Notes: generated by a model from the sequence alone, not told the origin. DNA of 64,000 nucleotides from Chromatiales bacterium (GCA_024679535.1 JAIBDF010000001.1:21748-85747); one strand, 5' to 3'; positions 1 to 64,000 are shown, counted from the stretch's first letter. Program-made: numbers and translations.

Positions 1-361
1 GCAGCGAAGAGTCCGAATTGGGCGGTACGATGCGTCTGGGGGCTCAGGCGGTCACACTGGCGGATGGGTCGCTTGCGGCTCGCAGCTATGGGACGACGGA
101 TATCGTCGAACGCCATCGTCATCGATACGAGGTGAATAACAACTATCGGGACCAGCTCTCGGAAGCCGGACTGAGCTTCTCGGGCCTGTCCGTCGATGAC
201 CTGGTCGAAATGGTCGAATTGCCCGGTCACCCGTTCTTCCTGGCCAGCCAGTTCCATCCGGAATTCACCTCGAACCCGCGTGACGGCCATCCGCTGTTCA
301 AGAGCTACATTACGGCGGTGCGCGAGCACAGCCAGGGCGAGTTGCCCGAGGTGGCGCAGGG

Positions 362-365
<4 letters not shown>
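1..365 (+). CDS. pyrG: CTP synthase, C-terminal glutamine amidotransferase part (5' end lies outside the window)
   Basis: The frame is open from the window edge. It contains [16 protein letters not shown] and [10 protein letters not shown], typical of the PyrG GATase domain. The pyrG-kdsA-eno order is common in gammaproteobacteria. Confidence 0.9.
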
Positions 366-2514
<2,149 letters not shown>

Positions 2515-2521
2515 GAAATAA

Positions 2522-2818
2522 ATGAGCGGTTCACGCTGGATACTGATTATGTTGGCGATTGCCGGGCTTGGTCTGCAGGCCCAGCTTTGGCTGTCCGACG
2601 ACGGTTACCGCAAGACCATCAAACTGCGCACAGCGGTTGCCGAACAGCGCGCACTCAACGCGTCACTGCGCGACCGCAACGCGGCGCTGGATGCTGAAGT
2701 GATTAATCTCAAGCAGGGCCGCGATGCGGCTGAAGAGCGCGCTCGTACTGACCTTGGCATGATCGGCAAGGCAGAAACCTTCTACCAGGTTGTCCCCGTC
2801 GCCGACGCCACCTATTAG
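2522..2818 (+). CDS. ftsB: cell division protein FtsB
   Basis: 98 aa with one N-terminal TM helix followed by a coiled coil (LRDRNAALDAEVINLK). Lies directly after eno, as in E. coli and Pseudomonas. Confidence 0.8.
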   Translation: MSGSRWILIMLAIAGLGLQAQLWLSDDGYRKTIKLRTAVAEQRALNASLRDRNAALDAEVINLKQGRDAAEERARTDLGMIGKAETFYQVVPVADATY

Positions 2819-2826
2819 GATCCTCC

Positions 2827-3825
2827 ATGTCCCTCCCGAACTGGGCCCGTGCGCACGTCTCGGTCCCGACTGACGGGAGTGCCGCGCGATTTTCTGCGCG
2901 TATCCGCGAGAGGCCTGAGGATTTCCAGGTCACGGAGGAGCTCGGCTACGAGTTCACGAGCGACGGCGAGCATGATTTCCTATGGATTGAAAAGACGGGC
3001 GCCAACACCGAATGGGTCTCCCGACAGCTGGCGCGTTTCGCCGCAGTACCGGCAAGAGATGTGGGTTATGCCGGGCTCAAAGATCGCCACGCAGTAACTT
3101 GGCAGTGGTTCAGCGTCCCGAGGTGGCACTCACCCGACTGGAGTCTTCTTGACGTCGAAGGTGTGCAGATTCGGGATGTGCAACGCCATCACAAAAAGCT
3201 GCGGCGAGGTGCGCACAGGGCCAACCATTTTCGCATCGTCCTGCGCGGCGACGGCCTTGCCGAACATGCCTCTGTGCTGGAACAGCGTGTGCAGGTCATT
3301 CGCGAGCAGGGTGTGCCCAACTACTTTGGCGAGCAGCGTTTCGGGCGGGCGGGGAATAACCTGGAGCTGGCCGATGTCTTCGCGAGCGGCAAGCGGCTGC
3401 CGCGTCACAAACGCAGCATTGCCATCTCGACCATCCGGTCGTTCCTGTTCAACGAGTACCTGAGTGCGCGTGTCGAGGACGCTACCTGGACAAGGTTGTC
3501 AGCAGGCGACAAGGCGAACCTTGATGGCACGGGCAGCGTCTTCGACGTCGAACAGGTTGATGCAGCGCTGACCCGCCGGTGCAGAGAAATGGACGTCCAT
3601 CCCATTGGTGAGCTGGTTGGAGATGGGTCGACTTTTGGTCCGGATGACTGGCTGGCGGCACTGGCCAGGGCGCGCGTCGCACCGGGAACGCGAAGTCTGA
3701 GGCTCAGGGTTGCTGATCTGGAACTGGTAACCGCAGACGATGAGGCCGTACTTTCTTTCAAGCTCACGCGTGGCGCGTTCGCAACGTCAGTCCTGCGCGA
3801 AATTGTGGCGACATCGACTTCCTGA
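2827..3825 (+). CDS. truD: tRNA pseudouridine(13) synthase TruD
   Basis: 332 aa. PEDFQVTEEL, GLKDRHAVTWQW and PNYFGEQRFG motifs of TruD. Confidence 0.9.
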   Translation: MSLPNWARAHVSVPTDGSAARFSARIRERPEDFQVTEELGYEFTSDGEHDFLWIEKTGANTEWVSRQLARFAAVPARDVGYAGLKDRHAVTWQWFSVPRWHSPDWSLLDVEGVQIRDVQRHHKKLRRGAHRANHFRIVLRGDGLAEHASVLEQRVQVIREQGVPNYFGEQRFGRAGNNLELADVFASGKRLPRHKRSIAISTIRSFLFNEYLSARVEDATWTRLSAGDKANLDGTGSVFDVEQVDAALTRRCREMDVHPIGELVGDGSTFGPDDWLAALARARVAPGTRSLRLRVADLELVTADDEAVLSFKLTRGAFATSVLREIVATSTS

Positions 3826-3867
3826 GCGGGGCATTTCGACAGGTTGAAACGGCCCGGAATGGTCCGG

Positions 3868-5559
3868 CTATTCTTCAAGGAATGATTTCAACTCGAGCAA
3901 GTGTTTTTCGTAATTTTTCCACCGCCCAACCGATGTATCGTAGAGCTTCTGTCTGACTTGCCAGTTACTCGGCGTCAGAACGGTACGCTTATTCCTGTCG
4001 AATCGCAGACACTCCTCTTCCCACGGCAAATCACAGAACGCGATGAGTCGCTTTGTCACAGCTTCCGGCTCACGTATCAGATCTTCATACTGAAGTTCGA
4101 AATATCCTGCCGGTAAGGCGGTCGACCAATGTGTCATCAGCCGCTGATACTCTTTGTAATACAGCCCGAAATGCATCAGGTCGTTAGTGAAATCGTTGCC
4201 CAGCTTGAATAACACGGTGTAGCAGGAAATCGCGACATCCAAGGGGGCCCGATGGCAATGAATGATCTTCGCGTTGGGAAACAGGATTGCAATCAGCCCG
4301 AGGTGAACATAATTCATCGGATACTTATCGACAATGCGGCTCGCAGACTCAGGGCTCTTCTTACCCAGGCCGTCCAGATATCTTTTGCTCAGGTTCCCAA
4401 TCGATTCTTGCGTAAGCGGTGCTGCTGGTGATGAGAGAGTACCTTCACCTGCAGAATTCTTGATCTGATCAGCGATTGAGCGCATATAACTGAGTTCACC
4501 TGCGCCATGAATCGCGGAATGACTTGACAGTATTTGTTCCGTTAATGACGTGCCGGTTCTTGGCAATCCAACCACAAAGACCGGGCGCGCATCCTGACTG
4601 CCAAATTGGGCTAGTTGCTGAATCTTCTCGGCGGTATAGAACTCGATGAGTTTGTCGAACTCCTTCGCTTGGCTGTCGATATCAAACGGTCTGGCGATGG
4701 CTTTTTTAACTTCATTGCTGTTGTGAAAGTGTTGAAACGCCACGTTGTATTGGTGTGCCTTTTCAAAATGCTTTCCCAATGCATGTTCAAGGCGCAGCCT
4801 CGTATCTGACGACAAGTTGTCCTGCGTTAGCGCCTCTCGTGCGCTGTCAACCTGCGCGTCATTCGCGTCGTATTCGGGAGAGTTCAACAAAGCCGCCAGT
4901 GACTCGTAGTACTTCGGTTGATAGTGCAACGCGGCCAGATAGTTGGCATTTGCATCTTGAAAATCACCCAGCTGTTCAAACAACACGCCGAGATGATGAT
5001 GTGCAAGGTAGTTTTCCGCCTGGTATTCGGTTGCCTTGGTCAGCCATTCAATGGCATCCCGGGGGCGACCAAGAGCATTCAGAGTAATGCCGTAATTGAA
5101 TGCACAAACAGGATTTCGGGGCTCTATTTCCCGGGCGCGCTCATAATGGGCCAACGCTGCTTCGAGATCGCCGACGTGCCGCAGGCAGTTTGCGACGTTA
5201 TTGAGGGCATCAAAGTGGCTGGCATCGTATTCAAGTGCCTGTCGAAAGCAACCCTCGGCGGATGCGTAATCGTTAAAGCGGATGTACACCTGCCCCAGGT
5301 GATTCAGTGCGTCCGGATTTTCGGGATTAACTTCCAGCGAACGTTGAATAAGCCTTCTGGCATCTTCAAACTTGCCGGACTGCTGCGCGAGCAATCCCAT
5401 GTAATGAAGCGCTTCTCCGTGCAGCGGCATGACGCGCAAGACGTCTGAATAGACTGCGAATGCCTTGGCGAGCTGGCCTGCTTTGTGATCCTGAAGGGCA
5501 TTGAAAACCTCGCGATCAAGATCTTCTTTGGTCCGTTTGTCCGTGGTGGGTTCGAGCAT
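3868..5559 (-). CDS. TPR-repeat / sulfotransferase fusion protein (PAPS-dependent, substrate unknown)
   Basis: 563 aa. The N-terminal ~230 aa are a series of TPR units (A..Y..AL...P....AL..LG pattern). The C-terminal half has a 5'-PSB-like GLPRTGTSL and a 3'-PB-like HRAPLDVAIS. The gene is visibly more A+T-rich than its neighbours. Confidence 0.75.
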   Translation of the reverse strand: MLEPTTDKRTKEDLDREVFNALQDHKAGQLAKAFAVYSDVLRVMPLHGEALHYMGLLAQQSGKFEDARRLIQRSLEVNPENPDALNHLGQVYIRFNDYASAEGCFRQALEYDASHFDALNNVANCLRHVGDLEAALAHYERAREIEPRNPVCAFNYGITLNALGRPRDAIEWLTKATEYQAENYLAHHHLGVLFEQLGDFQDANANYLAALHYQPKYYESLAALLNSPEYDANDAQVDSAREALTQDNLSSDTRLRLEHALGKHFEKAHQYNVAFQHFHNSNEVKKAIARPFDIDSQAKEFDKLIEFYTAEKIQQLAQFGSQDARPVFVVGLPRTGTSLTEQILSSHSAIHGAGELSYMRSIADQIKNSAGEGTLSSPAAPLTQESIGNLSKRYLDGLGKKSPESASRIVDKYPMNYVHLGLIAILFPNAKIIHCHRAPLDVAISCYTVLFKLGNDFTNDLMHFGLYYKEYQRLMTHWSTALPAGYFELQYEDLIREPEAVTKRLIAFCDLPWEEECLRFDRNKRTVLTPSNWQVRQKLYDTSVGRWKNYEKHLLELKSFLEE

Positions 5560-5772
5560 CGTTCAATTATGCCACCGCAGCTACTCGATCTTGCGGAAAT
5601 TGACCGAGCTTGCCGTTGCGTCCAGAAACGCCGGCCGCTTCGTGACAACCCCAGCGAACCAGATCAGTGCGTTGACAGCGTTCACGCTCTGTCGGGACAT
5701 AAAAGTGATCGAGACTACGGCTGAAAGTAAATAGAGGTAAGATTAATAAAAGTGTATAAAATAATGGTTTTT

Positions 5773-6336
5773 CTATTGTTTTTGTAGAAGAACATAGATG
5801 GCACCCGTTCCTCCGTCCACCTGCCGTGTGGACACAAACGCCAACACGCTGTCCCAGCGCCTGAGCCAGCGATTCACAGCATTCTTGAGCACGGGACCGC
5901 GTTCCCCGGAACCCAGTCCTTTACCATGAACGACGCGCACGCAGTATTTACCCTGGGATACGCTAAATTCAATGAAATCGGCAAGCCGGGGTCTGGCTTC
6001 GTCCAACGTCATACCATGCAGGTCAATCTCGGCCTGTACGCCGAAGCCGCCGCGCTGCAGCTTGCGCATCGTGCGTTTGCCGACATGCTGGCGCCGAAAT
6101 CGCAGGGCGCCTCCATAACCGTGCTCGATGGTATCGATGTCGTCTTCAAGGCTTTCGTTGAGTACCTCGCGCTCATCCGCCTTGGTGAACCGGGCCTTGG
6201 GTTTGGGCCTGGGTTTTGTAGCGGGCGCACGCGGCTCACTCCTGAGCGGTTTGGTGCCGCGCATTGCTTTGTGAAACTCATCGGTATCGTTGTCGCTCAC
6301 GGTATGGTCTTTGAGGCTATGGTGTGCGCTGAACAA
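5773..6336 (-). CDS. Smr-domain endonuclease-like protein (SmrA/YdaL-like)
   Basis: 187 aa. The C-terminal Smr domain reads IDLHGMTLDEAR...VRVVHGKGLGS...VLKNAVNRWL. The N-terminal part is basic and low-complexity. Confidence 0.75.
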   Translation of the reverse strand: MFSAHHSLKDHTVSDNDTDEFHKAMRGTKPLRSEPRAPATKPRPKPKARFTKADEREVLNESLEDDIDTIEHGYGGALRFRRQHVGKRTMRKLQRGGFGVQAEIDLHGMTLDEARPRLADFIEFSVSQGKYCVRVVHGKGLGSGERGPVLKNAVNRWLRRWDSVLAFVSTRQVDGGTGAIYVLLQKQ

Positions 6337-6412
6337 TCGGTATAGTGAGCGCGTCCTTCAGGCCAATCAAGGCTCTGCGCGTCGAATTTTTACATGAGAA
6401 TCCATTCCTAGC

Positions 6413-7171
6413 ATGAAAATCCTCGTAAGTAACGACGACGGGTATCTGGCGACCGGCATCAACGCACTGATCGACGCGCTCGAGAAAGTCGCTGATGTTG
6501 TCGTGGTTGCGCCGGATCGGAATCGTTCTGCCGCCAGTAACTCGTTGACGCTATCGACGCCGTTACGCGTGTCGCAATACGGCAAGAATCGCTTCAAGGT
6601 TGACGGAACACCATCGGACTGCGTGCACCTTGCGGTGACGGGCCTTCTTGACGAGGAGCCCGATCTGGTCGTCTCGGGCATTAACCATGGCGCCAATCTC
6701 GGGGACGACGTTATTTATTCGGGAACCGTGGCGGCCGCCATGGAAGGGCGTTTCCTGGGGCTGCCGACGATTGCGATGTCACTTGTAGGCAAGACGCTGG
6801 TGGGCGCGCAGTTGACGCATTTTGAGACCGCGGCGCGGATTGCCGTTGAGCTCGTGAAGAAGATCGAGCGTGCGTCGCTTGCACCGGATACGGTTCTGAA
6901 CGTCAACGTTCCCGACCTGCCGTATGAAGAATTGACGGGTATTCGGGCGACGCGACTGGGGTTTCGCCACAAGTCTGAACAGGTGCTAACAGATACTGAC
7001 CCGTACGGTCGTCCAATCTACTGGGTGGGGCCTGCAGGCGAAGGGCAGGATGCTGGCGACGGCACTGATTTTCATGCGATCGAGCAGGGCGCCGTCGCCA
7101 TAACGCCGCTGAAGGTGGATCTGACGCGCCACGATGCTGTACCGAGTATCGCCGACTGGCTTAAACAATGA
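6413..7171 (+). CDS. surE: 5'/3'-nucleotidase SurE
   Basis: 252 aa. [11 protein letters not shown] and [21 protein letters not shown] motifs. surE-pcm-nlpD-rpoS synteny. Confidence 0.93.
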
Positions 7172-7827
7172 TCGATGCTCGCCAGGGCATCGGCATGACC
7201 TCGGCCCGCACGCGCGACAGGCTTGTGCAACGCCTGCGCGATCAGGGCATCCACAACGAATCGGTGCTCGAGCAAATTCGTAACGTGCCTCGCCATTTAT
7301 TTGTCGACGAAGCCTTGGCCAGCCGCGCCTATGAAGACACGGCGCTGCCGATAGGCCTTGGGCAGACTATCAGTCAGCCTTACGTGGTGGCGCGCATGAC
7401 AGAAGCGCTGCTCGACGGATTCCAGGGCGAGAAGGTCCTCGAGGTTGGCACGGGCTGTGGATACCAGACTGCGGTGCTCGCGCCGCTGGTCAAGAAAATC
7501 TACACGGTAGAGCGCATTCCGGAGTTGCTGCGCAGGACCAAACAACGATTGCGCGACCTCGACATCTATAACGTGCAGTTCCGCCCCGGAGATGGCTGGG
7601 AGGGCTGGCGCAAGTATGGGCCCTACGACGGCATTATCGTCACGGCCGCGCCCGATGAAGTACCGCAGAAATTACTGGACCAGCTGGCGCCGGGCGGCCG
7701 GCTGATTATTCCGGTCGGACCGCCAGGCATCCAGGACCTCGCGATGATCAGCAATCGTAATGATCATTATGAACAGGTCTCATTGGGAGCGGTCAGTTTC
7801 GTACCTCTGGTAAAGGGCCTGTCATGA
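7168..7827 (+). CDS. pcm: protein-L-isoaspartate O-methyltransferase
   Basis: 219 aa. [11 protein letters not shown] and the SAM motif [20 protein letters not shown] overlap with surE. Confidence 0.93.
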
Positions 7828-8405
7828 ACTTGTTCAAACCCTGGTACGATCGAGTGCTGCGCTGGTCACGACATCCTCACGCCGAACGATACCTCGGAGC
7901 GATGAGTTTCGCGGAGTCTTCGTTCTTCCCGATTCCGGTTGACGTCATGCTGGCCCCCATGTGCCTGGCAGATCGTGACCGGTGGATTCGGTACGCGACG
8001 ATCGCCACCGTCTTCTCGGTGCTTGGCGGTCTCGGCGGATACGCGATTGGCTGGGGCATGTTCGAGGCGATCGAACCCTGGCTGCGCGAATCGCATTACT
8101 GGGGAGATTTCGAGGTGGCGAGCCAGTGGCTCAATGACTACGGCGTGTGGGTTGTATTCGCCATGGGGTTTTCGCCGCTTCCATACAAAGTCGCAACGAT
8201 TGCGGCCGGTGTTGCGGTCATCAATCTCCCCGGATTCTTCATCGGCTCACTCGTGGGTCGCGCCGCGCGTTTCTTTCTCGTCGCGGGCCTGGTTCGACTT
8301 GGCGGGGATAAGTTCGAATCCACACTTTCCCAATACGTGGAGCGTATCGGCTGGGCGACGGTCGTCATCATTGTCATAGCCGTGTGGTTTATGATGCGGG
8401 GCTAA
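7824..8405 (+). CDS. yqaA: YqaA-like (DedA/SNARE-associated family) inner membrane protein
   Basis: 193 aa polytopic membrane protein. [16 protein letters not shown] and [14 protein letters not shown] are typical of the YqaA family. ATGA overlap with pcm. Confidence 0.65.
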
Positions 8406-9088
8406 TGACCTCCCGCGCACTCATTATCCTGTTCGTCTCCCTGGCCCTGACATCGTGCGGCGGGGGATCGACATGGCAGGACGATCCGCAAACGCATATT
8501 GTGCGCAAGGGCGAGACCCTGTTTTCCATTGCCTGGCGCTACGGCAAAGATGCCCAGACACTCGCGCGCTGGAACCGTCTCGGCGATGGCTCGCTCATTT
8601 ATCCAGGGCAGGTGATACGACTGACGCCACCAGGCGGCTCCAGCAGCCGGACCACGGCAAGCCGCCAGAGCAGCCAGCCACCGAAAAAGCCATTGCCGCA
8701 GATTCCTGCGCAACCGAGCCCGAGGTGGGCCTGGCCCACGAGCGGCCGGATCAATGTCGAATTTGGCGCAAAGCCTGGCTCCGGCACCGGCATCCTCATC
8801 AATGGCAAAATCGGGCAGCCCATTAATGCTGCGGCTTCCGGGCGCGTGGTCTATGCGGGCAGTGGACTGATCGGTTATGGTCAGCTTATTATCCTGAAAC
8901 ATAATGACACCTACCTCAGTGCCTACGGATACACGGCGTCGCTGCTGGTCAAAGAAGGGCAAGACGTAAAAAAAGGCCAGAGAATAGCGACCATGGGGGA
9001 GGGGCCGGAACGCAAGCCGCGACTGCATTTCGAGATCAGACGCAATGGCAAGCCGGTTAACCCGCGACAGTATTTGTCGACGAGATAA
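8405..9088 (+). CDS. nlpD: LysM / M23-peptidase lipoprotein NlpD
   Basis: I prefer the ATG at 8405 (TAATG overlap) over the track start at 8384. Lipobox LALTSC. LysM segment [17 protein letters not shown]. Pro/Ser-rich linker. M23 domain ending in [15 protein letters not shown]. Confidence 0.88.
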
Positions 9089-9126
9089 CCCAGGTCTACC
9101 GAAGACCGATCTCAAACATTCGCTCC

Positions 9127-9987
9127 TTGCAGCAGACTGGGGGTATGTTTTTGGGACAGGTGCTGGATCCAACCAAGCAGTACCTTGACGAGATTGGTAT
9201 CTCGCCGTTGCTCACTGCGGACGAAGAAAAGATGTATGCCCGCCGGGCGCAGCGCGGCGATGAATCGGCGCGCCAGCGCATGATTGAAAGTAACCTCCGC
9301 CTGGTAGTAAAAATTGCGCGCCGTTACCTCAACCGTGGCCTGCCGTTCCTTGACCTGATTGAGGAAGGTAATCTCGGACTGATTCACGCCGTGAAAAAAT
9401 TCGATCCGGAACGCGGCTTTCGCTTCTCAACCTACGCGACCTGGTGGATTCGCCAGACGATCGAGCGGGGCATCATGAATCAGTCACGCACGGTTCGCCT
9501 CCCGATCCATGTCATTAAAGACATCAATTCCTGCCTGCGAGCTGCACGCGTTTTGCGACAGAAATACGACCGTGCGCCGTCCATGCAAGAGATCGCCGCT
9601 CACCTGGACCGCGATATTGTCGAGATCGAACGGCTGATGGGTTTGCACGAACGCGTCACGCTGCGCGCCAACGGCCAAGATAATGAGGGTGAAGGGCCGG
9701 TCGAGCGGCTTCGCGCCAGACGTTCGGGGGAACCGTCACGCTGCGTACAACGCAATGACGTCAATGACATCGTCGACCACTGGGTGTGTGAGCTGAGTGA
9801 GAAACAGCGCGAAGTTGTGGAGCGGCGCTTCGGACTGCACGGATATCATCGTGCGACGCTGGAACAGATCGGTCATGAAATTGGCGTAACGCGTGAACGG
9901 GTGCGGCAGATCCAACTGGAGGCGCTGAAGAACCTGCGTGAGATGCTTGAGAGCCACGGTATCTCAGGGGATGTCGTTCTGGACTAG
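9127..9987 (+). CDS. rpoS: RNA polymerase sigma factor RpoS (unusually short N-terminus)
   Basis: Regions 1.2-4.2 are recognisable ([54 protein letters not shown]). Lies downstream of nlpD. Start is TTG 9127 or ATG 9145. The frame is closed upstream by TAA at 9058-9060. Confidence 0.85.
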
Positions 9988-10382
9988 CTGCTGTCCTTAA
10001 AAATATAGAGCACCGTCGCAACCTTGCGACCCTCATTGGCCAACACGTTAAAGGTACGCGCAGCAGCGGCAGTATCCATTACCTCAAAGCCAATACCTCT
10101 TCGCGCGAACGCGAAGGTTAGTTCGCGTGGCGGAAAAATATTGGTCGCGCCAGTGCCGAGCAGCACGATCTCGGGGGCCGTTTCCAGTATCGCCTCAAAG
10201 TCGTCTTCCGCAAGGTCGTTGATGGGCTTGTCAGGCCACTGTCCGAGCATTTCTTCCGGCGTTAGCGCGATCGACGCAGCATGATCATCGTCATTGACGC
10301 GGATCGCCGTCTCCGAAACACTGCGTATCACCAATTTGGCTGACAATTCTCTTGTGAATTTCAATAGCGCATCCCTTACCAT
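9984..10382 (-). CDS. Mth938-like (DUF498, NDUFAF3-like) domain protein
   Basis: [49 protein letters not shown] is typical of the family. ATG 10382 is preferred; GTG 10391 is also possible. The 3' end overlaps rpoS by 4 nt. Confidence 0.65.
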
Positions 10383-10394
10383 CGACGCCACATC

Positions 10395-11354
10395 GTGAAC
10401 GGATCATATGACAAAACTGCCGCAGTCGTCGTCCTCCCTCCTATCAGGGGTGGGAGGCTGACCGATAAATCGCTACGTGCGTGGCTGGCACAGTCTGATC
10501 TGACGCGGACGGACGACCCACAGGAATTGCTGGCGACCATCCTGAACGAACTGAAATTTCCGTACCCGGCGCAGGGTTTGGCTGCGCTGCGGATGTGGGG
10601 CCAGACAGGTGATCGGCCGACGGTCTGGATTGCGGCGGCGGATCCTGTCTACCTTGAGCCGCGGCTCGATCATCTTTGCCTGCATGCGTTGGAACGGACG
10701 GGCATTCCACCGTCGGACCTCAGGCCATTGTTCGACCACCTGCAGGAGACGCTGGCCGAGGACCAGCGTTATGGCTTCGCAAGGCTGGGCACATGCGGCT
10801 ACCTGCGGGCCGAATCACCCATTTCGACGGCGATGGTGCCGGCCTATGTCATAGATCAGCGCGAACCCGGAGAATTCCTGCCGACCGGTGAGCACACGGT
10901 GATGCATCGGAACATCCTCAGCGAGATCGAGATGGCGCTGCACGAACACCCAGTGAATGTACGTCGCGTAGAGGAGGGGAAAGCGCCGGTGAATTCTCTG
11001 TGGCTCTGGGGCGGCGGCATGGCCCCCGAGAAAATCACGCGCCCTCAGCCACCGGTGTTCACTGAAGACCCGCTGCTGCTGGGCTACTGGGAAAGCGTAA
11101 CTGCGGTCGCCGACTTGTGGCCTGGCAGTTTCGAGGCCTGCGCAGACGCTTCTTTGCATGGCTTTGTTGCCGTGATACCCGAGTATGAATCGTCGCCTGA
11201 GTATTTACATCGGTACCTGCAGGAACTTCAGGAGCTCTTGCGATCGAATCGTGTCAGTCGATTGATACTCCTGTTCCGCGACGGCTTACGGGCCGATGTC
11301 CGGCGTTCCGACACGCTGAAATTCTGGCGCCGTGACAGCGAGCTGCTCGACTGA
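10395..11354 (+). CDS. conserved hypothetical protein, RpfE-type (sometimes annotated as phosphoglycerate mutase-like)
   Basis: 319 aa with a GTG start. Lies immediately upstream of recJ-prfB-lysS, the position held by rpfE in Xanthomonas. I recognise no catalytic motif, so the family assignment is from memory and context only. Confidence 0.4.
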   Translation: MNGSYDKTAAVVVLPPIRGGRLTDKSLRAWLAQSDLTRTDDPQELLATILNELKFPYPAQGLAALRMWGQTGDRPTVWIAAADPVYLEPRLDHLCLHALERTGIPPSDLRPLFDHLQETLAEDQRYGFARLGTCGYLRAESPISTAMVPAYVIDQREPGEFLPTGEHTVMHRNILSEIEMALHEHPVNVRRVEEGKAPVNSLWLWGGGMAPEKITRPQPPVFTEDPLLLGYWESVTAVADLWPGSFEACADASLHGFVAVIPEYESSPEYLHRYLQELQELLRSNRVSRLILLFRDGLRADVRRSDTLKFWRRDSELLD

Positions 11355-11356
11355 TC

Positions 11357-13078
11357 ATGCAAACCTCAAGACCAATCATGGCGCGCCCAGTGCCAAGCGC
11401 CGACAACATCGCCGCACTCGGCGATATCGACCCGCTGCACGCGCGGCTCTTCGCCATGCGTGGGTTGACCCACGCGTCGCAACTGGATTATGGACTGGCC
11501 CAGCTCGCCCCGATTGGTGCCCTTGAGAATATCGATCAGGCCGCTGAACTCGTCATCGCCAAGCGCGACAAGAAGATTATTGTCGTTGGTGATTTTGATG
11601 TCGACGGCGCGACGAGTACGGCGCTCGTGCTGCGTTGCCTGCGAGAATTCGGTTTCGCCGATGTCGAGTACCTGGTGCCGAATCGTTTCGAGTACGGCTA
11701 TGGACTCTCGCCGGAAATCGTGCGCGTTGCCGCAGACAAATCGCCCGCGCTGCTGATTACCGTCGATAACGGCGTGTCCAGCGTTGCCGGTGTCGCCGCG
11801 GCAAACGCACTCGGCATTCCGGTGCTGGTGACCGATCATCATCTGCCCGGAGAGGAATTGCCTGACGCCGTAGTAATAGTGAACCCGAATCTCGCAGGCA
11901 GCCAGTTCCCGAGTCGCCACCTGGCCGGGGTGGGGGTGGCCTTCTACCTGATGGCTCGCGTTGGTCGCGTGCTGCAGGAGCAGGGTGTCGCCGGTGCCGC
12001 CAAAATTCCCGCGAAATACCTGGACCTGGTTGCGCTTGGCACGGTAGCTGACGTGGTGCCGCTCGATCATAACAACCGCATACTCGTGCAGCAGGGCCTG
12101 TTTCGGATTCGCGCCGGTCATTCTGTGGTGGGTATCCAGGCTATTCTCAAACAGTCCGGTCGACAGGCGGGTCGGTGTGTCAGCACCGACCTTGGTTTCG
12201 CCGTTGGTCCGCGCATCAACGCGTCCGGCCGCCTCGAGGATATCTCTGTCGGCATCGAGTGCCTGTTGACCGACGACTTCGACACCGCGATGACCTATGC
12301 GCATCAGCTTGACGGCATAAATCGCGAGCGGCGGGATATCGAGGCCACCATGCGGGAACAGGCCTTCGCCTACGTCGACTCGATGGGATCGCAGCGCTGG
12401 CCGGCCTGCGTGTGTGTCTACGACAGTTCCTGGCACCAGGGGGTTGTCGGACTGATCGCGGCCCGGGTTCGGGAGCGTTGTCATCGACCGGTAATTGCGT
12501 TCGCTCGCGAGAACGACCAGTTTTTGAAAGGATCTGCCCGGTCCATCCAGGGCGTGCATGTTCGCGATCTGCTGGAGGCGGTCTCAGCAATGCACCCCGG
12601 CATGATTGAAAAATTCGGCGGACATGCCATGGCGGCTGGGCTAACCATCGCAGAAGGCGCGCTTGAGAAATTCAAAAGTGCGGCGGCCGAACAGATGGCA
12701 AGGCTGTATCCTCAGGCCGATTTCAGCGGCGCCATCGTGACCGACGGTCAACTGCCCGGCGACGCCATCAACCTCGGGTTCGCACGATCGCTGCGGGATG
12801 CGGGCCCCTGGGGTTCGGCATTCCCGGAGCCAATGTGGAGCGGGGATTTCGCGGTCATCGAGCAGCGCACGGTTGGGGAAAATCACCTCAAGCTCAGGGT
12901 GCGGCCGGCCGGTGGCGGCAAGACTGTCGACGCGATTGCATTCAATCAGGCGGGACCGGTTTACCGGGGTACGGTCCAGCTCGCATTTCGTCTTGACGTT
13001 AACGAGTTTCGTGGAGTCGAGAATCCGCAGCTGGTCGTCGAGCAAATTGCTCCGCTAACCGCTGCTGACGCGTGCTAA
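11357..13078 (+). CDS. recJ: single-stranded-DNA-specific exonuclease RecJ
   Basis: 573 aa. DHH family motifs DFDVDGATS, VTDHH and GGHAMAAG. Confidence 0.95.
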   Translation: MQTSRPIMARPVPSADNIAALGDIDPLHARLFAMRGLTHASQLDYGLAQLAPIGALENIDQAAELVIAKRDKKIIVVGDFDVDGATSTALVLRCLREFGFADVEYLVPNRFEYGYGLSPEIVRVAADKSPALLITVDNGVSSVAGVAAANALGIPVLVTDHHLPGEELPDAVVIVNPNLAGSQFPSRHLAGVGVAFYLMARVGRVLQEQGVAGAAKIPAKYLDLVALGTVADVVPLDHNNRILVQQGLFRIRAGHSVVGIQAILKQSGRQAGRCVSTDLGFAVGPRINASGRLEDISVGIECLLTDDFDTAMTYAHQLDGINRERRDIEATMREQAFAYVDSMGSQRWPACVCVYDSSWHQGVVGLIAARVRERCHRPVIAFARENDQFLKGSARSIQGVHVRDLLEAVSAMHPGMIEKFGGHAMAAGLTIAEGALEKFKSAAAEQMARLYPQADFSGAIVTDGQLPGDAINLGFARSLRDAGPWGSAFPEPMWSGDFAVIEQRTVGENHLKLRVRPAGGGKTVDAIAFNQAGPVYRGTVQLAFRLDVNEFRGVENPQLVVEQIAPLTAADAC

Positions 13079-13118
13079 CATCGCGGCTTTTGAACAGCAC
13101 GAAACCAGCGATATCCTC

Positions 13119-14214
13119 ATGGAAACCAGCCAGATAAAACAAACGATTACCGACCTCGCCGAGCGCTCCGATGCGTTGAGGAGGTATCTTTGACTATGAG
13201 GGAAAGGCGGAACGCCTGACCGAAGTTCAACGCGAACTCGAACAACCCGACGTCTGGAATGAACCCGAACGCGCGCAGGCGCTGGGACAGGAGCGGGCGC
13301 AACTCGAGCAGGTCGTCGAAGGGCTCGACACGATAAGTACCGGGCTGGCCGATGCGGGGGAACTCCTCGATATGGCCATCGAGGAAGCAGACGACGACAC
13401 GGTCAACGAAGTCGTCAATGATCTCACGCGTTACGAGAAGGTGGTCGCAGGCCTGGAGTTCCGTCGCATGTTCTCGGGTGAGATGGACTCGAATAATGCG
13501 TACGTCGACATCCAGTCAGGCGCCGGAGGGACTGAGGCACAAGACTGGTGCGACATGTTGCTGCGTATGTATCTTCGCTGGGCGGAAGCACATGGGTTCA
13601 AGTCTGAGGTAATAGAGGCGTCTGCCGGTGAAGTGGCGGGCATCAAGAGCGCGACCGTGCACATCAAGGGAGAATATGCCTACGGCTGGTTGCGCACCGA
13701 GACAGGCGTGCATCGGCTGGTTCGTAAATCGCCGTTCGACTCAGGCAACCGCCGACACACATCGTTCGGGTCGGTATTTGTTTCGCCCGAGGTGGACGAC
13801 GATATCGACATTGAAATCGATCCGTCCGATTTGCGTATCGACGTCTACCGCGCGAGTGGCGCCGGTGGCCAGCACGTAAATCGCACGGAGTCGGCGGTGC
13901 GTATTACGCACTTGCCAACCAATACGGTCGTGCAGTGTCAGAACGATCGTTCGCAGCATAAGAACAAGGCGACGGCGATGAAGCAGCTCAAGGCCAAGCT
14001 CTATGAGCTGGAATTGCAGCAGCGCCGCTCAGCGGCCGCCGAAGTCGAGGAAGGCAAGTCGGATGTCGGCTGGGGCAGCCAGATTCGAAACTACGTGCTC
14101 GACCAAAGCCGTATTAAGGATTTGCGTACCGGGATTGAAACCGGTAACACTCAGGCAGTACTTGATGGCGGCCTCGACGCCTTCATCGAGGCCAGTCTCA
14201 AGCAGGGACTGTAG
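13119..14214 (+). CDS. prfB: peptide chain release factor 2, made by programmed +1 frameshift: join(13119..13190,13192..14214)
   Basis: Frame 0 runs from ATG 13119 for 24 codons ([24 protein letters not shown]) to an in-frame TGA at 13191-13193. The +1 frame continues as DYEGKAERL and runs into the track ORF 13372..14214. That ORF carries SPF (KSPFDSGN) and [16 protein letters not shown]. Confidence 0.95.
13179..13194 (+). promoter_or_regulatory. prfB autoregulatory +1 frameshift site (internal SD-like AGGAGG, then TAT CTT TGA C)
   Basis: AGGAGGTATCTTTGAC nearly matches the E. coli prfB site AGGGGGTATCTTTGAC. The spacing of the SD-like element to CTT is identical. Confidence 0.92.
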
Positions 14215-14232
14215 ACACAAAACGGAAGACCA

Positions 14233-15735
14233 GTGAACAACGACAAGCAACTAGACGAAAACAAGCTGATCGCCGAACGGCGAGCAAAACTGGATGCTCT
14301 GAAAGAGCAGGGCAACGCGTACCCGAACGATTTTCGGCGCAATGCTATTGCCGAAGAACTGCAACAGACTTTCCATGCGCATGACAACGATGCTCTGGCC
14401 GAAGAACAAGTCGAGGTCAGCGTCGCAGGCCGCATGATGGCCAAGCGCGTTATGGGCAAGGCAAGCTTCGTCAAATTACAGGATCGGTCCGGGCAGATTC
14501 AGCTGCGCCTCGAACGCGACCGACTGCCCGAAGGTGTCTACCAGTCCTTCAAGAAGTGGGATGTCGGAGATATTGTCGGCGCGAAAGGCGTGCTTATGCG
14601 TACGCAAACCGGGGAACTGACGGTGCTCGCTGGCGAGGTTCGCCTGCTGACCAAGTCGCTGCGGCCGCTGCCCGAGAAGTGGGCGGGCCTGTCCGATCAG
14701 GAAACCCGGTATCGCCAGCGCTATGTTGACCTGATCATCAATGCATCGAGTCGCGAGGTGTTTCGCAAGCGCTCACAGATTGTGTCCTACATGCGCGGCT
14801 TCCTCGAATCACTCGATTTTCTCGAGGTTGAGACGCCGATGATGCAGGTGACGCCAGGTGGCGCCATCGCCCGTCCTTTTACTACCCACCACAATGCGCT
14901 CGACATGCCGCTGTATCTCCGCATAGCACCGGAGCTCAACCTTAAACGCCTCGTCGTTGGCGGTTTCGATCGCGTGTACGAGATTAATCGCAATTTCCGC
15001 AATGAGGGTGTGTCAACTCAGCACAATCCGGAATTTACGATGCTGGAGGCCTACCGCGCCTACGCTGATTACAATGACTGGATGGATACGACAGAAGCCA
15101 TGCTGCATGGCATGGCGGAAAGCGTTAACGGCACAACTGTCGTCGAATACCAGGGCGAGACGTATGACTTCGGGAAGAAGTTTGAGCGCATGACGGTTGA
15201 GGAAGCTGTTGCGAAGTACAACCCGGACTTCGATATGTTGAAGGTGCGCGACCGCGACTACCTGGCCGCTTATTGCGAGAAGATTGGTATCCAGGTCAAG
15301 GACAACTATGGTCCCGGAAAACTACAGACCGAGATCTTTGACGCGACCGGTGAGGCCAGCCTCCGCGAACCAACATTTATTACGCAGTACCCGGCTGAAG
15401 TGTCGCCGCTCGCACGCAAGAATGACGAGGATCCGTTCGTTACCGATCGCTTCGAGCTGTTTATTGCCGGACGCGAGATCGCGAATGGGTTTTCGGAGCT
15501 TAATGATTCCGAGGACCAGGCCGAGCGCTTCAAGGCGCAGGTTGAGAATGCGGCGGCTGGCGATGATGAAGCAATGTCCTACGATCATGATTATATACGT
15601 GCGCTTGAGTACGGCTTGCCGCCGACGACGGGTATCGGCATCGGCGTGGATCGGCTGGTTATGTTGCTGACGGATTCAGCGTCGATTCGTGATGTGCTGT
15701 TGTTTCCGCACATGCGGCCGGAAGTCTTCGACTGA
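14233..15735 (+). CDS. lysS: lysine--tRNA ligase (class II)
   Basis: 500 aa with a GTG start. [18 protein letters not shown] and [13 protein letters not shown] motifs. prfB-lysS pairing as in E. coli. Confidence 0.95.
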
Positions 15736-15747
15736 TAAGACGTTAGG

Positions 15748-16437
15748 TCAGGCAACGACGCCAAAGAATCGGCCAACGCCGGCCGTGAGTGTCATGGCAA
15801 GCGCGCCCCAAAATGTCACACGCGCGGCTCCGATCAGGAGGTTCGCACCGCCCGCGCGTGCGGCCAGCGCACCGAGAAATGCAAGAAAGGCCAGTGACGA
15901 TACAGCGATGACGATTATCTGTCTGGAGCCCGGCACGAGCCACGCAACCACCAGGGGCAGTGCGGCGCCGACGGTAAATGTGGCCGCGGAATAAATGCCT
16001 GCCTGAACCGGCCGGGCACTGGCGTGATCAACTATGCCGATTTCATCCCTGGCATGTGCTCCAAGGGCATCGTGGTCCATCAGCTGTTCCGCTACCGTTC
16101 TGGCAAGACCTGGCTCGACGCCTCTGTTTGCGTAGATCTCAGCAAGCTCGTCCACTTCAACTTCATAGTTATCTTCGAGAGACTGCATTTCGAGTTCGAG
16201 GTCGGCCTTTTCGGTATCAGCCTGCGAGCTCACTGAGACATATTCACCAGCGGCCATGGACATTGCGCCGGCAACCAGCCCAGCCACACCGGCAATGAGA
16301 ATGCTCTCCTGCGAAACACCCGCGGAGGCGACGCCGATAATCAGGCTGGCGGTGGATACGATTCCGTCATTCGCGCCCAGGACTGCAGCGCGCAACCATC
16401 CGATCCGGTGTGCTCTATGCGCCTCGTGGTGACTCAC
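15748..16437 (-). CDS. VIT1/CCC1-family iron/manganese transporter
   Basis: 229 aa. N-terminal GANDGIVSTASLIIGV, an acidic cytoplasmic helix bundle (EKADLELEMQSLEDNYEVEVDE), and C-terminal TM helices. Confidence 0.8.
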   Translation of the reverse strand: MSHHEAHRAHRIGWLRAAVLGANDGIVSTASLIIGVASAGVSQESILIAGVAGLVAGAMSMAAGEYVSVSSQADTEKADLELEMQSLEDNYEVEVDELAEIYANRGVEPGLARTVAEQLMDHDALGAHARDEIGIVDHASARPVQAGIYSAATFTVGAALPLVVAWLVPGSRQIIVIAVSSLAFLAFLGALAARAGGANLLIGAARVTFWGALAMTLTAGVGRFFGVVA

Positions 16438-17099
16438 TTCGGGTCCGGCTCCAGATTGCGCAGGGGTGCATGCGAAAGCATGATGTCGCCGACGGACAAG
16501 CCAGCGTCAGCAAGATCGACGGGCACGACCGCGAGCAGGTTGCGGTCCGAGACATTCAGGACTTCACCGACATCGCGACCGTCCAGGGACACCTTGTCGC
16601 CTGCGCAGACAGGCGCGTCACTCGCAAATCGGATGGCGCGACGTTTTGTCGCGCCTTTGTAGTGGGTTCGAGCAACAATTTCCTGGCCCGGATAGCAGCC
16701 CTTGTCCATGCTGAGCGCGTCGAGAAGGTCAAGATTCAGCATGTGTGGCGTAAATTGCTCGACCTGACTGCTTCCGATATAGGGGTGGCCACGTTCGATA
16801 AGATGGGCGGGATCGACCGTCTGGCCAGCGTCGAGGATTCCGAATTCGACTTTTGATCGAAACCGGAACATCGTCATCCGTTGGACAATGGCATCGGCCG
16901 TATCGGCCGGGGCGGACAGGCCATAGCCGTTGTCGATCGGAAAAACCGTCCCAAACCAGATCACGCGGCCCTTCGGGCTGCACCAGGCAGCCAGAATTTC
17001 CGCCTCGGACTCCAGGCGCCGCAGGTCGTTCGTCAGCTGCGCCTGCAGAAACTCGAAGGCGTCGGGGCCGGTCACTTTGATGGTCTGAATCGAATGCAT
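16434..17099 (-). CDS. ygfZ: folate-binding Fe-S cluster repair/tRNA modification protein YgfZ
   Basis: KGCYPGQEIVARTHYKG signature. ATG 17099 (MHSIQTIKVTG) is preferred. The track start at 17204 would overlap the divergent DUF1674 gene. Confidence 0.8.
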   Translation of the reverse strand: MHSIQTIKVTGPDAFEFLQAQLTNDLRRLESEAEILAAWCSPKGRVIWFGTVFPIDNGYGLSAPADTADAIVQRMTMFRFRSKVEFGILDAGQTVDPAHLIERGHPYIGSSQVEQFTPHMLNLDLLDALSMDKGCYPGQEIVARTHYKGATKRRAIRFASDAPVCAGDKVSLDGRDVGEVLNVSDRNLLAVVPVDLADAGLSVGDIMLSHAPLRNLEPDPK

Positions 17100-17157
17100 A
17101 CTAAAGTAGCTGTTAGTTGGTACTGCAGGTTGCTCAAGGCTCTGGCATACTTTCGCC

Positions 17158-17346
17158 ATGAGCGCACGGGACCCAAAGAACAAGGCCGAAAAAGTCACTT
17201 CCAAGAGTGACCCTGAACCGGATAGTACCCCACCAGAGACCGAAGATCGGCAGGTCGTTCGATCGAAGGAGATCGGCGGTCGTGGTGGACTCGACCCAAC
17301 CCGCTACGGGGATTGGGAAAAAGCCGGGCGCTGTATCGATTTTTGA
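17158..17346 (+). CDS. DUF1674 protein, homolog of succinate dehydrogenase assembly factor 4 (SDHAF4)
   Basis: 62 aa. The C-terminus GGRGGLDPTRYGDWEKAGRCIDF closely matches the eukaryotic SDHAF4 C-terminus (GPEPTRYGDWERKGRCIDF). Lies directly upstream of sdhC. Confidence 0.8.
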   Translation: MSARDPKNKAEKVTSKSDPEPDSTPPETEDRQVVRSKEIGGRGGLDPTRYGDWEKAGRCIDF

Positions 17347-17361
17347 TCAAGAAGCTATCTC

Positions 17362-17739
17362 ATGAATAATCACGACAGGCCTCTGTCGCCGCATCTCTCG
17401 ATCTATCGCTGGCCGATTACCATGGTCTCGTCGATCCTGCATCGCGCCACGGGCATAGCGATGGCAGCAGGTTTCATTGTCCTGGTTGGCTGGCTGTTCG
17501 ACGCGGCCTCCGGACCGGACGTGTATGCGAAGTTCCTTGGCGTCATGGACTCAACCCTCGGTTGCGTGCTCCTGGTTGGCTGGAGCTATGCGTTCTTCTA
17601 CCACCTCTCGAACGGCATCCGGCATCTTGTCTGGGACACCGGTCGCGGCCTTGAAATAGGGCAGGCGACGGCGTCGGCATGGTTCGTCATCGTGGCGTCT
17701 ATCGTGCTAACGGCAGCATTCTGGTGGGTGGCGTCATGA
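17362..17739 (+). CDS. sdhC: succinate dehydrogenase cytochrome b556 subunit
   Basis: 125 aa with 3 TM helices. RPLSPHLSIYRW and SILHRATG motifs. Confidence 0.9.
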   Translation: MNNHDRPLSPHLSIYRWPITMVSSILHRATGIAMAAGFIVLVGWLFDAASGPDVYAKFLGVMDSTLGCVLLVGWSYAFFYHLSNGIRHLVWDTGRGLEIGQATASAWFVIVASIVLTAAFWWVAS

Positions 17740-18116
17740 GCCTGCGATCACCTCTCGGTCGGGTACTCGGTCTCGGCACCGCCAAAGACGGCACGTCACA
17801 CTGGTGGGGCCAGCGGGTCTCTGGTATCGCACTGGCCGTACTGGGACTCTGGTTTGCCTGGTCGCTCGCGACCCTGTCGGGTTTCAGCTATCCGGAGGCG
17901 GTGGCATTTATCAGCCAGCCAGTTAACGCCTTGCTGTTGTTGCTCCTGAGTATCACGATGGCCTGGCATTCCTACCTCGGCGTACAGGTTGTCATCGAGG
18001 ACTATGTCCACGGACATGGCCTCAAGATTGCTTCGCTCCTTCTATCCCGCTACGCACATTTCGTTCTCGCGGCAGCGGCCATATTTGCCATTTTAAAACT
18101 CGGAATCGGCGCATGA
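17736..18116 (+). CDS. sdhD: succinate dehydrogenase hydrophobic membrane anchor subunit
   Basis: ATG 17736 (ATGA overlap with the sdhC stop) is preferred over the track start at 17679. 3 TM helices. GTSHWW and HSYLG strings. Confidence 0.85.
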
Positions 18117-19897
18117 GCGATTACGAATTCATCGATCACAGTTATGACGTTGTCGTCATTGGTGCCGGCGGCGCCGGCCTGCGTGCGACCTTTGGCCTGG
18201 CGGAAGCTGGCTTCAAAACCGCTTGCGTCACCAAGGTATTCCCGACCCGCAGTCATACGGTAGCGGCGCAGGGTGGTATCTCGGCAGCGCTCGGCAACAT
18301 GGGCGAGGACGACTGGCGCTGGCACATGTACGACACCGTCAAGGGGTCCGACTGGCTCGGCGATCAGGACGCGATCGAGTACATGTGCAAGGAAGCCCCG
18401 GATGCGGTCATCGAGCTCGAGCATTATGGTGTGCCGTTCTCGCGCACTGAAGACGGCAAGATTTACCAACGCCCGTTCGGTGGCATGACGACTCGCTTCG
18501 GTGAGGGTACGGCACAGCGCACGTGTGCCGCGGCCGATCGCACGGGTCACGCCATGCTGCACACGCTCTACCAGCAGTCCCTCAAACACGATGCCGAGTT
18601 CTACATTGAGTATTTTGCCGTGGACCTGATCATGGAAGAGGGTCAGTGCCGCGGTGTCGTCGCAATCGACCTGGCGACCGGGCGCCTGCATCGCTTCCGC
18701 TCGCATCAGGTCATTCTCGCGACGGGTGGTTATGGCCGTTCTTATTTCTCCTGTACTTCGGCACACACCTGCACAGGTGATGGCAGCGCCATGGTGTTGC
18801 GCGCAGGCCTGCCAGTGCAGGACATGGAGTTCGTGCAGTTTCACCCGACCGGAATCTACGGAGCTGGCTGCCTGATCACGGAAGGTGTGCGTGGCGAGGG
18901 CGGATACCTGACAAATTCGGAAGGCGAGCGATTCATGGAGCGCTACGCGCCGAATGCCAAGGACCTCGCGTCACGTGATGTGGTCTCAAGGTCCATGACT
19001 ATTGAGATTCGCGAAGGCCGCGGTGTCGGTGCTGACAAAGATCATATCCATCTGCATCTCGAGCACCTGGGGCCGGAGGTCATCGAAGAGCGCCTTCCCG
19101 GCATCGCGGAATCCGCACGAATTTTTGCCGGTGTGGACGTGACCAAGGAGCCGATTCCGGTCCTGCCGACCGTGCATTACAACATGGGCGGCATTCCCGC
19201 CAATTTCAACGGCCAGGTTGTCACGAAGCGCGATGGCGATCCTGAATCTGTTGTCGAGGGGCTGATGGCCGTCGGTGAGGCCGCATGTGTTTCGGTTCAT
19301 GGTGCCAATCGCCTGGGTTCAAATTCACTCCTCGACCTGGTTGTATTCGGCCGCGCGGCAGCACATTTCTGTGCCGAGGCGATGACGCCGGGTACCCGCC
19401 ACAAGCCGTTGCCGGAGGATGCGGGGCAGGATAGCGTTGCGCGCATCGATCAGCTGCGCAATGCAGACGGCAGTCGACCGACCGCCGAAATCCGCCTCGA
19501 AATGCAGAAAGTCATGCAGGACCATGCGGCGGTGTTCCGCACGGGTGAAGTACTGGAAGAGGGCGTCGCGCTGTTGCGTAAGACATTTACGTCGTTCGAC
19601 GATGTCGCCGTAAGCGATCGTTCGCTGGTCTGGAATACGGATCTCGTCGAGACGATCGAACTTGAAAACCTGTTGCTCAACGCGACCGCTACCATCGAAT
19701 CGGCGGCGAATCGCCTGGAGAGCCGCGGTGCTCATGCTCGCGAGGACTACCCGGATCGCGATGACGATAACTGGATGAAACACACGCTGAGCTGGGTTGG
19801 TGGCCCAGGCGATGTGAAGTTCGATTATCGGCCCGTTCACGAGCAGACGCTGACTGATGAGGTCGACTACGTCGAGCCGAAAGCGAGGGTGTACTGA
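18113..19897 (+). CDS. sdhA: succinate dehydrogenase flavoprotein subunit
   Basis: 594 aa. [11 protein letters not shown] dinucleotide fold. The FAD-linking histidine context is [23 protein letters not shown] is present. Confidence 0.97.
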
Positions 19898-20679
19898 TGG
19901 CTGAATTCAGGCTCCCGAAAAACTCGCGGATCAAGAAGGGCAAGCATTTCGCTGCAGCTAACGGTTCGAGCAATACACGAACCTATGCCGTGTACCGCTA
20001 CGATCCCGATAGCGGCGAGAATCCGCGGGTAGATACTTTCGAGATCGACATGGACAACTGCGGTCCGATGGTTCTCGACGCGCTGATCAAAATCAAGAAT
20101 GAGATCGATCCGACGCTGACGTTTCGTCGCTCCTGTCGCGAGGGTATCTGCGGCTCCTGTGCCATGAATATTGACGGCGGTAACACGCTTGCCTGTACAC
20201 GGGCCAACGACGAGGTCAAAGGCGACGTAAAGATCTATCCGCTGCCGCATATGCCGGTGGTGAAGGACCTCGTTACCGACCTGACGAACTTCTACGCGCA
20301 GTACGCGTCGATCAAGCCCTGGCTGCAGGCGCGCACGCCGCCACCGCCTGACCAGGAGCGTTTGCAGTCAAAAGAGGATCAGGAGCTCATTAATGAACCG
20401 GCCGCCTGCATCCTGTGCGCCTGTTGTTCGACCAGCTGCCCGAGCTACTGGTGGAATTCTGATCGTTACCTCGGACCGGCAGCACTGCTTGCTGCCTATC
20501 GCTGGCTGGTAGACAGTCGCGATGAGGCGACCGGTGAGCGCCTTGATGAACTTGAGGATCCGTTCCGTCTGTATCGTTGTCATACGATCATGAACTGCAC
20601 GCAAACCTGTCCGAAAGGTCTGAATCCGGCGCAAGCTATTGCCGAGACCAAGAAGATGCTCGCGGAAAGAAAGTACTAA
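19897..20679 (+). CDS. sdhB: succinate dehydrogenase iron-sulfur subunit
   Basis: 260 aa. Three Cys clusters: [23 protein letters not shown] and [12 protein letters not shown]. Confidence 0.97.
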
Positions 20680-20714
20680 TGTGAGAGGGCCTTCAGGCTC
20701 GCTACAGGCGTGAA

Positions 20715-20960
20715 TTGATGTCCGAGGAATCCCGACTCAGGTGGCAATGCCGTCGCGGCATGCGCGAGCTCGACGAGCTCCTGGTCCGCTATCTGGAAGA
20801 AAGCTACGCTGGTGACAGCGAGGACGATAAGGCCGCGTTTCGGGCAGTTCTGGAGCTTGCCGACCCCGAGTTGAACGGCTATTTGTTGCAACGGCAAATA
20901 CCGTCTTCAGAGTCGATCGCGCGTGTCATCAACCGCATACTCCGCCGAATTCAAACCTGA
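20715..20960 (+). CDS. sdhE: FAD assembly factor SdhE (YgfY/CptB, SDHAF2 family)
   Basis: 81 aa. RLRWQCRRGMRELDELL matches the conserved RGxxE motif of DUF339/SdhE. Confidence 0.88.
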   Translation: MMSEESRLRWQCRRGMRELDELLVRYLEESYAGDSEDDKAAFRAVLELADPELNGYLLQRQIPSSESIARVINRILRRIQT

Positions 20961-21357
20961 TCCGCGCCTGCGACGGCTCGTCGCCGGTTCCGGTGTGCTG
21001 CTCGGTATTGCGGGCTTTCTTGTCATCCTCCACTTGCCCACCGACATCTGGATGCGGCTGGCTGCCTGCCTCCTGTGGGTGGGGTCCGCGGCCCGTGACC
21101 ACTGGCAGCTGCAGCGCGGCTGGGCTGATTGTCTTGCACTGCGTTTCACCGCGAGCGGGGAACTCTCGGTCCTCGGAGCGGACCAAACCTGGCGCGCGGC
21201 GCGCCGACAAAGCGGCTCTGTGCTGCTCAGGAAATTTGGCTGGATTCGTTTGCGGGACCATCGTGGCCTGGTATTTGGCGAGCTGCTATTCGGGGATGAT
21301 CGTGCAAGCCCCGACTGGCGACGGTTGCAGGTGATCTGGCGGCACGTTGGAGCTTGA
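20923..21357 (+). CDS. YgfX/CptA-like inner membrane protein
   Basis: 144 aa with two N-terminal TM helices and a soluble tail ending in DWRRLQVIWRH. This is the same architecture and tail pattern as E. coli YgfX (...EWRDLRRILLQ) and the same position after sdhE. It overlaps sdhE by 38 nt in another frame. Confidence 0.5.
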   Translation: MSSTAYSAEFKPDPRLRRLVAGSGVLLGIAGFLVILHLPTDIWMRLAACLLWVGSAARDHWQLQRGWADCLALRFTASGELSVLGADQTWRAARRQSGSVLLRKFGWIRLRDHRGLVFGELLFGDDRASPDWRRLQVIWRHVGA

Positions 21358-21481
21358 GATTTAAGCTGCTAACATGCTCTTTGAGCAGGAAAAAATAACA
21401 ATAGCGGTGGGTGCCAGGGCGATCTGCCTGGCCACGGATGAACGGCGTCACAGAATAAAGATGAATAACGCAGAATTTCGA

Positions 21482-21508
21482 GAACTTATCGCCCTCACAC
21501 CGGTCTAT
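21482..21508 (+). promoter_or_regulatory. putative sigma-E (AlgU/RpoE)-dependent autoregulatory promoter of rpoE
   Basis: GAACTT, then 16 nt, then TCTAT, located 46 nt upstream of the rpoE ATG. The layout matches the GAACTT-N16/17-TCnnA consensus and resembles the algU promoter. Confidence 0.55.
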
Positions 21509-21553
21509 CCCGGTGTCGGCAGGCTGTATGGAAATTCTGGCGAGCAAGCCTGA

Positions 21554-22129
21554 ATGTCGAATCAGTCGTCTGACAAAAAGCTGGTCAAGCGGGTCCAGAA
21601 AGGTGACAAGGGTGCGTTTGATCTGCTGGTGCTCAAATACCAGCACAAGATAGTCAACCTGGTGATGCGTTATGTGCGCGATCCTGACCTGGCGCTCGAT
21701 ATTACGCAGGAGGCGTTTATCAAGGCATACCGGGCTTTACCGAGGTTTCGCGGCGACAGTGCGTTTTACACGTGGATGTATCGCATCGCGGTGAACACGG
21801 CGAAGAACCATCTTGCGGCGCAACGGCGAAGGCCGATGGATGTGGAGCTGGACCTGCAGGACCCGGAGCAATACGACCTGCATGCCAAACTTAAGGAGAC
21901 GGATACTCCGGAGGGAGTGACGCTCAGCAACGAATTGAAGGAAATCGTGGAACGTGCCATCGCAGCGCTGCCGGAAGATCTGAGGACTGCGATCATCCTG
22001 CGCGAACTGGAAGGCATGAGTTACGAGGAAATAGCGCAGACCATGGAGTGTCCGGTTGGCACCGTGAGGTCGAGAATTTTCAGGGCGCGAGACGCGATTG
22101 CAAAAAAAGTCGGTCCGCTGACCCGCTAG
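21554..22129 (+). CDS. rpoE: ECF sigma factor RpoE/AlgU
   Basis: 191 aa. Region 2 (FYTWMYRIAVNTAKN) and region 4 (LRELEGMSYEEIAQTMECPVGTVRSRIFRAR). Followed by rseA/B/C homologs. Confidence 0.95.
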   Translation: MSNQSSDKKLVKRVQKGDKGAFDLLVLKYQHKIVNLVMRYVRDPDLALDITQEAFIKAYRALPRFRGDSAFYTWMYRIAVNTAKNHLAAQRRRPMDVELDLQDPEQYDLHAKLKETDTPEGVTLSNELKEIVERAIAALPEDLRTAIILRELEGMSYEEIAQTMECPVGTVRSRIFRARDAIAKKVGPLTR

Positions 22130-22162
22130 ATGTAAGGGCTGACAAGCCCGTGTGAGTCAATT

Positions 22163-22771
22163 ATGAATGATGCAATAAGAATGCAGATTTCCGCTTTTGT
22201 CGACGGCGAGTTGCCGGAGGCTGAAACAGATCTTCTGCTGCGAAGAATGAGTCAGGATGCCGATCTGAGGAAACAGGCTGCCGAATTCCTGGAGATCGGA
22301 CGCGCCATGCGCGGTGAGCCAGGTGTACCCGGCGTCGAGCGGCTGCAGGAGCGAATCAGTGCGGCGCTGAATGACAGGCCGATGGTGGCTGACGAAGTGT
22401 TGCCGGAGCTGCCATCGGGTCGGTCGATTCGGCCACTGGTTGGCGCGGCGGTTGCTGCGTCGGTTGCCTTGCTGGCTATCGTAGGACTGCAATTCAGTCC
22501 CGGTGTCGACGGGACGGACACTGCGGCACCTGCCAGCGCGGTAGCAGAGGTTGCCGAGGATACGACCTATGTTGTTCCTCCGCGGCCCGTGGATGACCAG
22601 TTGCGGCAGTACGTTATGAGCCATGGCGCATCGACGTCAGAACTCGGTGGCAACAGCATGAATGCTCGCCTCGTCGCGCTGCGACTAAGCGAGGAAGCGC
22701 TGGCCGAGGAAGAATCCGAAGACGAGGCCGTTGACGAAGCGGCTGCCGACCCGATACCAACCCAACCATAG
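22163..22771 (+). CDS. rseA: anti-sigma-E factor RseA/MucA
   Basis: 202 aa. N-terminal ISAFVDGEL sigma-binding domain, a central TM helix (AAVAASVALLAIVGL), and a periplasmic tail. Confidence 0.8.
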   Translation: MNDAIRMQISAFVDGELPEAETDLLLRRMSQDADLRKQAAEFLEIGRAMRGEPGVPGVERLQERISAALNDRPMVADEVLPELPSGRSIRPLVGAAVAASVALLAIVGLQFSPGVDGTDTAAPASAVAEVAEDTTYVVPPRPVDDQLRQYVMSHGASTSELGGNSMNARLVALRLSEEALAEEESEDEAVDEAAADPIPTQP

Positions 22772-23742
22772 TGCCGGCGGATCGTTTGCAAGCACTTGTC
22801 TGGCCCGCTCTCGCGGTGGGCCAGTTGTTTTGCCTATCGGCAGCCATGGCCGAACGTATCGAACCGAACGAGTGGCTCAGCCGCATGGGAGCGGCTGTAC
22901 AGACGACCAGTTACGAGGGTACGGTCATTCGTATCAAGGATGGCAAGGCCGAAGCGCTGAAAGTTGTGCATACGATCAGCGACGGTGTGATTCGTGAGAA
23001 AGTCGTCGCCCAGGAGGGCAACGGTATCGAGATCATTCGCAACGGCAACGAGGTGCACTGTATTCTGCCCGACCGTCAGTCCGTGCTTGTGGAGGAGTGG
23101 GACGATCAGTCCACGCTGTTTTCCACGTTGCCGACAAGCGAGGTTCGCTTTGGCAGCGAATATGACGTCTCAATTGTTCGCGAGGAACGCGTGGCCGGAC
23201 GCCAGACCATCCTCGTTGCGATCCGACCGCATGATGGCTACCGCTATGGGCACCGCATCTGGCTGGATACGGAAACCGCGTTTCCTCTGCAAACTCAGCT
23301 TATTGGCGAGGATGGCGCGGCGCTCGAGCAGGTCAAGTTCGCCGATATCAGCCTGAACAAGGCTATCGAAGCGAGCGCCTTGGCGCCGTCCTACAGCACC
23401 GAGAACTTCCGCTGGCTGACACAGCCGTCACGTCATGTCAGCCATGCACTCGAAACGGACTGGGCAAGTACTGACATGCCGCAGGGTTTCGAGGCAGTCG
23501 CCACGCACGGGGAGACGCTGCCCGGCAGCGATGCGGTTGTGACCCACATCATCTACAGTGATGGTCTCTCGAGCGTGTCAGTATTTATTGCACCGCAGGA
23601 CTCGGCTGTTTCTGATGGTCATTCGAAGGTCGGTGGCTCCAACTCCTTCAGCGCAGTCATCGACGGCCATCGGGTTACCGCTGTCGGAGAGGTGCCCGTC
23701 ATGACCGTCGAGCAAATCGCGACGACGATGATGCGGCACTGA
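22771..23742 (+). CDS. rseB: sigma-E regulatory protein RseB/MucB
   Basis: 323 aa. The GTG start overlaps the rseA stop. Has a signal peptide. YEGTVIRIKDG and the LolA-like fold pattern are typical of MucB/RseB. Confidence 0.85.
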   Translation: MPADRLQALVWPALAVGQLFCLSAAMAERIEPNEWLSRMGAAVQTTSYEGTVIRIKDGKAEALKVVHTISDGVIREKVVAQEGNGIEIIRNGNEVHCILPDRQSVLVEEWDDQSTLFSTLPTSEVRFGSEYDVSIVREERVAGRQTILVAIRPHDGYRYGHRIWLDTETAFPLQTQLIGEDGAALEQVKFADISLNKAIEASALAPSYSTENFRWLTQPSRHVSHALETDWASTDMPQGFEAVATHGETLPGSDAVVTHIIYSDGLSSVSVFIAPQDSAVSDGHSKVGGSNSFSAVIDGHRVTAVGEVPVMTVEQIATTMMRH

Positions 23743-23767
23743 AATCCACCTCCTGTAAACTGCCGCC

Positions 23768-24214
23768 ATGGAACAAAGCCGCGGCCGAATAATCTCAGTT
23801 GCTGACGATCTGTCACACGCTACCGTTGAGGTGGATACTGCGGTATTTTGCCCTCGCTGCGCGAGCGGCAAGGGCTGCGGCGCCGGAATTTTTGGCAGTG
23901 ATCGTGGCCCTCGTCGTCTTGACGCCCTGGTGGTCGGGCAGCTCGAGCTGCATGAGGGAGATGAGGTCCAGCTCGAACTGGCTCCGCAGAGCGTGCTGCG
24001 CGCCGCTCTTATCGTCTATGGGATACCGTTGGCAGCGACGGTGCTTGTGACCGGAATCGCCTATCTCGCGGGCCTCACGGACGTGGAAGCTGTTCTGGCG
24101 GTGAGCGCGGCCGTCGCGGTGAGTGTGATTATCTCTCGACAAAGGCTGCGGCGCTCCGGCTGTCTTCGTCAGTACACGCCAGCTGTTACCGGGCGTCTGG
24201 GCAGGGTGGAATGA
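23768..24214 (+). CDS. rseC: RseC/MucC family protein
   Basis: 148 aa. N-terminal Cys motif CPRCASGKGCG followed by two TM helices. Lies after rseB. Confidence 0.8.
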   Translation: MEQSRGRIISVADDLSHATVEVDTAVFCPRCASGKGCGAGIFGSDRGPRRLDALVVGQLELHEGDEVQLELAPQSVLRAALIVYGIPLAATVLVTGIAYLAGLTDVEAVLAVSAAVAVSVIISRQRLRRSGCLRQYTPAVTGRLGRVE

Positions 24215-24444
24215 GGGCCCTGCAGGTCTATAGCCGCGCGGGCTGTCACCTTTGCGAGGCGTTGCTGGAGGAGCTCAGGCCCCTGATAGAGGGCAAGCTT
24301 ACGCTCGACGTGCGGGATATCGACACTAATCCGGAGTGGCATGAGCGCTGGTTCATGGACATCCCGGTCGTCGAGTACGAGGGCGCATTCGTCTGTATGC
24401 ATTTTCTCGATCACGACGCGATTACAGGTATACTTCGCGGCTGA
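24211..24444 (+). CDS. glutaredoxin-like small protein (DUF836 type)
   Basis: 77 aa. [13 protein letters not shown] CxxC motif and a later IPVVEY string. ATGA overlap with rseC. Confidence 0.6.
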
Positions 24445-24509
24445 AATTTCCGGCGATTTTTGCCGCTCAAGCTTGTGGTTTAGCCGCTGGCGCCAGGTCC
24501 CCCCTTTTA

Positions 24510-26300
24510 ATGAAGCAGATACGCAACTTCTCGATCATCGCCCATATCGATCATGGCAAGTCCACGCTTGCCGATCGATTTATCCAGCTATGCGGTGGTC
24601 TGGCAGACCGTGAAATGTCGGAGCAGGTCCTCGATTCGATGGATCTCGAGCGGGAACGGGGTATTACGATCAAGGCACAGAGCGTATCGCTCGACTACAC
24701 GGCCAACGATGGGGAGACGTACCAGCTGAACTTCATCGACACGCCGGGTCACGTGGACTTTTCCTACGAGGTATCGCGATCCCTGGCAGCCTGCGAAGGG
24801 GCCTTGCTCGTGGTGGATGCTGCGCAGGGCGTCGAGGCGCAAAGTGTCGCGAACTGCACCACGGCCATCGATCAGGGGCTCGAAGTACTGCCCGTGCTCA
24901 ACAAGATCGACCTGCCTGCGGCTGAGCCGGAGAAGGTCGTTGCCGAGATCGAGGACATTATCGGTGTCGATGCGCAGGATGCGATCCATGTCAGCGCGAA
25001 GACGGGACAGGGCATACCCGAGCTGCTGGAGCAGATTGTCGAACTGATCCCGCCGCCCGACGGCGATCCCGATGGTCCGTTGCAGGCGCTGATCATTGAC
25101 TCCTGGTTCGATAATTACGTAGGTGTAGTGTCGCTTGTTCGCGTTATGAACGGGAAACTGACCAAAGGCAGCAAGATCAAGGTCATGTCTACGGGTGTCT
25201 CGTACAACGCAGATCGGGTCGGCGTGTTCACGCCCAAAATGGAAGATCGGAAGGAGCTTAGGACCGGGGAGGTCGGGTTCGTTATCGCGGCGATCAAGGA
25301 TATTTATGGTGCGCCCGTTGGGGATACACTGACGACGACGAAAAACGCCTGCGAAGACATGCTGCCGGGATTCAAGCAGGTCCAGCCACGAGTGTTTGCT
25401 GGCCTGTTTCCAATCAGCTCCGATGATTATGAGGGTTTCAGAGAGGCGCTGCAGAAATTGCGCCTGAATGACGCGGCCCTGCATTTTGAGCCCGAGACGT
25501 CCGCGGCTCTGGGGTTTGGGTTCCGCTGCGGTTTCCTTGGCATGCTGCACATGGAAATCGTGCAGGAGCGCCTCGAACGCGAATACGACCTCGAACTCAT
25601 AACGACAGCGCCAACGGTTGTGTTCGAGGTTATCGATACGAGCGGCACAGCACTTCACGTCGATAATCCCTCCAAATTACCGCCGGCCAATGAAATCTCG
25701 GAACTGCGCGAACCGATCATCTCAGCCAACATCCTTGTTCCGGAGGCGCACGTTGGTGCGGTTATCAAGCTGTGTATTGAAAAACGCGGCGTGCAAAAGC
25801 AGCTGCGTTACCTTGGTGGGCAGGTTTCGATTGAATACGAATTGCCGCTGGCTGAGGTCGTTCTCGACTTTTTTGACCGCCTGAAATCGGTCAGCCGCGG
25901 GTTCGCGTCGTTTGACTATCATTTCCTGCGGTTTCAGCCGGCGCAGCTGGTGCGACTGGATGTGCTCATCAACACCGAGCGCGTAGATGCTCTGTCGATC
26001 ATCGTTCATAAAGAAAATGTGAGAACTCGTGGACGAGAATTGGTCGAAAAAATGAGAGAATTGATTCCACGGCAGATGTTTGACGTCGCGATTCAGGCTG
26101 CTGTTGGCAGTCAGGTCATCGCGCGCAGCACAGTCAAGGCACTGCGCAAGAATGTGACGGCCAAGTGCTACGGTGGTGACGTCTCGCGTAAACGCAAGCT
26201 GCTGGAGAAACAGAAAGCCGGCAAGAAAAGAATGAAGCAGGTTGGTTCGGTAGAGATTCCGCAGGAAGCATTCCTCGCTGTATTGCGAACAAACAAGTGA
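24510..26300 (+). CDS. lepA: translation elongation factor 4 (LepA)
   Basis: 596 aa. [17 protein letters not shown] and NKIDL GTPase motifs, plus the LepA-specific C-terminal domain. Confidence 0.97.
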
Positions 26301-26309
26301 GTACGAATA

Positions 26310-27068
26310 TTGATTATTAATCTGGCATTGATTCTGACGGTTTTGACGGCGTTGACGGGTGTCATCGTTGCACTCGACAAGCTGGTCTGGAAAACCGACA
26401 TGGAAGACCCTCGGCAGGCGCCGGGCGGTCAGCGCGTCCTCGTAGAGTACGCGCGCTCGTTTTTCCCGGTGTTGTTGTTTGTTCTTGTTATTCGTTCGTT
26501 CGTCTTTGAACCGTTTCGCATTCCGTCCGGTTCGATGATGCCGACCTTGCTCGAGGGAGACTTCATTTTCGTCAAGAAGTACGCCTATGGTCTGCGCCTG
26601 CCGGTTACCGAGACCAAGGTGATCGAGACCGGCAGTCCCAAGAGGGGCGATGTCATGGTGTTCCGCCTGCCGTCGGATCCGAGCATCAATTACATAAAAC
26701 GCGTTATCGGCCTGCCGGGTGATACCGTCGTGTATGAGCGGCACCGGTTGACCATTAATGGACAACCGGTCGATCTGCAGCGCGACGAAGACAGTGCCTG
26801 GAACGTGCCGCTGTTCGTAGAAGATCTCGATGGCAGGGTGCACGATATCCTGGTCACTAACCCCGATTTTTCGACACGCGACAACACGTACCGGGTGCCT
26901 GACGGACATTTCTTTGTGATGGGCGACAATCGTGATCGTAGTAAGGACAGCCGCTTTATCGGGGCGATTCCCGAGGAGTTTCTGGTCGGCGAGGCGGTTC
27001 GCATCTGGATGCACTTCGTGCCATGGAACATGCCGGACTGGGGTCGGGTAGGTGCGAAAATCCAATAA
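26310..27068 (+). CDS. lepB: signal peptidase I
   Basis: 252 aa with a TTG start. SGSMMPTL (catalytic Ser), KRVIGLPGD (Lys) and GDNRDRSKDSR boxes. Confidence 0.93.
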   Translation: MIINLALILTVLTALTGVIVALDKLVWKTDMEDPRQAPGGQRVLVEYARSFFPVLLFVLVIRSFVFEPFRIPSGSMMPTLLEGDFIFVKKYAYGLRLPVTETKVIETGSPKRGDVMVFRLPSDPSINYIKRVIGLPGDTVVYERHRLTINGQPVDLQRDEDSAWNVPLFVEDLDGRVHDILVTNPDFSTRDNTYRVPDGHFFVMGDNRDRSKDSRFIGAIPEEFLVGEAVRIWMHFVPWNMPDWGRVGAKIQ

Positions 27069-27161
27069 TGTGGTGCCAGTCACTGATTTGACCGGTAAAA
27101 TTGCGTTACGTTAAGCAATGTAGCGCGATGCAAGCGCAGTAGATTGAACGGAGAGGGTTGT

Positions 27162-27557
27162 ATGTCTTTGAATGACTTGGAAAAATGGCGAAATAAGCGC
27201 CAGCAGGCTGGCATGACGACATTGGGCCTGGTTATCCTGCTGATATTCGTCGGGCTCTTCGCCTTCGCCGGTATTCGGTTGACCCCTGTATATCTCAACT
27301 ACATGAAAATCGTCGGCGTTGTGGACGGCGTCGGTCAGGAATTCGATGGTCAAGGTGCGACGCGTGCGGCGATCCGTAACTCCATTGTACGTCGTTTCGA
27401 TGTCGATAGCGTGTCCGTCATCACAGCCAAAGACGTCAAGGTAACCGCGGTTGATGGCGGTTTCGAAGTTGCAGCTACCTATCCGCACAAGTCCCCGTTC
27501 ATTGCCAATATTTCATTCGTGGTGGACTTCGACAAGAGAACGCTAATCCGCCGCTAG
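27162..27557 (+). CDS. DUF4845 domain protein
   Basis: ATG 27162 is preceded by GGAGAGGG. Has an N-terminal TM helix (LGLVILLIFVGLFAFAG). Lies between lepB and rnc, where DUF4845 proteins occur in many gammaproteobacteria. Confidence 0.6.
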   Translation: MSLNDLEKWRNKRQQAGMTTLGLVILLIFVGLFAFAGIRLTPVYLNYMKIVGVVDGVGQEFDGQGATRAAIRNSIVRRFDVDSVSVITAKDVKVTAVDGGFEVAATYPHKSPFIANISFVVDFDKRTLIRR

Positions 27558-27601
27558 CTACCTCTGGCCGCACGGCGGCCCGGCAATAAAGAGCGATAAC
27601 A

Positions 27602-28288
27602 TTGGAAAAGGCCGAGAGCTGGCTCGACAAGACGCTGCACTATCGCTTTCACGATGTGAGCCTGTTGACGCAGGCCCTTACGCACAGAAGCGCGAACGGC
27701 AGCAATAATGAGCGCCTGGAGTTTCTCGGCGACGCCGTCCTTGATTTCGTCATTTCCGATGCCGTATTCGCGCGGCGGCCCGACGCCAGCGAAGGGGATC
27801 TCAGCAAGTTACGCGCATCGCTGGTCAAGGATACTTCGCTTGCAAAGCTGGCAGCCGACCTGGGTGTCGGTGAACACCTGATTCTGGGCAGTGGCGAACG
27901 CAAGACCGGCGGGCATCGTCGCGAGTCGATCCTTGCTGATGCCCTGGAAGCCATTTTCGGTGCCGTCTTCCTGGATTCGGGGTTTGCGGCTGCAACGGAA
28001 ATGATCGAACGCGTTTATGCCCGGCGGCTCGAGGAACTGCCCGATGCAGAAGATTTGCGGGATGCCAAAACACGATTGCAGGAATGGCTGCAGGCACGCA
28101 AGCTTTCCCTACCTGAATATGAGCTTGTTGAGGCTACGGGCAAAGCACACCAGCAGCGCTTCATTGTCTCCTGTACCGTAGGCGAGTTGTCCCAGAGGAC
28201 CGAAGGCGAGTCCACGACGCGGCGCAAGGCAGAACAAAAGGCGGCGCGACAAATGCTCGAAATTTTTGCGGGGAACGGCCATGAGTGA
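27602..28288 (+). CDS. rnc: ribonuclease III
   Basis: 228 aa with a TTG start. ERLEFLGDAVL signature and a C-terminal dsRBD. Confidence 0.95.
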   Translation: MEKAESWLDKTLHYRFHDVSLLTQALTHRSANGSNNERLEFLGDAVLDFVISDAVFARRPDASEGDLSKLRASLVKDTSLAKLAADLGVGEHLILGSGERKTGGHRRESILADALEAIFGAVFLDSGFAAATEMIERVYARRLEELPDAEDLRDAKTRLQEWLQARKLSLPEYELVEATGKAHQQRFIVSCTVGELSQRTEGESTTRRKAEQKAARQMLEIFAGNGHE

Positions 28289-29174
28289 GCACCGCTGCGG
28301 ACTGGTTGCTGTCATAGGGCGACCAAATGTGGGCAAGTCAACGTTGATCAATGCCGTCATGGGTCGAAAGGTCAGCATCGTTACGGCGAAGCCGCAGACC
28401 ACGCGGCACCGAATTCTCGCGGTGCACTCGGATGACAGTGCGCAGATCATTTTCGTCGATACGCCTGGCTTGCATCGCAAGGCTGGCAAAGCGATGAACA
28501 GGATGATGAATCGTACCGCCGCCAATGCCCTTGCAGATGCGGACGTCATTTTATTCGTCACGGAAGCCACCCGCTGGACGACCGAGGACGATGACGTCCT
28601 GAAACGCCTCAAACAGGCCCATGCGCCGGTAGTCGCGGTGCTCAATAAAATCGACAAGGTGCATCCGAAGGAGAAACTTCTGGACGCGCTGGGCTTGATG
28701 GCGGCGCGGCATGACTTCGCCGAGATCATTCCGATCTCAGCGCATAAGCACGACAATCTCGACCAGTTAATGGCCATGCTGCCGAAATTCCTCCCGGAGT
28801 CGCCGCCGCTGTTCCCCGAGGATATGCACACGGATCGCAGCAAAGAGTTCCATGCGGCCGAGGTGATCCGCGAAAAGCTCACGCTGATGCTCCATCAGGA
28901 GCTCCCCTATGGCCTGACCGTGCAGGTCGAGCGTTATATTGCTGACGACAAGGGCGTTACGATAAACGCTGTCATCTGGGTCGAACGTGACAGCCAGAAG
29001 GGGATTGTCGTTGGCAAGAATGGCGGTGTGCTGAAGAAAGTCGGCACGTCCGCGCGCGTCGAACTCAAGGAAATGTTGCACTGCAACGTGCACCTGGAGC
29101 TGTGGGTCAAGGTAAAGAGCAACTGGGCCGACAACGAGAAGGATCTCATGAACCTCGGTTACGAAGCACCCTAG
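28281..29174 (+). CDS. era: GTPase Era
   Basis: ATG 28281 overlaps the rnc stop. GRPNVGKST, DTPG and NKID motifs, plus a C-terminal KH domain. Confidence 0.95.
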   Translation: MSEHRCGLVAVIGRPNVGKSTLINAVMGRKVSIVTAKPQTTRHRILAVHSDDSAQIIFVDTPGLHRKAGKAMNRMMNRTAANALADADVILFVTEATRWTTEDDDVLKRLKQAHAPVVAVLNKIDKVHPKEKLLDALGLMAARHDFAEIIPISAHKHDNLDQLMAMLPKFLPESPPLFPEDMHTDRSKEFHAAEVIREKLTLMLHQELPYGLTVQVERYIADDKGVTINAVIWVERDSQKGIVVGKNGGVLKKVGTSARVELKEMLHCNVHLELWVKVKSNWADNEKDLMNLGYEAP

Positions 29175-29186
29175 CAGCGATCGTCG

Positions 29187-29939
29187 ATGAGCAGGCGCGT
29201 TCAGCAACAGCCGGGTTATGTCCTGCATCATCGGCCATTTCAAGATTCCAGCCAGATACTCGACATCCTGACGCGCGACCACGGCAAGGTGGCCGTCGTG
29301 GCGCGCGGCAGCCGTGGATCCAAGTCCCGCCTGGCCGGCGTGTTGCGCCCGTTCCTGCCACTGCGTGTCTCCTGGGTGGCAAAATCTGATCTCGGCACGT
29401 TGACCGGTGCCGAAGCCTCAGGTGCGCCATCCGGCCTGCGTGGCGACGCGTTGTTGTCGGCGTACTACGTCAATGAACTGATGCTGCACTTTCTGCACCG
29501 GCATGACCCCCAGCCTGAGATCTACGCTCTTTACGAACAGTCGATTCACTCACTATGTAGTACGTCGCAGGTCGCCGCCCACCTGCGGCAGTTCGAACTC
29601 GAGTTCCTCAGCCTGCTGGGTTATGCCCTGAACTTCGATCGTGTCGCGGGCACGCATGACGATGTCGTCCCAGATCGTTACTATGATTACCGGGTTGAGG
29701 ATGGTCCCGTTCCGGTCGATCATACGGAGGGACCGCTCGTATTCAGTGGCGCCACATTACTGGCGATTGCAGCCGCACGGTTCGATGAGCCGGAGGTACT
29801 CCGTGCCGCCAACCGGTTGTTGCGCGACGTTGTTGGTTTTCACCTTGGTGGTAAGGAACTCAAGAGCCGTAAGGTGCTGCTGGAGGTGCATCGGGGTAGA
29901 ATTGCGGCAACCCGGAAAACAGATAAGACGAATGAGTAA
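29187..29939 (+). CDS. recO: DNA repair protein RecO
   Basis: 250 aa. The N-terminal OB-fold pattern ([20 protein letters not shown]) and the era-recO-pdxJ order. Confidence 0.88.
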
Positions 29940-30672
29940 AGAAACCCCAATATTTCTCGGCGTCAACATAGACCACGTTGCCACGCTCCGGCAGGCGCGT
30001 GGCACGACGTATCCGCGTCCGGCGGAAGCGGCCCATTTGGCGGAGCGGTCCGGTGCCGACAGCATTACGGTGCACCTGCGCGAGGATCGTCGGCATATTC
30101 AGGACCACGACCTCGAGGAGGTCAATGAGGTCATGCGTACACATATGAACCTCGAGATGGCTGTGACCGACGAGATGGTCGCAATCGCGAAGCGCACTAA
30201 ACCGACAGACGTTTGCCTCGTACCCGAAAAGCGCGCAGAGCTGACGACTGAAGGCGGGCTGGATGTTGCCGGCCAGCTGGACAAGGTCCGTGCCGTCTGC
30301 AAGGAACTGGGCGCAGCGGGTATCCGTGTATCGCTATTTATTGATCCGCAGCGCGCCCAACTCGATGCAGCGGTCGCCGCCGGTGCGCCGGTCGTAGAAC
30401 TCCACACAGGACAATATGCGGAATCGGAAGGCACCCGGCAGGCAGATGAGTTGGCGCGCATTAAGGATGCGGCCCGCTATGGGCATGAGCTGGGTCTCGT
30501 GATTAATGCGGGCCATGGCTTGCATTACCAAAACGTCAAACCGATAGCGCGCATCGAACAGATTGTCGAACTCAACATCGGCCATGCCATCATTGCGCGT
30601 GCAGTTTTCGACGGGCTCGGTCCCGCCGTCGCTGAAATGAAGCGCTTGATGCTAGAAGCGCGTGCGGGGTAA
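29932..30672 (+). CDS. pdxJ: pyridoxine 5'-phosphate synthase
   Basis: ATG 29932 overlaps the recO stop. [25 protein letters not shown] and NAGHGL motifs. The longer track ORF from 29641 overlaps recO and is rejected. Confidence 0.93.
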
Positions 30673-30679
30673 TCGAGCC

Positions 30680-31072
30680 GTGATATTTGGTATTGGAACA
30701 GACATCGTCGAGCTCAGCCGAATTGAGCAGGTCTACGGTCGCTATGGCGATCACTTCGCCAGGCGTATCCTCATGGAAGAAGAGATGGAGCTGTACCAGC
30801 GCAGCAAGAACCCGGTGCGCTTTCTGGCCATGCGTTTCGCCGGCAAAGAGGCAACGGTGAAAGCGATGGGGACCGGTTTTGCTCACGGTGTGTGGTTGCG
30901 CGACGTGGGAATTCTAAACAATGACTGGGGCAGACCTGTAATAGTCTGGTCCGAGCGGGGCAGTCGAGTCTGCGCGCGCCTCGGCATTGGTAGCGGTCAC
31001 CTTAGTCTCACTGATGACGCCGGCCTGGTGTTGGCTTTCGCGGTTGTTGAACACGCAGAACACAAGGGTTAG
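30680..31072 (+). CDS. acpS: holo-[acyl-carrier-protein] synthase
   Basis: IFGIGTDIVELSRI N-terminus and FAGKEATVKA. GTG 30680 is preferred; GTG 30662 is also possible. Confidence 0.88.
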   Translation: MIFGIGTDIVELSRIEQVYGRYGDHFARRILMEEEMELYQRSKNPVRFLAMRFAGKEATVKAMGTGFAHGVWLRDVGILNNDWGRPVIVWSERGSRVCARLGIGSGHLSLTDDAGLVLAFAVVEHAEHKG

Positions 31073-31080
31073 ACAAACGT

Positions 31081-31860
31081 ATGCACTGTTTTTCATTCGA
31101 TATCGAAACGGTTCCCGACGTTGAAGCCGGGCGCCAACTACTCGAACTGGATGGCCTGTCGGACAAGGACGTTGTAACGGCCATGCTGTTCAAACGCCAA
31201 CAGGCTGTCGGCCACGATTTTCTGCCGTTGCACCAGCATCGTGTCGTGGCTATTTCCATTACGTTTCGGACGGCCGATACGTTCAAGGTCTGGAGTCTTG
31301 GTGACGAGGGTTCCGGCGAAGCCGAACTCGTGAAGCGCTTTTTTGACGGCGTCGACCGCTATACGCCTGACCTGATTTCCTGGAACGGTGGCGGCTTCGA
31401 TTTGCCGGTGCTGCACTACCGCGCGCTCAAACACGGCATCCAGGCGCCGCGCTACTGGGAGAAGGGCGATTCAGATCGTGACTTCAAGTGGAACAATTAT
31501 CTGGCCCGCTACCACTGGCGTCACGTCGATCTGATGGATGTGCTCGCGAACTTCAATAATCGGGCGTTTGCCAAGCTCGATGAAATCGCGGTCATGCTGG
31601 GTTTTCCGGGCAAGCTGGGAATGAGTGGCGATAAAGTGTGGGACAAGTATCTCGAAGGTGGCATCAAGGAGATTCGGGATTATTGCGAGACCGATGTTTT
31701 GAACACCTGGCTGGTATACCTCCGGTTCGAATTTATGCGGGGCAATCTTGATGCTGACGATTTGCAGCGCGAGTATGCGCTGGTGCGCAGCGTGCTGGCC
31801 GGCATGGACGAGCCGCATCTCAATGAATTCCTGCAGGCCTGGCCAGAGTCGAACCAGTAA
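31081..31860 (+). CDS. predicted 3'-5' exonuclease related to the family-B DNA polymerase exonuclease domain (RNase H-like fold)
   Basis: 259 aa. Exo I-like FDIETVPD, Exo II-like SWNGGGFDLPVL and Exo III-like YCETDVLNT acidic motifs. Confidence 0.6.
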   Translation: MHCFSFDIETVPDVEAGRQLLELDGLSDKDVVTAMLFKRQQAVGHDFLPLHQHRVVAISITFRTADTFKVWSLGDEGSGEAELVKRFFDGVDRYTPDLISWNGGGFDLPVLHYRALKHGIQAPRYWEKGDSDRDFKWNNYLARYHWRHVDLMDVLANFNNRAFAKLDEIAVMLGFPGKLGMSGDKVWDKYLEGGIKEIRDYCETDVLNTWLVYLRFEFMRGNLDADDLQREYALVRSVLAGMDEPHLNEFLQAWPESNQ

Positions 31861-33182
31861 TGGCGCGGAAAAAGCGGCGCGGGCCGGAAACAGCCGTCAT
31901 CGGCGGCGTCACGCATGACGGACGTGGTGTTGCAGACACCGACGGCAAGAAGGTCTTTGTTGCCGGCGCGCTCGAAGGGGAGAACGTCACTTTTCAGCGG
32001 CGCAAGTTCCACCGTAACTTCGATGAAGCCGAATTACTTGAGGTGCACGAGTCATCATCCGATCGGATCGATGCGAAGTGCGAGGCCTTTGGCCGCTGTG
32101 GTGGCTGTTCTTTACAGCACATTACACCCGAGCATCAGCGCAAGATTAAGGCACAAACGCTGACGGACAACCTCGAACGTATCGGGCGCGTGACGCCGGA
32201 GGCGTGGCTCGAGCCCATGACAGGGCCTGTCTGGCACTATCGTCGTCGTGCACGACTGGCGGTCAAGGATGTTTACGGTAAAGGCCGCACACTTGTGGGC
32301 TTTCGCGAACGTCATGCGCCGTACATTACTGACATGCAGCGTTGCGAGGTGCTGGCACAGCCCATCGATGGAATGATTGCGGAACTCAGCGAGATGATCG
32401 GCAGCCTGTCAATAAAGGCGCGCTTGCCGCAGATCGAAGTTGCTGTGGCAGAGAACGATATCGCCCTGGTTTTTCGCGTGCTCGACCCGCCTACCGATGC
32501 CGATAATGGTTTGCTTCGGCAGTTTGGTGAGAAACATGAACTCCGTATCTATTTGCAAACCGGTGGACTGGACACGGTTGCGTTGTTCTATCCTGACGCG
32601 GTCGCTGAATCGTTGTACTACACGTTGCCTGAATTCGACATTCGTGTGGATTTCGAGCCCATCGACTTTGTACAGGTCAACGGCGATATCAACAGGCGCA
32701 TGGTGAATTTCGCAGCGGCACAACTGGGTGCCGGGCCTCGTGATCGCGTGCTGGACCTGTTCTGCGGGATTGGCAATTTTTCGCTGCCGCTAGCGCGGCA
32801 AGCAGGCACCGTACTGGGTGTTGAAGGTGAGGCGAGCCTCACACAACGTGCCGCCGTGAACGCCGGCCGTAACGGCCTTGATAACGTGTCATTTCGAGTT
32901 GCCGACCTGGGCAAGATCGATGGCACCGAAGGTTGGGTGAAAGAGGGCTGGGATCGTATGTTGCTGGATCCAGCCCGCAGCGGCGCTGCAGAGGTGGTAA
33001 CACGTATGCACCTGTTCGGGCCGGAACGGATTGTCTACGTATCGTGTCATCCCGGCACATTGGCACGCGACGCCGGGACGTTGGTTCACGAGCAGGGCTA
33101 TCAGCTTGAATCGGCCGGGATCATTGATATGTTCCCGCACACGGCACATGTAGAATCAATCGCGGTATTTAGGAAAACGTGA
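31860..33182 (+). CDS. rlmD: 23S rRNA (uracil1939-C5)-methyltransferase
   Basis: 440 aa. TRAM-like N-terminus, Fe-S Cys cluster CEAFGRCGGCSLQH, SAM motif DLFCGIGNFSLPLA, and a C-terminal VSCHPGTLARD. Confidence 0.9.
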   Translation: MARKKRRGPETAVIGGVTHDGRGVADTDGKKVFVAGALEGENVTFQRRKFHRNFDEAELLEVHESSSDRIDAKCEAFGRCGGCSLQHITPEHQRKIKAQTLTDNLERIGRVTPEAWLEPMTGPVWHYRRRARLAVKDVYGKGRTLVGFRERHAPYITDMQRCEVLAQPIDGMIAELSEMIGSLSIKARLPQIEVAVAENDIALVFRVLDPPTDADNGLLRQFGEKHELRIYLQTGGLDTVALFYPDAVAESLYYTLPEFDIRVDFEPIDFVQVNGDINRRMVNFAAAQLGAGPRDRVLDLFCGIGNFSLPLARQAGTVLGVEGEASLTQRAAVNAGRNGLDNVSFRVADLGKIDGTEGWVKEGWDRMLLDPARSGAAEVVTRMHLFGPERIVYVSCHPGTLARDAGTLVHEQGYQLESAGIIDMFPHTAHVESIAVFRKT

Positions 33183-33205
33183 CCGCAGGCAATGAGGCTC
33201 AACGG

Positions 33206-34252
33206 ATGTCGCTAGGACCCGTGATGCTTGACATAGAAGGGCTGTCTCTCAGCCCGGCTGACCGCGACCTGCTGCGGGAGCCCGCTGTGGGCGGTGTCAT
33301 TTTGTTTACGCGTAACTACGAGTCTCCGGAACAGATCGCCGACCTGGTCGGCGAGATTCGCGCCTTGCGGAGTCCGCCGTTGTTAGTCGCTGTCGACCAT
33401 GAGGGCGGACGCGTCCAGCGCTTTCGCGATGGGTTCACTGCTATCCCGCCGATGCGTTTTATTGGCCGCGAGTTCGATCGCAATCCGGAGTCCGGGCTGC
33501 AGGCAGCGCGCGAGGCTGGCTGGATGATCGCGTCGGAGCTGCGTGCCGTCGGCGTCGACCTGTGTTTCGCGCCCTGTGTCGATCTTGACTGGGGCATCAG
33601 CGAGATTATTGGGAACAGGTCGTTTCATCGCAAGGCAGATGCGGTCGCCGATCTGTCGAATGCATTTGCCCGAGGACTCCGTAGCGCTGGCATGGCGGCG
33701 GTCGCAAAACACTTCCCCGGTCACGGCGCCGTAATTGCGGACTCACATTTGAAGCTCCCGGTCGATCGCAGAGACTATGGCGTGGTGTTGGACGACATGC
33801 GCCCTTACGAACGGCTAGTCAATAATGGTGCTATCGCCGGGGTCATGCTCGCGCATATCGTCTACGAGCAGATCGACGCAAAACCGGCTGGCTTCTCCGA
33901 GTACTGGATTCAGCGCGAGCTACGTACACGCCTTGGATTTGGCGGTGCAGTTTTTTGTGACGATCTGAGCATGAAGGCAACGCGGGACTATGGCCCGATG
34001 GCGGAACGTGGACGCCTGGCGCTCGCCGCTGGTTGTGACATGATACTTGTCTGCAACGACCGTGATGCGGCGCACGAAGCCGTAGACGCACTCAGTGACT
34101 ACTCCAATCCCCTGTCGCTTGTGCGGCTCGCGCGCTTACATGGCACAGGGCACCCATTGCGCGAGACCTTGATGGCGAGCGAGGAGTGGCGGTCAGTCAA
34201 TGAACGTTTCGCTCATTGGAGCGACCGCCCCGAATTTCACCTGGACGCTTAG
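33206..34252 (+). CDS. nagZ: beta-N-acetylhexosaminidase NagZ (GH3)
   Basis: VDHEGGRVQRF and KHFPGHG motifs. ATG 33206 is preferred; GTG 33179 (overlapping rlmD) is possible. Confidence 0.9.
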   Translation: MSLGPVMLDIEGLSLSPADRDLLREPAVGGVILFTRNYESPEQIADLVGEIRALRSPPLLVAVDHEGGRVQRFRDGFTAIPPMRFIGREFDRNPESGLQAAREAGWMIASELRAVGVDLCFAPCVDLDWGISEIIGNRSFHRKADAVADLSNAFARGLRSAGMAAVAKHFPGHGAVIADSHLKLPVDRRDYGVVLDDMRPYERLVNNGAIAGVMLAHIVYEQIDAKPAGFSEYWIQRELRTRLGFGGAVFCDDLSMKATRDYGPMAERGRLALAAGCDMILVCNDRDAAHEAVDALSDYSNPLSLVRLARLHGTGHPLRETLMASEEWRSVNERFAHWSDRPEFHLDA

Positions 34253-34261
34253 AGGCGATAG

Positions 34262-34996
34262 ATGTCGATAACCTATGGACTCATTATCGGTAGCGGCTGG
34301 GGTCATCTCCCGGGCGAGGATGCGGGCACTGACGTGGGGACGGCCTATGGCAAACCGTCTGCCCCGGTCCACCGGCTCGAGTTCGGCCAGATGCGGGTGC
34401 TGACGCTTGCCCGCCATGGGGAAGGTCATTCGCTGCCGCCACATGTCATCAACTACCGCGCCAACATCGTTGCGTTGAAAATGCTCGGCGCGGATGCGGT
34501 AATCGGGCTGAATACCGTGGGTGTTGTCACAAGTCTTCGTGAGCCGGGACAGATTGCGATTCCAGACCAGCTACTCGACTACACCTGGGGACGGGAACAC
34601 ACCATCTACGATGGACGGCGCGGGAGGGTTGAACATATTGATTTCACGGAGCCATTCTCGGTCGGTCTGCGTCGTGCGCTGGCAGCAGCGGCGGGCAAGG
34701 CCGACATCGATTGCTATGCGGGCGGAGTGTATGCGACCACCCAGGGTCCGCGGCTCGAGACTGCGGCGGAAGTCGACCGCCTGGAGCGCGATGGCGCTGA
34801 TTACATCGGGATGACGGCCATGCCGGAAGCGGCAATTGCCAGGGAGGTCGGTGTTGACTATGCATGTATAGCAATGATCGTCAATCGTGCTGCAGGTCGT
34901 GGTGACGTACCTATTCACGACGATGTCGAGGCGAACACGCGCGCTGCAAAAAGTGCGACGATGTCGCTACTAAAAGCCTTCTTCGAAGCGGTATGA
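34262..34996 (+). CDS. S-methyl-5'-thioadenosine / 5'-methylthioinosine phosphorylase
   Basis: 244 aa PNP/MTAP family. GLIIGSG, ARHG..H..PPH.INYRANI and TTQGPRLETAAE strings. nagZ-MTIP-...-mfd order as in P. aeruginosa. Confidence 0.85.
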   Translation: MSITYGLIIGSGWGHLPGEDAGTDVGTAYGKPSAPVHRLEFGQMRVLTLARHGEGHSLPPHVINYRANIVALKMLGADAVIGLNTVGVVTSLREPGQIAIPDQLLDYTWGREHTIYDGRRGRVEHIDFTEPFSVGLRRALAAAAGKADIDCYAGGVYATTQGPRLETAAEVDRLERDGADYIGMTAMPEAAIAREVGVDYACIAMIVNRAAGRGDVPIHDDVEANTRAAKSATMSLLKAFFEAV

Positions 34997-35005
34997 TGCC
35001 TGACG

Positions 35006-35890
35006 ATGAAACTCGTTAAGCGCGATATTCTCGAACAGGTTCTGGCCAGCACGACGGAGCCCTTACTGATCGTTAACGTCGGCCAGGCTGACTGGCCCGT
35101 CGCATTCGCCAATTCGGCATTTTCACCAATCGGTGGAGATGATGTGGCTGGCAAACCGTTCGCAGACGTCATCGAGGAGATCGCAGGTCGGGAGCTCGCT
35201 CTTGAGGTCAGCGAAACCGTACGTTCTGGCCAGGAAACCAGCTTCCCGGTCGAATTCCGCAGCCGCGAATACCTGCTTGTTCTGAAGCCGTTGCTGCTGA
35301 GCGGCGACAAGACCGTTCGCAATTACGCCGCATACTGGCGCAGTAGTAACAGTTCGACCACGGCTGATGGCGCCGAGATGCACCACGCCTTGCTTAAGGC
35401 GAAACGCCGCATTCGCGATCTTTCCCGCGATGACCCGATCACCGGACTGCTCAACGGAGGGGCGTTTCGCGAGGTCTTTGAACACGACTGGGCGGTCGCG
35501 GCGCGTGACAAAGGCCGTTTGTCGGTGGTTGTGTTCAGACTCAACGAGTTCGATGCCTACATCGAAGTATTCGGACGCCATGCTGCTGACTCCTGCCTGC
35601 GCAGGGTAGGGAGTGCGATCCGCCGCTGCCTGAGACGCGCAAGCGATGTCGTAGCCCGGCCGGATGGTGCTTGCTTCGTAGCGCTGTCACACGCGTCTGA
35701 CGAGCACGGTGTGCGTGAATTTGCGGCCCGGATATCCGCCGCTGTGCGCGAGCTCGGGCTTCACCACCCGCGGTCAGGTTCGTCGAAGTTTGTTACGGTG
35801 AACTTCGAGGTTGCGGTCGCCGATACGGCGAACGAGAAGTGCGGTGCAGCGGATTTCCTGGATACGCTACTCGGAACCGTACCCGAGTAG
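35006..35890 (+). CDS. PAS-like sensor / degenerate GGDEF domain protein (A-site DGACF, I-site RASD retained)
   Basis: 294 aa. The GGDEF fold is recognisable (DPITGLLNGGAF...FRLNEFDAYIEVFGRHAADSCL). At 35636-35677 the sequence reads RASDVVARPDGACF where active cyclases have RxxDxxxRxGG(D/E)EF. Confidence 0.75.
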   Translation: MKLVKRDILEQVLASTTEPLLIVNVGQADWPVAFANSAFSPIGGDDVAGKPFADVIEEIAGRELALEVSETVRSGQETSFPVEFRSREYLLVLKPLLLSGDKTVRNYAAYWRSSNSSTTADGAEMHHALLKAKRRIRDLSRDDPITGLLNGGAFREVFEHDWAVAARDKGRLSVVVFRLNEFDAYIEVFGRHAADSCLRRVGSAIRRCLRRASDVVARPDGACFVALSHASDEHGVREFAARISAAVRELGLHHPRSGSSKFVTVNFEVAVADTANEKCGAADFLDTLLGTVPE

Positions 35891-36646
35891 TTCGCCATCC
35901 CCGGTCTCTGCCTCTTCCTTTTCAACGCGCGTGACTTTGGCCAGCAATCCGAACTTCGGGTGATCGTAATAGCGTAGCTCGCCATTCTTGAGGATGCGAT
36001 TTTCCTGGATGCGGTAGTAGGCGGGCAGCTCTCCTGGCTGGGCCTCCATGCTATCGAACACGTCGCTGACCGTCACGTCGCCAAGCTGTTCGACGTTGTC
36101 CTGATCGATCACCATGAGATCTGTCGCTTCCATCTGGAGATCGACCACGAGGTGCAGATAACGGCTAAGGTAAAGGGTTAATTCGCCATCCAGCCCAGCG
36201 GGCGGCCGTGCCAGCCGGTGCAGTGGGATAGCCTCGGTTTGTTCGTCCGGCCAGGTTGCCTGAGTCCAGCCGAAATGCATGATGGGTTCATAGATGTCCA
36301 GCCGTTTCAGGCGGTCCATCATCTCACCAAGCTGGAAGTTCGCCTCGTCGAGCATGACCAGTTCTATATCGGGAAGGGGTTCGAGCTCTTCCACGATTGC
36401 CTCGGGCAGCTCTTCAACAAACTCGATATCTTCCTCAAGCGGTGGTAATTCGGGCTCGGGTTCGTCGCGCGGAAAGATCTCCCGCCCGGTCATAACTTCC
36501 TGGGCGTAGCGGAAGACAATCACCTCCACCGTGTAGCGGCGAATCTCCGGCACTTCTTCCAATTCAATATCGCCAAGCATCTCCTGCGCCATAGCGGGCA
36601 GAAACATAGCCAGGGACAGCAGGCTGATTGTCAACTTACGCATCAC
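35867..36646 (-). CDS. CsiV-family periplasmic protein (putative peptidoglycan-associated)
   Basis: 259 aa with signal peptide MMRKLTISLLSLAMFLPAMA. The C-terminal YYRIQENRILKNGELRYYDHPKFGLLAKV matches my recollection of the CsiV family. Lies adjacent to mfd, as csiV does in Vibrio. Confidence 0.45.
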   Translation of the reverse strand: MMRKLTISLLSLAMFLPAMAQEMLGDIELEEVPEIRRYTVEVIVFRYAQEVMTGREIFPRDEPEPELPPLEEDIEFVEELPEAIVEELEPLPDIELVMLDEANFQLGEMMDRLKRLDIYEPIMHFGWTQATWPDEQTEAIPLHRLARPPAGLDGELTLYLSRYLHLVVDLQMEATDLMVIDQDNVEQLGDVTVSDVFDSMEAQPGELPAYYRIQENRILKNGELRYYDHPKFGLLAKVTRVEKEEAETGDGELLGYGSE

Positions 36647-39600
36647 TATCTTCTTTGACCATAAGACGGGTTAACAGGTTCTCGATTGTAACGAATCGCT
36701 TCTCGAGATCACCCAGATCGTCCTTTATCTGGAGCCGATGGGAGCCCTGCAAACGGTATCGATTGCTGTCATTTTGCACTAATTGGATGAGTGCCACAGG
36801 GTCAATGCGGCTGTCCTGGCCGAAAATCAGGTAGCCACCGCGATCTGCGGCGTCGATCTTCTCAATTCCGGCACGGGTGGCGAGCCTCTTGAGGGCCGTT
36901 ATACGCATGAGATTCCTGGCGCTGTCCGGGAGCAGGCCAAAGCGATCGATCAGCTCGACCTGTAACTCGCGCAGTTCTTCAGCCGTTTCAGCGGCCGAGA
37001 TTCGCTTGTAGAGAATGAGCCGCAGGTGCACATCCGGCACGTAGTCGTCGGGCAACAACGCGGGAACATGCAGGTTGATTTCCACCCCGGCATGCAATGG
37101 CGCTTCGAGGTCAGGCTCATTACCGGCACGCAGCGAATCCACGGCCCGACCCAGCAGTTCGGTGTACAGCGAAAATCCGATCTCCTGGATCTGGCCGCTC
37201 TGTGTGTCGCCGAGCAGTTCGCCGGCACCGCGAATCTCGAGATCGTGGGTGGCGAGCGTGAATCCGGAACCGAGATCCTCCAGCGAGTCGATGGCTTCGA
37301 GCCGCTTGATGGCATCGGCTGTCATCACGGCTTTCGGAGGAGCCACCAGGTACGCGTAGGCGCGGTGATGTGAGCGCCCGACGCGGCCGCGCAGCTGGTG
37401 CAGCTGCGCCAGGCCAAAGCGGTCGGCCCGATTGATGATGATGGTGTTGGCAGTTGGCACATCAATACCACTCTCGACAATCGTCGTGCAAAGCAGCACG
37501 TTGAAGCGCCGGTGATAGAAGTCGAGCATCACTTGTTCGAGTTCACGTTCAGGCATCTGACCGTGGCCGATACGTATGGTGGCTTCGGGAACGAGTTTTT
37601 CGAGCTGCTGTTCTATGCGACCGATGTCTTCCACACGGTTGTGAATGAAATACACCTGGCCGCCGCGTTTGATTTCGCGCAGGCAGGCTTCGCGTATCAC
37701 GACATCATTCCACTCCGAAACAAACGTCTTGACCGCAAGGCGCTCGGCCGGTGGCGTCGTTATCAGGGACATTTCGCGGAGACCGCCCAGGGCCATATTC
37801 AACGTTCTTGGGATCGGCGTCGCGGTCAGCGTCAGGATATCGATTTCGCTGCGCAGCGACTTGATGGCTTCCTTGTGGCGAACACCGAAGCGGTGTTCTT
37901 CGTCGACGATAATAAGCCCAACATCGTGGAAGTCCTTCGTGTGTTGCAGAAGTTTGTGCGTGCCGATCACGACATCGACCGTCCCTGAACGTAAGCCGGC
38001 AACGATTTCCCTGACCTCCTTGGCGGACTGGAAACGGGACAGGACCTCAACGCGAATTGGCCAGTCCGCGAAACGGTCCCGGAAATTCTGGCCGTGCTGC
38101 TGGGCGAGCAGGGTTGTTGGCACAAGCACAGCAACCTGCTTGCCACCGTGTACGGCGGCGAATGTTGCCCGCAGCGCTACTTCGGTCTTGCCGAAGCCAA
38201 CGTCGCCGCAGACAACGCGGTCCATTGGCTGGTCGCTGCCGAGGTCTTTGAGGACATCGTCGATCGTGTGTGCCTGGTCTTCGGTGAGTTCGAACGGAAA
38301 CCCCGATTCGAAAGTGCGGTAGTCCGATTCGGGCCAGTGGAACGAGTGCCCCGGGCGGGCGGCGCGTCGCGCGTAGACATCGAGCAGTTCTGCAGCGACG
38401 TCGCGGATCTTTTTGATCGCACGACGTTTCGCTTTTGCCCATTGGTCGCTGCCGAGGCGATGCAACGGTGCGTGATCGGGTGACGCACCGGTATATCGAG
38501 AGATCAGGTCCAGTGCGTGCACAGGGACGTACAGCTTGTCCTTGTCCGCGTACTCGAGATGCAAGAACTCAGCCGTAATACCGCCTGCTTCAAGCGTTGT
38601 CAGCCCCAGGTAGCGACCAACACCATATTCCTCATGTACCACCGGGGAACCGGGTTCGAGATCGTTGAGCTGCCGAATGATTGTTTCAGGATCGCGGTCG
38701 CTCCTGCGGCGGCGCTTGCGTGTGTGGGTGCGTTCACCGAACAGCTGCTGTTCGCTGATGACGGCGACTTTTGCGCCCGGCAGCAGCACGCCGTCGTCGA
38801 CCGGGGCCACTGCAACGCCGATGCGGTGTGCGTCGTCCCTGAACTCCTGCCACGTCTCGATGCGCACAAGGTCGAGGCCGCGCCCCGATATCATGTCGTA
38901 CAATTGTTCCCGACGACCTGGCGAATCTGTCGAAAACAGGACCCGGCCGTCGAAATCGCCGAGGAACCGCATCAGCGCGGCGGCGGCGTCCTCGTAGCGC
39001 GCCTCAATCTTCATCGCCGGCGGCATGCGCGTATTGAGGTTCAGGCTGCGGCTGGACTCAGCGAGGGACTGAGTGGCATAGCGAATGCACGAAAATGACG
39101 CCAGACGTTCAGGAATGGTCGCGGGAGCGATAAAGGTCTCGTCCACGCTCAGAATCGGACGTTCGCGATCCAGACTGCAAAGCTCGTAGCGTTCCCGCGC
39201 CTCGACCCAGAATTGTTCCAGCAAAGCATCAAGACCACTCGGGGCCAGGACGATGCAGTCGGTGGGCAGGAAGTCGGGCAGGGAGGCTGTCGACTCAAAG
39301 AAAAGGGGCAGGTAGTACTCGATGCCGCCGTGCGCAATACCCTCGGAGATCTCTTTATAAACGCGAGATTTACCGGGTTGACCTTCGAATCGCTCCCGGT
39401 AACGGTCACGAAACTGGCGAATTGCATCGGCATCGAGTGGTACTTCCCGCGCTGGCAGAATGTCGACCTCAGTGGTGCGCTCGCCCGACAACTGTGTCTC
39501 GGCCGAGAAATAGCGCAGCGACTCGATATCGTCAGCGAAGAAATCGATACGCACCGGCGCCGTCGCGCCCATTGGGAATACGTCGATGAGTGAGCCGCGT

Positions 39601-40106
39601 ACGGCGAACTCGCCGTGCTCGGATACCTGTGGTACGCGCAGGTAGCCGGAGTCGACCAGTGAGTTTGTAAAAGACGAGCGCGGCAGCTCCTGTCCCTCGC
39701 GCAGCGACAGGGACCTTGCGGCCACATAATCAACGGGCGGCAGCCGCTGCTGCAAAACCGTTGCTGCGACGATAAGGATGCCCCTTTGCATCGACGGCAG
39801 TGCCGCCAGCACGCGCAGGCGCTGCGAAATGATGTCCTGATGCGGCGAGAAGCTGTCCCACGGCAGCGTTTCCCATTCCACGAAATGCTCGAGGGGGAAG
39901 TCGCTGCCGGCAAAGAAGCGTATCTCGGTCTCGAGCTGGTCAGCGTGACGTGGGTCTTCCGCCATAACGACGACAGGCCTGTCCACTCGCTGCGCCAGTT
40001 CCGCAGCCGCAAGCGCCAGGCTCGCGCCGATCAGGCGGCCCCACGCAAACGGGGTGCCGGGCATGGGCGGGCTCAATTTGGCGGGTAGAAGTAATGGCGT
40101 TGTCAC
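36636..40106 (-). CDS. mfd: transcription-repair coupling factor
   Basis: 1156 aa with a GTG start. UvrB-homology N-terminus, CarD-like RNAP-interaction domain, helicase motifs GDVGFGKTEVA and DEEHRFG, and a TRG motif region. Confidence 0.97.
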   Translation of the reverse strand: MTTPLLLPAKLSPPMPGTPFAWGRLIGASLALAAAELAQRVDRPVVVMAEDPRHADQLETEIRFFAGSDFPLEHFVEWETLPWDSFSPHQDIISQRLRVLAALPSMQRGILIVAATVLQQRLPPVDYVAARSLSLREGQELPRSSFTNSLVDSGYLRVPQVSEHGEFAVRGSLIDVFPMGATAPVRIDFFADDIESLRYFSAETQLSGERTTEVDILPAREVPLDADAIRQFRDRYRERFEGQPGKSRVYKEISEGIAHGGIEYYLPLFFESTASLPDFLPTDCIVLAPSGLDALLEQFWVEARERYELCSLDRERPILSVDETFIAPATIPERLASFSCIRYATQSLAESSRSLNLNTRMPPAMKIEARYEDAAAALMRFLGDFDGRVLFSTDSPGRREQLYDMISGRGLDLVRIETWQEFRDDAHRIGVAVAPVDDGVLLPGAKVAVISEQQLFGERTHTRKRRRRSDRDPETIIRQLNDLEPGSPVVHEEYGVGRYLGLTTLEAGGITAEFLHLEYADKDKLYVPVHALDLISRYTGASPDHAPLHRLGSDQWAKAKRRAIKKIRDVAAELLDVYARRAARPGHSFHWPESDYRTFESGFPFELTEDQAHTIDDVLKDLGSDQPMDRVVCGDVGFGKTEVALRATFAAVHGGKQVAVLVPTTLLAQQHGQNFRDRFADWPIRVEVLSRFQSAKEVREIVAGLRSGTVDVVIGTHKLLQHTKDFHDVGLIIVDEEHRFGVRHKEAIKSLRSEIDILTLTATPIPRTLNMALGGLREMSLITTPPAERLAVKTFVSEWNDVVIREACLREIKRGGQVYFIHNRVEDIGRIEQQLEKLVPEATIRIGHGQMPERELEQVMLDFYHRRFNVLLCTTIVESGIDVPTANTIIINRADRFGLAQLHQLRGRVGRSHHRAYAYLVAPPKAVMTADAIKRLEAIDSLEDLGSGFTLATHDLEIRGAGELLGDTQSGQIQEIGFSLYTELLGRAVDSLRAGNEPDLEAPLHAGVEINLHVPALLPDDYVPDVHLRLILYKRISAAETAEELRELQVELIDRFGLLPDSARNLMRITALKRLATRAGIEKIDAADRGGYLIFGQDSRIDPVALIQLVQNDSNRYRLQGSHRLQIKDDLGDLEKRFVTIENLLTRLMVKEDSDA

Positions 40107-40286
40107 GGGTTCGCTCAGCAGAACTTGCAGAATTTGGGGCCGCGATTATTACACAATGCACAACGTCGCTCTCGCACATCCTAATAGTTGATTCGGGCCC
40201 TGCGGCCGTCAGCCCTGCGAGCCAACGCGTTCGCGTTGTCCTAAATCGCCTGTGCGGTCTTGTCGTGGTCTAAATGCCTTCGACAC

Positions 40287-40316
40287 AAAAAAGCCCGGGT
40301 CGATGCCGACCCGGGC
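40287..40316 (-). terminator. rho-independent terminator downstream of the small secreted-protein gene
   Basis: On the minus strand: GCCCGGGTCG, loop GCAT, CGACCCGGGC, followed by TTTTTT. It lies 25 nt past the stop at 40341. Confidence 0.8.
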
Positions 40317-40340
40317 TCTTTCGAAATACTGTCTTAAGGC

Positions 40341-40616
40341 TTAGCGCTTCAGGACGGCGTGAATGACTTTGTCATGCTCGAAGAATACGACGAAATTCGT
40401 GTATTCCCAGCGTGTAATCGGCGGGTCGCCCACCGGTGCCCTGACCGAAGCCGGGCTGCCGTACTTCGCTTCAACGCGGGCCTGAGTCATGCCGCGGCTT
40501 GGGCGTCCGTCATCGGACATGGCCGATGCACCGTCCATTTTCAGCGTGTCGGCACTCGCCGTGCCCATTGCGGCGAACAGCAAAGCGATCAGTGTCATCG
40601 TACGCAATTTGGCCAT
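40341..40616 (-). CDS. small secreted protein of unknown function (BamE/SmpA-like motif GMTQARVEAKYGSP)
   Basis: ATG 40616 gives the signal peptide MAKLRTMTLIALLFAAMGTASA and a mature protein of about 70 aa. It has its own terminator. The track start at 40685 adds an unlikely N-terminal extension. Confidence 0.5.
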   Translation of the reverse strand: MAKLRTMTLIALLFAAMGTASADTLKMDGASAMSDDGRPSRGMTQARVEAKYGSPASVRAPVGDPPITRWEYTNFVVFFEHDKVIHAVLKR

Positions 40617-40710
40617 GGTCCTACTCCGCGTTATGTCTATCTTGGTGGTCCTGCGACTATAGCATCGCAACGCGGGATGAGACATGCGAACTGTGTCACA
40701 ATGCGGCCCA

Positions 40711-41955
40711 ATGCTGAATCCAGTCGAACTCTTTGTCGGGCTGCGCTACCTGAGGGCCAAGCGGCGCACCCGTTTCGTGTCTTTTATCACACTGATTTCC
40801 CTCCTCGGAATAGCGCTTGGCGTTGCCGCGCTGATCGTGATCCTGTCCGTCATGAATGGTTTCGAGGGAGAGCTCCGGAATCGACTGTTGAGCATGTCGG
40901 CTCACGGGACAGTAAGTGGCAGCGACGGTCCGGTTCTCGAGTGGCAGTCGCTCGTCGATGCTGTCGGCGCGGAAGAGGGCGTCGCTGCTGCAGCCCCGTT
41001 TGTGCAGGTCGAAGGCATGATCCAGTCGGGAAGGGACCTGCTGGGTGTCATGGTGCACGGCGTAGATCCTGCCTGGGAGGACACGCTGTCCGGCGACATG
41101 ATGAACATGGTGGAGGGCAGCCTCGACATACTGGAACCAGGTGCTCGAGGCATTATTCTCGGGCGTATCCTGGCGTACAACCTGAATGCCAGAATTGGCG
41201 ATGGTGTGGTGTTGCTGGTACCACGACCGGTTGGCGATGGCACGCTCGAACCGGTCCTTGAACGATTTGTTCTGCGTGGTGTATTCGAGGCAGGTCTCGC
41301 GGATCATGACAGTGTGCTGGCGCTCGTGCATACGAGCGATGCAGCAAGCATTCTCGACATCGACGGCGCCGTAACAGCCGTGCGTTTTCGTGCTGACGAT
41401 GTTATGGCCGCACCGGCGATTGCGGCGTCATTGCAGCGGCGCCTTGGGGACGCGGTGACGATCAGTGACTGGACCGTGGAGAACGGAAGTTACTTTCGCG
41501 CCATTCGTATTGAAAAGATGATGATGTCTCTGATCCTGTCGCTGATTATCGGTGTGGCGGCGTTTAATATCGTCGCCAGCCTTGTCATGGTCGTCACCGA
41601 TAAGACAACCGATATCGCCGTACTTCGTACCTTGGGCATGGGTCCTAACGGCGTCGTGCGCGTCTTCTTTGTCCAGGGTGCGCTTATCGGGTGGGCGGGA
41701 GTGTTGATCGGTGTGACGCTGGGGGTTGTCCTCGCGATTTATGTTCCCGTGGTTGCGCCGTTTCTCGAACAGTTGTTTGGCTTCCAGATCATGCCCGGCG
41801 ATGTTTACTACGTGTCGCGAATTCCGTCCGAGCTTGAGTGGCAGGATGTGACCGTGATCGCGATTGCCGCATTCGTTCTCACGTCACTTGCGACCCTGTA
41901 TCCGGCACGCCGTGCTGCGCTGGTGAATCCCGCTGAAGCACTGCGGTACGAATAG
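40711..41955 (+). CDS. lolC: lipoprotein-releasing ABC transporter permease, LolC/LolE family (first paralog)
   Basis: The N-terminus reads ELFVGLRYLRAKRR. MacB-type topology: a periplasmic domain between TM1 and TM2, and a C-terminal FtsX domain ending in PAEALRYE. Confidence 0.8.
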   Translation: MLNPVELFVGLRYLRAKRRTRFVSFITLISLLGIALGVAALIVILSVMNGFEGELRNRLLSMSAHGTVSGSDGPVLEWQSLVDAVGAEEGVAAAAPFVQVEGMIQSGRDLLGVMVHGVDPAWEDTLSGDMMNMVEGSLDILEPGARGIILGRILAYNLNARIGDGVVLLVPRPVGDGTLEPVLERFVLRGVFEAGLADHDSVLALVHTSDAASILDIDGAVTAVRFRADDVMAAPAIAASLQRRLGDAVTISDWTVENGSYFRAIRIEKMMMSLILSLIIGVAAFNIVASLVMVVTDKTTDIAVLRTLGMGPNGVVRVFFVQGALIGWAGVLIGVTLGVVLAIYVPVVAPFLEQLFGFQIMPGDVYYVSRIPSELEWQDVTVIAIAAFVLTSLATLYPARRAALVNPAEALRYE

Positions 41956-41958
41956 TTG

Positions 41959-43206
41959 ATGAACGGACTATTTGAAATGTGGATCGGCAGCCGCTACGTG
42001 CGTGCGCGCAGCCGCAACAGTTTCGTGTCGCTGATCTCGGCTATTTCAATGCTTGGCATTGCGATTGCCGTTCTCGTTCTGATCGTTGTGATGTCGGTTG
42101 TGAACGGTTTTGAACGGGAACTCAAGGATCGCCTTCTCGCGATGACCGCGCACGCCAGCATTGAAGAAGTCGATGGCAATCTGGCGGATGCAGAAATCCT
42201 GCGCGACGTCGCACTCGAAAATGCCCGTGTCAGTGCGGCGGCGCCCTACATCGACGGCAAGGCTTTGCTGGTTGCTGGCAAACAGTTGAGTGGCGCCGAG
42301 CTGCGCGGCATCGAGCCCAGACTCGAAGATACAGTGTCTGGAATTTCCGGTGTCATGCAGGACGGTTCTCTTGATGCCCTCCAGGCCGGTACGTTCAAAA
42401 TCGTGCTGGGTATAGAACTCGCTGAGGAGTTACAGGTTGCGGTGGGGGACAAAGTCACGGTGACGTTGGCGCAGGGCATGGTCACACCGGCCGGTGTCAT
42501 ACCCAGGACAAAGCGTTTTACCGTCAGCGGTATTTACCGGGTGGGGATGTACGAGTTCGACCGGCGGCTTGCGTTTATCAGTCTCGGTGACGCGCAACGC
42601 CTGTATCGCAAGAAGAATACCGTGACCGGCGTGCGTCTGGCCGTGACGGAGATCTACGCGGCGCCCGATATTGTCCGTGAAGTGGCTCGCGAGTATGGGG
42701 AACTGGTTCTTGTCAATGACTGGACCCGCCGTCATGTGAATTTCTTTCGATCAATTCAGATAACGAAATCGATCCTCTTCGTCATCCTGCTTATGGTTAT
42801 CGCCGTAGCGGCATTCAACATCGTGTCGACACTGGTCATGGTTGTGAAGGACAAGCAGAGCGACATCGCAATCCTGCGCACGATCGGCACGACGCCATCC
42901 AGTATTCTCAGGATTTTCATTACGCAGGGCAGCATCGTCGGTATTACGGGGACCTTGCTCGGTGTTGTTGGCGGTGTTGTTATTGCGCTGAATCTCGAAT
43001 CGATCGTCGGCTTCTTTGAAACGATATTCGGTATCAAGTTTCTGGCCGCCGATGTCTATTTCATCAGTGACCTGCCATCAGAACTGAAGGTTGGCGATGT
43101 CGTACGTATCGCGCTAATAGCGCTCGTGCTTGCGCTGGTTTCCACTTTGTATCCTGCCTGGGTCGCTGCGCGAACAGCCCCGGCGGAGGCCCTGAGATAT
43201 GACTAA
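41959..43206 (+). CDS. lolE: lipoprotein-releasing ABC transporter permease, LolC/LolE family (second paralog)
   Basis: Same architecture as the preceding gene ([13 protein letters not shown] ... PAEALRYD). ATG at 41959. Confidence 0.8.
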
Positions 43207-43882
43207 CCCTGTTCTTGAGTGCCGCAATGTTGTGCGGGAATTCAGCGAAGGCGTAACGACGTTGCAAGTTCTTCGCGGTGTAAATCTGGCCGTGCAGCCA
43301 GCGGAGCGTGTCGCGATTATCGGCTCCTCGGGATCGGGAAAGACAACCCTGTTGCAGATCATGGGTGGTCTCGACGATCCCAGCGAAGGTGGGGTCCTGG
43401 TCAACGGTGCGGCGATGCACGGCACAACGGAAACAGCAAAGGGCGAATTGCGCAATCGCTACATCGGCTTCATATACCAGTTTCATCACCTGCTGCCGGA
43501 GTTCACTGCCGAGGAAAACGTGGCCATGCCGTTGCTGATTCGTCGGGAGTCCAGGCCGGCGGCATTTGAGGCGGCTCGCAGCCTGTTGGGTCGGGTCGGG
43601 TTGGGTGAGCGCCTGCATCATAAGCCAGGAGAGCTGTCGGGTGGCGAACGTCAGCGGGCGGCCGTGGCAAGGGCGCTCATTACGCGTCCGCAGTTAGTTC
43701 TGGCCGATGAGCCGACGGGCAACCTCGACTCAGGCAATGGCGAACATGTACTGGGGCTGATGCTGGAATTGAATGAGGAGTTGCAGACCAGCCTCGTCAT
43801 CGTAACGCACGATCATTCCATCGCTGCACGCATGGATCGCATTCTTGTGCTCGAGGATGGCATCCTCAAGGACTCAGCCTGA
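43199..43882 (+). CDS. lolD: lipoprotein-releasing system ATP-binding protein LolD
   Basis: 227 aa. Walker [10 protein letters not shown], signature LSGGERQR, Walker [13 protein letters not shown]. Confidence 0.9.
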
Positions 43883-44404
43883 GTCCTTGTTGCGGCGGTC
43901 CTTGCGTTTGCGTTCCTTGTATTTCGCGAGGGAACTGCGCCAAAGAATATCGAGCGTAGCGTAGCCGGCGATCGCGGCCGTCACCCCGAGTAACACACTG
44001 CCCAGCAGCATCGGTTGCCAGATGTTTACGAATGTATGCGTCAGCCAGTCCAGTGACGGCTCAAAAGCGAACGGCTGCAATTCCCAGCCCAGCAGGGCCG
44101 AACCGAGTTGGTACTCGAAGTAGTACATGGGGACCATGGTCGCCGGATTACTCACCCACGTTGCTGCTGCTGCGACGGGGATATTGACGCGGAATGCGAG
44201 CGCCAGCAGTACCGCGGCAAGCGTGTGCCCGAAGACGGGCATGAAGGCAATAAAGAGTCCGAGCGCGAAGGCGGGAACGACCCAGCGACGCTGCACACCC
44301 CATAGCCTGTGATCGTGGAGCAGGTGCCGAAACGGCAACATGAACCACTGCTTGGCGATGTGGTTGCGTTTGAAGGCGAATTTCTTAAAAACGCGTCTGG
44401 GCAT
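43874..44404 (-). CDS. DUF2062 domain membrane protein
   Basis: ATG 44404 (MPRRVFKKF) is preferred. [23 protein letters not shown] and [16 protein letters not shown] are typical of DUF2062. Same position as in the Pseudomonas lol-comEC region. Confidence 0.6.
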
Positions 44405-44432
44405 TCCGGTGTTTCCGGGTTCATAATAAAAG

Positions 44433-46733
44433 TTGCTGACGTCGAGCGCCGCTTCCGTGACTAGAACCTGTCTCCTGCTATTGGCGGGCGGACTGGCCGC
44501 GCAGCATAGCACGCTGCTGCTACCGTCGGACCAGTCCCGATTGCTGTTGGTTGCAACTTTATTACTATTGCTCGCGCGCCGGGGGCGGGCTGTGGCGATG
44601 TTCCTCGGAGGCTATGCGCTGTTCATGCTGGCAAGCGGGGACATCATTGGGAAACGGCTGCTGGCAGACTATGCCGGCGACAGCATGCTGGCGCGAGTAC
44701 GCGTGCTCGACTTTCCGAAGGCGACCGGAGATTCGATCGTTTTTCTCATTGAGTCGGTGGACGATCCTCGAGTGCCCGCCCGTGTACGCGTCAGCTGGTT
44801 TAGCCCGCCACGCGCTCCGGCGATCGGAGAAATCTGGGAGCTTGAATTGCGGCTGCAAGTACCGCGCGGCACCAGCAATCCAGGCGTATTTGACTACGAG
44901 TCGTGGCTGTTTAGAGAGAAAATTCACGCGACTGGCTACGTGGTCGGCGGTAAGCGCAACCGCCTGCTGTGGTCCGGCACCAGCTCAGCTCTTGATCGCT
45001 TCAGGCAACGGTTTGCCGCGCGCGCCCTGGATGCCGCGGCATCCACCGAGACGGCCGGCGTGCTGGCGGCGGTGGGTGTGGGCCTGCGCCACCAGATTTC
45101 ACGTGAGCAGTGGGACCGGTTTGCGGTCTCAGGGACCAGTCACCTGATGGCCATCTCGGGCCTGCACGTCGGACTCGCGGCGCTCGCATCGTTCCTGGTT
45201 GTCTTTGTCTTGCTCGGAGTCCTCCCGGGGCACAGGAACACCTACGTTGCGGCGATCATCGCCGGACTCGGATTCGCGCTGGCGTACGCGGTTGTATCGG
45301 GGTTGGGTGTTCCAGCAAGACGGGCCGTCATCATGCTTGGAGTTGCCGCACTCGCCGTGTCGAGACGGCGGCAGGTCGCTCCTGTCGCGGCTGTCTCACT
45401 TGCGGCCGCGCTGGTCTACATTCTCGATCCCGTCGCAACGATGCGCCCCGGCTTTGATCTTTCCTTTGCAGCGGTCGTGCTGTTGTTGTGGCTGGCAAAA
45501 CGCGGGCGCGACCCGTCGGTGATCCCGCGGTGGCTCGACGCGCCACGGCAGCTGCTGATCATGCAGGTGTTCCTGTTGTTTGGCCTGTTACCACTAACCG
45601 CGCTTATGTTTCAGCGCTTCGCCATTGTTGCCACTCCCGTCAACCTGGTAGCCGTGCCGGTCTTCAGCTTTGTATCGGTTCCGCTCACGTTGGCGGCGTT
45701 GGTCGTTGGAGATCTGTCAGAAGGACTGGCCGGCAACCTGCTGGCGATCGCAGCCCAGACTATTGACGCACTCGACCGCTACATCGAGTTCATGGCGAGC
45801 CTGCCAATGGCGGACCTGAGGCTGGCGGCATTCGGCGGTGGCAGTGTGCTGTTGCTGTGCCTGCCGCTGGCATGGGTGCTCTTTCCGCCAGGTTGGCCTG
45901 GGCGGTCTCTGGCGCTTCTGGGTATTCTCGCGATCGTGACGTGGCGACCGCCCGCGCCGCCGGCCGGCTGCTTCGATACCTGGATTCTGGATGTGGGCCA
46001 GGGGCTGGCCGTCGCGGTCCAGACGCACGCAGGCGTGATGCTGTTCGATACGGGCATGGCCTGGCGTGGCGGCGGCAGTGCGGCAGAGCAGAGCATTGTG
46101 CCGTTTCTGCGCGCGCGTGGCCTGCGTCATGTGAACCAGCTCGTCATTTCGCACGGGGATCTCGATCACAGTGGCGGAGTGGAGTCCATCCGGCGTGAGA
46201 TTGGCGTCGGTCACGTGCTTGCGGGAGAGCAAAGTGACCGTTTCGCGAGCAGCCGATGTCGGGCCGGGCAGTACTGGGAATCGGCAGGCATCCGGTTTGA
46301 GGTCCTGCACCCGGCGCGATCGTCCTCGGCGGCAGGCAATGCAGCATCCTGCGTCGTACGTGTCTCAGCTGGCCCCTACGGCATGCTCCTTACCGGTGAC
46401 ATCGAGGCCAGCTCCGAATACCGGTTAGTCCGCAACGGGGCGTCTGTGGCGAGCGACATCGTGGTTGTGCCGCATCACGGCAGCTTGACGTCATCGACGG
46501 TGCCATTCGCCGACTCGGTACGGCCTTCCTATGCCGTGGTATCCGCGGGGTACAGCAATCGTTGGGGATTTCCAAAGCCGCTCGTTGTCGACCGCTGGCG
46601 TGCCGTGGGCGCCACGGTGATCAATACCGCATCGAGTGGCGCGATCCATTTTCGTGTCTGCAGCCGTGGCGGCATCGTCGCCATGAGTCGGGAACGCCAA
46701 CTTCGTCACCGTTTCTGGCATGCCCGACGTTGA
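44433..46733 (+). CDS. comEC: DNA internalization-related competence protein ComEC/Rec2
   Basis: 766 aa. Polytopic competence domain plus a C-terminal metallo-beta-lactamase domain (ISHGDLDHSGG, VVPHHGS). The start codon is uncertain (TTG 44433). Confidence 0.85.
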   Translation: MLTSSAASVTRTCLLLLAGGLAAQHSTLLLPSDQSRLLLVATLLLLLARRGRAVAMFLGGYALFMLASGDIIGKRLLADYAGDSMLARVRVLDFPKATGDSIVFLIESVDDPRVPARVRVSWFSPPRAPAIGEIWELELRLQVPRGTSNPGVFDYESWLFREKIHATGYVVGGKRNRLLWSGTSSALDRFRQRFAARALDAAASTETAGVLAAVGVGLRHQISREQWDRFAVSGTSHLMAISGLHVGLAALASFLVVFVLLGVLPGHRNTYVAAIIAGLGFALAYAVVSGLGVPARRAVIMLGVAALAVSRRRQVAPVAAVSLAAALVYILDPVATMRPGFDLSFAAVVLLLWLAKRGRDPSVIPRWLDAPRQLLIMQVFLLFGLLPLTALMFQRFAIVATPVNLVAVPVFSFVSVPLTLAALVVGDLSEGLAGNLLAIAAQTIDALDRYIEFMASLPMADLRLAAFGGGSVLLLCLPLAWVLFPPGWPGRSLALLGILAIVTWRPPAPPAGCFDTWILDVGQGLAVAVQTHAGVMLFDTGMAWRGGGSAAEQSIVPFLRARGLRHVNQLVISHGDLDHSGGVESIRREIGVGHVLAGEQSDRFASSRCRAGQYWESAGIRFEVLHPARSSSAAGNAASCVVRVSAGPYGMLLTGDIEASSEYRLVRNGASVASDIVVVPHHGSLTSSTVPFADSVRPSYAVVSAGYSNRWGFPKPLVVDRWRAVGATVINTASSGAIHFRVCSRGGIVAMSRERQLRHRFWHARR

Positions 46734-46776
46734 ATACTGTTGTATATTTCATTTTTCGCATTGGGTCTGGTTTTTT

Positions 46777-47421
46777 ATGGTTGAGATAGTCAAATCCGGC
46801 GGCTGGCTGATGTTGCCGATTATCCTCTGCGCGATCATCGCAATGGGGATCATCCTCGAGCGTTTCTGGACGCTGCAGCAAAAACGGGTCATCCCGGAGG
46901 ATCTGACCAGCAAAGTCTGGGGCTGGGTCAAGAAAGACCAGCTGGATCAGAAACAGATCCAGACCCTGCACCAGGGTTCGGCACTCGGTCAGATCCTGGC
47001 CGCGGGCCTGATAAATCGCGATCGCGATCGACTGGTGCTCAAGGATTCAATCGAGGATACCGGGCGTCATGTTGTGCACGAACTGGAGCGCTACCTGGAG
47101 ACACTGGGAACGGTTGCGGCCGTGACGCCACTACTGGGTCTGCTGGGAACGGTCATCGGTATGGTAAAAGTGTTTACGGCGATCACTACGCATGGCGTGG
47201 GCAACCCGACCGTCCTGGCCGGCGGTATCGCGGAGGCCCTGATCACGACGGCTGCAGGCCTGACCGTAGCCATCCCGGCGCTGATCGGTTATCGCTACTA
47301 CCGCTCACGTGTTGACACTCTGGTGGTCGACATGGAGAAGGAGGCCATCAAGCTTGTCGAAGCGCTGCATCGCCGCAATGAACGGGATGACCAGGGTCAG
47401 GGCAGGAAGGACGATGCATGA
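46777..47421 (+). CDS. exbB: MotA/TolQ/ExbB-family proton channel protein
   Basis: ATG 46777 is preferred. 3 TM helices. LGTVAAVTPLLGLLGTVIGM and GIAEALITTAAGLTVAIPA are family signatures. Confidence 0.85.
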   Translation: MVEIVKSGGWLMLPIILCAIIAMGIILERFWTLQQKRVIPEDLTSKVWGWVKKDQLDQKQIQTLHQGSALGQILAAGLINRDRDRLVLKDSIEDTGRHVVHELERYLETLGTVAAVTPLLGLLGTVIGMVKVFTAITTHGVGNPTVLAGGIAEALITTAAGLTVAIPALIGYRYYRSRVDTLVVDMEKEAIKLVEALHRRNERDDQGQGRKDDA

Positions 47422-47840
47422 AACTTAGCTTGCGGCAACGCACGCAGCCGGAAGTTAACCTGACGTCGCTCATCGATGTCGTGTTGTTGCTGTTGATCTT
47501 CTTCATGGTGTCGACGAGCTTCGTCAAGCAGTCGCAGATCACCATTCGACTGCCAGAGGCGGAAAGCACAGCCATCGTTGAAGAAGTGCCGGAGCAAATC
47601 GATATCATGATTACGGCAACCGGAATGTATCTTGTCAACGGGCGAGAGCTCATCAACAATCGCGCAGAGACCATCAGGAATGCGCTGCAGAAAACGTCCG
47701 GTGGCAACAACAATTTGCCCTTGACGATCAGTGCCGATGCCAACGCCAAACATCAGGACGTTATCACGGCCATGGACGTTGCAGGCAGACTCGGTTTTAC
47801 CCAGATAAGTATCGCAACGGTCAACGATCCGGTTGAGTGA
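47418..47840 (+). CDS. exbD: ExbD/TolR-family biopolymer transport protein
   Basis: 140 aa. NLTSLIDVVLLLLIFFMV TM segment with the conserved Asp. ATGA overlap with exbB. Confidence 0.85.
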   Translation: MKLSLRQRTQPEVNLTSLIDVVLLLLIFFMVSTSFVKQSQITIRLPEAESTAIVEEVPEQIDIMITATGMYLVNGRELINNRAETIRNALQKTSGGNNNLPLTISADANAKHQDVITAMDVAGRLGFTQISIATVNDPVE

Positions 47841-49605
47841 CGTGAATAAATCCATTGGTCCCGAGGTTAAGGTCGTTTACGGCCGCCTGTGGCGATACGT
47901 AACACCGCACAAGCTGATCGGCTTCATCGCGGTTATCGGCATGGCTGCCACGGCAGCCATTGAGGCAGCGCTCGTCTACCTGCTGCAACCGTTAATGGAT
48001 GACGCTCTGGTTGCCAAGAATCTCGAGCAGGCCCAATGGATACCGATCGCGTTCATGGGCATTTTCGTGTTGCGTGGCCTGTCTGGCTTCGCGACGGAAA
48101 TGTCGCTGGGATGGATCGGGCGGCGCGTCATTTCCGATCTGCGCTGCCACGTGTTCGATAAGTTCCTGACTTTACCCATCCGCTTCTTCGACTCGCAGGC
48201 AGCAGGGCCGCTTTTGTCGCGTATGACATACAACGTGGAAATGGTGGCGGAGTCCGTGACCAGCGTCGTAACGATTGCGGTGCGCGATACGCTGACGGTC
48301 ATTGCGGCATTCGGGGTGATGATCTACCACAGCCCGACATTGACCATCTTCGTTGCCATCCTGTTCCCCATCGTCGCAGTGATCGTGCGTCTGCTTGGCG
48401 TTGCTTTCAGGCGTTATAGCAGTCGCATTCAGGATTCGGTTGGCGACGTGACGCAGGTTAGTGACGAGGTCATTCGTGGCAATTGGGTCGTCAAGGCATT
48501 TGGCGGTTACAAGTACGAACGCGATCGTTTTGCCGAAGCTGACGGCCGTAATTTCAAACAGAACATGAAACTAATTCGCGTGCGCTCGCTCGGGGTGGCC
48601 GTGACGCAGGTCGTCTTCGGCTTCGGTATCGCCCTGGTGATTTACTTGGCTGGCCGGCAATCAATCGAGGGCGTGCTTAGTCCGGGACAGTTCATTTCAT
48701 TCTTCTCGGCCATGATGTTGATGCTGCAACCCGTACGCCGCATAACAAATGTGAATGCCACCCTGCAACGCGGCGTCGCTGCGGCCGACAGTTTGTTCAT
48801 GATTCTTGACCAGGAGAATGAGCAGGACAAGGGGCGCTTCGAGAAAGAACGTGCAGATGGCGACGTCGTGTTTGACCACATTGACTTCACGTACGGAGAC
48901 GCTGAGGATCCGGTCATCAGAGACCTGCGCGTGGAGGTGGCGGCGGGAAGCACCCTCGCGATCGTCGGTCATTCCGGCAGCGGCAAGTCCACACTCGTCA
49001 GCCTCCTGCCACGCTTCTACGACGTCGACGCAGGTGAGATACGTCTTGATGGCATTCCCATCACTGAATATTCGTTAGCGAGCCTGAGGAACAACATCAG
49101 TGTCGTCAGTCAGGATGTCGTACTGTTCAACGATACGATTCGCGCCAACCTCGCTTACGGACAACTCGAGCCGCCGTCAGAAGAGGAACTGCTCAAGGCC
49201 GCCGAAGCCGCGCATGTTCTTGAGTTCGTCAATGACCTTCCGCTGGGGCTGGATACGATCGTTGGCGACCGTGGGGTGTTGCTTTCGGGCGGTCAGCGAC
49301 AACGCATCGCGATTGGCCGCGCGCTGCTGAAAAATGCGCCGGTGCTGATCCTCGACGAGGCAACATCGGCTCTCGATACGCATTCGGAGCGCCGCATTCA
49401 GGATGCACTGAACGCATTGATGGAAAACCGCACCACACTGGTAATCGCGCATCGCCTGTCGACAGTGGAGAAGGCCGACCGGATTATCGTGCTCGACGCG
49501 GGACGCATCGTCGAGTCGGGCAACCATGCCCAGCTGCTTGCAAAGAACGGACACTATGCAGCGTTGTACCGCATGCAATTCAGCGAAGAGACGCAGGACG
49601 AGTGA
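47833..49605 (+). CDS. msbA: lipid A export ATP-binding/permease protein MsbA
   Basis: 590 aa. 6-TM ABC exporter domain plus an NBD (GHSGSGKST, LSGGQRQR, ILDEATSALD). Lies upstream of lpxK. Start is TTG 47833 or GTG 47842. Confidence 0.85.
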   Translation: MSDVNKSIGPEVKVVYGRLWRYVTPHKLIGFIAVIGMAATAAIEAALVYLLQPLMDDALVAKNLEQAQWIPIAFMGIFVLRGLSGFATEMSLGWIGRRVISDLRCHVFDKFLTLPIRFFDSQAAGPLLSRMTYNVEMVAESVTSVVTIAVRDTLTVIAAFGVMIYHSPTLTIFVAILFPIVAVIVRLLGVAFRRYSSRIQDSVGDVTQVSDEVIRGNWVVKAFGGYKYERDRFAEADGRNFKQNMKLIRVRSLGVAVTQVVFGFGIALVIYLAGRQSIEGVLSPGQFISFFSAMMLMLQPVRRITNVNATLQRGVAAADSLFMILDQENEQDKGRFEKERADGDVVFDHIDFTYGDAEDPVIRDLRVEVAAGSTLAIVGHSGSGKSTLVSLLPRFYDVDAGEIRLDGIPITEYSLASLRNNISVVSQDVVLFNDTIRANLAYGQLEPPSEEELLKAAEAAHVLEFVNDLPLGLDTIVGDRGVLLSGGQRQRIAIGRALLKNAPVLILDEATSALDTHSERRIQDALNALMENRTTLVIAHRLSTVEKADRIIVLDAGRIVESGNHAQLLAKNGHYAALYRMQFSEETQDE

Positions 49606-50642
49606 GCGCCGGCCCGGTTTATGCCTGGATTCATCGCGCCTGGTATGAGGACGCGCCGTCGGGCTGGTTGCTACTGCCCCTGAGCGGACTCTACTGGCTG
49701 GTTCTCTACGTGACGCGACTATTGCGCGCCTGTGGCGTACTCCGCACGCACAAGGCAGCCGTGCCCGTCGTGATTGTCGGCAATATCACCGCTGGGGGAA
49801 CAGGCAAGACGCCAACCGTGCTTTGGCTGGTGCAGGAGCTTCGAGCTCGCGGTTTCAGTCCCGGCATCGTGAGTCGCGGCTATGGCGGCAGTAAGGCGGA
49901 TTCCTCCATGCGCGTGGAGCCTGATACAGACGCAGCGGTCGCGGGTGACGAACCCGTACTGCTGGCCAAACGCGGCCAATGCCCTGTGGTTGTCGACCCG
50001 GATCGCGTGCGCGCGGCGCAAATGCTTGTTGACGACGGTGTAGATGTCATCGTTGCCGACGATGGTTTGCAGCACTATCGACTGGACCGCGACTATGAGA
50101 TTTGCGTGATCGATGGCGCGCGGGGCCTCGGAAACAGGCGGCTACTGCCGTCCGGGCCGCTGCGTGAAAGTGCCCGGCGCCTCGAGAGCGTAGAGCAGGT
50201 GCTGGTAAACGGGGAGCTGCGGGGATCCGAGTACGAGCTGACGACAGGCGAGCAGAATGCAATTTCCTTCGAACTCGTCGCGACCGACGTCTGCCGGCTG
50301 AATGGCTCGCTGGCGCGGCCCATAGGGCGCTTTGCCGGAACCACCGTGCATGCTGTTGCGGCAATAGGCAATCCACGCCGTTTCTTTGATTTATTGCGTG
50401 CGCAGAATATCCAGGTCATTGAGCATGTTTTCCCCGATCATGCTGTCCTTGCACGCAAGGACTTCGAGTTCGGTGATGATTTCGACGTCTTCATGACGGA
50501 GAAGGATGCCGTTAAACTGCGGCGCGATGTAACAGACAAACTCTGGTATGTACCCGTGAATCTCAGTATGGACCCGGTGCTTGCGGCACCGCTTATCGAA
50601 CAGATTGAATCGCGCCTGCGGACGGGGCAGGATGTCGCATGA
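49602..50642 (+). CDS. lpxK: tetraacyldisaccharide 4'-kinase
   Basis: 346 aa. P-loop GNITAGGTGKTP. The GTG start overlaps the msbA stop. Confidence 0.9.
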   Translation: MSAGPVYAWIHRAWYEDAPSGWLLLPLSGLYWLVLYVTRLLRACGVLRTHKAAVPVVIVGNITAGGTGKTPTVLWLVQELRARGFSPGIVSRGYGGSKADSSMRVEPDTDAAVAGDEPVLLAKRGQCPVVVDPDRVRAAQMLVDDGVDVIVADDGLQHYRLDRDYEICVIDGARGLGNRRLLPSGPLRESARRLESVEQVLVNGELRGSEYELTTGEQNAISFELVATDVCRLNGSLARPIGRFAGTTVHAVAAIGNPRRFFDLLRAQNIQVIEHVFPDHAVLARKDFEFGDDFDVFMTEKDAVKLRRDVTDKLWYVPVNLSMDPVLAAPLIEQIESRLRTGQDVA

Positions 50643-51382
50643 CCGCATTCGTCGTAGTTATTCCCGCTCGCTACGCGTCGACCCGTCTGCCCGGTAAGGC
50701 TTTGCTCGATATTCATGGCAAGCCGATGCTGCAACACGTCTACGAACGGGGCATCGAGAGCGGCGCCAGCGAAGTGGTGATCGCCACGGATGACGAGCGC
50801 ATTGCGGCAGCTGCGGAGGCATTTGATGCCGTTGTCTGCATGACCGGCGATCATCATCAGTCAGGTACCGAGCGTATCGCGGAAGTGGCGGACCTGCTGA
50901 ACTGGAACGACACTCAGGTCGTCGTTAATTTACAGGGTGACGAACCGGCCATGCCGCCAGAGCTTATCGATCAGTGCGCTGCATTGCTCGATGATGCGAA
51001 CGTGGATATCGCTACCCTCGCTTCGCCATTTCTTTCGCAACAGGACTTTCAGAATCCCAACTGCGTAAAGGTCATCCGCAACATTCTCGATCATGCGATC
51101 TACTTCAGCCGTGCGGCGATTCCGTATCCGCGAGACGCGAGCAGCGATAAACGTGCCGCCAGGGCGGCGCTGCACCACCATGGTATCTATGCGTATCGTT
51201 GCGGCGTTCTACGCGCCTTTGTTGATGCTTCACCCTCTGAGCTTGAGGTTTGCGAGCAGTTGGAGCAGTTGCGCGCGCTGTCGCTCGGCATGACGATCGC
51301 CGTTGGTGTGCCTGCCGTCAGGCCGGGCACCGGTATCGATACGCCGGAGGACCTGGAGCGGGCCCGTCAGGAGAAACCATGA
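50639..51382 (+). CDS. kdsB: 3-deoxy-manno-octulosonate cytidylyltransferase (CMP-KDO synthetase)
   Basis: 247 aa. VIPARYASTRLPGK and NLQGDEP motifs. ATGA overlap with lpxK. Confidence 0.93.
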   Translation: MTAFVVVIPARYASTRLPGKALLDIHGKPMLQHVYERGIESGASEVVIATDDERIAAAAEAFDAVVCMTGDHHQSGTERIAEVADLLNWNDTQVVVNLQGDEPAMPPELIDQCAALLDDANVDIATLASPFLSQQDFQNPNCVKVIRNILDHAIYFSRAAIPYPRDASSDKRAARAALHHHGIYAYRCGVLRAFVDASPSELEVCEQLEQLRALSLGMTIAVGVPAVRPGTGIDTPEDLERARQEKP

Positions 51383-52227
51383 CCCACGATAGCAAGCCGT
51401 TGGACCAACGCGAGGTCGACGAAACGGGGATTCACTGGGATCAGGATATGAGCTACGACTCATACCTGTCGCTGGACAAATTGCTGGATAGTCAGAAGCT
51501 CGTTACCGGTGCGCACGATGAAATGATGTTCGTGATCATTCATCAGGCCTCCGAACTGTGGATGAAGCTTTGTATCCACGAAATCGGCGCGGCCATGCGT
51601 GAAGTTGAAAACGATAATCTGGGTGCCGTCTTCAAGATGCTGTCACGCGTGTCTCGTATCCAGGGGCAACTGCGACAAAGCTGGGCAGTGCTTTCTACCA
51701 TGACACCGGCGGACTACCTTGCCTTCCGCGATGATCTCGGACAAAGCTCGGGCTTTCAGTCCTTTCAGTATCGCGAGATCGAATTCGCATTAGGCAACAA
51801 GAACGCGGCACTTATCGAAGTGCACCGCAAGAATCCGCAGCGCTATGCACGTCTGCGCGAGGTTCTGCATGCCCCGAGCTTTTATGATCTGTGCCTGGGT
51901 CAGCTTGGGAAAAAAGGTTTCGATATTCCGTCGGACTATCTGGACCGTGACTGGTCGCAGCCTTACGCACCCAGCAAAGCAGTCGAGGCGGCCTGGGCCC
52001 GGGTATATTCTGATCCGTCGAAATACTGGGACTTGTATGAACTGGCGGAAAAACTCATCGATCTCGAACAGGAGTTCGCCATGTGGCGCTTCAGCCACAT
52101 GAAGACCGTGGAACGCATTATTGGATACCGGCAGGGTACCGGCGGCACCAGCGGCGTCGCGTTCCTTGAGAAGGCGCTCAAGCTGCGCTTTTTCCCCGAA
52201 CTCTGGACAGTCAGGTCTGAGCTGTAG
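51379..52227 (+). CDS. kynA: tryptophan 2,3-dioxygenase
   Basis: ATG 51379 (ATGA overlap with the kdsB stop), 282 aa. HDEMMFVIIHQASELWMKL, GFQSFQYREIEFALGNKN, WRFSHMKTVERIIG (proximal His context) and GTGGTSGVAFL. The track start at 51250 is rejected. Confidence 0.88.
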   Translation: MTHDSKPLDQREVDETGIHWDQDMSYDSYLSLDKLLDSQKLVTGAHDEMMFVIIHQASELWMKLCIHEIGAAMREVENDNLGAVFKMLSRVSRIQGQLRQSWAVLSTMTPADYLAFRDDLGQSSGFQSFQYREIEFALGNKNAALIEVHRKNPQRYARLREVLHAPSFYDLCLGQLGKKGFDIPSDYLDRDWSQPYAPSKAVEAAWARVYSDPSKYWDLYELAEKLIDLEQEFAMWRFSHMKTVERIIGYRQGTGGTSGVAFLEKALKLRFFPELWTVRSEL

Positions 52228-54604
52228 GCATCGGCTTGACCAGGTAGTACGCGACAGCTGGTAGCAACAGCAATGCGCCGAGCATGTTCCAAAGGAACAT
52301 GAAGGTCAGCATGAGGCCCATGTCAGCCTGGAACTTGATCGGCGAAAATATCCAGGTACCTACACCAATCGCGAGCGTCAGCCCGGTAAATGCGACGGCG
52401 ATGCCCGTAGTCTGCAGCGCTTTCAGGTAAGCCGTATATAACGACAGTCCGCGCTTCAGGTAGCTCTCCATCTTACTGAAGATGTAGATGCCATAGTCCA
52501 CGCCGATGCCGACGCCCAGGGCGATTACCGGCAGCGTTGCGACCTTTACGCCAATACCCAGCATAGCCATCAGCGCCTGACCGAGAACCGATGTCAGTGC
52601 CAGCGGGACGATAATACAGGCCACCGCACGCCATGATCGGAAGGTAAGGAATACCAGGAAGCTGACGACGCTGTAGACCAGCGCCAGCATTTGATATTGC
52701 GCCTTGCCGATCACGATATTGGTGACGGACTCGATACCGGCGTTGCCGGCGGCGAGTGCGAATTTGATATAGCCGGTGTCGCCTGCTGCGAGACTGAATT
52801 CCATGTCGTCACTATCGTACTCGGCGGCGAAAGCCTCAGCAGCGCCGATGACGACACTCAGGGTCTCTGCCTTGTGGTCGTTGAGGAAGATCAGAATCGG
52901 CACCATGCTGCAGTCGGTATTGATTAACGTGGTCGGCACCGAGCTAAGCGAGTTGTTGAGGATGTAACGATTACGACTGAGTGTGTACCACTTCGGGTTA
53001 CCCTCGTTCATCGCCATGATGACGCGTTTGGAGACGTCGACCAGCGAGATCACTGACTGCACGCCCTCGGTGTTCTTCAGAACTTCCTGAAACCGGTCTA
53101 CGGCTGCGACGGTTCTGTACTCGCCGCACTGTTGGGGCGCGGTCTGCACCATCGTTACGAAGACATCGGTGCTGGTTGTGTAATTCTCAGTGAGGAACGC
53201 GTTGTCCAGGTTATAGCGTGAGTCCGGCCTCAATTCAGGGGCGCCTGCATCCAGGTCACCAATGCGCAGATCTTTACTGCCGTAGAAACCGAATCCGAAC
53301 AGGACGATCGCAATACCTATCATAATCATTGCATACGGCGGTTTCGTAAAGCTGGCGACGAGCGGCCAAAGCCTGGACGGATTGTCGCGCTTGCGCTGCA
53401 GGTAACGCAGTGACGACTTTGACAGTCCGACATACGACATCAATACCGGCAGCAATATGAGATTGGTAAAGATCAGTACGCCTACGCCGATACTGGCCGT
53501 TATCGCGAGTTCCTGGATGACCGGAATCTTGATGACGATGAGCGTAAGGAAGCCGATGCCATCGCTGACAAGGGCGACCAGTCCAGGAATGTACAGCGCG
53601 CGAAAAGCGCGTCTTGCGGACCAGAAAGAGCCGGCGCCGAAAAAGAAACGAACGGCGATGTTGTTGATGATCTGTACGCCGTGGCTGATACCGATAGCGA
53701 AGACCAAAAAGGGTACCAGCATGGAGTAGGGGTCAAGGCCAAAGCCCAGCGTGTGCAGAAGGCCGAGCTGCCAGACCACTGCGATGGTCGAACAGATCAC
53801 CGGGACAAACGTGGCGAAGACGCATCGCGAATACACGGTGAGCAGTACGAGTGTTATGGCCAATGCCACACCAAAGAACATGGCGACGAGGGTTGCGCCT
53901 TCGATCAGGTCGCCAACGACCTTGGCAAAGCCCGTGACGTGAATCTTTATCCGGTCGGTCTCGTACTTGTCCCGAACGAGGGACTCAATGCTCCTCGAGA
54001 AATCCCGGTAGTCGAGTTTCTCCCCGGTCTCCGCATTGATGTCTGTCAGCGGTGCGATAATGATCGCGGATTTGAAGTTATTGGCGACCAGGCGGCCAAC
54101 CTGCCCGGAGCGCAGAATATTCAGGCGCAGCTGATCGAGTGATTCCTCGGAGCCGTCGTAGCCGTTGGGTATTACCGCGCCGCCGCGAAAGCCTTCCTCG
54201 GTGACCTCGCTCCATCGCACATTGGGCGTCCAGATAGACTGCAGGCCCGACCGGTCAACGCCCGGTATATAGAAAACCTCGTCGTTAATGAGTCGCAGTG
54301 CTTCCTGGAATTCCTTGTCGAAGATATCGCCGTCGGTCGTTTCAACAATGATCCGTATCGAATTGCTGAGACTCGCAAGGTCTGCCTTGTTGTCCAGGTA
54401 GTTCTGGATATACGGGTGCGACGTCGGAATCATCTTCTCGAAGCTGGCGTCGGGTTCGATCTGTAAGGCCTGTGAGCCGAAAAACGCGGTCAGCAGGACG
54501 AAGATCAAGATGACCGGAATCCGGTTCTCGAACAGGACTCGCTCGGCCAGCGGTGGACGTTCCTTGTCAGAGAGTCCGGTCTGGCGATTGACTACATCAT
54601 TCAT
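52211..54604 (-). CDS. RND-superfamily transporter, MMPL/HpnN-like (12 TM helices, two large periplasmic loops)
   Basis: ATG 54604 (MNDVVNRQ) overlaps the upstream stop within ATGAATGA. Two repeats, each of one TM helix, a ~190 aa loop and five TM helices. GLDPYSMLVPFLVFAIGISHGVQ and VIALGVGIGVDYGIYIF are typical of this exporter family. Confidence 0.8.
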   Translation of the reverse strand: MNDVVNRQTGLSDKERPPLAERVLFENRIPVILIFVLLTAFFGSQALQIEPDASFEKMIPTSHPYIQNYLDNKADLASLSNSIRIIVETTDGDIFDKEFQEALRLINDEVFYIPGVDRSGLQSIWTPNVRWSEVTEEGFRGGAVIPNGYDGSEESLDQLRLNILRSGQVGRLVANNFKSAIIIAPLTDINAETGEKLDYRDFSRSIESLVRDKYETDRIKIHVTGFAKVVGDLIEGATLVAMFFGVALAITLVLLTVYSRCVFATFVPVICSTIAVVWQLGLLHTLGFGLDPYSMLVPFLVFAIGISHGVQIINNIAVRFFFGAGSFWSARRAFRALYIPGLVALVSDGIGFLTLIVIKIPVIQELAITASIGVGVLIFTNLILLPVLMSYVGLSKSSLRYLQRKRDNPSRLWPLVASFTKPPYAMIMIGIAIVLFGFGFYGSKDLRIGDLDAGAPELRPDSRYNLDNAFLTENYTTSTDVFVTMVQTAPQQCGEYRTVAAVDRFQEVLKNTEGVQSVISLVDVSKRVIMAMNEGNPKWYTLSRNRYILNNSLSSVPTTLINTDCSMVPILIFLNDHKAETLSVVIGAAEAFAAEYDSDDMEFSLAAGDTGYIKFALAAGNAGIESVTNIVIGKAQYQMLALVYSVVSFLVFLTFRSWRAVACIIVPLALTSVLGQALMAMLGIGVKVATLPVIALGVGIGVDYGIYIFSKMESYLKRGLSLYTAYLKALQTTGIAVAFTGLTLAIGVGTWIFSPIKFQADMGLMLTFMFLWNMLGALLLLPAVAYYLVKPMPTAQT

Positions 54605-55784
54605 GCTCGTCGCCTTCATCGATGATCGACACACCACCAAAACCGAGCAGCAGCAGCTTGTCGTCACTCGTTTTTGTGACGCCGCTATAGACGCTGTTGC
54701 CGGAGGTCGACACTTTCTTAAACGTAGTGCCATGATCATTGCTGGTGAGCACGGCGCCGGCAGATCCAACAAGGACGACCGCGCCATCTTCGCCGGTCAT
54801 GCCGTCCAGCAAGGTCCGCTCATCGTTGGTGGTGACGGCGGACCATGTGTCGCCATCATCCGTTGAACGGAACACGTTACCCCTCAGTCCAAATACGAGT
54901 AGCCCGCCGTCGTGCGTGGCGATGGCTCCAAAAAATGATCCCTGGTATGGCGAGGCGGGACGATCCCAGGTCTCGCCCTGATCGCGCGAACGCAGGATTA
55001 TCCCGGCTTCACCGGCAACCAGTAAGGTTCCGGAAACCGAACGGGCAATGCCATACAGGTGATAATTATCCGGGTTATCGAGCCGCTCTGAAATCAATTG
55101 CCAGGTCGCACCGCTATCGTTGGTGTGCAACAGGATTCCATAGGCCCCCAGTGCATAACCATTGCGTTCGTTTTCGAACCAGACATCGAGGAGGGGCATA
55201 GTGACGCCTTCGTCAAGCGCGGCTGAAGCGTCCTCGAGAGCGAAGAGTGCGTCGTCGAGCGCCCACTCAAGGTCCTCCAAGGTCTCGGGTGAGGCCAGGC
55301 TGATCTCACTCCGCAGCTGATCGACCTTTTTCTCCGCTGCGTCTGCGGACAAACGAGCAACATCGACCCCGGTCAGCTTGGTCTGCCAGCTCTGTCCGGC
55401 GTCAGTTGAGCGCAGCAGCACGCCGTCATGCGCCGCTGCCCATGTGTTTCTTTCGCCGGAGAACGTTACTGCCGTCAGTGCCAGTGAGACGGGCACCTGT
55501 GCATGTGTCCAGGAGTCACCACTATCGTCCGAGTAAAGAATATGGCCCTGTTCGCCAGCGACCAGGATGCGGTTCCCATTTGTTGCGGCATCGAGAAGCA
55601 GCGCACTGGAGGCGGTATCGGTCTGCAGGGCAGGCAGCATTTGAAAACGCGTGGTGTTGCCGTGGCTGGTAGCGATATAGCCGGCGAAGGCAAACAGGGC
55701 GACCCCGATCTGCAGAACGATCCGTGAATTGCGGCGGGCCAGTGCGGCCCGCCGTCGTGCTTTCTGGAGGGGGCTAACGAACAC
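54597..55784 (-). CDS. membrane-anchored BNR-repeat beta-propeller protein (Ycf48/HCF136-like)
   Basis: 395 aa with a GTG start. N-terminal TM anchor IVLQIGVALFAFAGYIA. Six SxDxGxxW-type motifs (SDDSGDSW, STDAGQSW, TNDSGATW, SRDQGETW, STDDGDTW, SNDHGTTF). A ~50 aa acidic helical insert lies between blades. Confidence 0.75.
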   Translation of the reverse strand: MFVSPLQKARRRAALARRNSRIVLQIGVALFAFAGYIATSHGNTTRFQMLPALQTDTASSALLLDAATNGNRILVAGEQGHILYSDDSGDSWTHAQVPVSLALTAVTFSGERNTWAAAHDGVLLRSTDAGQSWQTKLTGVDVARLSADAAEKKVDQLRSEISLASPETLEDLEWALDDALFALEDASAALDEGVTMPLLDVWFENERNGYALGAYGILLHTNDSGATWQLISERLDNPDNYHLYGIARSVSGTLLVAGEAGIILRSRDQGETWDRPASPYQGSFFGAIATHDGGLLVFGLRGNVFRSTDDGDTWSAVTTNDERTLLDGMTGEDGAVVLVGSAGAVLTSNDHGTTFKKVSTSGNSVYSGVTKTSDDKLLLLGFGGVSIIDEGDEHE

Positions 55785-57129
55785 CTGAACGTCGCAGTGC
55801 CGCTGGCGTGTAGTCCCGTTCCTTCACCTGGAAGTCCCAGTTGTATTGATAGCCCTTCAACTCATTACCCAGTCCGATCGGCAGGTGCCGTCCGGAGATC
55901 AGGTCGTGCGATGTTTCAACCGCGTACCACGGCACGCCGACCTGGTAGTGGATATTGTTATGGGCTTCTTTAACGCGCCATAGCTCGCCACGGCCGTCGT
56001 AGAGGTCGGCGATAGTGATTTGCCAGGTGTCTTCATCGACGTAGAACGTGCGCTTCGCGTAGATGTGGCGCTCGCCGTCCTTCAATGTTGCCTCGACCAC
56101 CCAGACCCGGTGCAATTCGTAGCGCAGATACTCGGGGTTCATATGACCGGTAAGGACGATGTCTTTGTACCTGAGGTCCTTGTTGCCGAGCCTGAACGAG
56201 TTATAGGGAACATAAAGCTCCTTCTTGCCCAGCAGCTTCCAGTCGTATCGATCGAGGGCGCCGTTGTACATGTCGAGATCATCGGCAGTACGGAGGCCGT
56301 CGGATGCATTGCCTGGTCCGTCATAGGCGACATCGGGGGCGCGGCGAACCCGGCGTTGCCCCGCGTTATAGACCCATGCTGCGCGAGGTTCCGCCACCTG
56401 GTCGATATTCTCATGCACGAGAAGTACGTCACCTTCGAGGCGTGCAGGCGCTTTGATGGCCTGCTTGTAATAGAACAGGCGGTTCGGCGGAGGCGTTCCG
56501 AGGTATTGCGCGAACGTGAGCTGGTCTTGAAACACCACCGGGCTGAATGAGCCGTTAGCCTGCACAGGAATCTGCGTATAGCTGCGTTGGACGCTGCCGC
56601 CACGATAACGAAGCACGTGGTTCCATACGATCTCGACGCCCGATTTGGGAATCGGGAAAGGAACGTAGGAGTCCACATTGACCAGCCCGTTGCCGTCGGG
56701 TGTGGTTTTGGCAGTCAGGGCATCTTTCTTAACAGCCTCGTACATTGATGCCGGGTAGGCTGCGGTGCGATGCGTTGTGTACACCGGCATGCGGTAGGTG
56801 TCCGGGTAGCGCTGCAGGAGTGCAATCTGTCCTGTGGAAAGATTCTCCTTGTACTGTTCGAAATTCTGCGCGGTGATCGTGAACAGCGGTTTCTCATTTG
56901 GGAACGGATCGACCAGCGGTTCGCCCTTAACGTAGCCGGCGGGCAGGTCAGTCTGGCCACCGGTCCACGCGGGAATGGTACCCGCGGCATTGCCGGCTCG
57001 TTCTGCGCCAATCGGCGTAAGTTCATCACCGCCCAGGCTGGCCGCCTGTTCGGCAGTGAGTTCCGCGAACGCGTTCTGCGCCAAAAGGCCAAGCGCAGCC
57101 AGGATTGTAGTCTTTGTAAGTGCTTTCAT
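55774..57129 (-). CDS. DUF1329 family periplasmic protein (LolA-like 'outer membrane lipoprotein-sorting' fold)
   Basis: 451 aa with signal peptide ...LLAQNAFA. ELTPIGAERAGNAAGTIPAWTGG near the N-terminus is typical of DUF1329. Paired with DUF1302. Confidence 0.75.
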   Translation of the reverse strand: MKALTKTTILAALGLLAQNAFAELTAEQAASLGGDELTPIGAERAGNAAGTIPAWTGGQTDLPAGYVKGEPLVDPFPNEKPLFTITAQNFEQYKENLSTGQIALLQRYPDTYRMPVYTTHRTAAYPASMYEAVKKDALTAKTTPDGNGLVNVDSYVPFPIPKSGVEIVWNHVLRYRGGSVQRSYTQIPVQANGSFSPVVFQDQLTFAQYLGTPPPNRLFYYKQAIKAPARLEGDVLLVHENIDQVAEPRAAWVYNAGQRRVRRAPDVAYDGPGNASDGLRTADDLDMYNGALDRYDWKLLGKKELYVPYNSFRLGNKDLRYKDIVLTGHMNPEYLRYELHRVWVVEATLKDGERHIYAKRTFYVDEDTWQITIADLYDGRGELWRVKEAHNNIHYQVGVPWYAVETSHDLISGRHLPIGLGNELKGYQYNWDFQVKERDYTPAALRRSGVR

Positions 57130-57154
57130 GGTGTTGGTGCTCCTGGAATTCGGT

Positions 57155-59083
57155 TCAGAAACTGACCGAGAAAGATACGGACAGGAAATCGCGGTCCACG
57201 ATCGTGTTGTAGTCGCCGCCTGAGAATGACGTGTAGGCCAACGAGCCAGTGTACCGATTAAGGTATTCGGCTCCGAGGCTCAGGGTCAAGGCCTTACTGC
57301 CCTCATTGAAATTCGAGTTGGGCGAGTAGCCGTCAACGTCATGTGACCACGCGAAACTGGGTGTCAGGTTAACGCCTGCGAACACGTCGTTGTACGCGAG
57401 GCCCGCACGCACGCGGTATCCCCAGGAGGAATCAGTCACGTAGCCGTCTGTCGTACAATTCCTGGCATTGTAATTTGGTGGCGCTACACCGGCCAGCGCA
57501 TTGCCTTCCGAGCAGGTTATGAACTCGCCCGGGGGAAGGGGCGGAGACGGCAGTGGGATCGGTTCGAAGTAACCCTGACCATACGTCGGCGAGCGGCCAT
57601 AGCGCTGTACGGATTGTTCCGGCAGATCGCCAACCCAGTTGGCGCCAATCTCGGCGGCAAAGGACAGACGACTGGCGCCGAGGACCTGGTCAAAGAAGCG
57701 AATGAATGTGACCTGCGCTTGCGTAACCGGCAGCAGGTCGTAGCCCGATGCAGCACTGCCTGGTCCTACCTCCAGAATCCTGGGTAGTGCGGTCGACCAG
57801 GGTGCCAGGCCAACGGCGCCCTGCAGGATTTCGGTGGTGTTGATCTGCACCGGGAAATCAGGCCGGTAGCTGACCTCTCCTGATAGCGCGAAACCGGCCA
57901 GGTTGGTTGCAAAGCTCACGCCGAACAGCTCGATATCTTCCGGGAACTCGGTGAAGTACTGCGGGTTGCCACTAACCGTAACGTCGCCAATTTGCAGGCC
58001 AGCAAAGGGATTGCCCGGGATAAAGGGCCAGGGCCGATCGCCCAGTGCCGCAGTCAAAGCGTCAAACAGCGGAGGCGGGATTGCAGCGTCGGGAACCAGT
58101 GAGTTCGAAGAGCTAAAGCCGCCCAAGTAGGGTATACGGCTGTGGTAGTTCATGTAGTACAGCCCGAATTCAGAGCCGGCTAGCTCCTCGGCGAAATAGC
58201 GAAATGCCACGCCAAACTGACCGCTATCGTCTGGTTCGATATCGGGCTGGCGGCTAATAAACAGCCCATTTAACATGTTGGCCCGGTCGCTGAGCTGGCC
58301 GTTCAGAGTCACAAAATTGCAGCCTGTGCCAGCAACGTCTGCGGTTGAAAAGTAGGTACCGCAGGCATCGATAACCGTCTTTTCCCATTTGAGCTGGTAA
58401 AACGCCTCAACGCTCAGCGCGTCGGTCAGCCCAGCCGCCATCGTTACCATTGCAATGGGTAACAGACCTTCCTTGATCTCGGCGCCGGGGCGCCGGAATG
58501 CGGAAACGTCGACGGGATTAATCGAGTTGATACCATTCTGGATAAAGGTGCTCTCACCCCAACTCGTGACCTGGCGGCCGACGCGGAGATCCAGAGGCAT
58601 GTCATTCTCGCCGAGGTAAAATGTGCCGTAGACAAAAGCGTCCAGGAGTTCTATACCGGACGCCTGAGCGTAGTCGTCAAACCCGCTGTCGTCGAGGGTT
58701 CGGTCGGGCGTGTAGAGATTTGACGACGTGCCATGTGGCCGTTTGCCGTTCTCGAGTTCCTCGTCGTACCAGTACTTGCCACGCAGGAATAGTCCAAAGT
58801 CCCCCTTGCGGAGCTCAAAGTCGTGTACGCCCTTGAGGATCAGCGAATAGATGTCGCCGTCCTTGTAGTTCAGGTCGCCGTCGTCGGCGGTGCCTGTAGA
58901 GGCCGTACCCAGCCCCGGCGCGCTGCCGGGCGTGACCAGTATCGGTTCCATCTCCGACATGCGCCAGCTGGATCCCAGCGATATCTGGGAATTAAAGCTG
59001 CCTTCCCAGTCTCCCCACACAAATTCGCCTGCTACGGCCGGCACGGTCAATACACTTGCAACGATTGCAAGTGAACCTGACAT
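57155..59083 (-). CDS. DUF1302 family putative outer-membrane beta-barrel protein
   Basis: ATG 59083 gives the signal peptide MSGSLAIVASVLTVPAVA. GDWEGSFNSQISLGSSWR is the family N-terminus. Alternating beta-strand pattern throughout. The terminal ...VSFSVSF is an aromatic OMP-like end. Confidence 0.75.
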   Translation of the reverse strand: MSGSLAIVASVLTVPAVAGEFVWGDWEGSFNSQISLGSSWRMSEMEPILVTPGSAPGLGTASTGTADDGDLNYKDGDIYSLILKGVHDFELRKGDFGLFLRGKYWYDEELENGKRPHGTSSNLYTPDRTLDDSGFDDYAQASGIELLDAFVYGTFYLGENDMPLDLRVGRQVTSWGESTFIQNGINSINPVDVSAFRRPGAEIKEGLLPIAMVTMAAGLTDALSVEAFYQLKWEKTVIDACGTYFSTADVAGTGCNFVTLNGQLSDRANMLNGLFISRQPDIEPDDSGQFGVAFRYFAEELAGSEFGLYYMNYHSRIPYLGGFSSSNSLVPDAAIPPPLFDALTAALGDRPWPFIPGNPFAGLQIGDVTVSGNPQYFTEFPEDIELFGVSFATNLAGFALSGEVSYRPDFPVQINTTEILQGAVGLAPWSTALPRILEVGPGSAASGYDLLPVTQAQVTFIRFFDQVLGASRLSFAAEIGANWVGDLPEQSVQRYGRSPTYGQGYFEPIPLPSPPLPPGEFITCSEGNALAGVAPPNYNARNCTTDGYVTDSSWGYRVRAGLAYNDVFAGVNLTPSFAWSHDVDGYSPNSNFNEGSKALTLSLGAEYLNRYTGSLAYTSFSGGDYNTIVDRDFLSVSFSVSF

Positions 59084-59551
59084 TATTCTGCATCGCCAAT
59101 TCACTTTGGAATTCCTCTTGGTTATTCGACTATAAGTTGCTTTGAAACGCTCAATTCGGGCAATTCATGATGGCTTTGTTGTTTTTTGCCCGGTCTCCGC
59201 AGGGATTCGGCTCCGAATGGGCAATGAAGTCAATACGGACTTTTTCGGACTCCGCCAGTCGTCATATGTGCGCCAGGGAAGTAGTGTCTATCAATCGGGG
59301 CGGATTTTGGCCGGAGGTCGACAGCCATATGCGCGAAGCTACGTATGCTTGTCAGCGCGACACTATGGGCCGGACTCGGAATCCATGCGTAGTGAGTTGA
59401 GAATCCGCTGGCTACTGGTCTGTGTGGGGAACTTCGGCTGCTCGCCGACGCCCTCGGGCGGTACCCGGGAAACGCTGCATCCTGTTGCCAGGGCACTAGG
59501 TACTAGCCCGAATGGAAGCGGAAATTCAATTACGGCATAAATAACAAGGGA

Positions 59552-60643
59552 TTGACTCGGGCTTGCGTAGAAGGACGGTGCGAGATGGATTGTTCGCGGT
59601 CCACGTATCTGGAAATGGGGGAGGGCGCAATGGCCGCCCGACTCGCGTTGCTGGGCCTGGATGGGGATGACGCAAAGGCAAGCGCTGCGTTGCTGCAGCA
59701 ACGTGTTATTCGCCCCGGCGTTGATACGATAATCGACGAGTTCCTTGGGTGGTTGTCCGGGATCGATCAATTCACCCGCATGGTCGCCGAACATTCGACG
59801 ACCGATAGGATGCAGACGATGCAGAAGCGTTACCTGCTCAGTCTCGGAGTGGACTTCAATACGCGCACGTATTTTGAAGATCGCATGCTGATCGGAGAGG
59901 TACACCAACGCATGGGGGTCTCACAGAGCCTCTATCAATGTTCAATTCGACGTCTCCAGGAGCTGCTGATCGATGCAATCCCTGAGGATATGAAGGCACA
60001 CCCCCCGAGCTTTCATGAACTCATCAGTTTCATTCTCAGAATTTCAGCGTTCGACATGTCGCTCGCAGTAGAAAGCTATTGCAATGCGAGAGTCTCCGAT
60101 TTGCAGGATTCGCTCAAGACGCAGCGTGATGAGAGTGAGCGCTGGCGGGAGCTCTCGCACAAGGATTCGCTGACGAACCTCCACAACCACTCGTTTTCCC
60201 GCTATAACCTGGAGCAGGCCCTGGAACAGAGCAGTGCCGATGGTCAGCCGTTGTGCGTCATGATGGCTGACGTAGATCATTTCAAACAGATCAACGATAC
60301 CTACGGTCACCTGGCGGGTGACCGGGTGCTTCGAATAGTGGCAGCTCGCATACATTCGGTTGCACGCAGTGGTGATGAGGTCGGGCGCTATGGCGGCGAG
60401 GAATTCCTTTTCATTCTGAAAAACACGCCACTTGATGCGGGCCGTGAGGTAGCGGAACGTGTACGTGCGCATGTTAATGGGGACAAGATCCAAGGCGGCG
60501 GCGCGTCGCTTGATGTGACAGTCAGCATTGGCATTGCACAGGCGCGTCCCCATGAAACTGTCAATTCACTGATTGAGCGGGCCGATACGGCCCTTTATGC
60601 GGCCAAATCCGCGGGACGTAACTGCGTCTTTGTTCCAGATTGA
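59552..60643 (+). CDS. globin-coupled sensor diguanylate cyclase (GGEEF)
   Basis: The N-terminal sensor-globin pattern is IIDEFLGWL ... KRYLLSL ... YFEDRMLIGEVHQRMGV (proximal His context, as in DosC AEVHARIGI). The C-terminal GGDEF domain has the I-site RSGD and an active RYGGEEF at 60392-60406. The start is ambiguous: TTG 59552, ATG 59585, 59615 or 59630. Confidence 0.7.
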   Translation: MTRACVEGRCEMDCSRSTYLEMGEGAMAARLALLGLDGDDAKASAALLQQRVIRPGVDTIIDEFLGWLSGIDQFTRMVAEHSTTDRMQTMQKRYLLSLGVDFNTRTYFEDRMLIGEVHQRMGVSQSLYQCSIRRLQELLIDAIPEDMKAHPPSFHELISFILRISAFDMSLAVESYCNARVSDLQDSLKTQRDESERWRELSHKDSLTNLHNHSFSRYNLEQALEQSSADGQPLCVMMADVDHFKQINDTYGHLAGDRVLRIVAARIHSVARSGDEVGRYGGEEFLFILKNTPLDAGREVAERVRAHVNGDKIQGGGASLDVTVSIGIAQARPHETVNSLIERADTALYAAKSAGRNCVFVPD

Positions 60644-60676
60644 ATTTGCGACAATCATCGTCCGCGGATTTTTTTT
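60605..60676 (+). terminator. putative intrinsic terminator: long-range hairpin spanning the cyclase stop codon, followed by T8
   Basis: AAATCCGCGGGACG (60605-60618) pairs with CGTCCGCGGATTT (60659-60671) with one bulge. The T run continues to 60676. The loop is about 40 nt, so this is atypical. Confidence 0.4.
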
Positions 60677-60691
60677 GTTACCCTCTGCAAC

Positions 60692-61171
60692 ATGAATTCA
60701 CGGCCACGCCTCTCAATACTGTTCGTTTGCATGGGCAACATATGCCGCTCGCCGACCGCGGAGGGCGTGTTTCGATATCACGCAGAACAGGCGGGACACG
60801 CTGAACGCCTGCGCATCGATTCAGCGGGCACCCATGCCTATCACACTGGCGAACCGCCCGATCGCAGGGCACGGGCCGCGGCAGAACGTCGTGGCATGTC
60901 GCTGGAGGGTATTCAGGCCCGGCGAGTGATCGCCGAGGACTTCGAGCTGTTCGATTTCATCATCGCAATGGACGAGGACAACCTGGAACGGTTGCGCCAG
61001 GAAGCACCCGCTGAGCATCAGGCGAAGCTGCGCCTGTTCCTGGAGTTTGGTGATTCGAGCGAACGGGAAGTGCCAGACCCATACTACGGTGGAACAGCCG
61101 GATTTGAGCGTGTACTGGATCTCGTGGAAGAAGCGTCCCGAGGTTTGCTCGGGACGCTTTTCCGTGACTGA
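60692..61171 (+). CDS. ptpA: low-molecular-weight protein-tyrosine phosphatase
   Basis: 159 aa. ILFVCMGNICRSP (CX5R P-loop) and DPYYG (Asp loop). Confidence 0.9.
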   Translation: MNSRPRLSILFVCMGNICRSPTAEGVFRYHAEQAGHAERLRIDSAGTHAYHTGEPPDRRARAAAERRGMSLEGIQARRVIAEDFELFDFIIAMDEDNLERLRQEAPAEHQAKLRLFLEFGDSSEREVPDPYYGGTAGFERVLDLVEEASRGLLGTLFRD

Positions 61172-61174
61172 TGT

Positions 61175-63910
61175 CTAGTCCTGGCCGGGTTCCGCCGGCT
61201 TAGTTTCCGGCTTGGGTGCCGGTGCTGGTTTTTCAATCTTGGGTTCGGGTGTTGCCGCAGGTTTTGATTCCGCTTTCGGTGGCGGCGCCGGCTCGGCTTT
61301 TGGCGAAGCCTTCGGCTTCTCGACAGGCTTGGCTACCACCGGTAATGAAGGCTGTTCCCACGGCAGCAGTTTCGGCTTTCCGCCGGTCCCGTTGCCATCT
61401 GCGGCTGGCTTGGACTCGGCCTGCGGCTTGGACTCGGCCTTGGGCTTGGACTCGACCTGCGGCTTGGACTCGACCTGCGGCTTGGACTCGGCCTGCGGCT
61501 TGGGCTCGGCCTTGGGCTTGGACTCGGCCTGCGGCTTGGACTCAGCCTTGGGCTTCGGTTCAGTCTCAGCCCTCGTCTCTGCTTTCGCACCCGGATTTGC
61601 TTCCGTCTTGTCAGCAGCAGGCTTCCTGCGGCGACGTGGCTTCGGCTTGCTCTCGGTGTCAGCGGTGCGTTCCGCATCGGTGCGTGCGCGTGGCGGCCCT
61701 GACGGTTTCTCGCTGGCCGGAGCAGTGTCAGCCGGCGTTTGCTCCGGTGCCTGTTGCTCCTGCGACGGCTTTGCGGGAGTCTTCTTGCGAGGCGCCCGCT
61801 TCTTAGGCGTCTCGGCCTGCGCTGCCGATTCCTGCTGCGGTGCCTCGTTTGTCTGTGGCTGCGTGTCAGCCGTCTGCTCTGGCTTATCTTCGCTACGCCG
61901 GCGACGACGCCCGCCACGACTACGACGACTCCGTGATGAACGTTTCGGCTCGTTCTTGTTCTCGTCGCCTTGATCCGTGCGCTTTTCAGGCAGCTGCTGT
62001 TGCTGGCCTTCTTTTTGCGCCGGCTTGCGGCGCGCGCCAGTCTTTTTGGCAGTCTTCTTCGAAGCGGCTTTCTTCGATGCGGTCTTTTTCTGTGTCGGCT
62101 TGCGCTGCCCGCCACGACTCTCGCTGCCACGGCGCTTTGCCTTCTGGCCCCGGCCACCATGACTCTGCTTGCCGCCTTTGCTGCGGCGTGACTGATTCTG
62201 CTCCTCGTCCGCATCGTCGCCCTTGAACATCGACACGATGGAGGCGAATAGACCCTTCTTCTTCGCTTTAGGCTCGGGCGCCGGCTTCTGACGCTTGGGT
62301 GCAGGCTTGGACGGTTTCAATGTGCCGACCACTGGCGCTTCAATCGCTTTGCGCTCCAGGATGGCCTGTGGCGATTCTGGCTCCGGTGCCGAATCGGCGA
62401 GTGAATAACTTACGCCCGTGTTCTCGGGCAAATCCGTCTGGTCATCGCGAACACGACGCACCTCATAGTGTGGCGTTTCGAGCAATGGATTAGCGACGAG
62501 CACAACCTGCGTGTCGTTGCGGTCTTCCAGATTCTGTACCCAATCCCGTTTTTCGTTCAGCAGGTACGTGGATACCTCAACCGGCAGTTGCGCAATAACC
62601 TTGGATGTCCGTTCCTTGCGCGCTTCCTCACCGACGAGGCGAAGAATAGCGAGCGCCAGCGATTCAACACTGCGGATAGTGCCGAAGCCCGAGCAGCGGG
62701 GACAGGTCATGTGTGACGATTCGCCAATAGATGGACGCAGACGCTGGCGTGACATCTCGAGCAGGCCAAAGCGGCTGATTTTGCCGATCTGTACGCGCGC
62801 ACGATCCTGGCGTACCGCTTCGCGTAGTCGATTCTCTACATCGCGCTGGTGTTTTGAAGGGCCCATGTCGATGAAGTCGATGACCACGAGTCCACCCAGG
62901 TCGCGTATACGTAACTGGCGGGCAACTTCGTCGGCGGCTTCCAGATTTGTGTTGAGCGCGGTGGCCTCGATATCACCACCCTTGGTTGCGCGGGCGGAGT
63001 TGATATCGATGGAGACCAGTGCCTCGGTGTGATCGATGACGATGCTGCCACCGGATGGCAGGTGCACCGTGTGCGCGAAGGCAGATTCGATCTGCGATTC
63101 GATCTGGAAGCGCGTGAACAGCGGCACCGGATCGACGTAGTGTTTTATCTTCTTGATGTTGTGCGGCATCGTCTGTTCGACGTGCTCAACGGCGTCTTTG
63201 TACGTTTGCTCGTCGTCGATCAGGATCTCGCCGATCTCGTTGGTCAGGTAATCACGCAGGGCGCGGACCACGGAATCGCTCTCGCGGTAGATCAGGAATG
63301 GTGACGGTCGTTCGAGCACGACATTCAGGATGGCCGTCCAGACCGTCAGCAGATTCTCGAGGTCCCAGGCCAGTTCTTCGGCGCTGCGATCAATGCCCGC
63401 TGTCCGCAGGATGACACTCATGCCATCGGGAATGACGATTTCGTTCAGTGACTTTCTCGCCGCGTCGCGATCTTGCCCGACGATGCGCCGTGAAACGCCG
63501 CCGGAGCGCGATTTATTCGGTTTGAGGACGATGAAGCGGCCAGCCAGGCTGACGAATGTTGTCAGTGCTGCGCCCTTGTTGCCACGCTCTTCCTTGTCGA
63601 CCTGGACGACGATGTCCTGGCCTTCCTTGAGCACGTCCTTGATATTGGTCTTGCCGCTGGACTTTGCGTCCTTGACGAAATACTCGCTGGAGATTTCTTT
63701 TAATGGCAGGAAGCCGTGGCGATCGCCACCATAGTCGACAAACGCGGCTTCGAGGCTGGGCTCGATGCGCGTGATCTTTCCTTTGTAGATGTTGGCTTTT
63801 TTGCGTTGGCTAGCCGGTGCTTCGATATTGAGATCGTAGAGGCGTTGGCCATCGACCATCGCCATGCGCAACTCTTCTTCCTGAGTCGCATTGATTAGCA
63901 TTCTTTTCAT
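61175..63910 (-). CDS. rne: ribonuclease E
   Basis: 911 aa. N-terminal S1 and catalytic domains ([21 protein letters not shown], the DNase I-like region, Zn-link CPRCSGFG). Amphipathic membrane-targeting-like helix [14 protein letters not shown] (about 62219-62263). The C-terminal half is Arg-rich with a Pro/Lys/Glu-rich repetitive scaffold. Confidence 0.95.
61405..61565 (-). repeat. about nine tandem copies of an 18-bp unit inside rne, encoding (S/P)KP(Q/K)(A/V)E hexapeptides
   Basis: On the plus strand, CTGCGGCTTGGACTCGGC variants repeat head to tail. The translation is [50 protein letters not shown]. Confidence 0.9.
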
Positions 63911-64000
63911 GTTGTCCTACTTGTAAGTTGGAGGACAGCATTACGGGGCAGGGCGCCGAGCGGGCGCAGGGGATTTCACGCACAGGAGTCCGGCGCCGGA
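63911..64000 (-). promoter_or_regulatory. structured 5' leader of rne (partial; possible autoregulatory hairpins)
   Basis: On the minus strand there are two hairpins. One is GCGCC-CGCTC-GGCGC. The other, GTCCT-N12-AGGAC, has a 3' arm covering the only SD-like AGGA, about 6-9 nt before the ATG. E. coli rne is autoregulated through its leader; function here is inferred. Confidence 0.35.

Follow-up and report, generated by a model that had tools for sequence, protein, structure and literature searches.

The minus-strand cassette at 52211-59104 of the window (the whole stretch of DNA that was analysed, 64,000 nucleotides long) is a new copy of the already described PhnJKLM/AmeABCD-type four-component HAE3-RND envelope system, carried by an uncultured Woeseiaceae-like gammaproteobacterium. 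The sequence link to that type is indirect and runs through a related locus of the Pseudomonas putida group (L015); otherwise the cassettes are likened by their families and gene order. Cassettes of this type are believed to carry hydrophobic molecules through the envelope of Gram-negative bacteria. An earlier note on this DNA implied that the four genes were novel. However, the exact arrangement has been described repeatedly: the name phnJKLM was given in 2012 to same-order genes in Delftia (PMC3318190), the four genes were found to be cofit in Shewanella, Kangiella and Pseudomonas in 2016 (Price et al., 10.1101/072470), ameABCD of Castellaniella was deleted, phenotyped and termed a 'tetrapartite RND transporter' in 2018 (PMC6394551), and the arrangement was placed in aromatic-catabolism regulons in 2019 (PMC6449761). 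The note also knew of no defined substrate, assembly structure or mechanism for the system; the searchable literature likewise gave neither a substrate defined by biochemistry, nor a solved assembly, nor a mechanism that had been demonstrated for this arrangement, so the note is not contradicted on that point. The working that we favour, at about even confidence, is an outward hand-over from an RND-propeller pair to the DUF1329 protein and on to the DUF1302 barrel, probably in a housekeeping copy that confers tolerance.

The four genes and their products

52211-59104, minus strand: four-gene cassette, from ORF and overlap analysis of the window
57155-59104, minus strand: DUF1302 outer-membrane beta-barrel protein, PhnJ/AmeA equivalent (Pfam PF06980)
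55774-57129, minus strand: periplasmic protein of the DUF1329 family, LolA-like towards the C-terminus, PhnK/AmeB equivalent (Pfam PF07044)
54597-55784, minus strand: Ycf48-like seven-bladed BNR beta-propeller, PhnL/AmeC equivalent (Pfam PSII_BNR, AF2, Foldseek)
55665-55721, minus strand: hydrophobic segment near the propeller N-terminus, residues 22-40 (hydropathy peak 1.85)
55212-55370, minus strand: acidic antiparallel alpha-helical hairpin of the propeller, residues 139-191, between blades 2 and 3
52211-54604, minus strand: RND transporter of MMPL/HAE3 type, 797 aa, PhnM/AmeD equivalent (Pfam MMPL)
53681-53686, minus strand: TM4 Ser307-His308 of the RND protein, candidate proton-relay position (alignment)
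52493-52498, minus strand: TM10 Asp703-Tyr704 of the RND protein, candidate proton-relay pair (alignment)
59105-59551, no strand: divergent intergenic region of 447 nt between the cassette and a globin-coupled diguanylate cyclase gene

The four genes form a genuine, tightly packed operon, in the order DUF1302-DUF1329-BNR-RND on one strand and with the spacing that the earlier note gave: a 25-nt gap between the DUF1302 and DUF1329 genes, an 11-nt overlap of the DUF1329 and propeller ORFs (-11), and an 8-nt overlap (-8), ATGAATGA, in which the propeller stop codon overlaps the RND start. Both overlaps are of the translational-coupling type. Public gene calls on the identical contig GCA_023954975.1, made independently, give the same four lengths, and profile-HMM searches agree with all four of the family assignments that had been proposed. 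The promoter or promoters presumably lie in the divergent region, which has strongly conserved blocks in common with a relative of 82% identity (L003); an Rfam scan of this region matched no family and a consensus promoter scan did not rise above background.

The DUF1302 protein matches PF06980 over its whole length (E 1.6e-174). Its ORF runs from an ATG at 59083 (57155-59083, 642 aa), the start used by the public gene calls, or from an upstream GTG at 59104 (57155-59104, 649 aa). The GTG appears more likely to be the true start, since a Shine-Dalgarno sequence (AAGAGGA, also conserved in L003) lies 9 nt upstream of it and translation from there brings a basic n-region (MNWRCRI) to the protein. 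The predicted signal peptide, ending in PAVA before GEF, and the aromatic VSFSVSF terminus had both been pointed out before and are present; the full ending is DFLSVSFSVSF with an OMP-type terminal Phe, and an RDF-x-S...F ending is conserved throughout the DUF1302 family members aligned. A PDB sequence search with this protein found no relative.

The DUF1329 protein (451 aa; PF07044, E 2.1e-149; signal peptide ending in AQNAFA before E) is the best conserved of the four; the copies of Verrucomicrobiota and Acidobacteriota are still 49-56% identical to it. The LolA_like model PF17131 scores 37.8 bits against a cut-off of 30, over residues 314-393 only, and the family profile has weak matches to solved LolA-like proteins (9tp6, E 0.002; also 3bk5 and 4z48). 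Its AF2 model has a pLDDT of 34. A role as carrier of a hydrophobic cargo, or as a plug of the barrel, is proposed for this protein.

The third gene encodes a GTG-started propeller of 395 aa (PSII_BNR, E 1.7e-22) in which the Asp-box motif occurs six times, at residues 85, 126, 221, 266, 307 and 348. The AF2 model has seven blades (mean pLDDT 81.7), and Foldseek places Ycf48 structures at the top (2xbg/5ojr, E ~2e-17, TM 0.73). The six motifs and acidic helical insert that the earlier note had described are thus both borne out, the latter as an antiparallel hairpin of ~53 residues (helices 139-162 and 166-191, pLDDT 85-93) carrying 14 D/E against 4 K/R. Many hairpin positions are invariant among close relatives, including D171, E173, W174, L176, D178 and F181, and the hairpin is restricted to one of the two subclades of the propeller family, a marker that goes beyond the published accounts found. 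The description of the propeller as membrane-anchored is uncertain. A hydrophobic segment is present at residues 22-40, and residues 5-37 form a helix of low confidence in the AF2 model; however, A-T-S before H, just after the segment, is a possible signal-peptidase site, and most relatives have plain AxA signal peptides. The segment may serve as a signal anchor, or it may be a long signal peptide that can be cleaved.

The RND protein matches MMPL (E 2e-22), and its hydropathy fits 12 TM segments with two periplasmic loops of ~190 aa each, as expected of the 12-TM MMPL/HpnN-type protein that had been predicted. Its best NCBIfam model is HAE3 (TIGR00921, 1.7e-40), where 138.8 bits fall below the model cut-off of 351.9; this agrees with the 'distinct lineage within HAE3' described for AmeD. 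Among solved structures its closest relatives are MmpL3, HpnN and MmpL5, each of them remote. Two motifs are invariant in 35/35 family members aligned: G(I/V)SH(G/A/S) in TM4, and GIGVDYG in TM10, which lines up with the Asp-Tyr motif GIAIDYG of MmpL3. The invariance of the TM4 Ser-His and TM10 Asp-Tyr also goes beyond the published accounts found.

Recurrence and genomic setting of the cassette

A neighbourhood census, which had been suggested earlier, covered 35 loci of propeller relatives. All four genes occur in the order DUF1302-DUF1329-BNR-RND in 23/35 loci from five phyla (Gamma-, Beta- and Alphaproteobacteria, Acidobacteriota and Verrucomicrobiota), and this recurrence means that the arrangement is not due to chance. 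The four genes are contiguous and on the same strand in 25/35 loci; the propeller adjoins the RND gene in 34/35 and lies upstream of it in 32, while the one other locus stops at a contig edge. As the earlier note had it, adaptor and TolC partners are missing nearby: no MFP (HlyD/AcrA-type) or TolC/OEP family was found in the genes flanking the cassette in the 64-kb window, although a TolC gene may lie farther away in the genome. The 25 commonest flanking families of 31 related loci include no HlyD or OEP family and no recurrent fifth partner of any other kind. The remark that these families co-occur in Pseudomonas and in hydrocarbon degraders was also right. L015 has the BNR-RND-small ORF-lactonase synteny described for PP_2018-PP_2021, which ties the window RND protein (57% identity; propeller 38%) to phenotyped genes.

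The contiguity of the genes bears on whether they make up one system. In Pseudomonas the cassette is divided into two gene pairs at separate loci with opposing phenotypes on tyrosine (Price et al.), which counts against the outward hand-over and in favour of two independent two-gene systems, DUF1302 with DUF1329 and propeller with RND, that are merely often neighbours; paralogous DUF1302-DUF1329 pairs without an adjoining RND gene also exist. However, the pairs remain cofit even where they are split, the census counts four contiguous same-strand genes in most loci across five phyla, start and stop codons overlap here, and co-folding predicts contact of DUF1329 with both of its partners. Two separate systems are therefore very unlikely.

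In this lineage the cassette sits within a lolCDE-msbA-lpxK-kdsB envelope-biogenesis region. This setting would suit a dedicated exporter that brings a lipid or cell-wall component made by the cell itself to the outer membrane or into vesicles, in a biogenesis role like that of HpnN, MmpL3 or BstABC and not in the handling of xenobiotics. 'Export of a cell wall component' has been proposed from pleiotropic cofitness (Price et al., 10.1101/072470), PhnJ and PhnK were detected in outer-membrane vesicle/nanopod preparations (PMC3110197), the nearest characterised RND proteins (HpnN, MmpL3 and BstA) move endogenous lipids, and DUF1329 is conserved at ~50% identity between phyla. However, only relatives whose propellers are at least 70% identical have the cassette next to msbA, lpxK and kdsB, other Woeseiaceae lack this adjacency, and no lipid-biosynthesis gene recurs beside the cassette among the commonest flanking families of the 31 related loci. 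Moreover, the cassette genes are dispensable in several species, and the existence of several paralogues on islands speaks for a range of exogenous cargos. We regard lipid export as unlikely, though not negligible.

Direction, cargo and the role of the propeller

In the outward hand-over that we favour, the inner-membrane RND protein would use the proton gradient through its invariant TM10 Asp-Tyr and TM4 Ser-His. The Ycf48-like propeller would sit on the periplasmic face of the RND protein as an accessory or docking subunit, in a role like that of MFPs or MmpS proteins for other RND transporters. Cargo would then pass to the LolA-like DUF1329 protein, which may dock on or plug the DUF1302 barrel, and so enter or cross the outer membrane, with net transport outward. 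To our knowledge, every bacterial RND transporter that has been characterised works in the outward direction. The window copy and many other gammaproteobacterial copies have housekeeping neighbours with no adjoining catabolic genes. Because of this, the window copy is probably a housekeeping one, which would help the envelope to withstand hydrophobic or detergent-like compounds, and not a substrate-specific island copy.

The earlier note had suggested much the same route, from RND protein through LolA-like carrier to barrel. The route is reasonable, but in essence it had already been published from AlphaFold-multimer modelling of the P. putida homologues (Foldy 2024, PMC10866462), where co-folding predicts DUF1302-DUF1329 and DUF1329-BNR-RND complexes; a separate study gives an ipTM of 0.84 for DUF1302-DUF1329 (PMC13499233). 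The cofitness of the four genes (10.1101/072470) and the presence of PhnJ and PhnK in outer-membrane vesicles (PMC3110197) also count in favour of the outward hand-over. The note left the propeller with no assigned role, and this does not hold: for AmeC, a part as adaptor in the periplasm or as assembly factor has been put forward (PMC6394551), and the co-folding predicts strong propeller-RND contact (PMC10866462). We likewise propose the propeller as a periplasmic accessory subunit of the RND protein. A stronger reading, which we consider quite improbable, is that the acidic hairpin, ~37 Å long, is a functional analogue of the MFP alpha-hairpin and bridges the RND-propeller pair to DUF1329/DUF1302, with the propeller as RND adaptor. 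If true, the Ycf48-like propeller would represent a class of periplasmic RND adaptors that had not been recognised before, and the cassette would work as one unbroken machine across the envelope instead of a soluble-shuttle relay.

Deletion of ameABCD lowers tolerance to non-functionalised monoterpenes, a defect partly rescued by acetate, and more Nile Red accumulates in the mutant (PMC6394551). Relief by acetate together with dye accumulation points to toxicity and so speaks against an uptake system, in which the DUF1302 barrel would admit a hydrophobic nutrient such as a fatty ester, a terpene, a PAH or an alkane, DUF1329 would take it across the periplasm and the propeller-RND pair would insert it into the inner membrane for catabolism. 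However, the Nile Red effect was described as slight, which weighs against the outward hand-over. So does the fact that P. putida specifically needs PP_0765/0766 and PP_2018/2019 to grow on Tween 20 and butyl stearate, and the co-regulation of the phn, ame, aph and alkane-island copies with catabolic genes; together, this growth requirement and co-regulation make uptake at least as natural a reading of these data. Cassettes lie within catabolic islands or regulons (phn, monoterpene, AphS/R/T and the almA alkane island), cassette expression is high in a benzene degrader, deletion of DUF1329 impaired growth of Delftia on phenanthrene, as cited in PMC13101534, and Foldy's authors speak of a 'substrate transport system' (PMC10866462). 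Against uptake stand the copies without catabolic neighbours, that of the window among them, and the pleiotropic phenotypes in Shewanella and P. stutzeri. Further, we know of no bacterial RND protein that acts as an importer. All in all, we judge uptake to be unlikely for this cassette, if by no means negligible.

In a different idea, DUF1302 and DUF1329 are fatty-ester hydrolases, an esterase role that ester-specific fitness defects had suggested to Thompson et al., and the propeller is a glycosyl hydrolase, making up a catabolic cluster and not a transporter. The propeller is indeed often auto-annotated as 'glycosyl hydrolase', and it matches NF045728 below threshold (81.7 bits against a cut-off of 175). 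However, DUF1302 is an outer-membrane barrel family, DUF1329 has a LolA-like carrier domain and not a hydrolase fold, the best structural matches of the propeller are non-enzymatic Ycf48 proteins, and the group that had raised the esterase idea has since given it up and favours transport (PMC10866462). An enzymatic role is extremely unlikely.

Comparison with known systems

The top structural match of the propeller is Ycf48/HCF136, likewise a seven-bladed BNR propeller. Ycf48 is a photosystem II assembly factor and acts by docking to a membrane complex on its lumenal side. The window protein is not its equivalog (NF010237, 81.8 against a cut-off of 326), and a role in photosystem II assembly is rejected, with no photosystem genes nearby, a co-encoded RND protein and a host that is not a phototroph. 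Unlike Ycf48, the window propeller has the extra helical hairpin and is encoded together with an RND transporter.

Pumps of the AcrAB-TolC type (HAE1) share with the window cassette an inner-membrane RND protein with periplasmic and outer-membrane partners in one operon, and probably also proton-driven outward transport. A tripartite HAE1 pump is nevertheless rejected, with no MFP or TolC/OEP near the cassette in the 64-kb window or in the flanks of the related loci, as is an RND protein of HAE1 size (~1000-1050 aa, in which the porter and docking domains are large): at 797 aa and with small loops, the window protein is ~250 aa shorter, and HAE1 models match it only over the TM8-12 region (E ~1e-3). 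The partners also differ, the cassette having a DUF1302 barrel in the outer membrane, plus a LolA-like protein and a beta-propeller in the periplasm.

HpnN, MmpL3 and BstABC are closer in design: small-loop 12-TM RND proteins without MFP or TolC, which hand lipids to periplasmic acceptors. BstABC, like the window cassette, combines an RND protein with a periplasmic carrier or binder and an outer-membrane-associated protein (PMC10942540), and is a precedent for such a set working with neither MFP nor TolC. MmpL3 is a remote relative of the window RND protein (E ~1e-6) that shares its TM Asp-Tyr motif, but has Asp-Tyr pairs in both TM4 and TM10, whereas the window protein has Asp-Tyr in TM10 only and Ser307-His308 in TM4. 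Identity as HpnN (TIGR03480, 52.3 bits against a cut-off of 751.85), MmpL (TIGR00833, 56.6 against 874.7) or MmpL3 (NF052608, 18.9 against 1400) is rejected. The partner proteins of these systems belong to families unrelated to those of the window cassette, which, unlike them, has no hopanoid, mycolate or sterol gene context.

Homologous families linked by genetic cofitness are found in P. putida (PP_0765/PP_0766 and PP_2018/PP_2019) and Shewanella amazonensis (Sama_1588-1591; 10.1101/2020.07.04.188060; 10.1101/072470; PMC10866462). In Pseudomonas the cassette is split in two loci, the propeller hairpin is lost and a LuxR-type regulator adjoins; in the window all four genes lie side by side, the propeller keeps its hairpin and a LuxR gene is absent. 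The Delftia sp. Cs1-4 cassette, PhnJKLM, has the four families and the order of the window cassette, and its type is reported to be widespread in Alpha-, Beta- and Gammaproteobacteria (PMC3318190); phnJKLM is part of a phenanthrene island, and phenanthrene induces it. AmeABCD of Castellaniella defragrans, also without MFP and TolC, agrees with the window cassette in its four families and in their order (DUF1302 outer-membrane protein, DUF1329/LolA-like protein, COG4447 Ycf48-like protein and HAE3 RND), and AmeD (~790 aa, 12 TM) is close in size and topology to the window RND protein (797 aa, 12 TM predicted). AmeC, at 316 aa against the 395 aa of the window propeller, presumably is without the 53-residue hairpin, and ameABCD belongs to a monoterpene-catabolism island, whereas the window copy stands among housekeeping envelope genes.

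Gene organisation and family membership

The cassette consists of four tightly linked genes on the minus strand, with boundaries and spacings taken from the ORF listing and from direct reading of the junctions:

57155-59083 (ATG start) or 57155-59104 (GTG start), minus strand: DUF1302 barrel, 642 or 649 aa
55774-57129, minus strand: LolA-like DUF1329 protein, 451 aa
54597-55784, minus strand, GTG start: BNR propeller, 395 aa
52211-54604, minus strand: RND protein, 797 aa

Between successive genes there is first a gap of 25 nt, then overlaps of 11 nt and of 8 nt (ATGAATGA), exactly as an earlier note on this DNA had described, and the 3' end of the RND gene overlaps that of a convergent tryptophan 2,3-dioxygenase gene by 17 nt. 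Independent gene calling on the public MAG GCA_023954975.1, which carries identical DNA, resulted in the same four products. The public calls place the DUF1302 start at ATG 59083, which is also where the earlier note ended the module. The gene itself stands, but its start, judged from the nucleotide context, is probably the upstream GTG at 59104, which is preferred because it has a Shine-Dalgarno sequence (AAGAGGA, 9-nt spacing) and gives the signal peptide a basic n-region. The stretch concerned (59084-59104, minus strand) is conserved base for base in the related locus L003.

Profile searches against Pfam placed all four proteins in the families first proposed for them: DUF1302 (PF06980, E 1.6e-174), DUF1329 (PF07044, E 2.1e-149, with PF17131 LolA_like at 37.8 bits against a cut-off of 30), PSII_BNR or Ycf48 for the propeller (E 1.7e-22) and MMPL for the RND protein (E 2e-22). 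The NCBIfam model nearest to the RND protein is TIGR00921 (HAE3, 1.7e-40), with a score under the model cut-off, and the protein falls far under the cut-offs of HpnN, MmpL3, BstA and the HAE1 pumps. DUF1302 has a signal peptide and the C-terminus ...SVSFSVSF, within a family-conserved ending RDF-x-S...F, DUF1329 has a signal peptide (AFA/E), and the hydropathy of the RND protein is consistent with 12 TM segments and two periplasmic loops of ~190 aa each. Six Asp-boxes were counted in the propeller, in keeping with its description as a six-motif protein. Its description as membrane-anchored is insecure, as the hydrophobic segment is followed by A-T-S/H and the signal peptides of most relatives are of the ordinary AxA kind. 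No relatives of DUF1302 were found in the PDB, and only remote LolA-like matches for DUF1329, for which structure prediction from an 18-sequence alignment gave an unusable model (pLDDT 34). Outside the cassette, the 64-kb window contains no paralogue of any of its genes. On grounds of fold and family, the propeller was ruled out as a glycosyl hydrolase or sialidase and DUF1302/DUF1329 as an esterase, and a reading of the cassette as an esterase or hydrolase is regarded as highly improbable.

Recurrence of the cassette and its chromosomal surroundings

A gene-neighbourhood census, as proposed in the earlier note, showed that the four-gene order recurs. Scanning 185,579 species genomes with the propeller alignment returned 35 true relatives (L003-L037), which were then searched by tblastn using the four window proteins as queries; a search with DUF1329 returned at least 8000 candidates. 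The full DUF1302-DUF1329-BNR-RND order is present in 23 of the 35 loci, and a further two are interrupted by a contig end while still consistent with it. Three loci hold the four genes in rearranged form (L017, L031 and L033), one (L011) has DUF1329-BNR-RND with DUF1302 unmatched within 6 kb upstream, and six have the BNR-RND pair only (three from Pseudomonas, and Halomonas and two others with less than 4 kb of upstream flank each). RND lies directly 3' of the propeller in 32/35 loci; RND instead comes before BNR in L031 and L033, and L034 stops at a contig edge. It is very unlikely that the cassette represents two independent two-gene systems. The census spans Gamma-, Beta- and Alphaproteobacteria, Acidobacteriota and Verrucomicrobiota, and the closest relatives belong to MAGs of uncultured Woeseiaceae and Gammaproteobacteria. 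In the P. putida group (L015) the arrangement is BNR-RND-small ORF-lactonase, agreeing with the published description of PP_2018-PP_2021. In a Lysobacter locus (L029:6922-9634), DUF1302 and the propeller are separated by two DUF1329 genes in tandem.

Among 109 flanking ORFs surveyed with Pfam, no fifth component recurs, and the HlyD and OEP families are absent from the 25 commonest families of these ORFs; the cassette is therefore self-contained. In the window, neither a membrane-fusion protein nor a TolC-like gene lies among the surrounding genes, so the lack of an adaptor or TolC partner noticed earlier holds. Flanking genes that do repeat are lineage-specific: uvrA recurs in Opitutae and both pepN and NAD-glutamate dehydrogenase in Gammaproteobacteria, besides a few aldehyde dehydrogenases. 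No hint of function came from this survey. In six loci (L011, L020, L028, L030, L036 and L037) belonging to Thalassolituus, Pseudomonas farris and several Alteromonadales, the immediate upstream neighbour of the cassette, or of the BNR-RND pair, is the aminopeptidase N gene pepN. In L028 a large NAD-glutamate dehydrogenase gene comes after the cassette, as do ORFs of comparable size (~1,600 aa) in the other three Alteromonadales loci. Since pepN is repeatedly upstream in several gammaproteobacterial orders, this suggests an ancient core-genome position, with an old copy of the cassette in Gammaproteobacteria beside the island-borne paralogues of the literature.

In the window the cassette has these surroundings:

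36636-51382: core block, mfd to kdsB
51379-52227, plus strand: lone tryptophan 2,3-dioxygenase, between kdsB and RND
59552-60643, plus strand: globin-coupled diguanylate cyclase (Protoglobin + GGDEF), divergent from the cassette
60692-63910: core block, ptp and rne

The upstream genes, on the plus strand, comprise mfd, two LolC/E-type permeases with an ABC ATPase, DUF2062, comEC and exbB/D, continuing toward the cassette with msbA, lpxK, kdsB and the dioxygenase; past the cassette are the divergent cyclase, a low-molecular-weight phosphotyrosine phosphatase and RNase E. In Pseudomonas genomes lolCDE-comEC-exbBD-lpxK-kdsB-ptp-...-rne forms a conserved core block, so the cassette, dioxygenase and cyclase seem to have been inserted between kdsB and ptp, and in the present lineage only. 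There are no mobile-element marks at this site (integrase, tRNA or repeat), and GC is only slightly decreased (0.556-0.559 vs ~0.58). Only relatives whose propeller identity is 70% or more (L003, L004 and L083) share the placement, which is absent from other Woeseiaceae-like genomes, and the adjacency of msbA-lpxK-kdsB was rejected as evidence of a role in LPS export because it is confined to these relatives. The slot beside the cassette on the kdsB side is variable, given that the dioxygenase is missing from it in L004, and is occupied in L083 by an LCAT/DUF676-like alpha/beta-hydrolase, the cyclase then lying between hydrolase and RND. In another Woeseiaceae-like locus (L084:1-414), a second, different RND protein with an MMPL/sterol-sensing domain is encoded ~5 kb upstream of the cassette and has OmpA-like barrel genes as its neighbours.

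The cyclase accompanies the cassette in relatives with varying position and orientation (upstream in L003, downstream in L083), an association which may reflect O2- or c-di-GMP-linked regulation of the cassette. No c-di-GMP riboswitch was found when Rfam was run on the whole window or, with permissive settings, on the upstream intergenic region, the 64-kb window has zero Rfam matches at gathering threshold, and a consensus promoter and terminator scan gave background level only. A second GGDEF-domain protein (35006-35890, plus strand) adjoins mfd.

RND charge motifs and the propeller hairpin

Two charge motifs are invariant in all 35 aligned members of the RND family: G(I/V)SH(G/A/S) in TM4, containing Ser307-His308, and GIGVDYG in TM10, containing Asp703-Tyr704. 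The latter aligns with the Asp-Tyr motif of MmpL3, and the two motifs are consistent with proton coupling. Across phyla, conservation is highest for DUF1329 (49-56% identity), with RND at 44-57% and the barrel and propeller at ~30-37%.

The AF2 model of the propeller has seven blades (mean pLDDT 81.7) and a Ycf48-like fold, the top Foldseek matches being Ycf48 structures (E ~2e-17). In the same model two helices, residues 139-162 and 166-191 (pLDDT 85-93), pair as an antiparallel hairpin, which is acidic (14 D/E vs 4 K/R), highly conserved in close relatives and present in only part of the family. In a neighbour-joining tree the RND family divides into two clades. Every member that carries the hairpin (Woeseiaceae-like MAGs, Thalassolituus, a Burkholderiales MAG, Cellvibrionales and Colwellia) falls in one of these, which also holds the Pseudomonas lineage, without hairpin and with a split cassette; the second clade, comprising Opitutae, Acidobacteriota, Alishewanella/Rheinheimera and Variovorax, lacks the hairpin. 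In the L029 propeller the place of the hairpin is taken by a short insert unrelated to it. No convincing insertions or deletions tracking hairpin presence were found in RND, DUF1329 or DUF1302. The motif invariance, the hairpin and the subclade split are new detail from the present analysis, the hairpin-bearing subclade being a new, minor variation on a known cassette.

Published cassettes, proposed transport and known systems

The exact cassette has been in the literature since 2012, when Hickey et al. named phnJKLM in a Delftia phenanthrene island, noted its wide distribution and showed induction of PhnJ (PMC3318190). The earlier note describes the module accurately but overstates its implied novelty. 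PhnJ and PhnK are contained in nanopod/OMV preparations (PMC3110197). Deletion of ameABCD, labelled a tetrapartite HAE3 RND transporter by Puentes-Cala and Harder, results in lower tolerance of non-functionalised monoterpenes and higher accumulation of Nile Red (PMC6394551). Suvorova and Gelfand saw the cassette as a solvent-stress system and assigned it to the AphS/R/T aromatic regulons (PMC6449761). On Tween 20 and on butyl stearate the P. putida genes proved necessary (Thompson et al., 10.1101/2020.07.04.188060). A benzene-degrading Desulfobacterota strain expresses the cluster at a high level (PMC13101534), and in crude-oil P. aeruginosa the cassette lies in an almA alkane island (PMC7145413). 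AlphaFold co-folding in the Foldy paper led to the proposal of DUF1302-DUF1329 and DUF1329-propeller-RND complexes in a 'novel substrate transport system' (PMC10866462), and ECLIPSE 2026 described an 18-stranded barrel and a DUF1302-DUF1329 ipTM of 0.84 (PMC13499233). In the work of Price et al. the four genes showed cofitness in Shewanella, Kangiella and Pseudomonas, and a role in exporting a cell-wall component was proposed (10.1101/072470). We consider an exporter dedicated to an endogenous envelope lipid unlikely. No biochemically defined substrate or solved assembly for the cassette was found in the literature.

The route sketched in the earlier note, from RND through a LolA-like carrier to the barrel, agrees with the published hypothesis. 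What the analysis shows is which components are present, their predicted compartments, their close genetic linkage, the RND charge motifs and the Ycf48-like fold; the working is inferred. A proton-driven RND protein would collect hydrophobic or amphiphilic molecules from the periplasm or the inner membrane's outer leaflet, with the propeller as its periplasmic accessory subunit; DUF1329 would receive the cargo and then dock on the DUF1302 barrel, from which it would be released into or across the outer membrane. We give this outward scheme as a whole roughly an even chance. Growth-substrate-specific phenotypes and co-regulation with catabolic genes speak for the opposite direction, uptake of hydrophobic substrates, which we nevertheless consider unlikely. 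The outward direction is favoured because all characterised bacterial RNDs, to our knowledge, work outward and because the phenotype of the ameABCD deletion resembles toxicity.

The transporter is genuine and widespread, occurring in five phyla, near-universal in P. aeruginosa and recurring in degradation islands for terpenes, PAHs, alkanes, phenols and benzene. If solved, it would define a fourth Gram-negative route, next to Lol, Lpt and the tripartite pumps, by which hydrophobic molecules cross the envelope. The window adds little apart from a contiguous, clean example belonging to a marine-sediment lineage that is abundant and uncultured, together with two testable handles, namely the RND motifs invariant in TM4 (Ser-His) and TM10 (Asp-Tyr) and the propeller hairpin specific to one subclade. 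In comparison with known systems, the window locus has every testable feature of the PhnJKLM/AmeABCD cassette. It lacks the defining features of tripartite HAE1 pumps, having neither an MFP nor TolC and a short RND protein, and its proteins fall below the family thresholds of HpnN, MmpL3 and Ycf48, whose working principle is similar. The locus is therefore a member of the PhnJKLM/AmeABCD type.
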